Assembly: GCF_036971445.1 (NCBI RefSeq)
Contig: NC_091473.1
Location: 206,398,001 to 206,462,000 of the forward strand
Direction of reading: 5' to 3'
Source of the DNA: Narcine bancroftii
Lineage: Eukaryota
DNA length: 64,000 bases
How positions within the stretch are numbered: the first letter of the stretch is position 1; every line of letters begins with the position of its first letter. A model generated the notes under the pieces. That model did not search any database and had not been told where the DNA came from. It was given only the letters and a program-made list of their open reading frames with translations. Made by a program: the position numbers and the translations under genes. Below, piece by piece: positions 1-64,000 of this stretch.

Positions 1-202
1 CTTGATGATTGGGTGGAATAATGGCTTTGTAAATTTTCAGAAGATGCAAAGTTTGGCGGTGTTGTGGACAGCGAGAAAAATGATCAAAACTTACATGAGG
101 ATATAGGACAGTTATAATGTGCGCTGAAAAATAGCATATGGAGGTTAACACTGATAAATGTGATGTGATATAGTTTAGTCGGACTTATCAGAATAGGATA
201 TG
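1..202 (+). mobile_element. CR1-type LINE RT fragment (decayed)
   Basis: Translates to LDDWVE..CKFSEDAKFGGVVDS..EDIGQL..MEVNTDKCDV, matching the CR1 'FADDTKIGG...W.MEFN..KC' region, with stops. Confidence 0.75.
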
Positions 203-581
203 CTGGATCTTCAGCAGCGTGGACTCGATGCTGTCGACCTCTGCCATCTCGAGTACCTCGACGTTAGGGGTGTGAGCGCTCCAATGGATGTTGAGGATGG
301 AGCGGAGACAACGCTGGTGGAAGCGTTCTAGGAGCCGTAGGTGGTGCCGGTAGAGGACCCATGATTCGGAGCCGAACAGGAGTGTGGGTATGACAACGGC
401 TCTGTATACGCTTATCTTTGTGAGGTTTTTCAGTTGGTTGTTTTTCCAGACTCTTTTGTGTAGTCTTCCAAAGGCGCTATTTGCCTTGGTGAGTCTGTTG
501 TCTATCTCATTGTCGATCCTTGCATCTGATGAAATGGTGCAGCCGAGATAGGTAAACTGGTTGACCGTTTTGAGTTTTGAG
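203..581 (-). mobile_element. RTE-clade LINE internal fragment, truncated at both ends
   Basis: Near-identical to 20126-20503 of the RTE copy at 19682-20652. Confidence 0.9.
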
Positions 582-926
582 TTTCGTGGGACAGGATCTT
601 ATGGTTCTTGGATTTTCTATGTGAGGGCACTTTGCGGATCGCAGCTCACATCGAATGTGTTTCACACCTTATTTCTACACCGTTTGCCTAAAGGCACCTA
701 ACGTACTCCACGACGTCAATTTTCTCTTCACCAAACTCCTTCCATGCAGAGTTTTGTGCAGTTTTCCGTGGGACATTGTTGTAGAATAACCGTGGAGCTG
801 CATTTTCGTACAAGTGCCTTACATATTGGGTCCAATCCGAGGCTCGAGGTAATTATTTCCATCGGAAATTACGGCCGAGAAACCCAACATAAATGCGTCC
901 AATTTCTATAAAAAAACATCGCTTTG
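582..926 (+). repeat. Exact 345-bp copy of 2088-2432
   Basis: No mismatch seen from tttcgtgggacagg to aaacatcgctttg. Confidence 0.95.
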
Positions 927-1777
927 CTACTGATGTACAGCTAAATGCTGCGATGGTTTATTTTCTAGTATCAGCTCACGGCCTTGCAGAAAGACCTTAC
1001 GCATACAATCGTGGCAAATGGAAAAGACGATTCTGTCTTTAGTTACTCACAGAGAGTGCCTAACTCGCAGGGTTTCACACTGATTTTTAATTCGCCGAAA
1101 CCTGAGTATACCGACTTGCCAGGCTTGTGATATCTTATGTTGAATTTGTGCCTTTCCATTGTCAAATTTTTCAGACGGTTGGAGATCTCTCTAAATTTAT
1201 GCTTTAAATATTCGAAGTCCTCTCTTGACTCACCTAGCGGGGGAAAGGTTTCCATCACGTATTTCACCCACATATCCAAATGAGCATTCCTTTTCAATGG
1301 CATCCGTGCCCGAAAAAATTAACGAAATTTACGCTGTGGTGCTGATAAGCTTGCCATTGTGTGCTTCCACTATAAAGATGTTATATTCCTGATCACAAAC
1401 TGTGCCAGTTGTTTGCCACTGTTCAATTAAATGCAACATGTCCGTGTAGTCTGAATCCGTTCGCCATCATGACGACTGTGCAAAATGTGGTTGTCATTAT
1501 TCATTGCGTCTATGATTGGAAGTCTTCAGACTTGGGACGATTTTGTTCCCAATATGTTCGTTATTGCATGATTAAAAGCGAGTCCATTCGGCTTGTTAGG
1601 CAAACCAGATACCAGACTTAACTGAACAAAACCAAATATGCTAGTCATGCCAATACGTGATACAACTTCAGGACCCTCTCGCAGTGCTCTCGCATGCGCA
1701 GTGTGCTGTTGCGAATGCCGTGGCTGCAATGCGATTTCATAGGGTGCAGTGCAATAGATGGAAGCAGCTGTCTACAG

Positions 1778-2032
1778 CGACGATTCTTTTTCTCAGTCTC
1801 CATCTGAGGTGTGTCTGCCTTCTGTTACATCCAGCATCCTGGACATGGGCCGAGATATTTACTAAAATATTAAGCACTGGGGTGAAGACCAGTCTTTGAA
1901 TTTCCAAGACCGGTTTTCTCCTGCTTATCATAAATTATGTTGGCATTTTTCTCTAATTATCTCCTACGTCCTTGTCTCTGCGCCATGTAGCCCTCTTGAT
2001 GAGGAAGTGTTTGTGGTTTTGTGACAGGAACC
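1778..2032 (+). pseudogene. TCR alpha/delta V pseudogene, family B copy 1
   Basis: DDSFSQSPSEV, then a deletion, then AFCYIQHPGHGPRYLLK...DRFS...LCAM*. Homologous to 6602-6908. Only a nonamer-like ACAGGAACC (2024-2032) remains of the RSS. Confidence 0.75.
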
Positions 2033-2087
2033 TGCATCAATTATCAGAAAATGGAAGGGGGAATGCTGACAAAAAGAGGCGAATGGA

Positions 2088-2432
2088 TTTCGTGGGACAG
2101 GATCTTATGGTTCTTGGATTTTCTATGTGAGGGCACTTTGCGGATCGCAGCTCACATCGAATGTGTTTCACACCTTATTTCTACACCGTTTGCCTAAAGG
2201 CACCTAACGTACTCCACGACGTCAATTTTCTCTTCACCAAACTCCTTCCATGCAGAGTTTTGTGCAGTTTTCCGTGGGACATTGTTGTAGAATAACCGTG
2301 GAGCTGCATTTTCGTACAAGTGCCTTACATATTGGGTCCAATCCGAGGCTCGAGGTAATTATTTCCATCGGAAATTACGGCCGAGAAACCCAACATAAAT
2401 GCGTCCAATTTCTATAAAAAAACATCGCTTTG
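2088..2432 (+). repeat. Source copy of the 345-bp duplication (native 3' flank of the family B V)
   Basis: Identical to 582-926. Diverged homologues follow the other B copies (about 7170, 22405, 34557). Confidence 0.9.
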
Positions 2433-3752
2433 AGACCCTGTTGGCCCGAATATTGTAGAAAGTTACAATCAGAGATACAGGTCGCAGTTGTTCAAGCAGG
2501 AGTTTTCGAGGGGGTTTATGCTCTCTGCCCCTTGACCACGACAGAGGGCAGCGGGTGCTTTTATCAGGTTGGATCAATGCATAGCATTGCGGATGATAGT
2601 ATGCATCGAACATTAATTTTACAACTTTGGAAAAATAAGGGACTGTAATCATTACATTAACAGGGCCCATGTATGAAACGATGTTTTTTTTAGGATCGCT
2701 CGATGCTTCGTTCCAGAATTGGTGGGATCGTGAAAGATAGAATGAGATATCAACAGCAAAGAGAGGGTGAGATTTTGCGAGGGAGATAGAGAGGCATAGA
2801 GACAGATGAACAGAAGGAGCCGCGAAAATAGTCAACGGACATAAAAGTAGAAAATGGAAACATTCCATATTTCTTCACTTTACCACGCCAATCAAAGAGT
2901 CCCACCCACATAAACCGACTTTGCAATCGTATGTACATCAGCTCATTCGGCATCCTGTTCTACATAGACACCAGACTCTACACTTTCTTACTCTTCACTC
3001 ACCTGTTAAATGCCTCTTCCTCACCCTGAGGGTGTTGTTCCCAATTTCCTTACTCTGAGGAAAATACTTAATTTCCCTTGATGTATTCCTCTCCTGACTA
3101 CGTGTACAACTAGAAAACATCGATGACCGTCCTGGGGTCCGATTAATAAAGTATTTGCCTCCCCAACCTCTCCATATAGCTCAGGCATCGGAGTCCTGGA
3201 AACATCCTGTTAAATATTCTTTTCAATCTCTCTACATTGGCAACTTTTTTCTCTTACACGGTGAGCAAGGCAGAGCACAACAATCCAAATAGGACCTCAT
3301 TTACAATGCATAAAGCTGCAAGATTACCCTCAAACATCTCTAGTCATTAGTGGAACCGATACAGGCAAATCGGCGGAGAGCCTTGTGACGAGCATATCTA
3401 CCAGTGTAGTGATACATATTATCTGTACACCACTGTCCGGCAATATCAGACTTCTGCTATTCACTCTAGAGTTCATGACCATGTTCGATCTACGACACAC
3501 AACAGCTCACTTTTCTGAAATAAATTCCAAAAATTATGTAACTTCCGACCAGCACAATCTTTGAAGATTCCACCGCAATCTTTTTCAAACTTCTTCACAA
3601 TCTAAAACGCCACACACCCCAGTTTTAAACGAAAATTTGATAATCAGGCCAGGAACATTTTAATACAAATCATTGGTATAGATGTCAAATTCGAATAGTC
3701 CCAGTACGAAAGCCAAAATATGAATTACATCACCTGTGAGAAATTACAAACT

Positions 3753-5028
3753 GTTATTATCCAACTGCACGAAAACCAACAAGGTCGTGTCAGATACAGC
3801 AATGAGCTCTCTGAACCCTTCTCCATTAACAATGGCGTGAAGCAAGGTTGTGTTCTCGCACCAACCCTCTTTTCAATCTTCTTCAGCATGATGCTGAACC
3901 AAGCCATGAAAGACCTTAACAATGAAGACGCTGTTTACATTCGGTACCGCACGGATGGCAGTCCCTTCAATCTGAGGTGTCTGCAAGCTCACACCAAGAC
4001 ACAATAGAAACTTGTCCGTGAACTATTCTTTGCTGATGATGCCGCTTTAGTTGCCCATTCAGAGCCAGCTCTTCAGCACTTGACATCCTGTTTTGTGGAA
4101 ACTGCCAAAATGTTTGGCCTGGAAGTCAGCCTGAAGAAAACGGAGGTCCTCCATCAGCCAGCTCCCCACCATGACTATCAGCCCCCCACATCTCCATCGG
4201 GCACACAAAACTCAAAACGGTCAACCAGTTTACCTATCTCGGCTGCACCATTTCATCAGATGCAAGGATCAACAACGAGATAGACAACAGACTCTCCATG
4301 GCAAATAGCGCCTTTGGAAGACTACACAAAAGAGTCTGGAAAAACGACCAACTGAAAAACCTCACAAAGATTAGCGTATACAGAGCCGTTGTCATACCCA
4401 CACTCCTGTTCGGCTCCAAATCATGGGTCCTCTACCGGCATCACCTACGGCTCCTAGAACGCTTCCACCAGCGTTGTCTCCGCTCCATCCTCAAAATTCA
4501 TTGGAGCAACTTCATCTCCAACATCGAAGTACTCGAGATGGCAGAGGCCGACAGCATCGAGTCCATGCTGATGAAGATCCAGCTGCGCTGGGTGGGTCAC
4601 ATCTCCAGAATGGAGGACCATCGCCTTCCCAAGATCGTGTTATATGGCGAGCTCTCCACTGGCCACCGTGACAGAGGTGCACCAAAGAAGAGGTACGAGG
4701 ACTGCCTAAAGAAATCTCTTGGTGCCTGTCACATTGACCACCGCCAGTGGGCTGATATCGCCTCAAACCGTGCATCTTGGTGCCTCACAGTTCGGCGGGC
4801 AGCAACCTCCTTTGAAGAAGACCGCAGAGCCCACCTCACTGACAAAAGACAAAGGAGGAAAAACCCAACACCCAACCCCAACCAACCAATTTCCCCTGCA
4901 ACCGCTGCACCCGTGTCTGCCTGTCCCGCATCGGTCTTGTCAGCCACAATCGAGCCTGCAGCTGACGTGGACTTTTACCCCCTCCATAAATCTTCATCCA
5001 CGAAGCCAAGCCAAAGAAAGAAAAAGAA
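3753..5028 (+). mobile_element. RTE-clade LINE, 5'-truncated
   Basis: GVKQGCVLAPTLF, LLFADD, FTYLG, QLRWVGH..RM...RLPK..LYGEL motifs. Stop at 4005-4007, frameshift near 4185, GAA/A-rich tail. Confidence 0.95.
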
Positions 5029-5171
5029 TATCTAACAACCAATTTCATACTGGAAGAACACCACTTGGCTAAAAGAATATTGGCTATTTCTAAATTTTCT
5101 CGGTCGTATTTTATGCGAAAGGACATAGAACAAATACTAGAATCTATCCATTTTGTGTCCCGAGATAAACG

Positions 5172-5608
5172 TGGTTATTAGCCTGTTGTCCTACTGATAA
5201 TTTCAATGTTACCTGGGGAGTTTATCCTTAAACTGCTCCAGTGGAAACCGTGATTTTTCTTTATTGCCTGCTACTGAAGATTGCACACTTTGTTACAGGA
5301 CCATATGGCTACGATTCAAAGTCTCAGAATCGACTGAGCTGACGATTAATTGAAACTACACGACAGCACTCAGTCATGACTCTGTCATTTGGTACACCTG
5401 GTGATCAAAAGAATATACGAAGTACCTACTGAACATACTCAAAACTGGATTAGCAGAGCGAGTTATAGTTTCTCCAGACAGGTTTTCTGCTGTTTCTCAT
5501 CAGACAATTTGGCTTTCTACTTCATCAATCTTGACTCTGAGGCCGAGAGTTTCCGTGCGCCATGAGATCCACACCGTGGTGGAATATCAGCAGATATTTA
5601 TAAAGACC
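5172..5608 (+). pseudogene. TCR V pseudogene, family C copy 1
   Basis: Decayed leader, ttgttacag acceptor (5299), VIWY, DRFSA and CAMR remnants. RSS CACACCG (5570-5576), 23-bp spacer, ATAAAGACC (5600-5608). Confidence 0.75.
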
Positions 5609-6479
5609 AATACTCTGTAGTTTCCGGGATCTCTCACCAAAGGCCACATTAATCCGATAAACAGAAGTGAGCAGATGCAGATTATTTTCTTAGTTATCAG
5701 CAAATGCATTTCAAATCTTAATTGTTTAAAGGAGATGAGTGACAATCCCTTCAATTTTCCCCTTGGGTGATACGTCCACCACCTTTGACCACACACCCCG
5801 CATCCATACCTAGCACAAAACAATCAACACATTTCTTCCGGCGTTTGAACTTGGATGAGCATCGAACTAAATCTTTCTGCAAGTCTATTTTCTTTTGCGA
5901 TCAGGAGGTATCTCCCTGATTCTTCTAATCCTGTCGTACTGCTGATACTAACAATGGAATTGATAGTTTGAGGTACAACATACTTTATGCCTGTTGTGAA
6001 TCCCTGAGGAAGTGAGATACAGCGATTATGAGANNNNNNNNNNNNNNNNNNNNNNNNNNNNNNNNNNNNNNNNNNNNNNNNNNNNNNNNNNNNNNNNNNN
6101 NNNNNNNNNNNNNNNNNNNNNNNNNNNNNNNNNNNNNNNNNNNNNNNNNNNNNNNNNNNNNNNNNAGAGAGATAGAGATGCAGTGAGAGGGAGAGAGATA
6201 GATAGAATGTGAGAGAAAGAGAAAAAGGTGAGAGATAGAGAGAGTGCGTGCGAGCAATCAGAAGATTCATGGAAGTGGATCGGGTGCTGTGAAACGCATG
6301 AGGGATATTCAGAAATTTCTTGTTTTAAGTGGCCAGCGAATAGGGGACCGCAGAACCTCCCATATTCTCGTGTCAAACAATAACCTGCGACTGTTCCGTG
6401 TAGCATCAGATATCAAATGCGTGGCATTTACAGCATGAAATCTCTATGCTCTTTCCCGTTTGTTTTGGAAGCCCTCACC

Positions 6480-6947
6480 ATGTTGACTCTATGGTTCATG
6501 CTTATTATAATTTCCTTGTTTCCTGGTAAGTCCCTGTTGAAATGAATGTGTTGTGTCCTGTGACTGCGGTTCACTTTCAAGCTTATCATGTTGTGCTGCA
6601 GGTGCCTTTGGCGACGAATCTATCTCCCAGTCTCCATTTGAAGTGTAGGTGGAAGAAGGACGAACAGTAACGCTGAACTGCAGCTACCCCTCAAAATTCA
6701 ATGAATATAATGCCTTTTGTTACATCCAGTATCCCGGACATGCACCGACATATGTACTGAAAATATTAAGCACTGGGTTCGAAGACAAGGCTTCAGAATT
6801 CCGCGATTGGTTTTCAGTTACTTATCAGAAAACAAGCCGAATGGTTCCTTAAACTATGTCAAGCGTCGTTCCCTCCGATTCGGCCGTGTATCTCTGCGCG
6901 ATGTAGCCAACATTGCAGCATAAAAGCAGAAAATCCGTTCATTAACA
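6480..6947 (+). pseudogene. TCR V pseudogene, family B copy 2 (best preserved)
   Basis: Leader MLTLWFMLIIISLFP-G (6480-6525), GT-AG intron 6526-6601. V exon stays in frame (TVTLNCSY...YIQYPGHAP...SDSAVYLCAM) with stops at 6646, 6850 and 6904, and conserved Trp changed to Cys. Degenerate RSS AACATTG-23-TCATTAACA. Confidence 0.92.
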
Positions 6948-8719
6948 GTCCCTCGGAGTGATCGTGAGCTGTCATAAGATGGTGCCATTACTTCCGCGAA
7001 CAAGCAGACATGCGATTCTGTTGCACACACACATGCGAAATAAACACCTCATAGAAATCAAAGTGCCTGGCAGCTTCTATGAGGTTGAGTGTTTGTTCTC
7101 TTGGTTAAGGGAGCTGCATCAACTTTCAGAATATGGAAGAGAGCGTGCCGTGATAAAGGGGCGAAAAGATGGGATGGGAAGGTTATTTCAAGTTCTTGGA
7201 TGCATCAGGCGAGGGCAATATGCAGACCGAAATTCACATCCAATTTGTTGCACACTTTATTTCAACACTCATTTGTACAATGTCCCGTGCATTCTCCACA
7301 ATGTAAACGTCCTCTTGCCTAGTAACTTTCTCGTCCGATATCTTACAAACTAGAATTTCAATTGGGTCATTCCTCTTGAATAACCATTGAGGTGTCTTAT
7401 CGATGGCCTCCATGCGAAGGCTTTTCATAATTTTTCCTTCCGAATATGAAACCAAGTAACCGAATTTAAATGCATCCAATATTCAAAGAGTCCTTGTTAC
7501 CCGAATTGTGAAGAAATTTAATATAACAAATGCACATCGCGGTTACTGGATCAGGATGTTTCGAGGGAGTTTGTGCTCTCTGGCACTTATCCACAACAGA
7601 GAGCAGTGGGTGCTTGTAGAACGTTGGGACCAGACACAAATTTGTAGTTCATAGCATAGATCGAACATTTATATGGTAACATCAGAAAAAAGGCAAATGC
7701 AAAAGGGTTATGGTATGAAACGCTGGTTATATCCTTTTGCTTCCGTTGGAGGCCACGTGACTTTCTGTGTTTATTTAGAACATTTGTGCGTTACACTAAA
7801 ACCACATAGTCTGGAATCGTACTTGTGTAAAACTGAAATCAATTGAAGTTAGCAAGAAATATGCTTCATATGATATCGCGGTAGAATTCACTGAAAACAG
7901 GAAGTACAAGGGCCGTACAAACCCTGAAATAAGAGAGAAATGCTGGAATTCTAAAGCAATATATACTGTGTGGGGATGGTAGAGTCAGATATTAAGTGCA
8001 TGAGAGAGAGCGAAAGCGAGATAAAAACAGATGAATATATAGAAAAGGAGAGGGGGAGCTAAAAAGAGGACACCTTGTTGTAGAATTTCTGATGAACAAT
8101 TTTGTTAACATCGAGAGAGAGAGAGGATTGGGACAAAAGGTTTCCTTCGAGAAATATCGGAGAAGGGGAGAACAACATCAGCCATCAAGAGCAACAAAAA
8201 CGATGGAGTTTGTTACAGCGAGAAAGAGGTATGGAGGCAGATGGGCCGACAGAGGTGGAAAAAAGCAGTCAAATCATAAAGGAATGAAACTTACAGAGAC
8301 TTAGTGCATGAAAACAAACCATACGTCTCAAATTTTCCACACCGTTCAAACTGACCCACTCACACAAATCCAACCTTGCAGAGTTTGGCAGAGGTCCTTC
8401 TTATCCCAACCGTTTATCCGTCTAATCTGCAATATTGCTTTCGGATATACAACAACCACCACCTCAGAAGCCTGTTCTAGACACCTTCCACATTTCATCA
8501 ATAACCCGGTATATCTCTCTTCCCTTACTTTAAACCTGTGCAGACCAATTGGAACATCGACTAACTGTTCGTGTTTACCCAGGTTGGGTCGGCATTAAAC
8601 GCCATTATGATCCTATTGTCTAAATGAACATTTCAAAGTTCCCCGCTAAGTTTTTATTTTAATTTCTCCGGCAGAAACCTTAGTTTTGTTTCATTTCCAG
8701 CTACTACATTTTTTGCGCT

Positions 8720-8938
8720 TTGTTGCACGAGCATGCGGCGATAATTCGATGTTCCAGACTTGTTTGAGCTGCTGCGAGAAGTCTAACGAGCTATAAAACT
8801 GCATGGCAGTCACTGGAATGCGGTCAGTGATGACACTGTCATTTACTATATCACATGTTTCAAAGGATAGTTAAAATTGTTGAAAGGTCTTGTGAAGATA
8901 TTCAGCACTGGATCGGCAGTGAGATCTCTAGATTCTGG
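8720..8938 (+). pseudogene. TCR V pseudogene, family C copy 2, 5' part (split by CR1)
   Basis: Homologous to 5290-5480 (cagtgatgacactgtcattt..., gaagatattcagcactgga). Confidence 0.65.
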
Positions 8939-11695
8939 TACATTATGTGGACTAGCCAACGAGTGGAAAGGCCATACTGGATCTAATTAAAGTTGCGGAC
9001 CTCTAAGTGGATGCACACTTTGGTGAAAGTGGCCACAACTCCCTGGGCTTTAGCATAGTAATGGACAAAGATAACATCAGACAAAATGGAAAACTGTTTA
9101 ATTGGGTAAGGGTTAATTAGGTTGGGTTGAGGCATCAATTTGCGGAAGTAAATTGGAAAAAAATGTTCAAAAGTTAAAGTACAGAATTACTTGTAATAGG
9201 TTCATGATAGGTTTGTCCCAATGGGAGTAAATGAGAGTAAAAAGGATCCGAGTTTTCTGAAATACGAGTGGTAGCTAGTCAAGAGGAGGAAGGAAGCAGA
9301 CATTAGATACAGGAATCAGGACGGGCTCATGAGAAGTAGATGTTAGCCAGGAAGGAACTTACGAAAAGGGTTATGAGAGTTCGAAGGGGGCATGAGAAGG
9401 CTTTGTGATGTAGGATGGAAGAGAACCCAAGGCGTTGTGTGAGTACATGAAGCACATAAGGATGACGACAATGAACGTGGAGGCCGCTAAAAGATAAAAG
9501 AGTCAACATGTGCCTGGAGACGGAAGAATTCGAGAACATCCTATACCAATGGTTCCCGACTTTTTAATATCCACTCACGTACCACTTTAAGTAATCCCTA
9601 TGACATAGGTGCTCTGGGATTAGTGAGGGAGTGTATAATGTGGAAGGTGGGTGGGAAGAAAATGTTTGAAAACCGCTGTTTTAATCGTACATCATTGATT
9701 CGTTATATGCATGGTTTCTTAACTCAATGACAATGACAATGACAATTTTTCTCAAGTAAAATATATCAGTTACAATTGGGTCTTGAGCAGTGATTCTCAG
9801 CCTTCCCTTCCCACTCATATACCACTTTAAGCAGTCCCTTACTAATCAAAGAGCACTTATAGCAGAGGGATTAGTTAAAGTAGTATGTAAGTGGAAGGAA
9901 AAAGATCGAGAACCACTCTGCTAAATGGATAATTTGCTCCAGTATTCAAAGATTTAAAACAAAACACAGATCAGGGTCTGCTCGCAATAGAACTGGTCTG
10001 TAATCTGGACAATGTTGAGATTAAGGAAGAGGAGGTGTTCGAACTTCTTAAAAACATTTAAACTGTTAGGTCCCCCGGACCGCATGCAATATACATCATT
10101 TGCTGTGGTAAGCAAGGAAGAGATAGCTGAGGCAGTGGCTTTCATCTTTGAGTCCTCTTTGGCTACATGGTTGGTGTCGGATGATTGGAAATTGGCAAAT
10201 GATGTCGCCTTGTTTAAATAAAAAAGATATTAGGCAGAATGCTGGGAATTATAGATTAGTTATTTTTTCTGTTATTGGTTTTGAAACTAAAGAGGATACA
10301 TAAGGATAACAATTTGGATACATACAGTCTATTCAGGGATAGTCCACAAGGCTTTGTGAAGAGATGGTCATGCCTCACTAGTCAAAATGAATTTTTTGAG
10401 GATGCATCAAAGGTAGTATATGTATCAGGGTAGGGTGGTAGATGTGGTTTATATGGATAATTGTAAGGTATTTATGCAGGGCCCTCATAAGAAACCTGTT
10501 TGGAAAACCATTGGCTATATGGTTAAAACAATGGGCTTACATGTATAAAGCAGAGACTACTAGATGAAGGAATGTATTCTGTTTGGAGGCCAGTAACCAG
10601 TAGAATTCCTCAAGGATGTGTTTTGGGACATTTGCTTTTGTTATCTTTATAAATGACGTAGATGTAGAAGCAGAAGGATGGGTCAGTATATTTGCGTATG
10701 ATATGAAGGTTGGAGGTGTGGATGGTGCTAAAGTTTGTCATTGGTAGCAGAAAAATATAAACAGGTTACAGGGTTCGGGATAAAAGTGGCAAATGGAGTT
10801 CAACCCATATATTTGCAAGGTAATTCATTTTGGAAGGACAAACCAGAAGGATGTATACAGAGTTAATAGTCAGCCACCTATGCTTGTGTATGAATAGAGA
10901 CATCTTGTAGTCCCAATACACCCCATGGGCATTGCGCAGGTTTACAGGATAGTTAGGAATGCCTATGGGATGTTGGACTTCATTAAAATTGGACTAAGTT
11001 CAGGATTCGAGAGGTCACACTGCGACTATTATGTCCAGTTCTGATAACCACTTTGTCGGAAGGATGTTCAAGCTATGGAGGAGGTGCAGAGGAGATTTAT
11101 CAGGATGTTGCCTGGATTGAAATATATATATATTATATGGCAAAATTAGCAGAGCTGTTACTTTTTGCTTTGGAGCATAGAAGAATGAGAGGAGACAATA
11201 GAAGTCTACAAGATTATGAGAAACATAGATGTTGGAGAGCCAGAACCCTTTCCCAAGGACAGTAGTAGCAAGCACCAGTGGTCTTATTTTCATAGTAAAC
11301 GGAAACAAGATTAAGTGAATCATCTGACGTAGGACGTTTAAACACAGAGAGTTGAGGGTGCGTGAAAATCCTTTATAGGGAACATGGTGAAGTCTGAAAC
11401 GTTAGGTGCATTTAGAAGACTCTTAAACAGGCACATGAATGAACGAAATATAGGTTATGGGGTGCTGGTAAGGTTTCGTAGCTTTTTATGGAATGAACAT
11501 AGGCGTCAGTGCAACATCGAGGTTCTAATTGCCTATACTGTACTATTCAATGTTCTATTGTCAATGTTCATGAATATTGCCCACTCTCTCTGGCAGGTTA
11601 GTATTTATTTTTAATATATATATGAGGAGGCACAACATCGAGGTTCAGAGGGCCTGTATTATGCTGTCATGTTATCTGTTCTGTTCTATTCTATT
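8939..11695 (+). mobile_element. CR1-type LINE, 5'-truncated and decayed
   Basis: Remnants of DWKLANDVALFK, PQGCVLG, FINDVD, FAYDMKVGG and QRRFIRMLPG. Ends in a TTCTA/TTCTG-type tail. Confidence 0.85.
9547..9918. mobile_element. Non-autonomous DNA transposon (MITE, probably hAT) nested in CR1
   Basis: Terminal inverted repeats caatggttcccgacttt and aaagatcgagaaccactc, internal inverted sub-repeats, degenerate 8-bp TSD tcctatac/tgctaaat. Confidence 0.7.
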
Positions 11696-11699
11696 TTGC

Positions 11700-11843
11700 G
11701 GTCATCTTTTATGACGTTTACGATTCAAATAATTGGCACATCTCTTCATCTCTCTCAGTGAACCTTGTGTTTAATTCCGGATTATTTCTGTATATCACGA
11801 GACACATACTGGATCGGAGGAGCAGCGGATTAGAAGAGAGACC
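11700..11843 (+). pseudogene. TCR V pseudogene, family C copy 2, 3' part with degenerate RSS
   Basis: ...tttctgtatatcacgagaca, then CATACTG (11805-11811), 23-bp spacer, AGAGAGACC. Downstream flank is homologous to 5610-6030. Confidence 0.6.
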
Positions 11844-14759
11844 ACGATAGTTAAATCGGGCTCTCACCACATGCTTCGTTAAAAGGGTGTTCAGATGCAG
11901 ATAATTTTCATAGGTATTAGCATAAAAAGTTGTAAACGTTATTTGTCTCATGTCCTTCAATATTCTCCATAAGCTAAATACCCGCTCCCAATGAACACCC
12001 CCCGCTTCTATTCTGACCACCAGAGTGATCATGGTGAGAAACACGAAAATTTGTAGGCGCTGTAACTGAAATAAGTACACACTGCGTAATTTGATTATTC
12101 CTTGAATAAGGGCTTGCAAATATATCTTTGTTTTGTTTTTTGTTTTTTTATGAACTCTGTAACGCTCGGCTGAGTTCCTACAGAATTTTGATATGTTTTT
12201 ACCAGAAGGATCAACAACGTCCATCGGGCGTCTCTACTTGGAAGATGATTGAATGACATCGTTCTACTGATCGAATTCTTTCTCAATCAGAACAGAGTTC
12301 ATGATTCCACAATCCTCTCCTTTAACCGATAATAGATTCACAATGCATCAGATATTTTGATGTACAACGTATCTTGTGCCTGTTGTGAATTTCTGAGGAA
12401 AGGTAATGCGGAAATTGNNNNNNNNNNNNNNNNNNNNNNNNNNNNNNNNNNNNNNNNNNNNNNNNNNNNNNNNNNNNNNNNNNNNNNNNNNNNNNNNNNN
12501 NNNNNNNNNNNNNNNNNNNNNNNNNNNNNNNNNNNNNNNNNNNNNNNNNNNNNNNNNNNNNNNNNNNNNNNNNNNNNNNNNNNNNNNNNNNNNNNNNNNN
12601 NNNNNNNNNNNNNNNNNNNNNNNNNNNNNNNNNNNNNNNNNNNNNNNNNNNNNNNNNNNNNNNNNNNNNNNNTAACCTGCTGAAATTTTCCTATCTGGAG
12701 TGGAAAAACAGAATGGCATTCTCTCGTGTCCTTGATCGTCCTCTATTGCTCTAGAAGTTTGTTTGTTCCACTTCATGTGGCAAAAGGATCGATGGAAGTA
12801 TCAACTGTGACTATCTGCTTAGATTGGCCGTCAGGAGTAGCGGTCGCCCGTCTTAATGTTGACTCTGTGGCCACTGTCATCACGATCTAGCTAAGTTATT
12901 TCATTTTGAATGAGAATGCTATCACATGTTTGCAGATATATCGTCCACCCAATCCGCTGTTTGTCAGTTGTTGGTGCAGCAGAGTAGTAGGGTCATTGAG
13001 TAGCATTTGTGTTGCTGCCTTTGGTTTGCCGGATATTATTTATACTCACCCATGAAGTACTATGTGGTGTAGATTTGAGACTACTCCATCTTTCATATTG
13101 GTAACTGCAAGCAGAAATTGTAAAATTGAAGTCTTTATAAATATTAACATTGAAGATGAAAATCTCTGCCATACTGCTTTTGTGGAATGGGGCCGCCAGG
13201 ACTGAATGGACTTTGAAGTAACCAGAAAATAAGCCTTTAGACAGAGTACAGTCAGTAGCAACATTGGCGGGCAAAATGAGATAAAGGATTCTTGGAGTTC
13301 ATACCTTCTGTGGCAGGCTGTGAGATTAAAGATACAAGATACAAGTTATTATTGTTTTGGAGGGGTTTAAGTGGCCTTGATCAGGTCGAAAAGCATTAGG
13401 CTGCTGGCAATATTTTGCTGCATTGGATGTTATGCAATGGGAATATATAGAAAGACAAGTAGGTGGGTACAAAATGCATAATTTGAGTGATCAGTTCAGT
13501 AACATCCTATAACGTTGAAGTGATGAGTTTAAGGTAGATGCTGCCATGCATTAAGAATTTGAAATGCTGTTCGTGGAGGTAGGGCCACATGCAATTTGCT
13601 TTTTTAAACGATTAATGAAGAAGAGTCTAATAAAATTATCTTGCTGCATAAACGATTTCAATACATGAAATAAAAACGTGTTTTATTACATAGTCTCTTG
13701 TCTCCGCAATCTTGGTCAGTGAAGTAAACAACGAAAGTTAAGGAGAAATTAAAATATTTCCTCGCCACAGGGCATTTATGTCAAGGTTACGTGCGAGCAG
13801 AATGTTTCTTGGCATATTCAGACCGTTCGCCAACCTCTGTGTTGTTTATTTCTTATCTTCACATGTAAATTCAATCTAAACCTAAGTTTCGTCTCAACCC
13901 GATTACACACTCCTTAAAGCCGAGACATCAAGTCTAATGGGCTCAAGCTGAATAAGGCGACGATCACTGATTTGGTTATCCATTTCATTGAGAGAACATG
14001 GAAATTTTATCGGGATACGACGTGTCTGTTCAAAATAAAATAATGAAAAAGAGTTCCAACGAGGAACAAATAAACCATAGCCCCTGGTATTTTTTTATAG
14101 TGCGCAAAGAGAAATCGGGGTGATCCAGGGAGTCGGGCATCATGCATGAACAGAAATGGTCACCAAACACATCAGATCATAGCTCTTTGCACTGAATCTA
14201 TTATTGGTTCCTATCAGTCATTTTCACTGCCCATTGTAATGTACTCATATTGTCTAAGCCGCTGGGTTCCTTCAGATGTTTGTTTACATAGTTCCCAGGG
14301 CAGCCCAATAGAGTGCGATCTTGTTCTCGGAGATGCAAGATAGAGGCAATGAGGTTTTGTATCTGCTCCGCTATTCCACATATAATGATTCACAACAGAC
14401 GTCATTTTAATGTTCAACATCAATTATTAAATTCGAATATTACGCCCGAGTCCACTACTTTATTGACGGCATTCTTGATCATTATAGTCAAAAAAATAAC
14501 CAAAGCCGATTGGACAGTGGTCCAAGTATTTGTATCTCTTCGGGCTGTCTCCAGATCGAATCGTTGGGTATATTTCTCATCCACCACTTGGTTCCAGGCT
14601 TAACAAAACGATGTCTAATCCAATTAATCATTCACAAAAATAAGTATTCGAACGTTTCCCCACACTATCACATTCTGCATCATTGCCAGTTTGAAAGAAG
14701 TAATGTACTTCCCATCTGAATCACCTGGAACACCATGAAATGGCAAACAAACAAACTTT

Positions 14760-14783
14760 GAGTTGATTGGTGAAATGGAGGAA
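14760..14783 (+). promoter_or_regulatory. Candidate family A V promoter module: inverted CCAAT plus GAGGAA (ETS core)
   Basis: gagttgattgg..aaat.gaggaa is conserved upstream of all three family A leaders. Confidence 0.5.
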
Positions 14784-14954
14784 CAAATAGGGAACATGAG
14801 GGGGAGGGGGAGGGGGCACACAGCTTTGTGCTGTGCGGATGTCACACTGCCAATCAGAAGAGAGACCAGATGGCACATTTTTTCGTGCATTCGGTTTTAC
14901 AAAATTCTCAGTCAGGTCGATTCAGGTCAAATTCACCCGAAACTCAAAGGAGCT

Positions 14955-15006
14955 ATGTTATCTCTGTCTACTTATTGGCTTCTTACAGCAGTTTCTCTTT
15001 ACACTG
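14955..15006 (+). CDS. TRAV/TRDV: TCR alpha/delta V gene A1, leader exon
   Basis: MLSLSTYWLLTAVSLYT-G then gtaag; hydrophobic signal peptide with phase-1 donor. Confidence 0.92.
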
Positions 15007-15491
15007 GTAAGTTGACGGCATTTCCAATATCCCGCTTAATTCTGCTGCTGCAAAGGATATTTAATTAGTGAATTTCATGCATACACCGAAAGATTGGAAA
15101 TAAGGAGATTAACTCAGAATCGTGAATCCAATTCTTTGGCGAGCAATGTCCGAGAGGTTGAGGGAATAGTCAGGTCAATTTAAGCAGACGTTATGCACAT
15201 CTTTGGAAATTGTAACACTGGTACGTCACTCCTGTCGGCCTGGCGATTATCCTCCTGTTCCTACGATTTAAGGTCAATGTGAAGATGATGAAGGAAAGGG
15301 CTGGATATTATGGAAAGCAAGTTTCATTAATTTCGTCCATGCCGCTACCTTCTCTTGAAGTGTCATTTCATTTCTATTAATTATTTTTAATCTCAGACGT
15401 GTATCGCGGAAGGTAGCAGTTCTGGAAAATGTGCGCAGTTAGAAGATATTGGTGGTATTGGTAGATTCATGTTCTCCTCGGAATATTTCAG

Positions 15492-15798
15492 GACATTGTC
15501 GAGGCGACGCCGTGTCTCAGACACCAAGTACGATCACAGTGACTGAAGGAATGGACTCGAATTTGAACTGCAACTATACAGCGACAAGCACAAGCAACGC
15601 TGGATTAATATGGTACCGTATGTATCCAGGAAGATCACTCGACTTTTTGTTGATTAGAAGGCAATTTGACAGTGGGGGAAAACAAATTCCCGGTGAACGT
15701 TTCTCAGCGGAGCTCGATCATTCGAAGGGAATGGTTCCTCTGAAAATTACTGCAACGCAGCTGGGAGACGCCGCAATGTATTATTGTGCTCTGAGCCC
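15492..15798 (+). CDS. TRAV/TRDV: TCR alpha/delta V gene A1, V exon (apparently functional)
   Basis: tttcag acceptor in phase with the leader. DAVSQTP...LNCNY...IWYRMYPG...RFSAEL...VPLKITATQLGDAAMYYCALS; both Cys and the Trp present, no stops. Confidence 0.95.
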
Positions 15799-15837
15799 CA
15801 CAGAGGTACGGAACTGGGCTGAGACTGTACAACAACT
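15799..15837 (+). other. Recombination signal sequence (23-bp spacer) of V A1
   Basis: CACAGAG, 23 nt, ACAACAACT. Confidence 0.93.
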
Positions 15838-16353
15838 AACAGATCATCTCGCCGCGTATCAACGTGTGAAAACAAAGCTTTGAAAAATTATTTACTGCTC
15901 CGTCCATGCGTCACAACCCATGACTTTCGGTGATTATCCAATTTTGTGCTACTGATGAAATTATCTGAATGAAATAGCAGATACTATTTCTTGTCATGTA
16001 ATAAAACATCAATTGAATGTTAGACTGCCATTAGGTGGAGAAAGGATTTCCGTTAGCATTAGCATTGCTCGAAACCCGTGTAATGGAAAGAAAGTCCCTC
16101 CAGAAAAAAAGAGTGTCCGTGGGGAACTGCAGCCTCTGAGGCCCCACAATATTCTAGTGCAGTATAAATGATCGGCAAACGGCGCCCAAATCCAAACATC
16201 GAGCCCAATGAGGAAGCCTAAAGGCCCAAGGATCCTTCGAGAGTCCTCATTGTCTTTAGTATCACCTTAAATCCTTATACCGAAAACCGCTTCTCTGAAA
16301 ATTTCTGCAACGCAGCTGGGAGACGCCGCCATGTATTATTGTGCTCTGAGCCC

Positions 16354-16392
16354 CACAGAGGTACGGAACTGGGCTGAGACTGTACAACAACT
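16354..16392 (+). other. Second (orphan) 23-RSS, preceded by an LKISATQLGDAAMYYCALS stub
   Basis: Identical to 15799-15837. Confidence 0.93.
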
Positions 16393-16908
16393 AACAGATC
16401 ATGTCGCCGCGTATCAACGTGTGAAAACAAAGCTTTGAAAAATTATTTACTGCTCCGTCCATGCGTCACGACCCATGACTTTCGGTGATTATCCAATTTT
16501 GTGCTACTGATGAAATTATCTGAATGAAATAGCAGATACTATTTATTGTCATGTAATAAAACATCAATTGAATGTTAGACTGCCATTAGGTGGAGAAAGG
16601 ATTTCCGTTAGCATTATCATTGCTCGAAACCCGTGTAATGGAAAGAAAGTCCCTCCAGAAACAAAGAGTGTCCGTGCGGAACTGCAGCCTCTGAGGCCCC
16701 ACAATATTCTAGTGCAGTATAAATGATCGGAAAACGGCGCCAAAATCCAAACATCGAGCCCAATGAGGAAGCCTAAAGCCCCAAGGATCCTTCGAGAGTC
16801 CTCATTGTCTTTAGTATCACCTTAAATCCTTATACCGAAAACCGCTTCTCTGAAAATTTCTGCAACGCAGCTGGGAGACGCCGCCATGTATTATTGTGCT
16901 CTGAGCCC

Positions 16909-16947
16909 CACAGAGGTACGGAACTGGGCTGAGACTGTACAACAACT
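16909..16947 (+). other. Third (orphan) 23-RSS, preceded by the same stub
   Basis: Identical to 15799-15837. Confidence 0.93.
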
Positions 16948-19469
16948 AACAGATCATGTCGCCGCGTATCAACGTGTGAAATGCCTGCAGCTGGTGTGAA
17001 TCTTTTGGCCTCGAGTCGGTAGCAGCCCGCAGCCTGTGTGTTTTACACGCCTGTCAATCGCTAAGAGACGCCACATGCTTGTGTTGTAGAGGCCATCTCT
17101 GGCCCGTCACGATGGTCATCCTCTTCCTGTCGTCTCCTCTGATTCTCCGCCTCGACGGGCATATTCTTCCTGTTGCTGGTGCCCTGCATTGGTACACTCC
17201 ACTCACAGAGTCTTAAACCCCACGTAGCCGTCATCGGACACTTTTCTTCTATACTCCGCGGTCGCAAATATCAAAATAAACCACTCTCGATTATTTTGTC
17301 AGGCCACTGTCAGCCTGTACAGAGCCTTGGCACTACAGCTGAGTGCAAGAAAACCACAGGTCAGCAAGAAAGGCAGCGCTACCATTACAGCAGTCCCGGC
17401 AGTGCCACCATTACTTCTAATTCTGCGCCTACAGTCACTTGGCCAGATTAGAGCTGTGGCTTTGGATAATTAGACAGAATATCTCTTCGTCTCTCTCCTT
17501 TTGTCATCCGAGATTTTTCTCTGGTTCTGAAACCTTAACAGTGGAAAGAATTTCGCTTTTTAAATTAAAGCCATTATTGTATTGGAATAACCCGACTCAA
17601 CAAATTAAAAATCAATTCTATCCTGTTTCACCTGTTTATGCATCTTATTAGCCATTCAAATTCGCATCCAGATATCACTTTTATTTACTTAAAATGCCTC
17701 GAGTTTATGGACATTTCATTGATAAAGCATCACCAGTGAAATTACTGCAACTTCAACCTGACTTTGCAGAGCAATAGACTACAAATACAGGTGACGAGTG
17801 TTTGGCTGCAATGGTACCGCAAGGACGTGAATATGAATCATCACCACATCCTGAACCGGGGCATAGAGGAAACAGATAGGAAACATTTCAGGGCGCAGTT
17901 TTAGATACGTTTGTCATAGATATTACAACATATGGGCCACTTCAATAGATGTTGGCAAATCATTCTCATTCTCCATGCTATGAGACTTTGGGTGCTCATT
18001 TAATTTGCTAGGAAAATGCAGTATCCCTTTCATAGAAGGAGAGTTATTTCTTTAGATTAACTAATTTCGGAAACTTCTTGGTCTTTTTCAATCTTTCCCA
18101 CCTTTTGCTGTCCCTATAGTTGATCATGATTAGTATACCTGTGCTTCGGGGAAGATGCCAATATTTGTAAATATCCATTTCTAACCGGTCACACTCATAA
18201 CTCGCCCGCCCCACCCACGTCGGACAAAATATATATGAGATTTAAAACAGGAATACTCCACTCAGCCACACTGTTGATCTACTTGGATGGGGCTCGTATC
18301 TGGTCAGCGAAGATTCTTTTCTCTGTATTGACTCGGTTATCTCCATTGCTTGCACTTTTATTTGTAATATTACACACTGCTCATTATAAACAAAATGTGA
18401 CACTTACACAGCACTTATGCTTTATCATTGCATTACCTGGTGCAAATTATGTGTGTTGGCTTGTCTGTATAGGAGGCAAAACAAAGCTATTCATTCCGTA
18501 TCCGTTGAAAGGACAATGAACAATTAAATGTCATTTTCTGCATAAGGATAATGTAAATAAATATGTACCTGATATTATGTTTGAACACTATTTTACAATG
18601 TGGCATTCCGATTTGAAATGAGGCTGGCCGAATATTATAAGGATCAGTTTCACTGCAATAGATGTTTCAGAATCTAACATCCATCGAAACGTCTCTTTGG
18701 ATCGACACATTAAACTGAAGTGAAAGCAGACATACGGTTCATAAGCTGGGAAGAGCTATTTACTTTAATTTAGCTTTATGTTTCACGCCTTATATGTGCG
18801 GCTAAAATCCGAAAAGCGTCGAGTGTTGAAATAGTCCAAGCCCCCCAGCATGCCCACTCCAATAAAAATGTCCCAAGTAATACCACCTGCCTGTTTCGCT
18901 GACATCCTTCGAATCCTGGCAATTTAGCCGTCTAGTCATCTTAAACATTGCAAAAATATATATCTGCATTACCTCCTTCGGGCACCTGTTCCACACACAC
19001 GACACATTCGTGCTCCCTAAGTTCGTCTCAAATCTATCTTCCCTTCACTTGTGTTTCCAGAATTCCCTGCTCTGGGTAAAAGACTACTTTAATCCTATAT
19101 ACACCGATCTATCCTTCCAGATCTGGCCTCTGAGTCCTGGCAACATCCTGATAAATATTATCTTCATCATCTCGAGATTTACAACTTATTCTTTTATTGC
19201 ACAGTAATTTAATCAGAAGACAATAATATGAATATGGTGGAATAAAGGACACATACAACTACAAATTACGTTCAAATATCTGTAGCCATTACTGTAGCTG
19301 ATACGAATTAATCGGCGGAGAGACCCGTGACGAAAATATCGAACCGTTTAGAGATACTCTGTATCAGTAGGCCTCTGTTCTACAATATATCTCAGCTTCA
19401 TACCAGTGAGTGCATAGGTCCTGACCATGTTCGACCGCTGAAATAAAACACTTCACGTTTCTAAACTAC

Positions 19470-21340
19470 TGTAGAGCTCGTGGAAAGAACCATAGACTTT
19501 TTGATTCAAACCAAGATTTTTATTAGCAAAAGACGGGAGCTCTTCACAGGTGGCCGACCAGTGTGGAATGATCCGACTTGGCTAGGGACACAACCCTTTA
19601 AGGCCCAGTCAGTAGGCGTGGCTAAGCTCTCAGACAATCACTGTAAGCACAGTCATTACATACTCTAGATGCTGTAACTATTCTTCTTTTCTTTGGCTTG
19701 GCTTCGCGGACGAAGATTTATGGAGGGGGTAAAAAGTTCACGTCAGCTGCAGGCTCGTTTGTGGCTGACAAGTCCGATGCGGGACAGGCAGACACGATTG
19801 CAGCGGTTGCAAGGGAAAATTGGTTGGTTGGGGTTGGGTGTTGGGTTTTTGCTCCTTTGCCTTTTGTCAGTGAGGTGGGCTCTGCGGTCTTCTTCAAAGG
19901 AGGTTGCTGCCCGCCAAACTGTGAGGTGCCAAGATGCACGGTTTGAGGCGTTATCAGCCCACTGGCGGTGGTCAATGTGGCAGTCACCAAGAGATTTCTT
20001 TAGGCAGTCCTTATACCTTTTCTTTGGTGCACCTCTGTCACGGTGGCCAGTGGAGAGCTCGCCATATAACACAATCTTGGGAAGGCGATGGTCTTCCATT
20101 CTGGAGACGTGACCCATCCAGCGCAGCTGGATCTTCAGCAGCGTGGACTCGATGCTGTCGACCCCTGCCATCTCGAGTACTTCGACGTTAGGGGTGTAAG
20201 CGCTCCAATGGATGTTGAGGATGGAGTGGAGACAATGCTGGTGGAAGCGTTCTAGGAGCCGTAGGTGGTGCCGGTAGAGGACCCATGATTCAGAGCCGAA
20301 CAGGAGTGTGGGTATGACAACGGCTCTGTATACGCTTATCTTTGTGAGGTTTTTCAGTTGGTTGTTTTTCCAGACTCTTTTGTGTAGTCTTCCAAAGGCG
20401 CTATTTGCCTTGGCGAGTCTGTTGTCTATCTTATTGTCGATCCTTGCATCTGATGAAATGGTGCAGCCGAGATAGGTAAACTGGTTGACCGTTTTGAGTT
20501 TTGTGTGCCCGATGGAGATGTGGGGGGGCTGGTAGTCATGGTGGGGAGCTGGCTGATGGAGGACCTCAGTTTTCTTCAGGCTGACTTCCATGCCAAACAT
20601 TTTGGCAGTTTCCGCAAAGCAGGATGTCAAGCGCTGAAGAGCTGGCTCTTCAGCTGTAACTATATACATTGATTATAGGTCTGTACTATCACATTCACCC
20701 CTTCTTAGAGAACTGATCCTGGGGTGGAAGGGCTGAAGAGGGAGAAGGGAAGGAAACAAAACGAGGGAGAGAATGAAAGGAAGGGGTAGGTTAAGGACTG
20801 TAGCAGTCAGGGGGTCTGACCATCCGGCGTGACCGCTGTGGTGCCGGGATTGGGGTCGCTGGAGTGGTGTCACCAGTGGGCTCATCGGGAGCAACCGCTC
20901 CTTCGCTCAATTCCCCAGCCGTGTTGTCGGCAGAGTGGCCTGGGTCGTTGGTGTGCTGTTGATCCTTCTGTTTAGGCACGGGGCCTGGGGAATAAAGAGT
21001 TGGGGAAGTTTGGGTTGGGAGGGGTTGCTGGGCCTACCGCATCCTGAGCTAGGTCCCACACCGAAACAGTGTCCTCCCGCCCATCTGGGAACTCAACATA
21101 TGCGTAATGCGGGTTCACATGGTGTAGAGTCACTCGGTCGACCAAGGAGTCATTCTTTGAGTGCCGGACATGGCGTCGCAAAAGGATGGGGCCAGGGACA
21201 GTGAGCCATGCTGGTACTGTAGTTCCTGATTAGGATTTACTCAGGAAAAGGAACATCCTTTCGTGGGGGGTGGCATTTGTTGCGGTACATAGGAGGGAGC
21301 GGATGGAGTGTAAAGCACTATTGAGAACCTCCTGCCAGTA
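19470..21340 (-). mobile_element. Gypsy-like LTR retrotransposon 3' fragment (integrase end, PPT, 3' LTR)
   Basis: Minus strand reads YWQEVLNSALHSIRSLLCTATNATPHERMF and RRHVRHSK..NPHYAYVEFPDGREDTVS..DLA. PPT aagaaggggtgaa abuts an LTR TGTGATAG...CTACA (20693 to 19470). Confidence 0.85.
19682..20652 (-). mobile_element. RTE LINE, 5'-truncated, with an open ORF; inserted in the Gypsy LTR
   Basis: 308-aa ORF ending in CNRCNRVCLSRIGLVSHKRAC. 11-bp TSD gctgtaactat (19671-19681 and 20653-20663). Confidence 0.95.
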
Positions 21341-21723
21341 CTATCACAACTACATTCCAACAAGATTAAACAGCCCACCCAGCACAACATTTCAAGATTC
21401 AGTTGAAATCTTAAGCAAACATCTTCACCATCTAAAATGCCAAGGTCCACTCCAATGTATCCGGAAATTCGATTATCCTGCCAAGTACATTTTCAATTAC
21501 GTCATTGGTTTTAATGTCAAATAGCAATGGTCCAAAGAATGAAGCTAATGTACGAAAGAGAGTGAGTCTAGCAATTTCCTCAGTTGTAAGCACCAGATAA
21601 TCAAGAATATGAGAACAAGCAAAGTACCTGCGCCTGACTGGTGTGGCGTCAGACATATCAATTCAGCAGGATAAACAGCGGGAACCATCTCCCTTCTTCC
21701 AAGTTTGTTTTGAAAGCAGCATC

Positions 21724-22169
21724 CACGTACCCTGTGTGGTTCATGCTACATTTGTTATCTGTTGTTTCCCTGTGAGTCACTGATTAAATGGATCCTTTAC
21801 CGTCCGTTGCTACGATTCACCTTTAATCGTATCACACGTTCCGTGCTTTGTTGCCGGGGCCTTTGGTGGCGATTCTACCTCCCAGAATCTATCTGAAGTA
21901 TCGGTTGAAGAGGAACAAACTGTAACGATGACTTGCAATTACCCGGAAGCATTAGTTGCTGATATTGCCTTCTGGTACGTCCAGAACAAGTGCCGAGAAA
22001 TGTGCTAAAATATTATGCATTGTGGTCGAAAACCATTCTTCGGATTTCTGTTGTTGATCAGAAAGAAAGTCGCACAGTTCCTTTAATTATTTCCGGCGTC
22101 CTTGTCTTCTATTTAGCCGTGCCTTTCACACACATTACAGAAGAAAAGCAGCAAATTGGTACAATAACC
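21724..22169 (+). pseudogene. TCR V pseudogene, family B copy 3
   Basis: Decayed leader with gtgagt donor; acceptor mutated. GDSTSQNLSEVSVEEEQTVTMTCNY...AFWYVQ...RTVPLIISGV with deletions. RSS CACATTA (22131-22137), 23, ACAATAACC. Confidence 0.88.
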
Positions 22170-24119
22170 CTCATTAGTAGTTACAGTGAGTTATAACCAG
22201 ATGGCGTTCTTACCTCCGTAAACAAAGCAGATGTGAAAGCTGACACATATGATCCCGTAGAACAACCAAAAGCGAAATAAGCCCCTGACACAATTTAAAG
22301 GTAACTTCTGCGGAGGTGCATTTTTTGTCATTTTGTGCCAAGAACCGGCATCATCTCAATGAATATAGAGGGGAGAGTTTTAACGTAAAGACCAGAACGA
22401 ATGGCGTGGGACAAAGTATTTCAAATTCTTGGATCTATCAGGTGAGAGATATATGCGGATCGCACCTCTCTTGAAAGGTGTTCTACACCCTTTTTCAGCA
22501 CCGATGTGATCAATGTATCTGAGTACTCCATAGCATAAACTGCTTCTTCCTCAGTAACTACTTCACACAACTCGAATCAAGCAAAGTTTTATGCGGTTAC
22601 CATTCAAGTAATTTCCCTTGAATATCCATTGAACTGCATATTTACACAAGTGCCTTACCTATGGGATCCAGTCGAATTATGAGGATAATTATTGACGTCC
22701 GACATTGAATCCAATAACCCAGTATAAATGTCGCTTTGAAATCGTGTTGCCCGAAATTGTGAAGAAATTTAAAATCACAGAAATACTTCCTCATTTTTTG
22801 AACAAGAAAGCATTTGTGTTCTCTGCTACTTGACCATGGCTTTTTTACATGTTTGGACACAGTATAACTTTGAGGATCATAGCACGGATCAACTCTTTGC
22901 ATGAAAACTTCGAAAAAAGGAACTGACATCCTTTCCTTAACCACATGTTCCGACCCGATACGTTGCTTGTTTTTCCGGCGTCGTGGGAAAGTAAGGGCAT
23001 GAGGTTCGTTTCTGAAATAGTGGGATATTGAGAGAAACAATAATACATGAAGAAACCTAAAGGGTGGGAGATTGCGAGGGAGTTACAGAGACATGGAGAC
23101 AGATATTCAGACAGAGACTGAAAAACATTCAACTCACATAAAGAAAAAAATGTTATAGATTCGTGGAGTGTGGAAACAGACCATATCACACACCTTGAGC
23201 ATGCTGATCAAACTGTCCTACCCACACAAGTCTCACCTTGAAATCGTATGTGTCATATATCAATCACCTCATTCTGCAGACTGTTCTGCATATACACCAC
23301 CTCCACACTTTCGTTCACCTCAATAACCCGTTAAATATATTTTCCCGCACCTTAAGCCTATGGTTACAAATTACCCTACCCTAAGCAAAAGACTGTGCTC
23401 ACCCGATAAATCCCTCTGTGATTAAATGTACATTAAGAGATCACCGTAACCATCGCATGGCTCAATGAATGGTCATAGCCTTCTCAAAATTTCCATCCAC
23501 CTCAGGTTTCCAAATTGTCGCAACATCCCGATGAATATTCTCTTCAACCTTTCCAGTTCCACAACTTCGTTTCTATTTCCCGGTGACCATATTAGAACAA
23601 CAATAATCCAAAGGGGGCCACATCAACAACTCAAACAACTGAAAAATTACCAACAAACCTTGTATTCTAAACTTTGATTGATACTAGTTAATCTGAGTTC
23701 ATCCCTGTGACGCTTATATCTACCAGTTGAGAGATATCAGGACCCGAACCTCATTTTTCTTCAATGATTTTCAAATTCATTCCATTCAATCTGAGGATCA
23801 TGACCACACTTGAACTCCAAATGTAGCACCTCACATTTCTGAATTAAATTACAACAGCCATTCAACTGCATAACGGTTCAAACTTCTTCTGCAGTCGTTG
23901 GAATGTGTCTTCACAAACTAAAATACCAGACACTTCTGTGCCATTCGGAAATTTGAAAATCCTAAATTATGTCACTTGTGAGACATCAGCCAATCACATG
24001 CTGGAGGAACACCATTCACAGAAATACAAAATTTACTCAGTTATGAATTACCCCAAGCGTATGTTGTTAGTGTCTGGAACATAATACAAATACTCAAGTC
24101 TACTCCGTTTGTCCGGAGG

Positions 24120-24608
24120 TAAACACTGTTGTCCTACTGATAATTACAAGGCTACCCGGTGAGTTTATCCTTAAATGGCTCCTGTGATACCGTTAGTTGC
24201 TTTCACTTCCAGCTATTGAAAATTCCATGCTTTGTTACAGGGGCGTGGGGCGTTGGTTCAGTGTGGCAGAATCTCAGAGTTGACACTGTGAGGAGAACAA
24301 TCTGTAACAATTAATTATAGTTACCCTTCAGCATTTAGTGACCACACCTCTATTTGGTACATAAGTTAATCCGAAGAATCTGCATGATTCTTGTCTCTGA
24401 GGCTGCTATGAATAATTAGCTGATCCAAATAAAGATCAATACCTAGTATTCTAATCTATTCTATAGTCAGGATTTCTATTTTTCTTCATTGGAATAATCA
24501 TCTTATGCTTTTAACCTTCTCTGTGATCATTGAAACCGATGCAGAAGAGTTTCCGAATGCCTCACGATGCATACCAGGGTGGAAAAGCGGCGTAAAGCAA
24601 CAAAATCC
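24120..24608 (+). pseudogene. TCR V pseudogene, family C copy 3
   Basis: Leader remnant ending ccg/gtgag, ttgttacag acceptor (24240), SVWQN..SIWYI. Degenerate RSS CATACCA-23-ACAAAATCC (24570-24608). Confidence 0.7.
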
Positions 24609-25466
24609 AACACTGGTTTGTTGCAACCAGCTCTCAGCAAAGGGAACACTTACTCCGCTGAACGGACGTGATCAGATGTCGATCAGTTTCCTAGTGTGTA
24701 GTAAATTCGTTCCAAACATTCTTTGTTTCAAGGAGCCGAGCAGAATTTTTTTCAGTGTTTCAAACAAGCGAGACTTCAACTGAGTGACTATGACCTCGCT
24801 TCCATATCGAGTACAAGATTAACAGGAATTTGCATCTTTCTGTGCGTCCTGTTGCTTTTACAATCATGAGAAGAGACACCTTAATTTTTCTAATCCCATC
24901 GACTTGATAATGATCGAATCAAAATGTAACATTTATTTTGGGGTAAATCATACTTTGTGCTTGTTATGAATTGCTGCGGATATGTGATGCAGAGATATCA
25001 ACTCNNNNNNNNNNNNNNNNNNNNNNNNNNNNNNNNNNNNNNNNNNNNNNNNNNNNNNNNNNNNNNNNNNNNNNNNNNNNNNNNNNNNNNNNNNNNNNNN
25101 NNNNNNNNNNNNNNNNNNNNNNNNNNNNNNNNNNNNNNNNNNNNNNNNNNNNTCCAGAGAGAGGGATAGATCTATGAATGGATAGGTAGATAGATAGAAA
25201 AATAGATAGAAGAAGAGATGGATAGAGAGATCAGATGTGACAGAAACATAGGTTGGCAGGGATCGAGAATGATTGACATAGCACAGGAAAAACGAGCAAC
25301 GTATGTCAAGAAATTGCGTACATTTTAGGAGATCAATACATCATGAAACTCTGAACGATGACATAATCTCCCGTCAAGTAAAGGGCTTGCCCCTAACTAA
25401 TGATGTATCAGGCATAAACATGGTGTAATGTTCCCACACATCCCTTCTTTTTTTGTAAGCACCACC

Positions 25467-25653
25467 ATGATCTTTGTCTGGTTCAAGCTAATTATAACTT
25501 CCTTGATTCCCAGTGAGTCTGTTTAAATGGATCGTTTGCGTAGCGCGGCTATGGTTCACTTTTAACGTGATCACAGTTTCGTGTTTATTTTTTCCAGGAG
25601 ATTTTGGCGACGATTCTATCTCCAAATAGCCATCTGAGCTGTCGGTGGAAGAA
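25467..25653 (+). pseudogene. TCR V pseudogene, family B copy 4 (leader plus first ~18 codons only)
   Basis: Leader MIFVWFKLIITSLIP then gtgagt (25467-25512), acceptor at 25597, DFGDDSISK*PSELSVEE, then L1 sequence. Confidence 0.88.
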
Positions 25654-28600
25654 ATATTATGGCAAGAACTTTTCTCTGAGGGAATTGGTATTGGAAAGAG
25701 CCCATAGAGCTTTAAGAAGAACACCCTCAGCTGGTCAACCACCGAGACTGGTAATGATTCGATGTTTGAGTTATTTGCAAAAAGAAGAAATACTTTGATT
25801 TGCAGAACAAATTATGAGACAACGACAAACCCTATCACTGATTAGGAATAGCAGAGTCATTTTTATCCGGATCTGAGTCAAGATGTCATTCAAAGTCAAC
25901 GTCGATTTAATCCAGTTAAAGAAGTTTTGTGGCATAAAGGTTATGTCAACTTTTCGATACCCTGCAGTGTTGAAGGTGTTTTATGGAGACTATCAATTTC
26001 AGTTTTTTGAAACTGATCGTGCAGCAATGATTTTTGCTGATTCATTGCCAGATATAAGAGGACAAAGTCGTAGTTTATCATTATCTCCTAAAGAAAAATC
26101 TGGTTGTTCTGGAAACGGAAGAAATGGCAGAAATGGGAAAAACGGGGAATGGAAAGAGTCTACTTCCTTCTGAAATGGGATCTTTGAGATTGAAATCTTC
26201 TGGATGAAAAGAAGAATTTTCTTATTCTATTTTTTCTTTTGTTATTATAATATTTTGATGTTATTGACTGTTTGGCTGGGGAGGGAGAGATTAGCACTAC
26301 GCTCTTTATTAGTCATCAGCCACTTGTGGCTGACCCACACCCACTTTTTGTTCAGGGGATTACTACCTTTTTGTTGTTTTTTTGGGGGGAGGGGATTTTC
26401 TTTTTTTTCTTTATTATTTTTATTTTCATTTTAGTTAGTTTTTAATTTGTGATTTTTTTCTATTGGAGGGCAAATATACGTTGATTTGAGTTTTTATATA
26501 AAGATATTATATTACCAGTTTACCTATCTCGGCTGCACCATTTCATCAGATGCAAGGATCGACAATAAGATAGACAACAGACTCGCCAAGGCAAATAGCG
26601 CCTTTGGAAGACTACACAAAAGAGTCTGGAAAAACAACCAACTGAAAAACCTCACAAAGATAAGCGTATACAGAGCCGTTGTCATACCCACACTCCTGTT
26701 CGGCTCCGAATCATGGGTCCTCTACCGGCACCACCTACGGCTCCTAGAACGCTTCCACCAGCATTGTCTCCGCTCCATCCTCAACATCCATTGGAGCGCT
26801 TACATCCCTAACATCGAAGTACTCGAGATGGCAGAGGTCGACAGCATCGAGTCCACACTGCTGAAGATCCAGCTGCGCTGGATGGGTCACGTCTCCAGAA
26901 TGGAGGACCATCGGCTTCCCAAGATCGTGTTATATGGCGAGCTCTCCACTGGCCACCGTGACAGAGGTGCACCAAAGAAAAGGTTCAAGGACTGCCTAAA
27001 GAAATCTCTTGGTGCCTGCCACATTGACCACCGCCAGTGGGCTGATATCGCCTCAAACCGTGCATCTTGGCGCCTCACAGTTTGGCGGGCAGCAACCTCC
27101 TTTGAAGAAGACCGCAGAGCCTACCTCACTGACAAAAGGCAAAGGAGGAAAAACCCAACCCACCAATTTTCCCCTGCAACCGCTGCAATCGTGTCTGCCT
27201 GTCCCGCATCGGACTTGTCAGCCACAAACGAGCCTGCAGATGACGTGGACTTTTTACCCCCTCCATAAATCTTCGTCCGCGAAGCCAAGCCAAAGAAGAA
27301 TTATAGGTATTTAGTAATAATAGTAGATACGTCAAAATTGAGGTTTGCTACTTTTAATTTTCAAGGATTAAATAACCCAATTAAGCGTAAGCGAGTCTTG
27401 GCGTATATTAAGAAAATGAAAATTGATATTGCTTTTTTACAAGGAACATATTTGAAAGTGAAGAAAAGTATGAAATTAAAGAGGGACTGGGTAGGGCATG
27501 TGTATTATTCTAGGGCTAAAGGCGTAGCAATTTTAATACATAAAAATTATCTTTTGCATTACAATCAATGGAAGAAAAGGCAGGATGTATTATTAAATTG
27601 AATTGTAAGATTTTAGCGAATTTTGGACTTTACTTAATATTTATGCCCCAAATGCAGATAATGAATTATTTATTTCAGATGCATTTTTATGTTTGTGTCA
27701 GGCTAATGATAATATTTTAGTTGGTGTTGATTTTAATTGTGTTTTGGAATATTTATTAGATAAACTACCGAAGTAAGTTAAAAAAAAATCCAAGATGGCA
27801 ATTCAGGTCCAAGCGTTGATGAAAGATCTTAATTTAGTAGATATTTGGAGACGTGTTAATCCAAGAGAGAAAAAAAATTTCCGTTTATTCATCTTGACAT
27901 GGATCGTTTTCAAGGATTGACTTATTTTTAGTATCGGCACATTTACAATGGAAAGTACAACAAGTTGAATATAAAAGTAGGGTGATTTCAGATCATATGA
28001 AACTTCTGAGAAAATTCAAATGGCCTATCGTTGGAAGTTTAATACAGATGAGCAGAAAATAGAATTATCTAGGCTGAAATTGAAATATAATACTTTGCAA
28101 TCTTATCAATTTGAATGTGTGATTAATAGGACTAAACAACGGTATTATGAATACAGAGAGAAAGCACATAAGGTATTGGCATGGCAATTAAAGAAGGAAC
28201 AGATATCGAGGACTATTCATGCTGTTAGATGGAATTCTCTTATTACTTATAAACCTCGTGAGATTAATCATGAATTTTATTCATTTTATAAGAAGTTATA
28301 TACATCTGAAGGAAAACAAGAAACTGGATCGAATGATATTTTTTATCACAGTTGAATTTACCAATATTAGAGGATGGAGATATACAGGAGTTAGAAGAAC
28401 CATTTACTGATTCGTAAATTTAAATGGCTATGCTGGAAATTCCGAATGGTAAATCGCCTGATGATGATGGATTTTCGGTTAAATTTTATAATTGTTTTAA
28501 TGATGAATTATCTACAGAGTTTGCGGATATATTACGTCAAGTTGGAAATCATTATGAATTACCTGAGTCTTGTTCTAGTGGTTTAATTACAGTAATTCCT

Positions 28601-31001
28601 AAATAAAAAGATAGAAATCCTTTGAAAGTATCTTCATATAGACCAATATCGTTGTTAAATGTAGATTATAAAATAATAGCTAAAATATTAGCGAATAGAT
28701 TTTCTAGATTTTTACCCAGTTGATTCATATTGATCAAAAAGGTTTTATACAGAATAGGTATGCTTCCGATAACATTTTGCACGTGATTAGTTTGATTAAG
28801 AGATTTTGACTATCTTTCAATCACTCGATGGCGATATCATTAGATGTAGACAGAGTGGAATGGAATTTTTTGTATAAAGTTTGGAGAAATTTAAGTTTGG
28901 TCCTTCTTCTATTGATTGAATTAGGGCTCTATATTGTAAATTGGTAGCGAGAGTATTGAGAAACTGTTTGAGTTCAGAATCTTTTAAGTTAACTCAATCA
29001 ATTCGTCAAGGTTGTCCTTTATCATCAGCTTTGTTTGCGTTACTGATTGAACTATTAGCACAGTTGCTGAGACAAAATACACAGATACAAGGTATGAAAG
29101 CTTTAGATGAGGAGTATAAAATTAATTTATTTGCTGATCATGTATTTGTGTATTTAATAAACCCAGCTCAGTCACTTTTGCATTTGAAGGTATGTTTTAC
29201 ACAATATAGATGTCTTTCTGGATATAAAATTAATTGAGGAAAAAAGTGAAATATTATCGGTAAGTGAAGGAAATTATTCAGTTTATAAGAATATTATTAA
29301 TTTGAAGTGTACTGATCAAATTAAATATCAGCGTATAATTTTCAATTTTAATTATCAATCTTTATTTAAGTTAAATTATGCTCAGTTAATGAAAAAAAAT
29401 TTAAACTGATTTGATAAAATGGAAAGATTTACCTATTAAATTTAACAGAAAGGATAAAAACAATTAAGGTGAATATCTTTTCATGAATACAATATTTATT
29501 TCTATCTATTCCGCATTTACTTGATTATTTTTTTCCAGATTGGAATAAAATGGTTAGGAAGCTTTTATGGAGGGATAAATTTTCGAGAATAGCTTTGAAT
29601 AAATTAACTTGGAAATATGAGTTAAGGGGACTATGTTTACCACATTTTCAAAATTATTATGAAGCATCCCAACTTAAATTTATTAGTTCATTTATGAATT
29701 TGCTATGACCTTTTCGTTGGGCTACAATTGAGATGGCAAGTATTTCTGAATTTGAAATACATCAATTTCTGTTGCTGGGGAATATACATTTGTTACAATA
29801 ATATAATGTGCCTATACTAAAACATTTAATGATGTTATGGATAAAGAAAAATAAAATGACGGGCTCTCGGGGTAAATTATCGGCTTTGACTCCATTGTAT
29901 AATGATCAAATTATTTCTTTTTCAATACATAATCGTTTATTGCATTGGAGATTTAAAAGTGTAAAAAATTTGGGAGATAATTTTAAACAGGGTATGTTTT
30001 TATCTTTTAATCAGATGAGGGAAGATTTTGGTATTGATAAGAACTCTTTAATTCTTTGTTATCAAATTCTATCTTTGGTAAAATGTATCTTTGGTACAGA
30101 TATGATTTTTCCTAAAATGACTGAATTTTACATTTTCTTATGAAGGTACCAGAGAAGGGTTACATTTCATCTATGTATCAAATATTACAGGATGGTATGG
30201 ATAAAAAGGTTTGAGATGGATCTAAAATTAAATGGGAAGCGGATATTAGTTTTATTTTTTCTGAAGATGATTGGTTAGATATTTGTTATGATAGCTTAAC
30301 TAGATTGATAAATGCACGTTATGCAATGATTAATTACATTTTGTGCATTAATTATATTTGACACCTGAAAAAAATAAAAAGAAATATGGTTTTAATGAAT
30401 CACATTTGTGTTTTAGATTTGGTGATACGGTTCGATCTTTTTTTCATGCTGTGTGGTTATGTATACATATACAATCTTTTTAAAAGAAATTTCAATCATT
30501 TTTGGAATACCTGTATAAGATTAAAATAGTTTTAGATCCAACAGTATTTTTATTGGGTATTTTGCAACCTCTGACAGGTTTGGGATTAGATAAGTTCCAG
30601 CTTGCTTTTGTATATTTAGCATTATCCGTAGCGAAAAAAATGTATTGCTAGTTCGTGGAAAGATACAAATATGATTGATATTAATAGATGGCATAATGAG
30701 ATGAAATATTGGTTAATAATGTAAAACAATTACGTATGTTTCGCATGATAATTATATTTTTTTATCAATAAGTGCCTGTTATACTCGGAATATTTGCATT
30801 TGAACTTATATTGACGAGATTTTAATACGTACATTTAACTTTTTCTTTAATATTCTTTTTTTATGGTTCTCATTAAGAGAGTTGGCTAAAGTGGTGGTTC
30901 TTTTCTTTTTCTACATATAAAAAACGTTCATGTTCATGTTTAATTGCTGCATTTGTCATATATTCTTTGTTTATTTTGAACGAATAAATAAAGTTTAAAA
31001 A
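25654..31001 (+). mobile_element. L1-clade LINE (3' part of ORF1 plus decayed ORF2)
   Basis: ORF1 ELVLERAHRAL...RYPAVLKV; endonuclease FNFQGLNNPIKRKRVLAYIKKMKIDIAFLQ; RT GKSPDDDGF, YRPISLLNVDYKI, RQGCPLS, LFADH. AATAAA and A tail at the end. Confidence 0.93.
26514..27300 (+). mobile_element. RTE LINE, 5'-truncated, nested between L1 ORF1 and ORF2
   Basis: Near-identical to the other RTE copies; ends gccaagccaaagaagaa. Confidence 0.95.
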
Positions 31002-32972
31002 CGGAAGGGCATTCCTCTTGATTACCTGTGAGATGCATATTTGTGTAAGCACCGCACCCTTCGGGGCCAGGCGAAGACTCTATATAATTCTTTCAGGTTG
31101 ACCATGCAGTCGTGCAACAGAGTTCAAATGCGTCCGATATTTATTTCATCACTTTGTGATACTGTTTCCCCAATTGTGAAGAAATTTAAAATCACGGGTA
31201 CTCATCCCTCTTATTGGACAAAATTTCGGATAGTTGGAAAGAAATGAAAACATAAGAAAAATAAGGCATTGAACGATTGCCATAATGAATGGTTTTGGGC
31301 CGCCACGTTGATTATGTACCATTGCCTCTGATTGAGTCTGCGTGACCTGCTGTGTTTCTTCAGCATTTTATTTTTGTATAACACGACAATCACAGCGTCC
31401 GCAGTCCTTCCTGTTCAAAATTGAAGTAATTTATTATTTTAAAGGCACGTGCTTCATATTATATCGCGGAGGAAAGCCGAGAAAGCCAGAAGAAGAAGAA
31501 GGGCGGTGAGGAACCTGAAAGAAGAAAGTAGGAGGTGCTAAAATGGAGGAATAATGAATATATAAACAGAGAAAACGGGAAACGAGAGAGAGAGAGTGAG
31601 TAACATAATGCGAAAGTGTGTCTGTGTGCGAGAGCGAGAGAGAGATAGAAAGAGAAATAGAGAGAGAGAGAGAGAGAGCTGAATATTAGATAAATTGGCA
31701 TGGAAATTGGCGGGTAAAGAGAGTGAGTACCTGTGGTTCTATTTCCGATGAAAAATTTTGTTAAAATCCAGCGAGAGTCGGGGCATGAGGTTGCTTTCAA
31801 GAAACGGTTGGATAATGAGAGAAACCAATCAGTCATCAAAGCCAACGTGACTGTGCGGGTTTTCGAATGGATCCAGAGGCATGGAGAATGATGTGCACAT
31901 AGAGGCAGAAAACAGTCAAAATTTTTAAAGGAAGAAAAAATATATATATCAGTTGAGCATGCACACAGTTCATAATTCCCACATTCCACAGGCAGATCAA
32001 ACTGTCCCAACTATATAAGTCCCTATTTCCAGTGTTTGGCTGAGGTCCTTCTAATCCTATCCATTTATCCATCCATTCTTCAATATTGCTATCGCATGTA
32101 ACCCAACCACATTCATTCAGCAGCTGTTTTATATCCTCTATTACCCTCCTTTCATCTCGTAAATGTGCTTTACCTCACCTTAAACACATGTCTACAGATA
32201 ATCCGACACAGAACAAAAAACTGCGTTCACCTGATTTATTCCTCTGTTGATTGATTGTAGCACTAGAGCACCACTAATTGTCTTGTGGAACTATCAGTAA
32301 ATTCATAGCCTTCCAAAACTCTCCATCCATCTCAGGAGTCTGAGTTCTGGAAACATCTTGATAATTATTCTCTTTAAAATGTCCAGATCGACAACTTAAT
32401 TTTTATTATATGGCGACAAATTCAAAACACAATAATCCACATGGTACCACATCAAAAACTCGTAAAGCTGAAACACCATTTTAAAACGTCCGTACTCAAC
32501 AATGAAACAGATGCAGGCTAATGTGAAGGGAGGCTTGTGACCAGCATATCTACCATTATAAGATACTCTGTACCTTTACGCTTCTGTTCTACAATGCAGC
32601 TCAGATTCCTAATATTGACCAAATAGTTCCAGACCACGTTATACCTCCTAAATACAATACCCCTCATTTCTGAATTAAACTCCATCAACCATTCAACTAC
32701 CTACCAGACCAATCGTCTAATGTTTGCACTACTTTTGGTAAACGTCGTCACAATCTTAAATACCGGACACATGTACATTTTCATTTAAACGATTAATATA
32801 GGTGAGAAACAGCAATGGTACCTGCATAAAAGCAAATGGACAAATTTTGTCACCTGTGAGTGATTAGTCAATTATATAATGGGGAAACACTATTTACACA
32901 GACATATATTATCAGGGACTGGAATATGTTACATATAATCTGGGCTATACTGTTTGGTCCGGAATAAACACC

Positions 32973-33413
32973 GTGATGAGACTATGGTCCTCAATGATAA
33001 TTTCAGGCATCACCATTAATTTTCTCCTTTCATGATTTCTGTGGGAATCTTTGTTTTTATTCACTTCCTGTTATTGAAACTTCTGCGCTTTGTCGGACTG
33101 ATGTTCGGTGATAATTCAATGTCTCACAATAGTTTGAGCTTTCACTAGAAGAAAAGAATTTGTAAGAGGGAATTGCAGTGATGACACTACCATTTGGTAC
33201 ATTTGGTGAACTGAATAATAATTGAAATATCTTCTTCAGATAGTGCGTAATTGACCCAAAGAGGGATTTCGATTCTCTAGCCATGGGCTCAGCTGTTATG
33301 ATATCGCTATATCTTCAGCTTTCTCCATGATTCTTTTGTTTGAAGACGAAGTGTTTGTGTGTGCCATGAGACACACACTACGGCTGAGAAGCAACGGACC
33401 CGAATACAGGACC
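32973..33413 (+). pseudogene. TCR V pseudogene, family C copy 4
   Basis: DNSMSHN, DDTTIWYIW, KYLLQI and VFVCAMR remnants. Heptamer CACACTA at 33374-33380 with a degenerate nonamer. Confidence 0.72.
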
Positions 33414-33774
33414 AATACCTGGTAGTTTCAGCAACCTCTCACCAAAAGTAACACATCCTCGGCTGAAGTGAAGTGATGTGATCAGACGCAGAACAATTTT
33501 CCGCTGTTTATACCTGGACGTGCATGTAAGTTCATAGTGTTTCACGTCCAATTGGTTTTAGATTCAGGAGAAAATTCTCTTTGATTTAATGAATCGTATT
33601 CTATTGCCGATAAATGACTCACAATATAAGATATATTTTGGAATACAATGGACATTGTAGCTGTTGTGAAGTATGGAGGAGGTGTGATGAAGAGATGCGA
33701 GACAGTGACATACATTATACACACATCAACACACCCAGGTAAACACACGCAGACAGACAGAAAGAAACACAAAT

Positions 33775-33776
<2 letters not shown>

Positions 33777-33812
<36 letters not shown>

Positions 33813-33838
33813 ACACACACACATACAGACACACACAC
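33777..33838. repeat. (CA)n microsatellite abutting an N run
   Basis: Seen directly. Confidence 0.9.
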
Positions 33839-34018
33839 GTGCGCNNNNNNNNNNNNNNNNNNNNNNNNNNNNNNNNNNNNNNNNNNNNNNNNNNNNNNNN
33901 NNNNNNNNNNNNNNNNNNNNNNNNNNNNNNNNNNNNNNNNNNNNNNNNNNNNNNNNNNNNNNNNNNNNNNNNNNNNNNNAAGCAAGCGAAAGAGCGAAAG
34001 TTTCCTGTTTTGTTGCAG

Positions 34019-34301
34019 GTGACTTTGGTGATTATTCTATCTCCTAGCATCAATATGAGGTTTCGGAGGAAGAAGGACGAACTGTAACGCTTCACTGTAA
34101 TTACACGGCTACATACCGTGCAGATACAGCCGTCCGGTACATCCTGTATCCTGGATATGCGCCACGATATGTACTGAATATATTAATCACTGGGTTCGAA
34201 TGTCATCGTCGGATATCTGAAAACTCTTTTCTGCTGTTTATCAGAAAACAAATCGGCTGCTTCTTTTAACAATATGTAGGCGTTCTTGTCTTCGATCACA
34301 A
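34019..34301 (+). pseudogene. TCR V pseudogene, family B copy 5
   Basis: ttgttgcag acceptor, DFGDYSIS*HQYEVSEEEGRTVTLHCNY...YILYPGYAPRYVLNI. Frameshifts; the Y-x-C end is deleted; no leader seen. Confidence 0.88.
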
Positions 34302-34340
34302 CACATTGCCACAGATATTTAGCACATCCGTACAAAAACC
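34302..34340 (+). other. 23-RSS of pseudogene B5 (near consensus)
   Basis: CACATTG, 23 nt, ACAAAAACC (consensus nonamer). Confidence 0.9.
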
Positions 34341-34869
34341 CTTCCCAGTTGTGATCTCGAGCTGTCACCAGTTGGCGCGATTACCTCCTCGAATGAAGCA
34401 GGGGTGAATACTGACGCAAAGCGAATTATGTCCTGGTACAACTCTGAAGGACCGATTACTCTCATGGAGTATGTGCTTATCATCTTGTGTGAAGATCCTA
34501 CATCAAATCGCCGAATGGAGAGGTGAGACTGCCGGAATAAAGAGGCATAACGATAGCGTGGGACACGAATATGCCGTTTATTATATGAATCAAGTCAGGG
34601 CAATATGGGGATCACAGGACACGGCAAAATTTGCGCACCTTATTTTAAAACCGAGTTGTCTCAAAAGCCCTTGCGTCTCCATAATTTTAACTTCCTATTC
34701 CTCAATAAATTCATCGTCCAATTCCAACCAAACAGAATTCTGTGCAGTTCTCAGAAGGGTAATTCCTCGTGAATCACAGTTTAACTGCACAGTTCGACAA
34801 GCGACATGTCGCTAATTCTTTTTGTCCAATTTGCAGTTATGTACATTTTAAAATATCATCAAAATCTTA

Positions 34870-35115
34870 AATTTAAGCATACAGCACGATAACAGGGCAT
34901 TTTAGCCCACAAGCTTATGTCGCCCAATTACACTTATTGACGAACAACCTCCGGGACTTTCAAACGGTGGGAGGAAACAAGGCCTCCCGGGAAAAATGCA
35001 TGTAGATAGAGGAAAATGTACCTATTCCTACAGACAGATCGGGATTCGAACCCCGGTGCTGATGGCTGGTGCTATAACTGCGTGGTGCAAACCGCAACGC
35101 CAACTCTGCCTCCCC
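34870..35115 (-). mobile_element. tRNA-derived SINE (V-SINE-like)
   Basis: gggattcgaacccc B-box and gtgggaggaaac core; reverse homologue of 45733-45975. Confidence 0.7.
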
Positions 35116-35639
35116 GACTTCAAGTGCGTCCCATATTTATTACAACATTACCTTGCCAATTAGAGTATAGATTGGACATTTCTATGAGAAATGTGGGAAA
35201 ACGGAAATCATTTGATCTTTTGAAGACCTTCTTCATTTGAAATCGCAGAATAGTACATTGAAACAGGAAGCAGAAAGGCGGTGCAGAACTTGAAATAAAT
35301 TTTGTGTCGTGAAGATTTCTGTAATATCAAAGTGATATATATTAAAACGGGAAAGTGAGCGTCGGTGAGTGACAGACATAGAGAGAAAGAGAGAGAGCGC
35401 GAGAGAGAAAAGAGAAAGATGGAGAGAAGAGGGAGAGAGAGGGGGGGAGAAAGAGAGAGAGAGAGAGCGGGAGGGAAGGAGGGAGAGAGAGAGAAACCCC
35501 ATGCATCTAGGCAACTCCTTTAATTGCAGGTGAAGTAGAAAGCCGCCCATACATCTAGGCAACCCTCCTTAATGAGACTTGAATAAAGCAAACTGCCGTA
35601 ATTCATCGGTCTGAGGCATAAACATTGTGAAACTAGACT

Positions 35640-36540
35640 GTTGTTTATGTTGGTTCGATGTTCCACATTCGTTTGACCTGACAATACTGTAAGTTTGAAC
35701 TGCAGTTAGCCGTCAGCAGTCAGTGACGACACTGTCATTTTACACATCGGGTGAAACAAATAATAGTCAAAATGTCTACTAGAAGATATTCAGTACTGAA
35801 TTTCTATTGGGAAAGATAGAAGGAACAAAACGCAAACTAAATTTGTCAATATATCAAGCGAAATTTGTCAAAATAGCAGTAGCAGTAGTTGTATTAAGTG
35901 ACTTGGAAATCGAACTCAGATGTACATATTGGAAGGTGGAATGCAGAAATTCAAAGCTGTTTTCCTTTAGTGAGTAAATTACATATAAAGTGAAAATAGA
36001 TATCTTATATTTTTGCGGATTTGGAGCTCGTATATACAAATATAGTCTCTACGTATGCAGGAATGTCCTTCCAGAATCTTAGTACCTACATTAACGTCCT
36101 TACTTAAAATGAAAATGATCATACAAAATCTGTTGCATTCCAATGTGTTGGGAGGTGACATACCGGGCAATCCATTATACTACATTTCTTTTCCTTCTTT
36201 TTATGCAATATATAATTCTACACATACGAATATAGTATCTCTTATGAGGGGGAGGGGAGGTGTTATGACCATCATATAACGAATGGAGGCTACTTCAATT
36301 TAAACACTTATTTTATTATACAACGATTTATTAAATATATGTATGTAACATAATTTTAAATAAAATATTAAAATTGATATTCAGTTCTGAATCAATCTCT
36401 CGATTCTCTAGACAGGTTATCTGGTTATCATAAAAATCGGTTTATTCATTCCTCAATCTCCCTGATCATTTTGTTTGATGTCAAAATGTTTCCGTGAACC
36501 ATGAGACACACTTGGCGGCGCAGAAGCATCGGAATTCCAG
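35640..36540 (+). pseudogene. TCR V pseudogene, family C copy 5, split by L1
   Basis: TVSLNCS and cagtgacgacactgtcattt in the 5' part; ctagacaggttatctg...ccatgagacacacttg in the 3' part. Confidence 0.7.
35802..36375 (+). mobile_element. 5'-truncated L1-like 3' end
   Basis: 17-bp TSD gatattcagt(a/t)ctgaat at 35785-35801 and 36376-36392. L1 ORF2 C-terminal remnants (W...KITY...F..IW..YI), AATAAA and A-rich tail. Confidence 0.75.
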
Positions 36541-39500
36541 GTGGTTCCCGCGAGCTCTCACCACAGGGGTTACTTCCTATTCTAATGGGATCTTTGCATT
36601 CCATTACTTTTTACAGAATGGTGCAAGTTTAATCACTTTATGCCATTTTTCACAATGTCATATTTAGAAAATATATGAAAACATAAATATGAAACGAAAA
36701 TACTGGGGCATTTGAGTCACAGAATATTGCGTGTGTTAACATATGCACTGAATGTAATATACACAGAGGTTGAAAGGTGTAACAAAGCAATTACAAGCTA
36801 TTTAGCAATTAAGCATGGATAGTGAAATGGTGTTTCAGTCTGCCAAGCCCACCGCTCTTGCGTAAGTAAAAATAACTTCCGTTCATGTACATCTGCTCAA
36901 ATATAAACACAAATTAATCACAACAATAGCGTAATTAATTCTAGGTCCATTTAGACGTCATACCACGATGTTTCACTTAACTCAGGATTTTCCTTTTTGA
37001 TATTATACTCTTTTGTATTGGACCAGTTACGGTAAGTTTAGATTAAGGGATTTCCAATAAACCCACACCAGGATTCTTTTCATGTACCATATAATGGTAG
37101 AACACAGAGGATATAATGGAAAGGTAATCATGTACCATGCACAGACGCATTGGCATATCCCGCCAATATCTCAGTGAAGTTTGACTTTGATGGATCAATT
37201 CATTTGGTTTCAGTAGTCAGTATCCCTTTGATTTGAGGAATTTTAAAATGAAAATTAACTAAATTCTGAATCCTCTTCGTGCCGCATCTATTCATGCTAT
37301 GCCATATTTCGTGGTCTTCACAATCGACAACGTCTACACGACCTCTATTTTGGGGAAGGGGGGTAAACATCTGTAAATATCAATTCCAAACCGGTCACAC
37401 TCTTTATTCCCCCCCACCCCACCTCCATAAAACAGAAGATAATCCAGATTGAAAACAGGAATACACTATTCATCTTCGCTAGTCAGCTTCGTTTGTCTTC
37501 TCAGACTCTTGTATAAGCCTCTTCAGTGGTTAACTACGATGGCTTGCTCTATTTTTTTCTGCATTTGTCTCCAGAGCCTGCAACCTTTATTTGTAAAATT
37601 GCACTCTTTTTATATTAAACAAAATGTAAAACTCTATACAGCACTTATATTTTATTATTGCATGACATGGTTTTCACAATATTTGTTGATTTGTCTGGAT
37701 CTAAGTCAACACAAAGCCATTCAATGCGAATCAGCATACATGGAAATGAACAATTCAACAATCTTCTATGCTCATTTCAGTTCGCAGCTAATTGAATACT
37801 AGAAGGACAATATCCATAAAAATGCACCTGGGAATTATGCTTAAACATTATTGGTATATTTCGCCATCTGATTTGAAGTGAGACTGGGCGTAATTTCACA
37901 AGGAACCATTGAATTGCAATACCTCCCTCAGAATTTTACATTTGTCCAATGCAGCAAAAATAGATGTATGATTCATATGCAAAAAAAAAGTTATTTGCTT
38001 TAATTTGGCTATTCGTTGGGCAGCATGGTCTGATCTAACCCATGTTCTTTTCTGTGAAATGTTCTCGAATACACAATGCTTAAATTGGAACAATGTACAC
38101 CATTTCTAAAAGTCAACGGTGTCATTCATTGGTACAAAACTATTGTAAATGTTATATCATTCAAAATATGTGACGTGTGATAACGCCCGGTGAAATCAAA
38201 CTGGGAAAATTTAATTTAACTACTTTAATTTTATTATTCACCTATATTAACCCATGAAATGTGCATTGCACTAAGGCGAGTGATAGTGAATATATCATGA
38301 ATATTAGGAGCGTTATGTATAAAGCGCATAATTTTAACTCAAAACCTGAATAAATACTGGAAATATCAGGAAAATAAAGGCTGAAATTACTGACCAGGAG
38401 ATGAAATACTACAAATGTGATTGGAATTTCTGGTCGTCAGTCCTTCTTCTAAAGACTAAAGTATTTGTTTGGAGTGGGACATGGTTAATGCACTGACTCT
38501 ATCTAGCACAAAAGCGACAGTGTAAGAAAAGGCGTGACAAGGACAAATATTCAAAGATCTGTTTAATAATAAACGGCGGATTAACCGAAATAATGTATTA
38601 TGTGCGAAATAATCAGGGACTAATCAATAAGCCATCGGTGCGGTGATCAATATCTTTGATATGCTACTTTCTCATCTCCGACATCTGAACAGTAGGGCAT
38701 CAACGGACAACGGAGCTGATTGTGAGAAAGTTGAATGTGCTTTCGGATGAACATGAGACTGCATCAGCCACTTCTGATATATTATGCAACCAACTCTCAT
38801 TATCTTTGCTGCTGAAACCCTCGATCATCGTCGTGACATTAGGATATATGCCTGGTGCTATCATAACAGTTTTAATGACAAATGAATAACTTGCCCCAAC
38901 AGAGGTCACGAATGGAAACATTGATATTCTGTCTTATAATGGTTGGTCAATCAAATATAATTTCCAAAGAGTTATTTTTTTTATGTTTCACCCATTGAAT
39001 GTTGGTTCCAGTATTTCGACCAAGTGACTATCCCTTTATATACTTTCGGTTATTGAATTAAAACACGAAAAAACCTTCTAAATATGATTCATAATTTAAA
39101 ATATCCAATGTCTCATCTATTGCCATTTTATTTTCTTAATGTTACGTTTCCACCTGCTGAAATACTAAAGACTTCAGAGAATGCGAGTTGAACTCTTGTC
39201 TTCGCGTTACTTTTGCAGAACACGGAATGATGTTAGTGAAACATCGTTTGCACTGCTTAACGATGATGCTAGTTGAACGAGATGTCGTCTAACTGTGATT
39301 CTATTTGTGTTTTAAATTAAAAGAGAGTGATCACTCAGCCGGCGTTGTTTTCTTGCAAATGAAAAGGTGTTTGCAATTCCCAGTATTGGAACGGTATAGG
39401 AGAACGGTGGAATGGGGGAGAAAATGCTATTTGCATGTGGTAGGAAGAAAGAACAAGTAAAATGGACAGGGAATAGAAGTGGACATGACTTGTAAACCAG

Positions 39501-39599
39501 GATCAAAAGCTCTATGAACTTGTTTACGTCTGAATTCCCACGGCAAAATGTCGTTTGTTGCCATTGTTACAGTGCTGAATACCTCACATCTCAGTTGTA

Positions 39600-40816
39600 C
39601 ATAGGAACATAGGAAGTAGGAACAGGAGTCGGCCAAAAATGGCCCATCGAGCCTGATCCGCCATTCAATATGATCATGGCTGATCTAATTTATGACCTAT
39701 CTCTACCTATCTACCTTCACCCCATATCCCCTAATTCCTCTATCATGTAAAAATTTATATAACCGAATTTTAAATATGTTTAATGAGGCAGCCTCAAATA
39801 TCTCCCTGGTTAGAGAATTCCAAACATTCACTACTCTCTGGGAAAAAATATTTTACCTCATCTCTGTCCTAAATCTACTCCACTGAATCTTGAGACTGTG
39901 TCCTCACATTTTAGTTTCCCCAGCCAGCTCAAAAAAACCTTTCTACATCTATCCTATCCATACATTTCATAATCCTATATGTTTCTAGAAGATCTCCTCT
40001 CATTCTTCTGAACTCGAGCGAATACAATCCTAGACTATTTAATCTTTCAACCTAGTAAACCTCCTCTGGACCATTTCCAAACCCACTATATCCTTCCTCA
40101 AATATGCAGACCAGAACTGGACACAGTATCTAGGTTCGGTCTCACCAGTTCCTTATACAGTTGCAACATTACCTCCCTACTCCGGAATTCAATTCCTCTA
40201 GTGATGAAGGCCAACATTCCATTTGCCTTCTTAATAACCTGCTGCACCCGCAACCTAACTTTTTGCGATTCATGCACAAGCACTCCCAGGTCCCTCTGCA
40301 CAACAGCATGCTGTAGTTTTTCTCCCTTTAAATAATATTTAGCTCTTTTATTTTTCTAGCCAAAGTGGATAACCTCACACTTGCTAACATTGTACTCCAT
40401 CTGCCAGACTTTTTCCCACTCATCCAGCTTAACTATGTCCCTCTGCAGACTCTCCACATCCTCATTACAATTTGCTCTTCCACTCAATTTGGTGTCATCT
40501 GCAAACTTGGCTACACCACATTTTGTCCCCTCCTCCAAGTCATCAATGTAAATGATGAACAGTTGGGGGCCTATCACTGACCCCTGCGGCACCCCACTTA
40601 CCACTCTCTGCCAACCTGATAAACTCCCTTTTATCCCGACTCTCTGCCTCCTGTCAGACAACCAATTTTCAATCCAGGCCAATATACTTCACCGGACTCC
40701 TCTTTTCTGTAACTTACTGATAAGTCTCTTGTGCGGCACCCTTTCAAACGCTTTCTGGAAATCCAAATATACAACATCAACCTGTTCCCCTCTATCCACC
40801 GAACCCATTATATCCT
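39600..40816 (-). mobile_element. CR1 LINE 3' part, young subfamily
   Basis: SGVPQGSVIGPQLFIIYIDDL..KFADDTKLSG; (ttcctatg) tail; same subfamily as 59017-61068. Confidence 0.92.
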
Positions 40817-40949
40817 CTGTGTTGTAGCCCCTCTGAAGATGCTTGCACTTCCCACTAAATGAACCGGAGAAGATTCTGAGCTGTAAAACACAAAGTTGAT
40901 CCAGGTGCTTTTATTTGTATGAAATAAAACCATAAAATTATGGAGGATC

Positions 40950-41360
40950 TAATCAGTCGCTGCATTATCGTAGGTCTAGAACCAACGTTTTGGGCCTGAG
41001 ACCATCTTGAAAGAACGAGTAAAAGGCGTCTGAAACAAATAAAAAGGCAGGTAGCAAGATATACACTGAAAAAAGACAAAATATATAATTTTCTGTGGAT
41101 CTGAGGCCACGTGAGATGAAATACTAAAGTTGATTGGGGAGAAAGGGGTTTGGTCCTGTGAAAACAGAACTGGGTTGATTGATGTAGGCAGAAAACGGGG
41201 GTGAGGGGTGTGGGGGGGTATAGAAATAGAAGGAGACAGAAATAGATGTGGAATGGGGAATTAGATATTAATGCCATCTCGTTGGAGTGTGCATAAACAA
41301 ATTATGAGGTGTTGTTTCTCCACTTTGCGTGTGGTCTCAATCTGACAGTGCTCGAACCCA
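40950..41360 (-). mobile_element. Penelope-like element 3' remnant
   Basis: Minus strand TTRKVEKQHLIICL resembles the C-terminus of the Penelope GIY-YIG region; decayed. Confidence 0.5.
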
Positions 41361-42344
41361 CGGCACACATTTTGTCACGGTAATAAGGAGGTGAATGGAG
41401 GTTGGCGGCTTGTGGAAGATCTCAACTATTGATCTGGACAGCCGAGGTGTTGAACGAATCGATATCCCATAATGACACTGGACAGGAGACAGGGACAGGG
41501 GGAGCGAGCGAAGCATGGAGGAAAGAAGGGAAAGAGTGCGAGAGAGATAGAAATTTGAAGCTGGACAGAGATGGTGAATGTCAGAGGCGTTACACCAAGA
41601 AATCATGTTTTGTAAATATATGCAATGTGAGTATTTATCAAATGAGGGACAAGAGAACCACCGCCATAATCTGCCCATGAATAGAACACGGCCCCTAGGT
41701 CTGCCTTTCCATGGACATACCTGATCCATGACATGAGAACAGACATCACCATTTGTTTCGGACCAAACACAATGATGCACCTATGGTCTTTACTGACATT
41801 TCCAATTCTGATGTGCCAGATAATGAAGAGATCAAATGCAGTGTAGTTAAACACATATCATGTCTTCTATTAGTAGAAACTCAGTGGTACAATAATTAAT
41901 GATAATGGGTGTGTACACAGTTATAGTCAAGGGGAATGACCTTGGTGGTAGAGATAATCCACCTCCAATGCCAGTAGTGCAGACTAAGCATAGTGAGAGA
42001 TTGACAGCATTACACAGATTTACCACAGCTCCATGGTCAGTGTCTGTGTTATAGTTCCTTTGGATTCCCAGGTTTTGTTTCACATTCAAATTGCTCGTTT
42101 ATGTGTTTTGTAAAACGGGGCATGTGGCTATATTTCACTGACCAAGTATGCGCTTGGGTTTCTAGTGGGGGTAGGACAATCTTTAATGCTGATTTGCAGT
42201 TACTCAGCATTATAATATGATCTCATTGGTTTTTGGTACGTTAAATATCCTGAAGATGTGGGACCAGGTTGATAAATATTTTGGAAATTTCTAGAAGTGT
42301 TGAAGGGCCTGTTTAGTTGCTGCATTCTATGCTTCTGTAATCCA

Positions 42345-42460
42345 AATCAATGACTCAGTATTCCCCCAGATAAGGCAGCTGAAGAAGGACAAAGCATAAA
42401 ATAAAATTTCAGTTCCCCGTCAGCATATACCGCTGACAACGGCTTCTGATACATTTAGAT
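42345..42460 (+). pseudogene. TCR V 5'-half remnant (B-like)
   Basis: SMTQY...AAEEGQSIK*NFS...AYTADNGF*YI. Confidence 0.55.
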
Positions 42461-42599
42461 GATAGTCACCTCGAAGATAAAAGTAGGCTAGTCACGTGAA
42501 ATCTCCCCGCTTTCCTGCTGAAAATCTGAAAAATGATGCAGTGAATGTCGTTTGTTAATTGATCATTCAGGAATCTGAAGATTTATAGTTTATACTTTA

Positions 42600-43556
42600 C
42601 GATGCTATGGCGGCTTGGCACCAGGAGGGTGAATTGTGGTGATTATCATGTGCCTTTACGATTGGTGCTGGGACAATTGTTGCTTGTCATCTATATGAAC
42701 AATCTGGATAATTCTTTGGTAAATTGCATCAGCTTATTTGTAAATGAAACAAATGAAGGCATTGTGCAGGTTTTCAATATTTCATAGTGATCTGGATCAG
42801 CAGGAGAAATGGGAATAAAAATAGTAGATTGAATGTAATGCTCACAAGTGTGAGGTGTTGCATTTTGGAAGCACAAACTTTAAAAGGGCATGCACCATAA
42901 GTGGTAAAATTGAGGATTCTGGGAATGCAGATACATTCTTCTTTGAAAGTGGTGGTCACATGTAGAATGGTTTATAAAGAGAGAATTTGGCATATTGCAC
43001 TTCATAAATAAAAAGTATTGAGTTTAGGTGTTGGGATGCTATGATAAAGTTGCGTAAGACATTGGCGAGTTCAGATTAGGATTTTATATGCACGTTTGTT
43101 CACATGACTACAGGAAAGATATTAACGTTTGAAAGAGCGTAAAAAGGATTTACTGGAATGTTGTCTAGACTTCAGGATCTTCGTAACAGGGAAATTAGGA
43201 ACAAGTCAGGACATTTTTACAATGGCTCATGGGAGAATGAGGGTAGTATTTTTGAGGGGCTTAAACGTATGAAGGCTATGGAAGGATAAATATAGGGAGG
43301 ATTTTTTTTCTCTGAGTGTAGGTGAGATACAAGCAGGATATGGGTTAAGGGTAAAAGAGGAAAATGTAGGAGGTACAATCGAGGAAACTTCTCCCAGGAG
43401 TGTGGAATGAAGTACCAGCTGAAGTTGTGAGTGTGATGTACATGGGTTTGGAGGGCTATATTCTTCGTGCATATCAGGGGTGCCACGCATAAAAGTAGTT
43501 CGGCAAAACTAGAAGGGTTGAAAGGCATGTTTATTTGCTGTATTCTATGGTTCTAT
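42600..43556 (+). mobile_element. Old CR1 LINE 3' fragment
   Basis: LVLGQLLLVIYMNNLD, KCEVLHFGS and RFTGML remnants; ttctatggttctat tail. Confidence 0.75.
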
Positions 43557-43561
43557 ACTCC

Positions 43562-43675
43562 TAGTCAATGTCGCAGTATCGCCAAGAACAGGCAGCTAAA
43601 GGACAAACTGTAAAACTAAATTGCAGTTATCGGTCCGTATACACTGCTGATGGCGCCTTCTGATACATCCAGATG
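43562..43675 (+). pseudogene. TCR V 5'-half remnant (B-like), paralog of 42345
   Basis: SMSQYRQEQAAKGQTVKLNCSYRSVYTADGAF*YIQ. Confidence 0.65.
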
Positions 43676-43739
43676 ATATTCTTCACGTTTTTCCCGGCTG
43701 AAAATCGAAATAGATGCAGAGAGTGTCTTTGGTTCATTG

Positions 43740-44185
43740 ATCAGTCAGGAATCTGATTGCGGTGGAGCAGAAGCTGTCCTTGGCCTTACGGTCCTCTACC
43801 CTTTTCCAATGGTAGCAAGGTAAAGAGGAGATGACCAGGAGGGTGATGGGCCATTGAGGATTGAGGCTGATTTCTTGAAGATTTTGTTTATTGAGTGAAA
43901 TCTCGTGCCCGTGATGTCGTAGAGAGATTTAACAATTCTCTTGAGTTTATTTTAACCTGAACGATGGCACATTCGTCCCAGACAGTGATGCAACCAGCCG
44001 GAAATCAGTCTCCGGTATACTTTAATAAATATTTGGGAGTCTTTTGTGACATACCGAATCTCATCAAAAAACCTCACAAGTTATATCCGCTGGCGAGACT
44101 TCTTCGTGATGCCATCGACATGGCGGATCCAGTTATATCCTCGGAGAGGATGACACCCAGAAATTTGCCATTATGGACCATCTCC
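43740..44185 (-). mobile_element. Decayed LINE fragment (Rex1/Babar-like)
   Basis: Minus strand KFLGVILSEDITGS...ITKKSRQRI...LR-type remnants of the RT C-terminal region. Confidence 0.5.
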
Positions 44186-45732
44186 AATACTATACCCCGT
44201 TATTCAATCTGTTGTTCAGAATTGCCTGCACATGCTGGAAGTCTAGTAACATCCTTATCTCGGATGTTTAGACGTTTGTTTGTTTCACTTCATGTTGCAA
44301 AGGATGGACAGATCCCGTGCACTGAGATTCAACGTCAGCAACAGCCATCGCCCGTCGAAATATTGGTTCCGCTTTCGCTCTTCGCTTTTCCATTTATGTT
44401 CTCCCAGGATCAATCTGAAGAGCTACCCGATGTTTGCAGATACATTCTTCCATCCAATCCCTTCTTTAAATTTTGGCCCAGCAGTGTCGTGGGGTATTTG
44501 AATAGAGTTTGTGTTGTGGCTTCGGGTTTGGCCAACCTTAGCTCATGCACGAGCCATTACGTGAAGCCGATTTTAGATTACCTTTCCTTATCAGCTACCA
44601 CCCTCAATAATGTTCAGTTTCCTATATGTGCCTGTTAGGATGATTTGGAGAATGGAAGACTTTTATGAAAATTATCAAAGAAAAATAAAATATCTGCAAT
44701 AATGATTTTGTGAAATGGAATCGCCAGGATAGAATGAATCTTGAGTTAAACGGAGAAGAAGGCATGGGGGTAAAACAAAAATCTTACTCCGCATTTGTTA
44801 TGGAAAAATTTATTTTTTTGCATAACATGGACATTAGCCTATTCAGAAAGTGTGATGTTCATATGATGCAAAAATGGATTTTCCATTCCATTACCGAGAT
44901 CGTAGCGCAGGAAACAGCCATGGTGTGATGAGCGAGAGACAAGTTTGTGGTAGTGCATAACTTTGATTCCTGTCAAAGGTATAGGTGATAAGGAAATACT
45001 GATGCATCATAGTATGGTTATATATGGAGACACAGCCTTTGTCCACGATGAAAAGTATTAATTCGTTGCCATTATCTTTTGTATTGTAGTTCCTGTGTGG
45101 GGAGAACGCATAATTATGGTCATTGGTACTGGAGTATGGCCGAAGATTGAAAGAATAAGTTTAACCTGTTGCTTTGAAGTAAATGTAATGAAGTATTGTT
45201 AGTAAAGACAAAGACACTTACCACAAGGGACCTAAATCCATGGAGTAAAACGTGTTTGTTCATACCGTCTGTTTTCCCTATTCATTTGATCACTGAATAC
45301 AGCCACGAAAGAACCAAGGGAAAGAAACATTTTCTCGCAAGTGGAATGAGTGATATTCTCGTGATATTCTACGCAATCTGTCGACAATCTCTGTCTTATT
45401 TATTTCAAATCTTCACACATTAAACCAATCAAAATCCAATTACCTTAACAAATTACCCATTCCTTTAATATGAGGCATTGTTAAACGTGATTAGCTGAAT
45501 AAGGCGATAATAACAGATTCACAGAAAGGTTGGCGAAATGCGATGTGCCCATACAAAAGAAATAAAATAAACGCAGCAGTTCCAACGAAGAAAAGAAAAA
45601 TTACAGACGCTGGTAATTTCAGGACACAGATATGTAAGGAATATTCACGTATCAAGTTGAGAAGCTTCGGATTGATCAGTTAAATCGAGGAAAAAATGAG
45701 AAATAAACTTATTGGTTAAAACGAGTAACAGG

Positions 45733-45975
45733 ACGGCATGGTTGGCATATCAATTAATGCAGCGCTTTAAAGTGCCAGCGATCAGCACATGGGTTCGAAT
45801 CCAGCGCTGTCTGTAAAGAGTTTGTAAGATCTCCAAGTTCATGCATGGGCTTTCCTCGGGGCTTCCGGTTTCCTCCCATCTTTCGAAAGCCAGGGATGTG
45901 TAGGTTAATCGCGTGTAAATTGGATGGCATGGGCCTGTTGGCCGAAATGCAGCATTACCGTGCTTTACGTCTAAA
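45733..45975 (+). mobile_element. tRNA-derived V-SINE-like element
   Basis: gggttcgaatcc B-box; tgggctttcctcggggcttccggtttcctccca core. Confidence 0.75.
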
Positions 45976-46629
45976 TTTAAAAACGGATCAATGGGTCTGG
46001 CAACATACATGGATAGAAATGATCAGAAAACATTTCAGATAAGAAACCCTTACCCAGACATGACTATTGGTTCCTAGTAAAAGAATAAACTGCTCTTTCA
46101 TTCCTTGATGCTGTCTGATCAGGCAAGTGGCCCCATCTGCTGTCTGTTCACTCCGCTATTCCGATGACCACCCAATAGAGGGCGCGATCATTTTCCAATA
46201 CACAAGGGAGTGTGGAGAAGTCTTTGACACTGATGCGCAATTTGACATACCATGGTTCATTACGGACGTTATTTTATTTTTCAACCCCAATTATTGGAAT
46301 GGAATATTAGATCCGTGTCCACAACACCGTTGAAGTCATTATATATTATTAAAACAAGATAAATATTCGAAGAAAATAGACAGTTATCAAGATCTTTTAA
46401 AATTGAAAATATGCTCCGCATCGATGATCAAAATGCTGGGTTTATATCTCAGCCTGCTCTTGGTTCTAAACTTCAAAAAAAATATCAGCTTGGTAATTCA
46501 CTCTCTGAGAGAGTGAGTATTGGAAGGTTGCCTGAGTCTATAACATTCTGCTTGGTTGCATGATCCGACAAAGATTTGTACTCCCTGTCTCGGCAGAATT
46601 TGAATGGCATGGGCACAGAAAATTGCTTA

Positions 46630-46690
46630 GAGTTGATTGGCTAAATAGAGGAACTAATAACCAATAAGGCGATTGGAGGAAATGAGGAAC
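46630..46690 (+). promoter_or_regulatory. Candidate promoter module of V A2 (CCAAT boxes plus GAGGAA)
   Basis: gagttgattggctaaatagaggaa...ccaat...gattggaggaaatgaggaa. Confidence 0.5.
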
Positions 46691-46874
46691 CGTTCTAAAT
46701 TGTGCTTTGGGTATTCAGAGAGGGAGGGAGCTTTGTACTAAGCGGACGAGGCACTGTCAAGAACATCATCATCACGAGAGAGAGCAGATTTCACATGTCT
46801 TTTCGTACATCCGATTAAAACCTATTCTGAATCAGATGGAATAAGATCAAGTTCACCCTCGACGTAACGCCAAA

Positions 46875-46926
46875 ATGATGGGCCTACCCACTTTCTGGCT
46901 TCTTACTTCAGTTGTTCTCTACACAG
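46875..46926 (+). CDS. TRAV/TRDV: TCR alpha/delta V gene A2, leader exon
   Basis: MMGLPTFWLLTSVVLYT-G then gtaag; paralogous to the A1 leader. Confidence 0.92.
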
Positions 46927-47303
46927 GTAAGTTGATGGCGTTTATACTATTTAGTTCTTTCCGACTAGGAAAATAATATTTATTCAGTGAACTTAATTCA
47001 TCAGTACAATATTGACAAATTACCAAGTCGGAATAAGAACTGAATAAGGAGTATATCCAGCTCTCAGTCGAGTGGTGGAGGGATACAATACTGTCAATTA
47101 AAGCAGGACTTTCCGCCATCCCGGTGGAAGGGTCACGCTGTTAAAGATAAATGCGAGTGCCCTGGAATGACTCTCTTCTTCCGGAATATCCTGAATGAAT
47201 GTGTGGGATATTCATTGGTGACAGTTCCATTTAATCGAAATCATCGATATTTCTCCACCTTCCCTTGAAATGGCATTTCAACTTATTATTTTTTTAGACG
47301 AGC

Positions 47304-47984
47304 TGTAATGGAAGGTTTAAACTGTGTCTTTTACTTCTGATGCTGCAAGGCTGAGAACATGCTTGTTTATTAGAATCAGCAGACATAATCTAATTTACAC
47401 CATGAGGCCCAGGGTGCCTATTGAGTAGAAACACCTAAATTCCACCATGGGGCCCAGGATGCAGTTGAATCAGAAGACATTATCTAATTTACACAATGGG
47501 GCCCAGGGATGCAGTTTTCTTTTGTTGGTCACAGACTGTCAGGAGACCTTGAAGATAATTAAATCATTTGTTCAAAGAAATAAGATCTGAAGTAAACAAC
47601 TTTTGGGTAATATAAGCCATGGTCCCACTGCTGAAGTTTGAGACTCTCCAAAAGGTGGCAACATCTCTCAGCAAGAAGAAGAACTTCAAGAGTCCAGCTA
47701 ACGTCCGGGTCGAGGGAGGTGGAGAAGCTGCTACCGGCACCGACAACCTACTACAAGTGTGCAGTCCGTGCCTCGCTTCGACAGTTGGAACCAGTCCAGG
47801 CGTTGATGAGTATAATTGGGAAGCACTTGCATATTGTAGTGTGAATTCAGCTTTAGATTTACTAATGAAGACTTGTATAAACTGAACTGCTCTCGGTGTG
47901 TCTGTGTCTATTTTCTTTCGGTAGCTCAAACGCTGTGACCAATCTAAAACGAACAAAATGAGAGGTATAAGTTTACCCAAGACA
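47304..47984. mobile_element. Solo LTR in the A2 leader-V intron
   Basis: 681 bp, TG...CA ends, 5-bp TSD CGAGC/CGAGT, absent from the A1 intron, internal ~48-bp repeat x3. Confidence 0.7.
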
Positions 47985-48063
47985 CGAGTACATGGTGGGA
48001 ACTCTGGGAATGTGCGCAGTGAGGCGATACTATTGGATTCACGTTTACTTTGGAATATTACAG

Positions 48064-48370
48064 GTTATTGTCGAGGCGACGCCGTTTCTCAGATACCGGG
48101 TATGATCATAGTGAATGAAGGGGAAGATGTGAAGTTGAATTGTAACTATACAGCTACAGGCATAAATAATCCTGGATTAATATGGTACCGTATGTATCTT
48201 GGTGGATCACTTGTCTTCCTGATGATCAGAACAAACTTTGATGGTGAGAGGAAGAAAATTCACGGAGAACAGTTTTCAACTGAGCTCGACCATATGAACC
48301 GCACGGTTCCGCTAATGGTGTCTGAAACGCAGCTGAGAGACGCGGGCATGTATTATTGTGCTCTGAGACC
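48064..48370 (+). CDS. TRAV/TRDV: TCR alpha/delta V gene A2, V exon (apparently functional)
   Basis: ttacag acceptor. DAVSQIP...LNCNY...IWYRMYLG...VPLMVSETQLRDAGMYYCALR; 62 of 98 aa identical to A1 by hand count. Confidence 0.95.
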
Positions 48371-48409
48371 CACAGAGATACATAACGGGGCTGAGACTGT
48401 ACAAGAACT
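48371..48409 (+). other. 23-RSS of V A2
   Basis: CACAGAG, 23 nt, ACAAGAACT. Confidence 0.93.
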
Positions 48410-49116
48410 AACAAATCATCTCGTGAATGAAGCTTTGAAAGACGATTAACCATTCCTTCCAGGTATCACAACACGAATGCACGGCTTGCGATAATTATAA
48501 AATTTTACACTACTGATAAAATAGACTTTTATCAGATTAAATGTACCATTGATTATAATTGAATAAAGCAAAAAAAGGATTCTTAGGAAATTTCCGTTAT
48601 TCTTGTAAGAAGACCAAGATTTCGCATTAGCATTTTCTTTGCCTGAGCGACCTTACTGGGAGAGGACGAAAAAGAAACGAGTATCTCCATAGAGTCACAG
48701 AGATTTTGCGAATTCACACGCAGTACTCCCTATTCATCGAATACGTACAAGACACTAATTCGTTTCAAACTGAGCCCAGGCCAATCCCTGGAGCAAACCT
48801 ACAACAGATCGAGGAGGCAAGTAACACCTAGGCCCATTCGTAAGCCCTCCTTGCCCTCAGTCTGTGTAAAAAGGTTCAGATAGCTGGTTTGCATGAGTTG
48901 GTATGCAACAACCCACAGCTTTATTTGTATCCTGTGATATCAAGTGGCTTCCTTTGTCGTTTTCTCGCCCTCATGTCTCAACTTCGCATACTTGTGTATT
49001 TCAGTTGCAGAGACCATGACTGGTCCGCCACCACGGTCACCGTACTTAGGGTCGTCTCCTATGCTTCGTTACTACGGGACCTTTGCCTCAGTACTCCTAC
49101 TCTGTGGAAGTGCCAA

Positions 49117-49207
49117 CACTAACGCAAACCCTGACCCTAACCCTAACTGCAAAACTAACCCTAACACTATCCCTAACTGTAAAGCTAAGACTATCCCTAA
49201 TACTAAC
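49117..49207 (+). repeat. Degenerate (CCCTAA)n hexamer array
   Basis: About 15 in-register hexamers, including several exact ccctaa. Confidence 0.75.
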
Positions 49208-49669
49208 GTGGGGCTGCTGCCGTAAACAGCCGGAACCATCTTGAGCCAGAGACAGCGGTCGTAGGATTTTAAATTTAAATACTGCAGGTTTCCTTAAAGG
49301 CCGTTTAAAGTCTGTTCAGAAACGTCATGAGGAACTGTGCGGTGCGAAGCTGCGCATGAGTGCTGTGACTCCGCATCCCGCGGGTCAGCACACTCTTCAG
49401 CGCAGTCTTAATAGCATCTTTGGTAACGCAGCCATTAATTCTCAATTTGCGTCCATAGTCACTATATCTACAACCTGAACTTAGAGAACAGGAGAACGAC
49501 AAAGACAGATGATAAATGGTTGGCAGCACTTGTACCAGAAGATAGGAAATTTATTTCACACCACATCCTGATTCGGTGTACAGAGCGGACAGAGAATGAC
49601 CTTTAGAGAGTACAGTTTCTCCTCTCTCAAAATTGCACCGATCATAGCTCAAGTATGAAAAATATTTTG

Positions 49670-49880
49670 ATTTATTTGGACATCATACACGGTAACTGGT
49701 CCTTTTGGTCCATGACGTCGTGCCACCCAATTGATCAACAAACCTGGAACAGTTTGAAGGGTGGGATGAATCCGATGCACCCGGAGGAAGCCCTGGCACA
49801 AACAAGGAGTCGTAACGTACAGAATGCATGGGATTTAAACGCCGTTCCCGGCCGCCGGCAACGTACAAAGCATTGCTAAA
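49670..49880 (-). mobile_element. V-SINE-like element (decayed)
   Basis: Homologous to 34870-35115. Confidence 0.55.
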
Positions 49881-49996
49881 AATGCCTTATTCAAAACAGG
49901 CACTCCTCTCACTTCCATGACGAAATATAGTGTTGCTTGAGAAATAACGGACAATCATTCAGAGTAGACAAACATTAATATTTGGATTCAAAATAA

Positions 49997-50837
49997 CATT
50001 ACGACCCGAGAGGTCCCATAAACCCAGCAGCAATAAATATTCACCAAGACAAATGGTTACTTAAAAAAAATGTTGCTTATAATTATCTTTAAACATGAAA
50101 ACAGAATCACACTTTAACTTAACTTAACTAACTTAACTTAATCCCCTTCTAATTCTAAGCGCATTTGTGCATAATATGTGTGTAAGTTCAGAAAAGTTAT
50201 TTTTTTACAGTCCAATCTCACTTCTCATTCCTCCAATTTTACTAGTTGCAGGCAATTCTAATTCTGTGCACAGAATTTAACATTTATAAAGCTCACCAGG
50301 CTTTGGTGCTTGAAAGATAAATGGTTACTGTGCACAGAATTTAACATTTATAAAGCTCACCAGGCTTTGGTGCTTGAAAGATAAATGGTTACCACTCAGG
50401 AAGGTGCTTGTCAGTTTCCATAGAGATATTTGTTGTTCCAGGACATTCACAACCATTAGCCACTTCAGTGTCTGGCTGACAGAACCTGCTCCTTCAGGTT
50501 TCTTTCAGGTCACCACAGATTTCCTTTTTGCTTCTCACATTCCAAGTGAACATTAGACAGTCAGTCGTCTCCTCTTGCATGAACCACAATGCCTTTGCCA
50601 GGCCAAACTGTGACTCCACCAAGATCCTTCGACTCTGGCCTATTGTACGCCACAATCTGTTAGTGACGTTTCTTGACCACTACAAAGGTCTTGCAAAAGC
50701 TGTGGAGCCGATATGTCTAGCATTAGCAGAGCTTCAGTATTTCAGATAAGATCTGTTTTACTGTGTTTTTATGTGACCTACTCTGACAAACAATTTCCAA
50801 TTGATCTCTCAAAAACATATCTATATACTCTGTCACT
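49997..50837 (-). mobile_element. Solo LTR, with an internal 64-bp tandem duplication (50264-50391)
   Basis: 4-bp TSD ATAA; same position and TSD as 57589-58475, so it predates the cassette duplication. Confidence 0.65.
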
Positions 50838-53800
50838 ATAACAATTTTTTTTAAAACGAAAAGCTCTAAATTTAGAAGCAAAATACTTGGGAAAACTTGC
50901 ATGATTATATACCCTTGTTATATAATAAAGTTTATGAATAAATGAACTAAGGACAATGCACCCACAGGATGAATGAAGTGTAAAAAAAGCATTGACTAGC
51001 TAGTGTTGGATAATTTAACACTGCCTCAGACTGCAAAGCCCACATCTCTTGGGCATATAAAAATTCCTTCGTCCACTTATACTCTATCAAATAGAAACAG
51101 AGATTGATCACAACGTGGTCAGCAATAATGCATGTAACTCTTGACATTTTTAGCCGTCATAGTTCTCTGCTCCAATTTACTAAGTGTCGTCGTTGTTCAC
51201 ATTATGCGGTTTTGTATTGGACTCGTTACGTTGAGTGGACGATTAAGGGATTCCTAATACACCAAAACATGAATTTCGTCCTGAAACGTGTACAGTAACG
51301 TTGGCATTTCCTGCTTATTTTACTTTCTATTAGACCTTGGGCTGTAATTTGCTTTTAATTCTCTATGTAAAGGCAATACTCTATCTATAGGAGGAGAAAT
51401 ATTTATCAAAATTAACTAAATTGTGAAGCATCTTTACACAGTCTCTGATCACGCTGTCCTACCTCTCACTGTCTCCACATTCGATGACATCTACACCTAC
51501 CTCTTATTTGGGGAAGGTGCCAACATCTGTAAAGATCAATTCCATTCGGTACTTCCCCAATACATGATATTGATACCTTAGATTTAAAACACTAATTCAA
51601 TACTCCGCTTCGCTGATCTTATCTGATCCTTGAATGGGCATCTGACCTCATCAACTGCTATGGCTTACTTTGTCTTAACTGTAGATATCTACAGAACATG
51701 AATCCTGTATTTGAATATTGCATTCACCTAATTTTGAACAAAACTGCAACACTGTGCACAACACCTCTGGTGTACCTTATGTGTGCCAGGTTGTCTGGAT
51801 CGCAGGAAAGCCATTCAATCCATCTCGGCCGTCACGGCAATGATGCCTCAGAATCTTACACCCACGCAAAGGTTTATTTGTACACACATTCACATGCATC
51901 TAAAGTAAAGATGTGGTTCATATGCTGGGAAAGGTATTTATTTTAACTTGTGTTCTTGTTCAGTGAAGTTGTCCTGTGCAGAACGGTCTGGTTTGTGCCA
52001 ATTTCTTTCATGTGTTATATTCTCGAATACATAGTGCTCAAATCCAAAAATAAAATATTTTAACTAAAATTTCAACGGTGACATTCATTGTCACCCATGA
52101 AATAATAGCATTGCGTGATCCATGTGTTATATCTTTAACATTATACGAGACATAATTACACTCGGTGAAATAAAAAAGCCAATATGTAATTTAACCCGAA
52201 TATTCACCATGCAAAGATGAATAGTAATGAGACGTGTTGTTGTAAATATAAAGTGAACAGTGGCAGAATCATGTGGAAAGCAAATAATTTAATGTCAAAG
52301 ACTGAACAATAACTAGAATACTGCGGAAAATAAAGGCTGAAAATGCAGACATGAAGGTGCAAATCAGGAATCGAACTGCCTTTTATGATCGAGGAGTTTC
52401 GATCAAAAGGGTGAAGAATTAATTGGCAGTGGGGAATACCGTGAACACTGACGTCATCCCTCTAAAACGCACAAGCGTCAGAAGAGGACAGAATAGACTA
52501 TAAATTCGAAGGTCTGCTCAAATATAAACGGTGGTTTAACTGAAAACACGTGCACCGTACAAAGTAAACGCGGACTACTGGTTAAAACATCAGCACAGTG
52601 ATTCATATCCATGTTCTGCTTCTTACATTTACCATGTCCACTGCAGAGCTGCAGCGGAGCAAGAGAGCAGAGAGTGAGAGGTATGAGTGTGATTGGAAAT
52701 GAACACGTTTATAATTCCTGCAAACTCTGATGAGTTGTGTGAAGCCAATCTCAAATTCCACGCAACGGAGAGACTTGTACATGTTCCTGACATCCTTAAT
52801 CTAGGGAATATGGCTCCTGTTATAAGTTCAATTTTAGGTACAACTGAAGAACAGGACTCAAATGAAGAACGAGAACTGAAAACATTTTTTTTATTTTTGA
52901 TTTATTAGTCAATGATATTCCATTCCGGTAGATTAACACAACTTTCAATTCTATAACGTTCTTTTCCAATTTCATGTGTTGAACGTATTTAATGCCGTTT
53001 ACACGTTCTGCGAGCACTTGATTACTATTGATTAGCATTTTATATTCTTCCAGTTTTTTTTAAATATTTTATATCAACTTTTTCCATACATGTAATTAAT
53101 AAATTATTATAATAAACAANNNNNNNNNNNNNNNNNNNNNNNNNNNNNNNNNNNNNNNNNNNNNNNNNNNNNNNNNNNNNNNNNNNNNNNNNNNNNNNNN
53201 NNNNNNNNNNNNNNNNNNNNNNNNNNNNNNNNNNNNNNNNNNNNNNNNNNNNNNNNNNNNNNNNNNNNNNNNNNNNNNNNNNNNNNNNNNNNNNNNNNNN
53301 NNNNNNNNNNNNNNNNNNNNNNNNNNNNNNNGCTGCTCAGAATTTGAGTTACATTGTGGAAGTAGGGCAACATCGTTCTCTCGGATACTTGATCATCTGT
53401 TATTGATCTAGACGTTTGTTTCAAGTCAACGGATTGATAGAGTTTCGACTATCCCATGCACTGAAAGTTCCCGGCAGAAACATCCATTGCACTTCTGAAT
53501 ATTGGCTCCATGTCCGGTCATTACTTATCCGTTTATGTTCAATCAAAATGGCTACCAAAATTTGCAGACATATTATTTCATCCAATTCCCAGTTTATCAG
53601 TTGTTGGCACAGCAGGGTAGTCGGATCATGGAATGGCTTTTATGATCTGGCCTCGGGTTTGGCCAACCTTTGTTCTACTTCTCCATGAAAAATTAAGTGA
53701 TGTCGATTTTATATGACATATCTGCATCAGATACTATTTTCATAAACGTTCCCTTTTCGTATTGGCGCCTGAAAGAAGGATAGGTGAATGAAAGATGAAT

Positions 53801-54964
53801 ATTGATTTTATGAAATGGATCTGCCAGTGCTGCATGAACCTGAAGTAACTGGAGAAAGCATGGGGAGGGGGAACAACTGAAACGAGTTTCCGCTTTGGTA
53901 ATGGGAAATACATTTTATCTTACATATTATGAACATTATAAGTTGTCCATTTTATGCAAAAACAGATTTGTCCATTCCATGTATGCAGAGTGTGGCGACG
54001 GAAAGAGCCTTGGCACTGTAAGCAAGATAATGTTTTCAAGAAGTTCATACCTCAATTCCTGTCAAAGGTATAAGATATAGATAAGTACTGATGTATTATA
54101 GTGCGGTTATGTACGGAGTTACACGTCTTGCCTAGCAGAAAAACAATTAATTTACAGGCGATTACTTTTCCATTGCATTTCCTGCGATGTAAACTTGACA
54201 AATCGAAGGGAGTTGTCGTAGAGGAAATGCATAATGCATAATCAGTTCTCAGGTATGACCTAGCATTGAATGGATAAATTTAAGTTAGACGTTGCCGTGC
54301 ATTAAGTTCAAAGATGTATTGCTTGTGGATACAAAATTTATCACCATGAAATTACTGAAGGAGCATTAGTGCAATGAAATTCTTTTGTTGCATAAGTGAT
54401 ATGAATCTATGGAATAAAATCAGTTCCATAACACTGTATGTTTACCTTAATCATTTAATCACTGGAGACAACCACGAAAGAACCAAAGTAAAGAAAAAAT
54501 GCTTCAGGACAGTTATATAAAACTAACCCGAAAGCGTAATGAGTGCTATTCGAAATACGTTCTCGATATTCTGTGTTATTGACTTTATATCTTCACAGAT
54601 TAATACAATCCAAACTACGATTTCCTTAAATAATTACACGCACCTTTATGCCGAGGCACCAAGTCAAACAAATATACGCCAAATAAGGCGATAAATAACT
54701 AATTCCGTATTCCATTTATACAGTGAGAACATGAAAATTTTGGCGAATACATCGTGCCCCTATATATATTGATACATATATATATATATATATAATTTTT
54801 TTTAAAGCGCAGCAATGCTAACGACGAACAGAATTCAAGAAACTGCTAATTTCAGCTGATAATGAATTTTGGAGACTCAGGTCGGAGGTTGTGGAGCTTC
54901 AAATTGATTGCTTAAATCGAGGAATAAAGGAGAAATATGGAGATTGGGGAAAATATGAACAGTG

Positions 54965-55190
54965 TGTTTTGGTTGGTTTAGCGTTTGCCCTGGCGGCTTT
55001 ACAGCAACAGTAATCATGGCAGAATTTCCATTCCCACGCTGTCTATAAGGAGTTTGTATGATTCCCCGTGCCTGCGAGGATTGTCCCCGGGTTCTCCGGA
55101 TTTCTCTCACTTTTCGAAACGCATCGCAGTATAGATTAATTGAGTGTAAATTGTGTGGCACTGGCTCATGGGCGAAATCGCTGTATGAAA
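54965..55190 (+). mobile_element. V-SINE-like element, paralog of 45733
   Basis: Same position in the third family A cassette. Confidence 0.6.
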
Positions 55191-55823
55191 TAATTTAAAT
55201 TACATCAACGGGTCAGGAAGTCTGCTGGACAGAAATGGTCAGCAAATGTTTCAGATCAGACACATTTACACAGACTCAAGTATCTGGTCCAATCAAATGT
55301 TTGCACGGCCCATTTCTTTCAACAGATCCTCTTTGGGAATCCAATGGACCAGTCTGCTGTCCGTTTACTCCTGTATGTTCATGAACGCCCAATGGAGGGT
55401 GCGCACTTTCACAGAGCCACAGGGGAGAGGTAGAGAGTCTTAAACTAATCAGAAATTAGACTGATCATGGTTCATTACGGACGTCAGTTTCGTTTTTAAT
55501 CCCAATAGTTGCCCTGAAATTTCTACTCTTGTCCACAACATGGTTGAACCATTCATTATTATAGCCAGATAAATATCCGAGGCGGATCGACAATGCTAGA
55601 GATATTTACAAAACTTTGAAGATATGTCTCCACCTCAAAATTTAAAATTTTGCGTTTATTTCGTATCCGCCACATTGCTTGGCTATTCACTCTCTGAGCA
55701 GGTGAGTAATGGAACGTTGCCTCAATCTAGCACATTCTGATTGGTTGCCTAAGCTGACGAAGTTTTCTACTCCACGTCCCGGTCCCATTGGAATGGCATG
55801 AAACAGCAAACAAATAATGCTTC

Positions 55824-55847
55824 GAGTTGATTGGTTAAATCGAGGAA
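55824..55847 (+). promoter_or_regulatory. Candidate promoter module of V A3
   Basis: gagttgattggttaaatcgaggaa. Confidence 0.5.
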
Positions 55848-56070
55848 TAATGAGCAATACGGCGATTGGAGGAATTGAGTAACAGATTTAAATTTTATTT
55901 TGGTTGTTAGGAGTGGGAGGGAGATTTGTGCTAAGCGAATGTGATACTGCCCAGAATATCCCCATCACGAGAGAGAGAGCAGACTTGACAGGTCTTTTCG
56001 AACATATGTTGAAAACGCATTCATGAATCAGATCTAATAAGATCAAGTTCAACCTCGACTCAACTCCAAT

Positions 56071-56122
56071 ATGTCAGGTCTTCTGACTTTTTGGATTCTT
56101 GCGCCAGTTGCTCTCTACACCG
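56071..56122 (+). pseudogene. Orphan leader exon of V A3 (V exon deleted)
   Basis: MSGLLTFWILAPVALYT-G then gtaaa. Intron is homologous to A2 until about 56468; no V exon or RSS follows. Confidence 0.88.
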
Positions 56123-56489
56123 GTAAATTGATGGTATTTCAAATATTTAGTTTTATTCGTCTGACGGGAAGAATATTTAATCTGTGAACTTAATTCATAA
56201 GTGCAATATTGTCAAACAACTAACTCGGATATGTAGCGAATGAGTAGATCCCGCACTCAGGCGAGAGATTTTCTAATGATGGAGGAGTATATCCCGTTTT
56301 ATTTAAGGAAAGCATTCCGCCAACCCGTTGGAAAGGTGACGCTCTTAAAGATAAATGTGCATGCCCTGGATGACACTTCTCTTCCGGAATATCCTGAATG
56401 AAAGTGTGGGAATTTCATTGATGAGTTTCATTTAATCGAAATCGGCGATATTTCGCACCTTACCTTGGAGCATTATAGTTAGGTGATAC

Positions 56490-57555
56490 GATTGGATTCA
56501 TGATTACGTTTGAATATTAAAATTTGGGGAGAATTTATAAGATTTAGAGTAGGTCACATACATACACATATTATAAAACAGATCTTATTTGAAAGACTGA
56601 AGAATTCACATTGCTGGAGCTCTGGCGAATGTAAGAATCTTTCATAAGTAGGTGTTAATTGAACTGACGTCATAAAATACTTGACCATTGTCTTTCTTGA
56701 GCCGTGCTGTCTATCAGTACCTTTTCTGCAAAGTGTTCATAGAAAGGTCACTCCTGGATTTTGTTTATCTAACAGATGGGAGCAGAAGAAAGAACTCCTA
56801 TTGTTTTGTTAAGGAAGATGGGGGCTTTGCAAGACATGAGTCACATGTCCTCTTTGGAGTTTCAACAAGAAGAGAGATAGAGAGAGAGAGTTGAGTTAAC
56901 AGCTCAGTCAGTGAATGTGTGGGACACTGACAAGTACCTGAAAAGTGCAATTCAGAGAAAATGGTTTGAAACTGATGAAAGCAAGTTGCAGAGCAGTAGA
57001 TAGCTGGAAGTGCTATTTGTCTGATGTTTCTCTTGAAATAGAGGAAGGAATGGAAGACTGTTGTAGCTTGAAGAAAGCTGTTCCATCGAGAAGACCCTAA
57101 TGGGGAAAGTTGCATCAGCGTGACCCTGAGATGACTCGTGGTGGTAGCTCAATTGTGGAAATCCTGGAGCAACAGATCTCTCTCTCTCTGCAAGCCGTAC
57201 AAGAACTTTCCTGAGCGGTAAACATTTACCTTTCAAGCACCAGGCCTGGTGAACTTTATACATGTTAAATTCTGTGCACAGTTTGGTGGACGGCGACCAG
57301 AGAACTTTGAAGAAGGAGAAGTGAGATTGAACTGTAAACCAAAGAACATTTCTTAAATACTCAAACATACATTACATACATGTGCACTTAAAATTAGAAG
57401 GGGTTTAATTTGGTTTAGTTAAGTATAGAGTTAAGTTAATGTTTGATTCTATTTTCATGTTTGAAGTTGTTTAAAAATAGCTTCTGTTTTGAAATTCACT
57501 TGTCTTTGTGAATGTCTATTGCTGCTGAGATTTGGGGTCCTTCGACCTCGAAACA
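56490..57555 (+). mobile_element. LTR-like element related to 57589-58475 but in the opposite orientation
   Basis: Shares blocks (agagtaggtcacata, aaaacagatcttat, tttcaagcaccagg, aattagaagggg) with the reverse complement of 49997-50837; ends ...cgaaaca. Confidence 0.6.
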
Positions 57556-57588
57556 GTACATAAACATTACTATTTGGGTTCGAAATAA

Positions 57589-58475
57589 TGGAATGAGCCC
57601 AGAGGACCCATAATCCCAACATCAATAGATATTTACCAAGACAAATGGTTACTTAAACAATAGTTGTTTTTAATAATCTTTAAACAATAAAAAAATAATC
57701 ACTCTTTAACTTCACTTAAGTAACCTAACTTAATCCCCTTCTAATTCTAATCGAAGGTGTGTGTAATATGTGTGTACATTCAGAAAGCTTCATTGGTTCA
57801 CAATACAATCTCTCTTCTCATTCTTCCAAGTTCACTTGTTGCAGACTATATTTTTTTTTATCCTGTGCACAGAATTTAACATTCATAACGTTTACCAGGC
57901 TTTGATGATTGAATGGTAAATATTTACCGATCAGGAAGGCTATTGTCGGTTTTCTGAGAGATATGTGTTTTTGCAGGATATCCAAAACTGATGAACTTCC
58001 ATCAGCCACTTCATTTTCCTGCAGACAAAACGTGCTCTTTCACGCTCTCGTGCNNNNNNNNNNNNNNNNNNNNNNNNNNNNNNNNNNNNNNNNNNNNNNN
58101 NNNNNNNNNNNNNNNNNNNNNNNNNNNNNNNNNNNNNNNNNNNNNNNNNNNNNNNNNNNNNNNNNNNNNNNNNNNNNNNNNNNNNNNNNNNNNNNNNNTG
58201 ACTCTCTCTGCTTTGACAGACCCTCTTAGAACAACTCCAGACAAACTGCTTCTCCAACAGGATATTTCACCTGTGGGCTTTTGTAAAGAACAATCTATTA
58301 ATGAAGTCACTTGAGCACTCTCCAAACCTCTTGCAAGAGCTCTGGGGCTGACGTCTAGCATTAACAGAGATTAAGTATTTCAGATTAGAATTGTTTTAAA
58401 GTGTTTGTATGTGACCTACTGTAACAAGCCTTTCCAAATGTATCCCCCAAAATCATATCTATATACCCTGTCACA
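57589..58475 (-). mobile_element. Solo LTR
   Basis: TG...CA ends, 4-bp TSD ATAA, paralog of 49997-50837. Confidence 0.65.
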
Positions 58476-59016
58476 ATAATAAGTTTAGAAAATTTATGAA
58501 AGCATCTAAAATTAGAACCAAAATACTTGGGCCAACTTTCATGACAATATGGTAATATAATAAGGGACTTTAAATGATGGACTGTGCAATGTGCACAGAG
58601 GATGAAGGAAGTATAATAAACAGTGACTACCTATTGGGTAATTAATGATGGATGATTTAACACTGCCTCATACAACAAAGCACATATCTCTTGCTCAAAT
58701 AATAAATGTCTTTCGTCCACATATACCGTATCAAATAGGAACAGAGATAAATCACAACAAGGTCAGCAATAATGCGTTGAATTCTTGACATGGTTAGCCG
58801 TCATGGTACTCTGTTCTAATTTACTCAGAGTTGTCGTTGTTCACATTATGCGATTTTGTATTGCACTTGTTGCTTTGACTATTCAGATTAAGGGATTCTC
58901 AAAATCCCAACGCATGGTTTTATGGCATATCCTGCTTATTTTTCATTATGCTAGACTATGGGAACTAAATTCATTTTTTTAATTGAAATCGTTAATTGTT
59001 AACATGCAAAATATAT

Positions 59017-61068
59017 AGTGTACAAAGCTGCAAAGAGCAGTGGGAAACTGGAAGATTGGGAAAACTTTAAGAGACAACAAGGGGTTACAAAGCGGGTAAT
59101 AAAAAATGGGAAAAAGGATTGTGAAAGTAAATTGGCACAAAATATAAAAAAAGAAATAAAAAAAATTTATAAATATATAAAACGGAAGAGGGTGGCCAGA
59201 GTTAACATAGGACCCTTGGAGGATGAGAAAGGAAAACTGGTAGCAAAAAATGAGGAAATGGCCGAGGCATTAAACAAATATTTTGTGTCAGTCTTCACGG
59301 TGGAACACACGTCCAGCATGCCCAAGTGCGGAGTTAAGGATACGAATGTTGGGGAGGGCCTTGATAAAATAGTTGTTACAAAGGAAGTAGTGATGGAGAA
59401 ACTAATGGGACTAAAGCCAGACAAATCACCTGGTCCTGATGATATGCATCCAAGAGTTCTGAAGGAAATGGCAGAAATTATAGTTGATGCATTGGTGGTC
59501 ATATACCAAAATTCCTTGGATTCTGGGCAGGTCCCGGCAGACTGGAAGACAGCAAATGTCACGCCACTTTTTAAGAAGGGATGTAGGCAGAAGACTGGAA
59601 ATTATCGGCCAATTAGCTTGACGTCTGTGGTTGGAAAAATGCTTGAAGCTGTCATTTAAGATGAAATAGTGAAACATTTGGAACATAAGAGTTGAATCAG
59701 GCAGACGCAGCATGGTTTTAGAAAGGGAAGATCTTGTTTGACAAACTTGTTAGGATTCTTTGAGGATATAATGGGTGTGGTGGATAGAGGGGAACAGGTT
59801 GATGTTGTATATCTGGATTTCCAGAAAGCGTTTGATAAGGTGCCGCACAAGAGACTTATCAGTAAGTTACAGGAAAGTGGAGTCCGGGGAAGTATATTGG
59901 CCTGGATTGAAAATCTCTGACAGGAGGCAGAGAGTCGGGATAAATGGGAGTTTTTCAGGTTGGCAGAGAGTGGTAAGTGGGGTGCCGCAGGGGTCAGTGT
60001 TAGGCCCACAACTGTTCATCATTTACATTGATGACTTGGAGGAGGGGACAAAATGTGGTGTAGCCAAGTTTGTGGATGACACCAAATTGAGTGGAAGAGC
60101 AAATTGTAATGAGGATGTGGAGAGTCTGCAGAGGGACATAGTTAAGCTGGATGAGTGGGAGAAGTTCCGGCAGATGGAGTACAATGTTAGTATGAGTGAG
60201 GTTATCCACTTTGGCAAGAAAAATAAAAGAGCTGAATATTATTTAAAGGGAGAAAAACTACAGCATGCTGTTGTGCAGAGGAACTTGGGAGTGCTTGTGC
60301 ATGAATTGCAAAAAAGTTAGGTTGCAGGTGCAGCAGGTTATTAAGAAGGCAAATGGAATGTTGGCCTTCATCACTCGAGGAATTGAATTCAGGATAGGGA
60401 GGTAATGTTGCAACTGTATAAGGTACTGGTGAGTCCGAACCTGGAGTACTGTGTCCAGTTCTGGACTCCATATTTGATGAAGGATATACTGGCTTTGGAG
60501 ACGGTCCAGAGGAGGTTTACTAGGTTGATCCCTGGGATGGAGGGATTGACTTATGATAAAAGATTAAATCGTCTAGGATTGTATTCGCTCAAGTTCAGAA
60601 GAATGAGAGGAGATCTTATAGAAACATATAGGATTATTAAGAGTCTTCTTTGGCTTGGCTTCGCGGACGAAGATTTATGGAGGGGGTAAAAAGTCCACGT
60701 CAGCTGCAGGCTCGTTTGTGGCTGACCAGTCCGATGCGGGACAGGCAGACACGATTGCAGCGGTTGCAAGGGAAAATTGGTTGGTTGGGGTTGGGTGTTG
60801 GGTTTTTCCTCCTTTGCCTTTTGTCAGTGAGGTGGGCTCTGCGGTCTTCTTCAAAGGAGGCCCCCCCACATTATTAAGAGTATGGATAGGATAGATGTAG
60901 GAAGGTTTTTTTAGCTGGTCGGGGAAATCAAAATGTGAGGACACAGTCTCAAAATTCGGGGGAGTAGATTTAGGACAGAGATGAGGAAAAATAGTTTTTT
61001 CCCAGAGAGTAGTGAATGTTTGGAATTTTCTAACCAGCGAAGTGGTTGAGGCTGCCTCATTAAACATT
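59017..61068 (+). mobile_element. CR1 LINE, young, truncated at both ends
   Basis: KSPGPDDMHPRVLKE, DWKTANVTPLFKKG, NYRPISLTS, YLDFQKAFDKV, GVPQGSVLGP; few stops or frameshifts. Confidence 0.95.
60645..60860 (-). mobile_element. Short RTE 3' end nested in CR1
   Basis: 12-bp TSD attattaagagt (60633-60644 and 60870-60881); extra C-run at the 5' junction. Confidence 0.92.
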
Positions 61069-61926
61069 CGAAACATTACGTAGGTCATTTTTTGTTCGTC
61101 TTCATCACCTCCCTGCAGACTGCTGATGGACAAAGGACAAACGCAAAATCCAACAAAAAAGGTCAGTATGTATTTATTACAGTTCCTTCATCCACTGTAG
61201 AATACATGAGCCAGAACATGGACCAGCAAACCTCAGATCTTCCTCAGACAGAATAGACACAACTTTCTACTTTATTTAACGAGGTATGTCTTCAGCATGT
61301 CATTTGGATTTCTTCCTTTTTACAGCATTCCACTTGTCATAGTAGGAATTCTAACTTTTAGACCAGGTTTTGAAGATTTATCTGATTCCCTAGGTTGCAA
61401 TAAACGAATCCGTTTAATCTTCCCTGCAACAAGTTTGCACGTCCTTTCCTTTCTTTTCCGAAGTTGGTCATAGATAAGGAAAAATTCGAATGGCTTTAGT
61501 TCTTCAAACTCATCAAGAGCCACAACATGTATAGAATCTTTCTGTCAAGTAGACTGGCTCCACTCATGGCACCCACAAATATGTTTAAATAGAACTGTAG
61601 TCTTTTCAAGCATCCTGGCATCTATTGTAGTTCCCTGCAATTACAGATCTAATCCCACAACCTCCACTTCAATCCCACCCTCGAGCCTACCCACAAGCCC
61701 CTCACCTGACTTCTTCCCTGCAATCAAAAAGCGACCGTCGCATCATCCTCCCTGAAGCCACCAACTCGATCCGGAGTCAAAAGATCACGCGACACGCCAG
61801 CACCTCTGCTCTCAGCCCTGCCATAGCAAACAGTCTGAACACCCCCCCACCCTGACTGCCACACCGATGCAATGCAACCCCTCCCCCCACAGGGGTTTTG
61901 CTACAAGACGGGCCCCCAAGTCATGA

Positions 61927-62698
61927 TTTTTTTAAACTTTTTCACGCTATGAACCACATCAATCAAAATGCACACAATCATTTCCCTCTTGAATATACAC
62001 AATGGCGTTTTCTCCCCTTTTCCCCCTATATTCACTCCCTCCTTCCCACTCCCCTCCAAACCCGTTAAACGTTCAGCATATGCAATAGAATAAAACTATT
62101 AAACAATATCATAACTCAATGAAAATAAACAAGAAAATTTTGTAATCTACCTTTACACACTGGATCAGGTCATTTTGTCTTCTTCTTATTTTATCATTTT
62201 AGGGGATGGAGGTCCGTGGTAAGCCTTCTCTGTTGTGTTCCATGTACGGTTCCAAAGGTTGTTCAAATAATGTGACTTTATCTTTTAAATTATATGGGTT
62301 TTTTTTCAATGGAATACATTTATTCATTTCTATGTACTATTTGCTGTACTCACAGGCTCTCTTCTGATTTCCAAGTTGAAATTATAATTTTTTTGCTACA
62401 GCTACGGCTAACGCAAGAAATCTTTTTTTTTTCCGCTTCATCCAGTTTGAAGCCTATTTCTTTACTTCTTATATTACTTAATAGAAGGATCTCTGGATTT
62501 CTTGGTATGTTACTTTTTGTGACTTTATTTAATACCTGATTTAGATCTTCCCAAACGTTTTTCACTTTCTCACATGCCCAAATTGCATGTACTGTTGTTC
62601 CCGTTTCCTTCTTACAGTGAAAACATCTATCTGATAATGTTGGATACCATTTCTTTAACTTTTTGGGCGTGATATATAGCCTGTGTAACAAATTATAT
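61927..62698 (-). mobile_element. L1 3' end, interrupted by the ERV
   Basis: QYNLLHRLYITPKKL...DRCFHCKKETGTTVHAIWACEKV (L1 CCHC region); T-rich tail on the + strand. Confidence 0.88.
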
Positions 62699-63165
62699 TG
62701 TCAGAAGTATAAATTCTCACACATGAGTCTCTTTAAAGTCGGTGACACGACAAGCTTTATTTACAAGTCTGCAGAGTTGGACTCAACTGGCTTCTCGCCA
62801 AGTCAAGCCCCGATACATGCAGTGCATTGATTTTTATACCTTTTTTCCTTGTCCTTCCCCTCCTCTTTAACAGTGTTTTAATTGGTTTGTTTGTGCAAAA
62901 TCATTCTAAGTACACTTGCATTTGTAATTATCATGTTAGTCACGTACACTACGAACTCTGCACACACTAAATTCTGTTTTTCACACTTTTATCAATCTTT
63001 GGCTCCTACATGTCTCTTTGTGACCATGAAAGATTTCTGCTTGTTATAACATTGTCCAGCTAAACTTTTATGGAAAGCTCCCTGTCTATTCTGGCTTCCC
63101 CTTTTATGATTAATCATCACATTTTAACTTAAGCCCCTTTTAACCTAAATTCTCTATCTATAACA
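62699..63165 (-). mobile_element. ERV 3' LTR
   Basis: TGTTATAG...TTCTGACA (467 bp), preceded by PPT aagaaaggggtggat; TATAAA and AATAAA on the minus strand. Confidence 0.88.
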
Positions 63166-63197
63166 ATCCACCCCTTTCTTTCTTTAAAATGTGTGTA

Positions 63198-64000
63198 CTA
63201 TTTTTGAATGGGGGCCTTAACCCAGGGAAGAGAACCATCTTCTGATAAATTAATTTCGTGCTGAAGTAAAATTCTAACTGGGTCTCCCAGGCCCCCTGGC
63301 TGCATGGTCTGCTGGACCATCGAAATCACTAGGCTGCGCAGACAGGGAATAAGACAGGGTAAAACAAGCAGGAGGAACAAAACACCCCCGATGACCCACA
63401 ATAAGGTGCGCCACCATGTTCCTCCAAACCATTTGTCCAACCAATTTAATTTTGCGAAAGGATGCCAGGTCTGGACTGGTACATGGGACAAAGTGCGAAT
63501 ATTATCAGCGATTTTGCGAACATTATCATCAATCTTTAAGCAGCAGTTAGTCAAATTAAGCTTTCCACATACACCCCCTTCTGTGGCCAGCAAATAGTCC
63601 AGGGCCAGACGGTTCTGATAGATGGCAGAGCGCATCTGACCCTGCTGGGATGCAAGCAATTGCAGGGCTAGAGCCGTTTGGTTTGTAACAATCTCAAGGA
63701 CCGCCTGCAAGCGAATAATGCGATTTAGCATATAAATAGGAGTACGGTAACCCCAGGATCCATCTTGGGCCCATGTAGCGGGACCATAATATTCAATTAT
63801 TCGTTCCGTAGGCCATTCATCTCACCACTGTCCCAAATGCACCGTGCTGGAGCGGGGTCGACGGTGTAATGCATCAAAAACCTTCACTCCCAATCTATGA
63901 CCGTGATCGTGGGGTAGGAGGAAAAATTCTGGGCGGATTATTCCCAGGAAACAAGTTCCACTCCACTGCAAGGGGAGGCGGGTATACGCTTCATCACCAC
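63198..64000 (-). pseudogene. env: ERV env (gamma-type, ERV3/HERV-R-like), SU C-terminus plus TM; runs off the window
   Basis: Furin site RRPR (63852-63863), [57 protein letters not shown] helix. One in-frame TGA at 63822-63824. Confidence 0.93.

Follow-up and report, generated by a model that had tools for sequence, protein, structure and literature searches.

In the 64-kb window (the whole stretch of DNA that was analysed), an intact TCR V gene on the + strand, A1, is followed by two copies of its own 3′ end, and three identical 23-RSSs stand in series. Of the V exon, the two copies retain no more than 61 nt of FR3, and they have no leader; their reading frame runs 5′ into stops within the flanking DNA. 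They are thus 5′-truncated V relics with intact RSSs. They lie 0.5 and 1.1 kb directly 3′ of their intact parent A1, in head-to-tail register. Taken together, the data make it probable that the array is a real germline tandem duplication, formed in at least two steps and without RAG, which left two relics and would be neutral or slightly costly.

A1 has all the parts of a V gene. The leader exon (14954-15006; MLSLSTYWLLTAVSLYT, then the split codon G|GA) is followed by the donor GTAAGT and by an intron of 485 bp (15007-15491, opening with GT at 15007 and closing with AG at 15490-15491). An X8 RNA contig (record 25) contains the splice, with the last letters of the leader, CTCTTTACACT, joined directly to 15491/15492. 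The V exon (15492-15798) is an open frame with ...LNCNY..., WYRMYPG and ...MYYCALS motifs, and its translation keeps the conserved Cys23, Trp41 and Cys104. The family of A1 as a TCR V is settled by the Pfam match (V-set, E=1.9e-14) and by the PDB matches, where the full-length single-domain ones are TCR alpha chains (E about 1e-12) and the higher-scoring ones are multi-domain scFv constructs. Thus, A1 is predicted to be a functional TCR alpha/delta-type V segment, a class within which the V segment alone does not separate alpha from delta use. With its leader, intron, open V exon and 23-RSS all present, the gene is intact, as the earlier note on this DNA had held.

At the RNA level, A1 or a near-identical paralog is spliced, with RNA contigs ending at the V end. 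Contig 32 of X8 stops at 15796, just 5′ of the heptamer, which is the pattern expected of rearranged transcripts. The X8 contigs show 1-2 mismatches to A1 (e.g. 15557G, 15706G) and close paralogs exist; therefore these contigs may stem from a sister copy of A1. A weak signal in X8, around 16877-16908, is not assignable to the relics, because the letter that units 2 and 3 carry at 16885 is ancestral and paralogs probably have it too. Among the read contigs listed, no relic-specific joint was found.

The repeated unit occurs 2.24 times, at 15738-16292, 16293-16847 and 16848-16981, and its period is exactly 555 bp. Unit 1 comprises a part a of 134 bp (the 61 nt of FR3 that end the V exon, then RSS1 and 34 nt) and a part b, which is 421 bp of flank. 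Unit 2 carries its FR3 relic at 16293-16353 and RSS2 at 16354-16392, after which flank b is repeated. The partial unit 3 is made of an FR3 relic (16848-16908), RSS3 (16909-16947) and 34 nt, and ends at the junction with flank Y (16982-17500), the original continuation of the flank of unit 1. The present order at the A1 locus is X-a-b-a-b-a-Y, with the b|a border at 16292|16293 and the a|Y border at 16981|16982. Tandem Repeats Finder did not report the array, because the longest period of this program, 500, is shorter than 555 bp.

The three RSSs are identical over 39 nt (CACAGAG-23-ACAACAACT, starting at 15799, 16354 and 16909), and each lies directly 3′ of ...YYCALS. Only RSS1 is preceded by a complete V gene; RSS2 and RSS3 follow relics. 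RSS1 (15799-15837; heptamer CACAGAG, 23-nt spacer, nonamer ACAACAACT) is flush with the A1 coding end and agrees with the consensus at 6/7 heptamer and 7/9 nonamer positions, CAC being intact. Unit 2 is 98.0% identical to unit 1, with 11 differing sites out of 555, ten of them transversions. Unit 3 is identical to 16293-16426 (0 differences in 134 bp), and the 68 bp that precede units 2 and 3 are likewise identical to each other. Three variants are common to units 2 and 3 and not found in unit 1 (15749/16304/16859, 15775/16330/16885 and 15848/16403/16958). The period and the identity of the three RSSs, the shared variants and the transversion count had all been put forward in the earlier note and are confirmed.

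The ancestral state can be read from the paralog A2 (48064-48409, + strand; leader at about 46875-46926). Its V exon extends to 48370 and carries, as previously noticed, a single 23-RSS (CACAGAG-23-ACAAGAACT, 48371-48409) of the same type as RSS1. The pseudogene at 34302 also has one RSS, as A2, and the multi-RSS array is unique to A1 in the window. Flank b of unit 1 aligns with the A2 flank at 48410-48880; because of this alignment, part b of unit 1 is taken as the original flank. Flank Y is colinear with the A2 flank from ~48880 to 49500, and unit 1 together with the sequence from 16982 on aligns colinearly across the border with the A2 flank. Thus, an insertion with resumption at about 48880 of A2, proposed earlier with a size of 686 bp, stands as to its colinearity, but the extra DNA at A1 relative to A2 amounts to 689 bp. 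The structural reading of an intact V followed by two FR3-RSS relics, inserted with respect to A2 and with units 2 and 3 closest to each other, is upheld. A mobile-element origin of flank b was rejected, since b is homologous to the A2 flank and hence resident DNA. The array consists of head-to-tail copies in exact 555-bp register and shows neither the terminal repeats nor the target-site duplication that a mobile element would bring. A very deep 31-mer at 16533-16563 corresponds to a short match to a high-copy repeat.

Starting from an ancestral order X-a-b-Y, the duplication would begin in FR3, 61 bp 5′ of the heptamer, and copy the 23-RSS with its 3′ flank. In a first step, an older duplication of a-b would have given two units that are now about 2% diverged. 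In a second and recent step, a third a would have been copied from unit 2 and joined non-homologously to Y. At least two events are called for because units 2 and 3 show no difference in 202 bp, where 4.0 would be expected at the unit-1/unit-2 rate (P=0.018). They also share a derived G at 16403/16958, a position that reads C in unit 1 and in A2. When polarised by A2, derived states are found on unit 1 (15749, 15775, 15990 and 16062) and on unit 2 (16403 and 16470). Their presence on both units would argue, weakly since the A2 outgroup is 24% diverged, against one burst of copying errors.

The copying would be replicative or recombinational, either by microhomology-mediated template switching or by unequal crossing-over with a subsequent deletion. 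At the b|a junction, a putative 4-nt microhomology, CTCT, is common to the start of a (the FR3 breakpoint) and to the undisturbed b-to-Y sequence, as read in a single contig of depth 8 that possibly comes from a paralog. The a|Y junction has at most 1-2 nt of microhomology, and 18 nt were lost at the insertion point. Between the two origins suggested earlier, rolling-circle or template-switch copying, the second appears reasonable and the first lacks specific support. It may also be imagined that RAG made the array in germ cells, through an open-and-shut joint, a hybrid joint or a transposition, in the manner of the germline-joined genes that cartilaginous fish have. This origin is extremely unlikely and was rejected: the breakpoints (15738, 15871/15872 and 16292, against heptamers at 15799, 16354 and 16909) lie 61 bp 5′ of the heptamer and 34 bp and 455 bp past the nonamer, with none at a heptamer/coding border. 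The RSSs are intact and signal joints are absent. Copying would thus not be the work of RAG, since the breakpoints do not coincide with heptamer borders.

The true locus might instead have one RSS, or two, the extra ones resulting from mis-assembly or consensus error among near-identical V cassettes. We consider such an artefact unlikely. In its favour, contigs of the V exon and flank are 2-4 times deeper than those of the unique flank and many variant contigs fall on the region, pointing to several close paralogs able to confuse an assembler. Among the contigs listed, none bridges the b|a junction (16292|16293), where the summed depth is even (38-42, bins 16222 to 16503); this junction cannot, however, arise in an assembler if it is missing from the reads. 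Against it, the a|Y junction is crossed by an X1 contig of 742 nt without mismatch (16952-17693), whose left end is exactly 30 nt (k-1) away from the junction. The letters specific to units 1 and 2 are each found in zero-mismatch X1 contigs, at 15749 and 15775 for unit 1 (contig 15707-15805) and at 16470 for unit 2 (contig 16404-16544). The array adjoins no N gap, the closest ones being at 12418-12672 and 25005-25152, and a false haplotype duplication would give exactly two copies, not a-b-a-b-a. The DNA contigs are not independent of the assembly, because the short-read DNA runs probably derive from the assembled individual.

Contig depths are sums over paralogs, from which 2 and 3 RSSs cannot be told apart, and for this reason an estimate of copy number from depth was dropped. 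Another X1 contig (depth 8) links 16851 to 16984 via 18 other letters, leading from flank b into Y without the third copy. It may represent the undisturbed state, in an allele or in a paralog. In a second organism, B (run X5), pieces of the V and of unit-2-type flank were found and, among the contigs listed, no array junction was seen.

The artefact also bears on the differences between units, for which a caveat of consensus error had been raised. Zero-mismatch contigs support at least 3 of the 11 differing sites, and to that extent the caveat is answered. It still applies at 16731, where the only X1 contig bears the unit-1 letter; consensus error or bubble popping may therefore account for part of the 11 differences. 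The assembly letters at 16731 and 15557 disagree with all contigs, and the transversion-rich differences often lie at the borders of homopolymer runs. The 10:1 excess of transversions is unusual when compared with the A1/A2 spectrum of about 1:1 (P=0.006) and less so when compared with the read variants, whose transition-to-transversion ratio is 1:2 (P=0.075).

Assuming the real duplication that we favour, the relic RSSs would be as cleavable as RSS1 in thymocytes and would lie in the same accessible chromatin. Some rearrangements of the A1 region would then yield sterile relic-J joints. The TCR-alpha locus always allows a further rearrangement between an upstream V and a downstream J segment, and a later join of this kind could delete the relic-J joints. 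By analogy with V pseudogenes or orphan deltaREC signals, the relics can probably compete for RAG. The array would most likely be neutral or slightly costly rather than selected.

A regulatory array maintained by selection may nevertheless be envisaged, in which the extra RSSs modulate the use of A1, either as decoys that make its productive use less frequent or as stepping stones that place the intact V beside the J region for a second try. Three identical RSSs with near-identical 61-nt coding flanks should not be discriminated by RAG, RSS3 is closest to the downstream partners and would be favoured under the linear RAG-tracking model, and orphan RSSs are used in vivo (PMC4995090). Against this, the array is young (0-2% divergence) and unique to A1 in the window, A2 and the pseudogene having one RSS each, and the undisturbed form of the flank is present in the same sample. 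The RSS is not better conserved than the flank, as part a has 3 differences in 134 and part b 8 in 421, both about 2%, and every V-alpha can already retry after a non-productive join without extra RSSs. Selection for modulation thus appears quite improbable, and a fixed array whose J-proximal RSSs of equal strength would tune productive V use, as a germline RSS 'dosage' or decoy device, very improbable. The decoy and stepping-stone ideas would rather describe possible consequences than a function, and would hold for any RSS-bearing V pseudogene or orphan RSS. A TATAAA at ~16163, about 190 bp 5′ of the next RSS, had been pointed out. As a promoter hint it was rejected, the motif having a chance-level frequency with 41 occurrences on the + strand of the window and ~0.36 expected per unit. 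No convincing CTCF-like motif 3′ of the RSS was found by eye in 15838-15880 and 16982-17000.

The relics might also be dedicated non-coding partners, similar to deltaRECs, that delete downstream D-delta/J-delta DNA. Each carries a bona fide 23-RSS, lacks a usable coding segment and sits within a TCR alpha/delta-type V cluster, which is how deltaRECs are defined and what characterizes deltaREC/Kde-type elements. However, the same DNA is deleted whenever any V of the cluster rearranges, and the relics evidently arose recently, as by-products of the copying of a V end. Such a dedicated role is highly unlikely.

With a local duplication preferred, the array can be likened, as a structural curiosity, to a truncated V pseudogene. 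By itself it reveals no new mechanism and is a small structural variant, well documented, of an antigen-receptor locus. It illustrates how an ordinary local duplication, in which RAG has no part, can give rise to truncated V relics and orphan RSSs, and such relics would be raw material for deltaREC- or Kde-like elements. Three identical signals 555 bp apart that a few letters distinguish also offer a natural experiment in a basal jawed vertebrate; therefore thymus DNA could report a positional bias in the choice of signal by RAG. Were the array selected, this natural substrate could separate linear scanning, with RSS3 favoured, from diffusion, with all three equal. An exact-phrase literature search for tandem, duplicated or competing RSS found no V(D)J paper.

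Artificial substrates with two RSSs in series have been used to study the choices of RAG. As in these constructs, identical signals would compete in the array at different distances from the partner signal; unlike them, the array is natural and chromosomal, belongs to a cartilaginous fish and has unit-specific letters in the coding and signal-end flanks. Regarding its formation, microhomology-mediated tandem duplications and complex template-switch rearrangements of the FoSTeS/MMBIR type offer a parallel: the copies lie head to tail, a putative CTCT microhomology marks the repeated junction, another junction is non-homologous and the insertion was accompanied by a loss of 18 nt. A single multi-switch event of this type would differ from the array, where divergence suggests two separate events, the mechanism being deduced from the junctions alone.

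The Kde/RS element of Ig kappa is an RSS that is used by RAG and gives non-coding, deleting joints. Like Kde/RS and deltaREC1-5, the relics are RSSs of an antigen-receptor locus to which no usable coding segment is attached. In the Tcra/Tcrd locus, delta-deleting elements have been described (PMC2198968). At RSSs of the deltaREC type, RAG makes non-coding, deleting joints that lower productive rearrangement, and in mouse the orphan bona fide RSSs deltaREC1-5 account for about 10% of joins to the Trdd2 12-RSS (PMC4995090). DeltaREC2/3 show conservation between species and measurements of their use exist, whereas the ray relics are recent copies known here from sequence. Finally, human IGH contains groups of 5′-truncated VH pseudogenes, for instance the VH3 and VH4 truncated groups (PMC2212390). 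As in the relics, the 5′ part of the V is lost and the 3′ end kept, among functional V genes, and these groups were made by local duplication and then duplicated further (PMC2212390). In contrast to them, the relics hold 61 nt of V, stand directly behind their parent and have RSSs still identical to that of the parent.

Comparison of the window with itself reveals a direct repeat on the + strand with a period of exactly 555 bp. Unit 1 spans 15738-16292, unit 2 spans 16293-16847, and unit 3, limited to the first 134 bp of the unit, spans 16848-16981. As the earlier note had proposed, an identical 39-nt signal (CACAGAG, a 23-nt spacer and ACAACAACT) is present in all copies, at 15799 (RSS1), 16354 (RSS2) and 16909 (RSS3), each time preceded by ...MYYCALS. 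Between units 1 and 2 there are 11 differences in 555 positions, ten of them transversions. No difference is observed between units 2 and 3 across the 134 bp, and the preceding 68 bp of each are identical too. The three variants announced as common to units 2 and 3 and absent from unit 1 are indeed found, at 15749/16304/16859 (A/T/T), 15775/16330/16885 (A/C/C) and 15848/16403/16958 (C/G/G). Tandem Repeats Finder, run on the window, does not report the array because the longest period of this tool, 500, is below 555.

Among the three signals, only RSS1 is preceded by a complete V gene, A1, on the + strand. It consists of a leader exon (14954-15006; MLSLSTYWLLTAVSLYT, last letters TACACTG, then GTAAGT), a 485-bp leader intron (15007-15491, with AG at 15490-15491) and a V exon (15492-15798) with an open frame and the conserved Cys, Trp and Cys. 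The V exon matches the Pfam V-set domain (E=1.9e-14), and the solved structures that it matches over its full length are TCR alpha chains. At 15557, the assembly has T (codon TCG, Ser), whereas G (GCG, Ala) is found in the contigs of all four sequencing runs, those of the probable source sample among them; the discrepancy is allelic, paralogous or due to a consensus error. In units 2 and 3, the V remnant is restricted to 61 nt of FR3, with stops in frame upstream. The window holds two further V segments, on the same strand as A1. One is the paralog A2 (V exon 48064-48370), with a single RSS at 48371, in agreement with the earlier note. Its leader intron is about 1137 bp long (46927-48063) versus 485 bp in A1, which points to an insertion or deletion since the A1/A2 split. 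The other is a pseudogene at 33980-34340 (...VTLHCNYTATY..., stops and frame breaks, 5′ part N-masked at 33845-33979), the intact RSS of which (34302, CACATTG-23-ACAAAAACC) is the best within the window. False RSS matches arise from the strings CACATTG-24-CCTCAAACC and CACAGTT-22-AAGAAGACC in an interspersed repeat family of about 1 kb, whose copies are 93-98% identical (202-582, 4061-5030, 19679-20649 on the - strand, 26514-27300 and 60646-60860).

Identity between A1 and A2 is 77% for the V exon and 88% for the FR3 end plus RSS, and their flanks remain alignable. When unit 1 is joined directly to the sequence from 16982 onward, it becomes colinear with the A2 flank, the 16292|16982 junction matching about 48880. 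Thus, the 421-bp flank that follows the first 134 bp of the unit is resident DNA. If these 134 bp (FR3 end, RSS and 34 nt) are called a, the 421-bp flank b, the DNA from 16982 Y and the upstream DNA X, this colinearity indicates an ancestral order X-a-b-Y and a present order X-a-b-a-b-a-Y. The extra DNA amounts to 689 bp, rather than the 686 bp initially claimed. Degenerate telomere-like repeats (CCCTAA/ACCCTA) occur in the A2 flank (49105-49200), without counterpart in that of A1.

Read support was sought in four runs, all available as contigs, of which X1 is DNA, probably from the assembled sample. A 742-nt X1 contig with no mismatch covers 16952-17693, so the a|Y junction (16981|16982) is present in reads; it begins exactly 30 nt (k-1) to the left of this junction, like a de Bruijn unitig at a branch. 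Zero-mismatch X1 contigs also carry the unit-1 letters at 15749 and 15775 (15707-15805) and the unit-2 letter at 16470 (16404-16544); at 16731, the only X1 contig bears the unit-1 letter. At the b|a junction (16292|16293), none of the contigs listed bridges the two units, and the only support is a summed depth that stays even, at 38-42, over the bins between 16222 and 16503. Contigs of the V exon and flank reach 2-4 times the depth of unique flank and many variant contigs fall on the region, which argues for close paralogs elsewhere in the genome, so that contig depths cannot give copy number. Another X1 contig, of depth 8, passes from 16851 to 16984 by way of 18 different letters; here the third copy is missing and flank b leads straight into Y, which is the undisturbed state, from the other allele or a paralog. 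An assembly artefact is unlikely, and the array is probably a real, neutral structural variant. Positions 16533-16563 of unit 2 (31 nt; summed depth about 6670 in X1, deep in all runs, with unrelated flanks) show a short match to an AT-rich repeat family of high copy number, a match that unit 1 escapes because of the C at 15990. In organism B, the source of run X5, a V-RSS contig 96% identical to the window departs from it after 15845, and a contig identical to unit-2-type flank (16397-16530) starts at the position corresponding to 15842. The GATC by which they overlap (15842-15845) could be the 4-bp target duplication of an insertion at this site, either in organism B or in a paralog.

How the array arose may be approached from its breakpoints, at 15738 (61 bp upstream of the heptamer), 15871/15872 (34 bp past the nonamer) and 16292. 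Since none lies at a heptamer border, RAG cutting is ruled out as its maker. One simple tandem duplication is also ruled out, as it cannot yield a-b-a-b-a followed by Y. The G at 16403/16958 is common to units 2 and 3, with C in unit 1 and in the outgroup A2, and units 2 and 3 show no difference in 202 bp where 4.0 would be expected at the unit-1/unit-2 rate (Poisson P=0.018). The depth-8 contig and the first four letters of a have CTCT in common, which would provide 4 nt of putative microhomology where b meets a. Most economically, the history comprises two steps. The older one would be a duplication of a-b at the CTCT microhomology; in the recent one, the a of unit 2 would have been copied and attached to Y, 18 nt being lost, either by unequal crossing-over followed by deletion or by template switch. 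Of the rolling-circle or template-switch origin suggested earlier, template switching thus remains a candidate for the recent step, whereas rolling-circle copying finds no specific support. Alternatively, a single multi-switch event may have taken place, with later gene conversion between units 2 and 3. Elsewhere in the window, two 345-bp direct repeats (582-926 and 2088-2432; 100% identical, 1506 bp apart) adjoin the interspersed repeat copy at 202-582 and either arose very recently by local duplication or form the terminal repeats of a small element. The window also contains a 770-bp inverted repeat pair (40047-40817 and 59762-60528, 94% identity) and two perfect copies of a 64-bp unit in tandem (50264-50392).

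The excess of transversions had raised a suspicion of consensus error. It is indeed unusual against the A1/A2 spectrum (transitions:transversions 41:32 for the V exon, 29:30 for the near flank; P=0.006 with p=0.5), but not against the variants of read contigs on the region (11:22 in X1, 8:16 in X5; P=0.075). In six or seven of the 11 differences, one state lengthens an adjoining homopolymer run, a pattern compatible with transient-misalignment mutation, conversion from paralogs or consensus error. Derived states, as polarised with A2, a distant outgroup, fall on both units, which would argue against a single burst of copying errors. Whatever the cause, the existence of the array is unaffected, because it rests on the junctions.

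Three RSSs thus lie within 1.2 kb behind one V promoter, and both the signals and their 61-nt coding flanks are identical or almost identical; for these reasons, all three should be usable by RAG. Joining at RSS2 or RSS3 would create a leaderless, sterile relic-J joint, leaving the intact V and RSS1 upstream, and a later V-to-J join could delete this joint. Such behaviour would be ordinary for an RSS-bearing V pseudogene in the TCR-alpha locus, so the retry imagined in the earlier note is not a new capability. In the true RNA run, X8, the end of the leader is directly followed by 15491/15492 in one contig. V-exon contigs end at 15796, three bases short of the heptamer, and do not extend into the RSS, as would be expected of rearranged transcripts with junctional diversity; given their 1-2 mismatches, their source may be A1 or a near-identical paralog. 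No contig of the four runs is attributable to joining at RSS2 or RSS3. The TATAAA motifs (16163, 16718), earlier singled out, do not exceed chance expectation, the + strand of the window containing 41 of them. A decoy effect is a plausible consequence of the extra RSSs, but nothing indicates selection on the array. It is young, it is unique to A1 within the window, divergence is about 2% both in the signal-bearing a (3/134) and in b (8/421), and an undisturbed form exists in the same sample. A selected decoy or deleting function is, all variants taken together, quite improbable.

If confirmed by long reads, the array would be valuable mainly as a natural substrate in which signals compete for choice by RAG. 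No publication on a V gene with serial copies of its own RSS was found; the exact-phrase literature search, a weak test, returned no V(D)J paper. The array falls within known kinds, namely truncated V relics, orphan RSSs and local tandem duplication. In human IGH, groups of 5′-truncated VH pseudogenes have been further duplicated (PMC2212390). Use of orphan bona fide RSSs is known from mouse, in which five deltaRECs account for nearly 10% of joins to the Trdd2 12-RSS, reportedly lowering repertoire diversity, and RAG activity shows directional tracking (PMC4995090).
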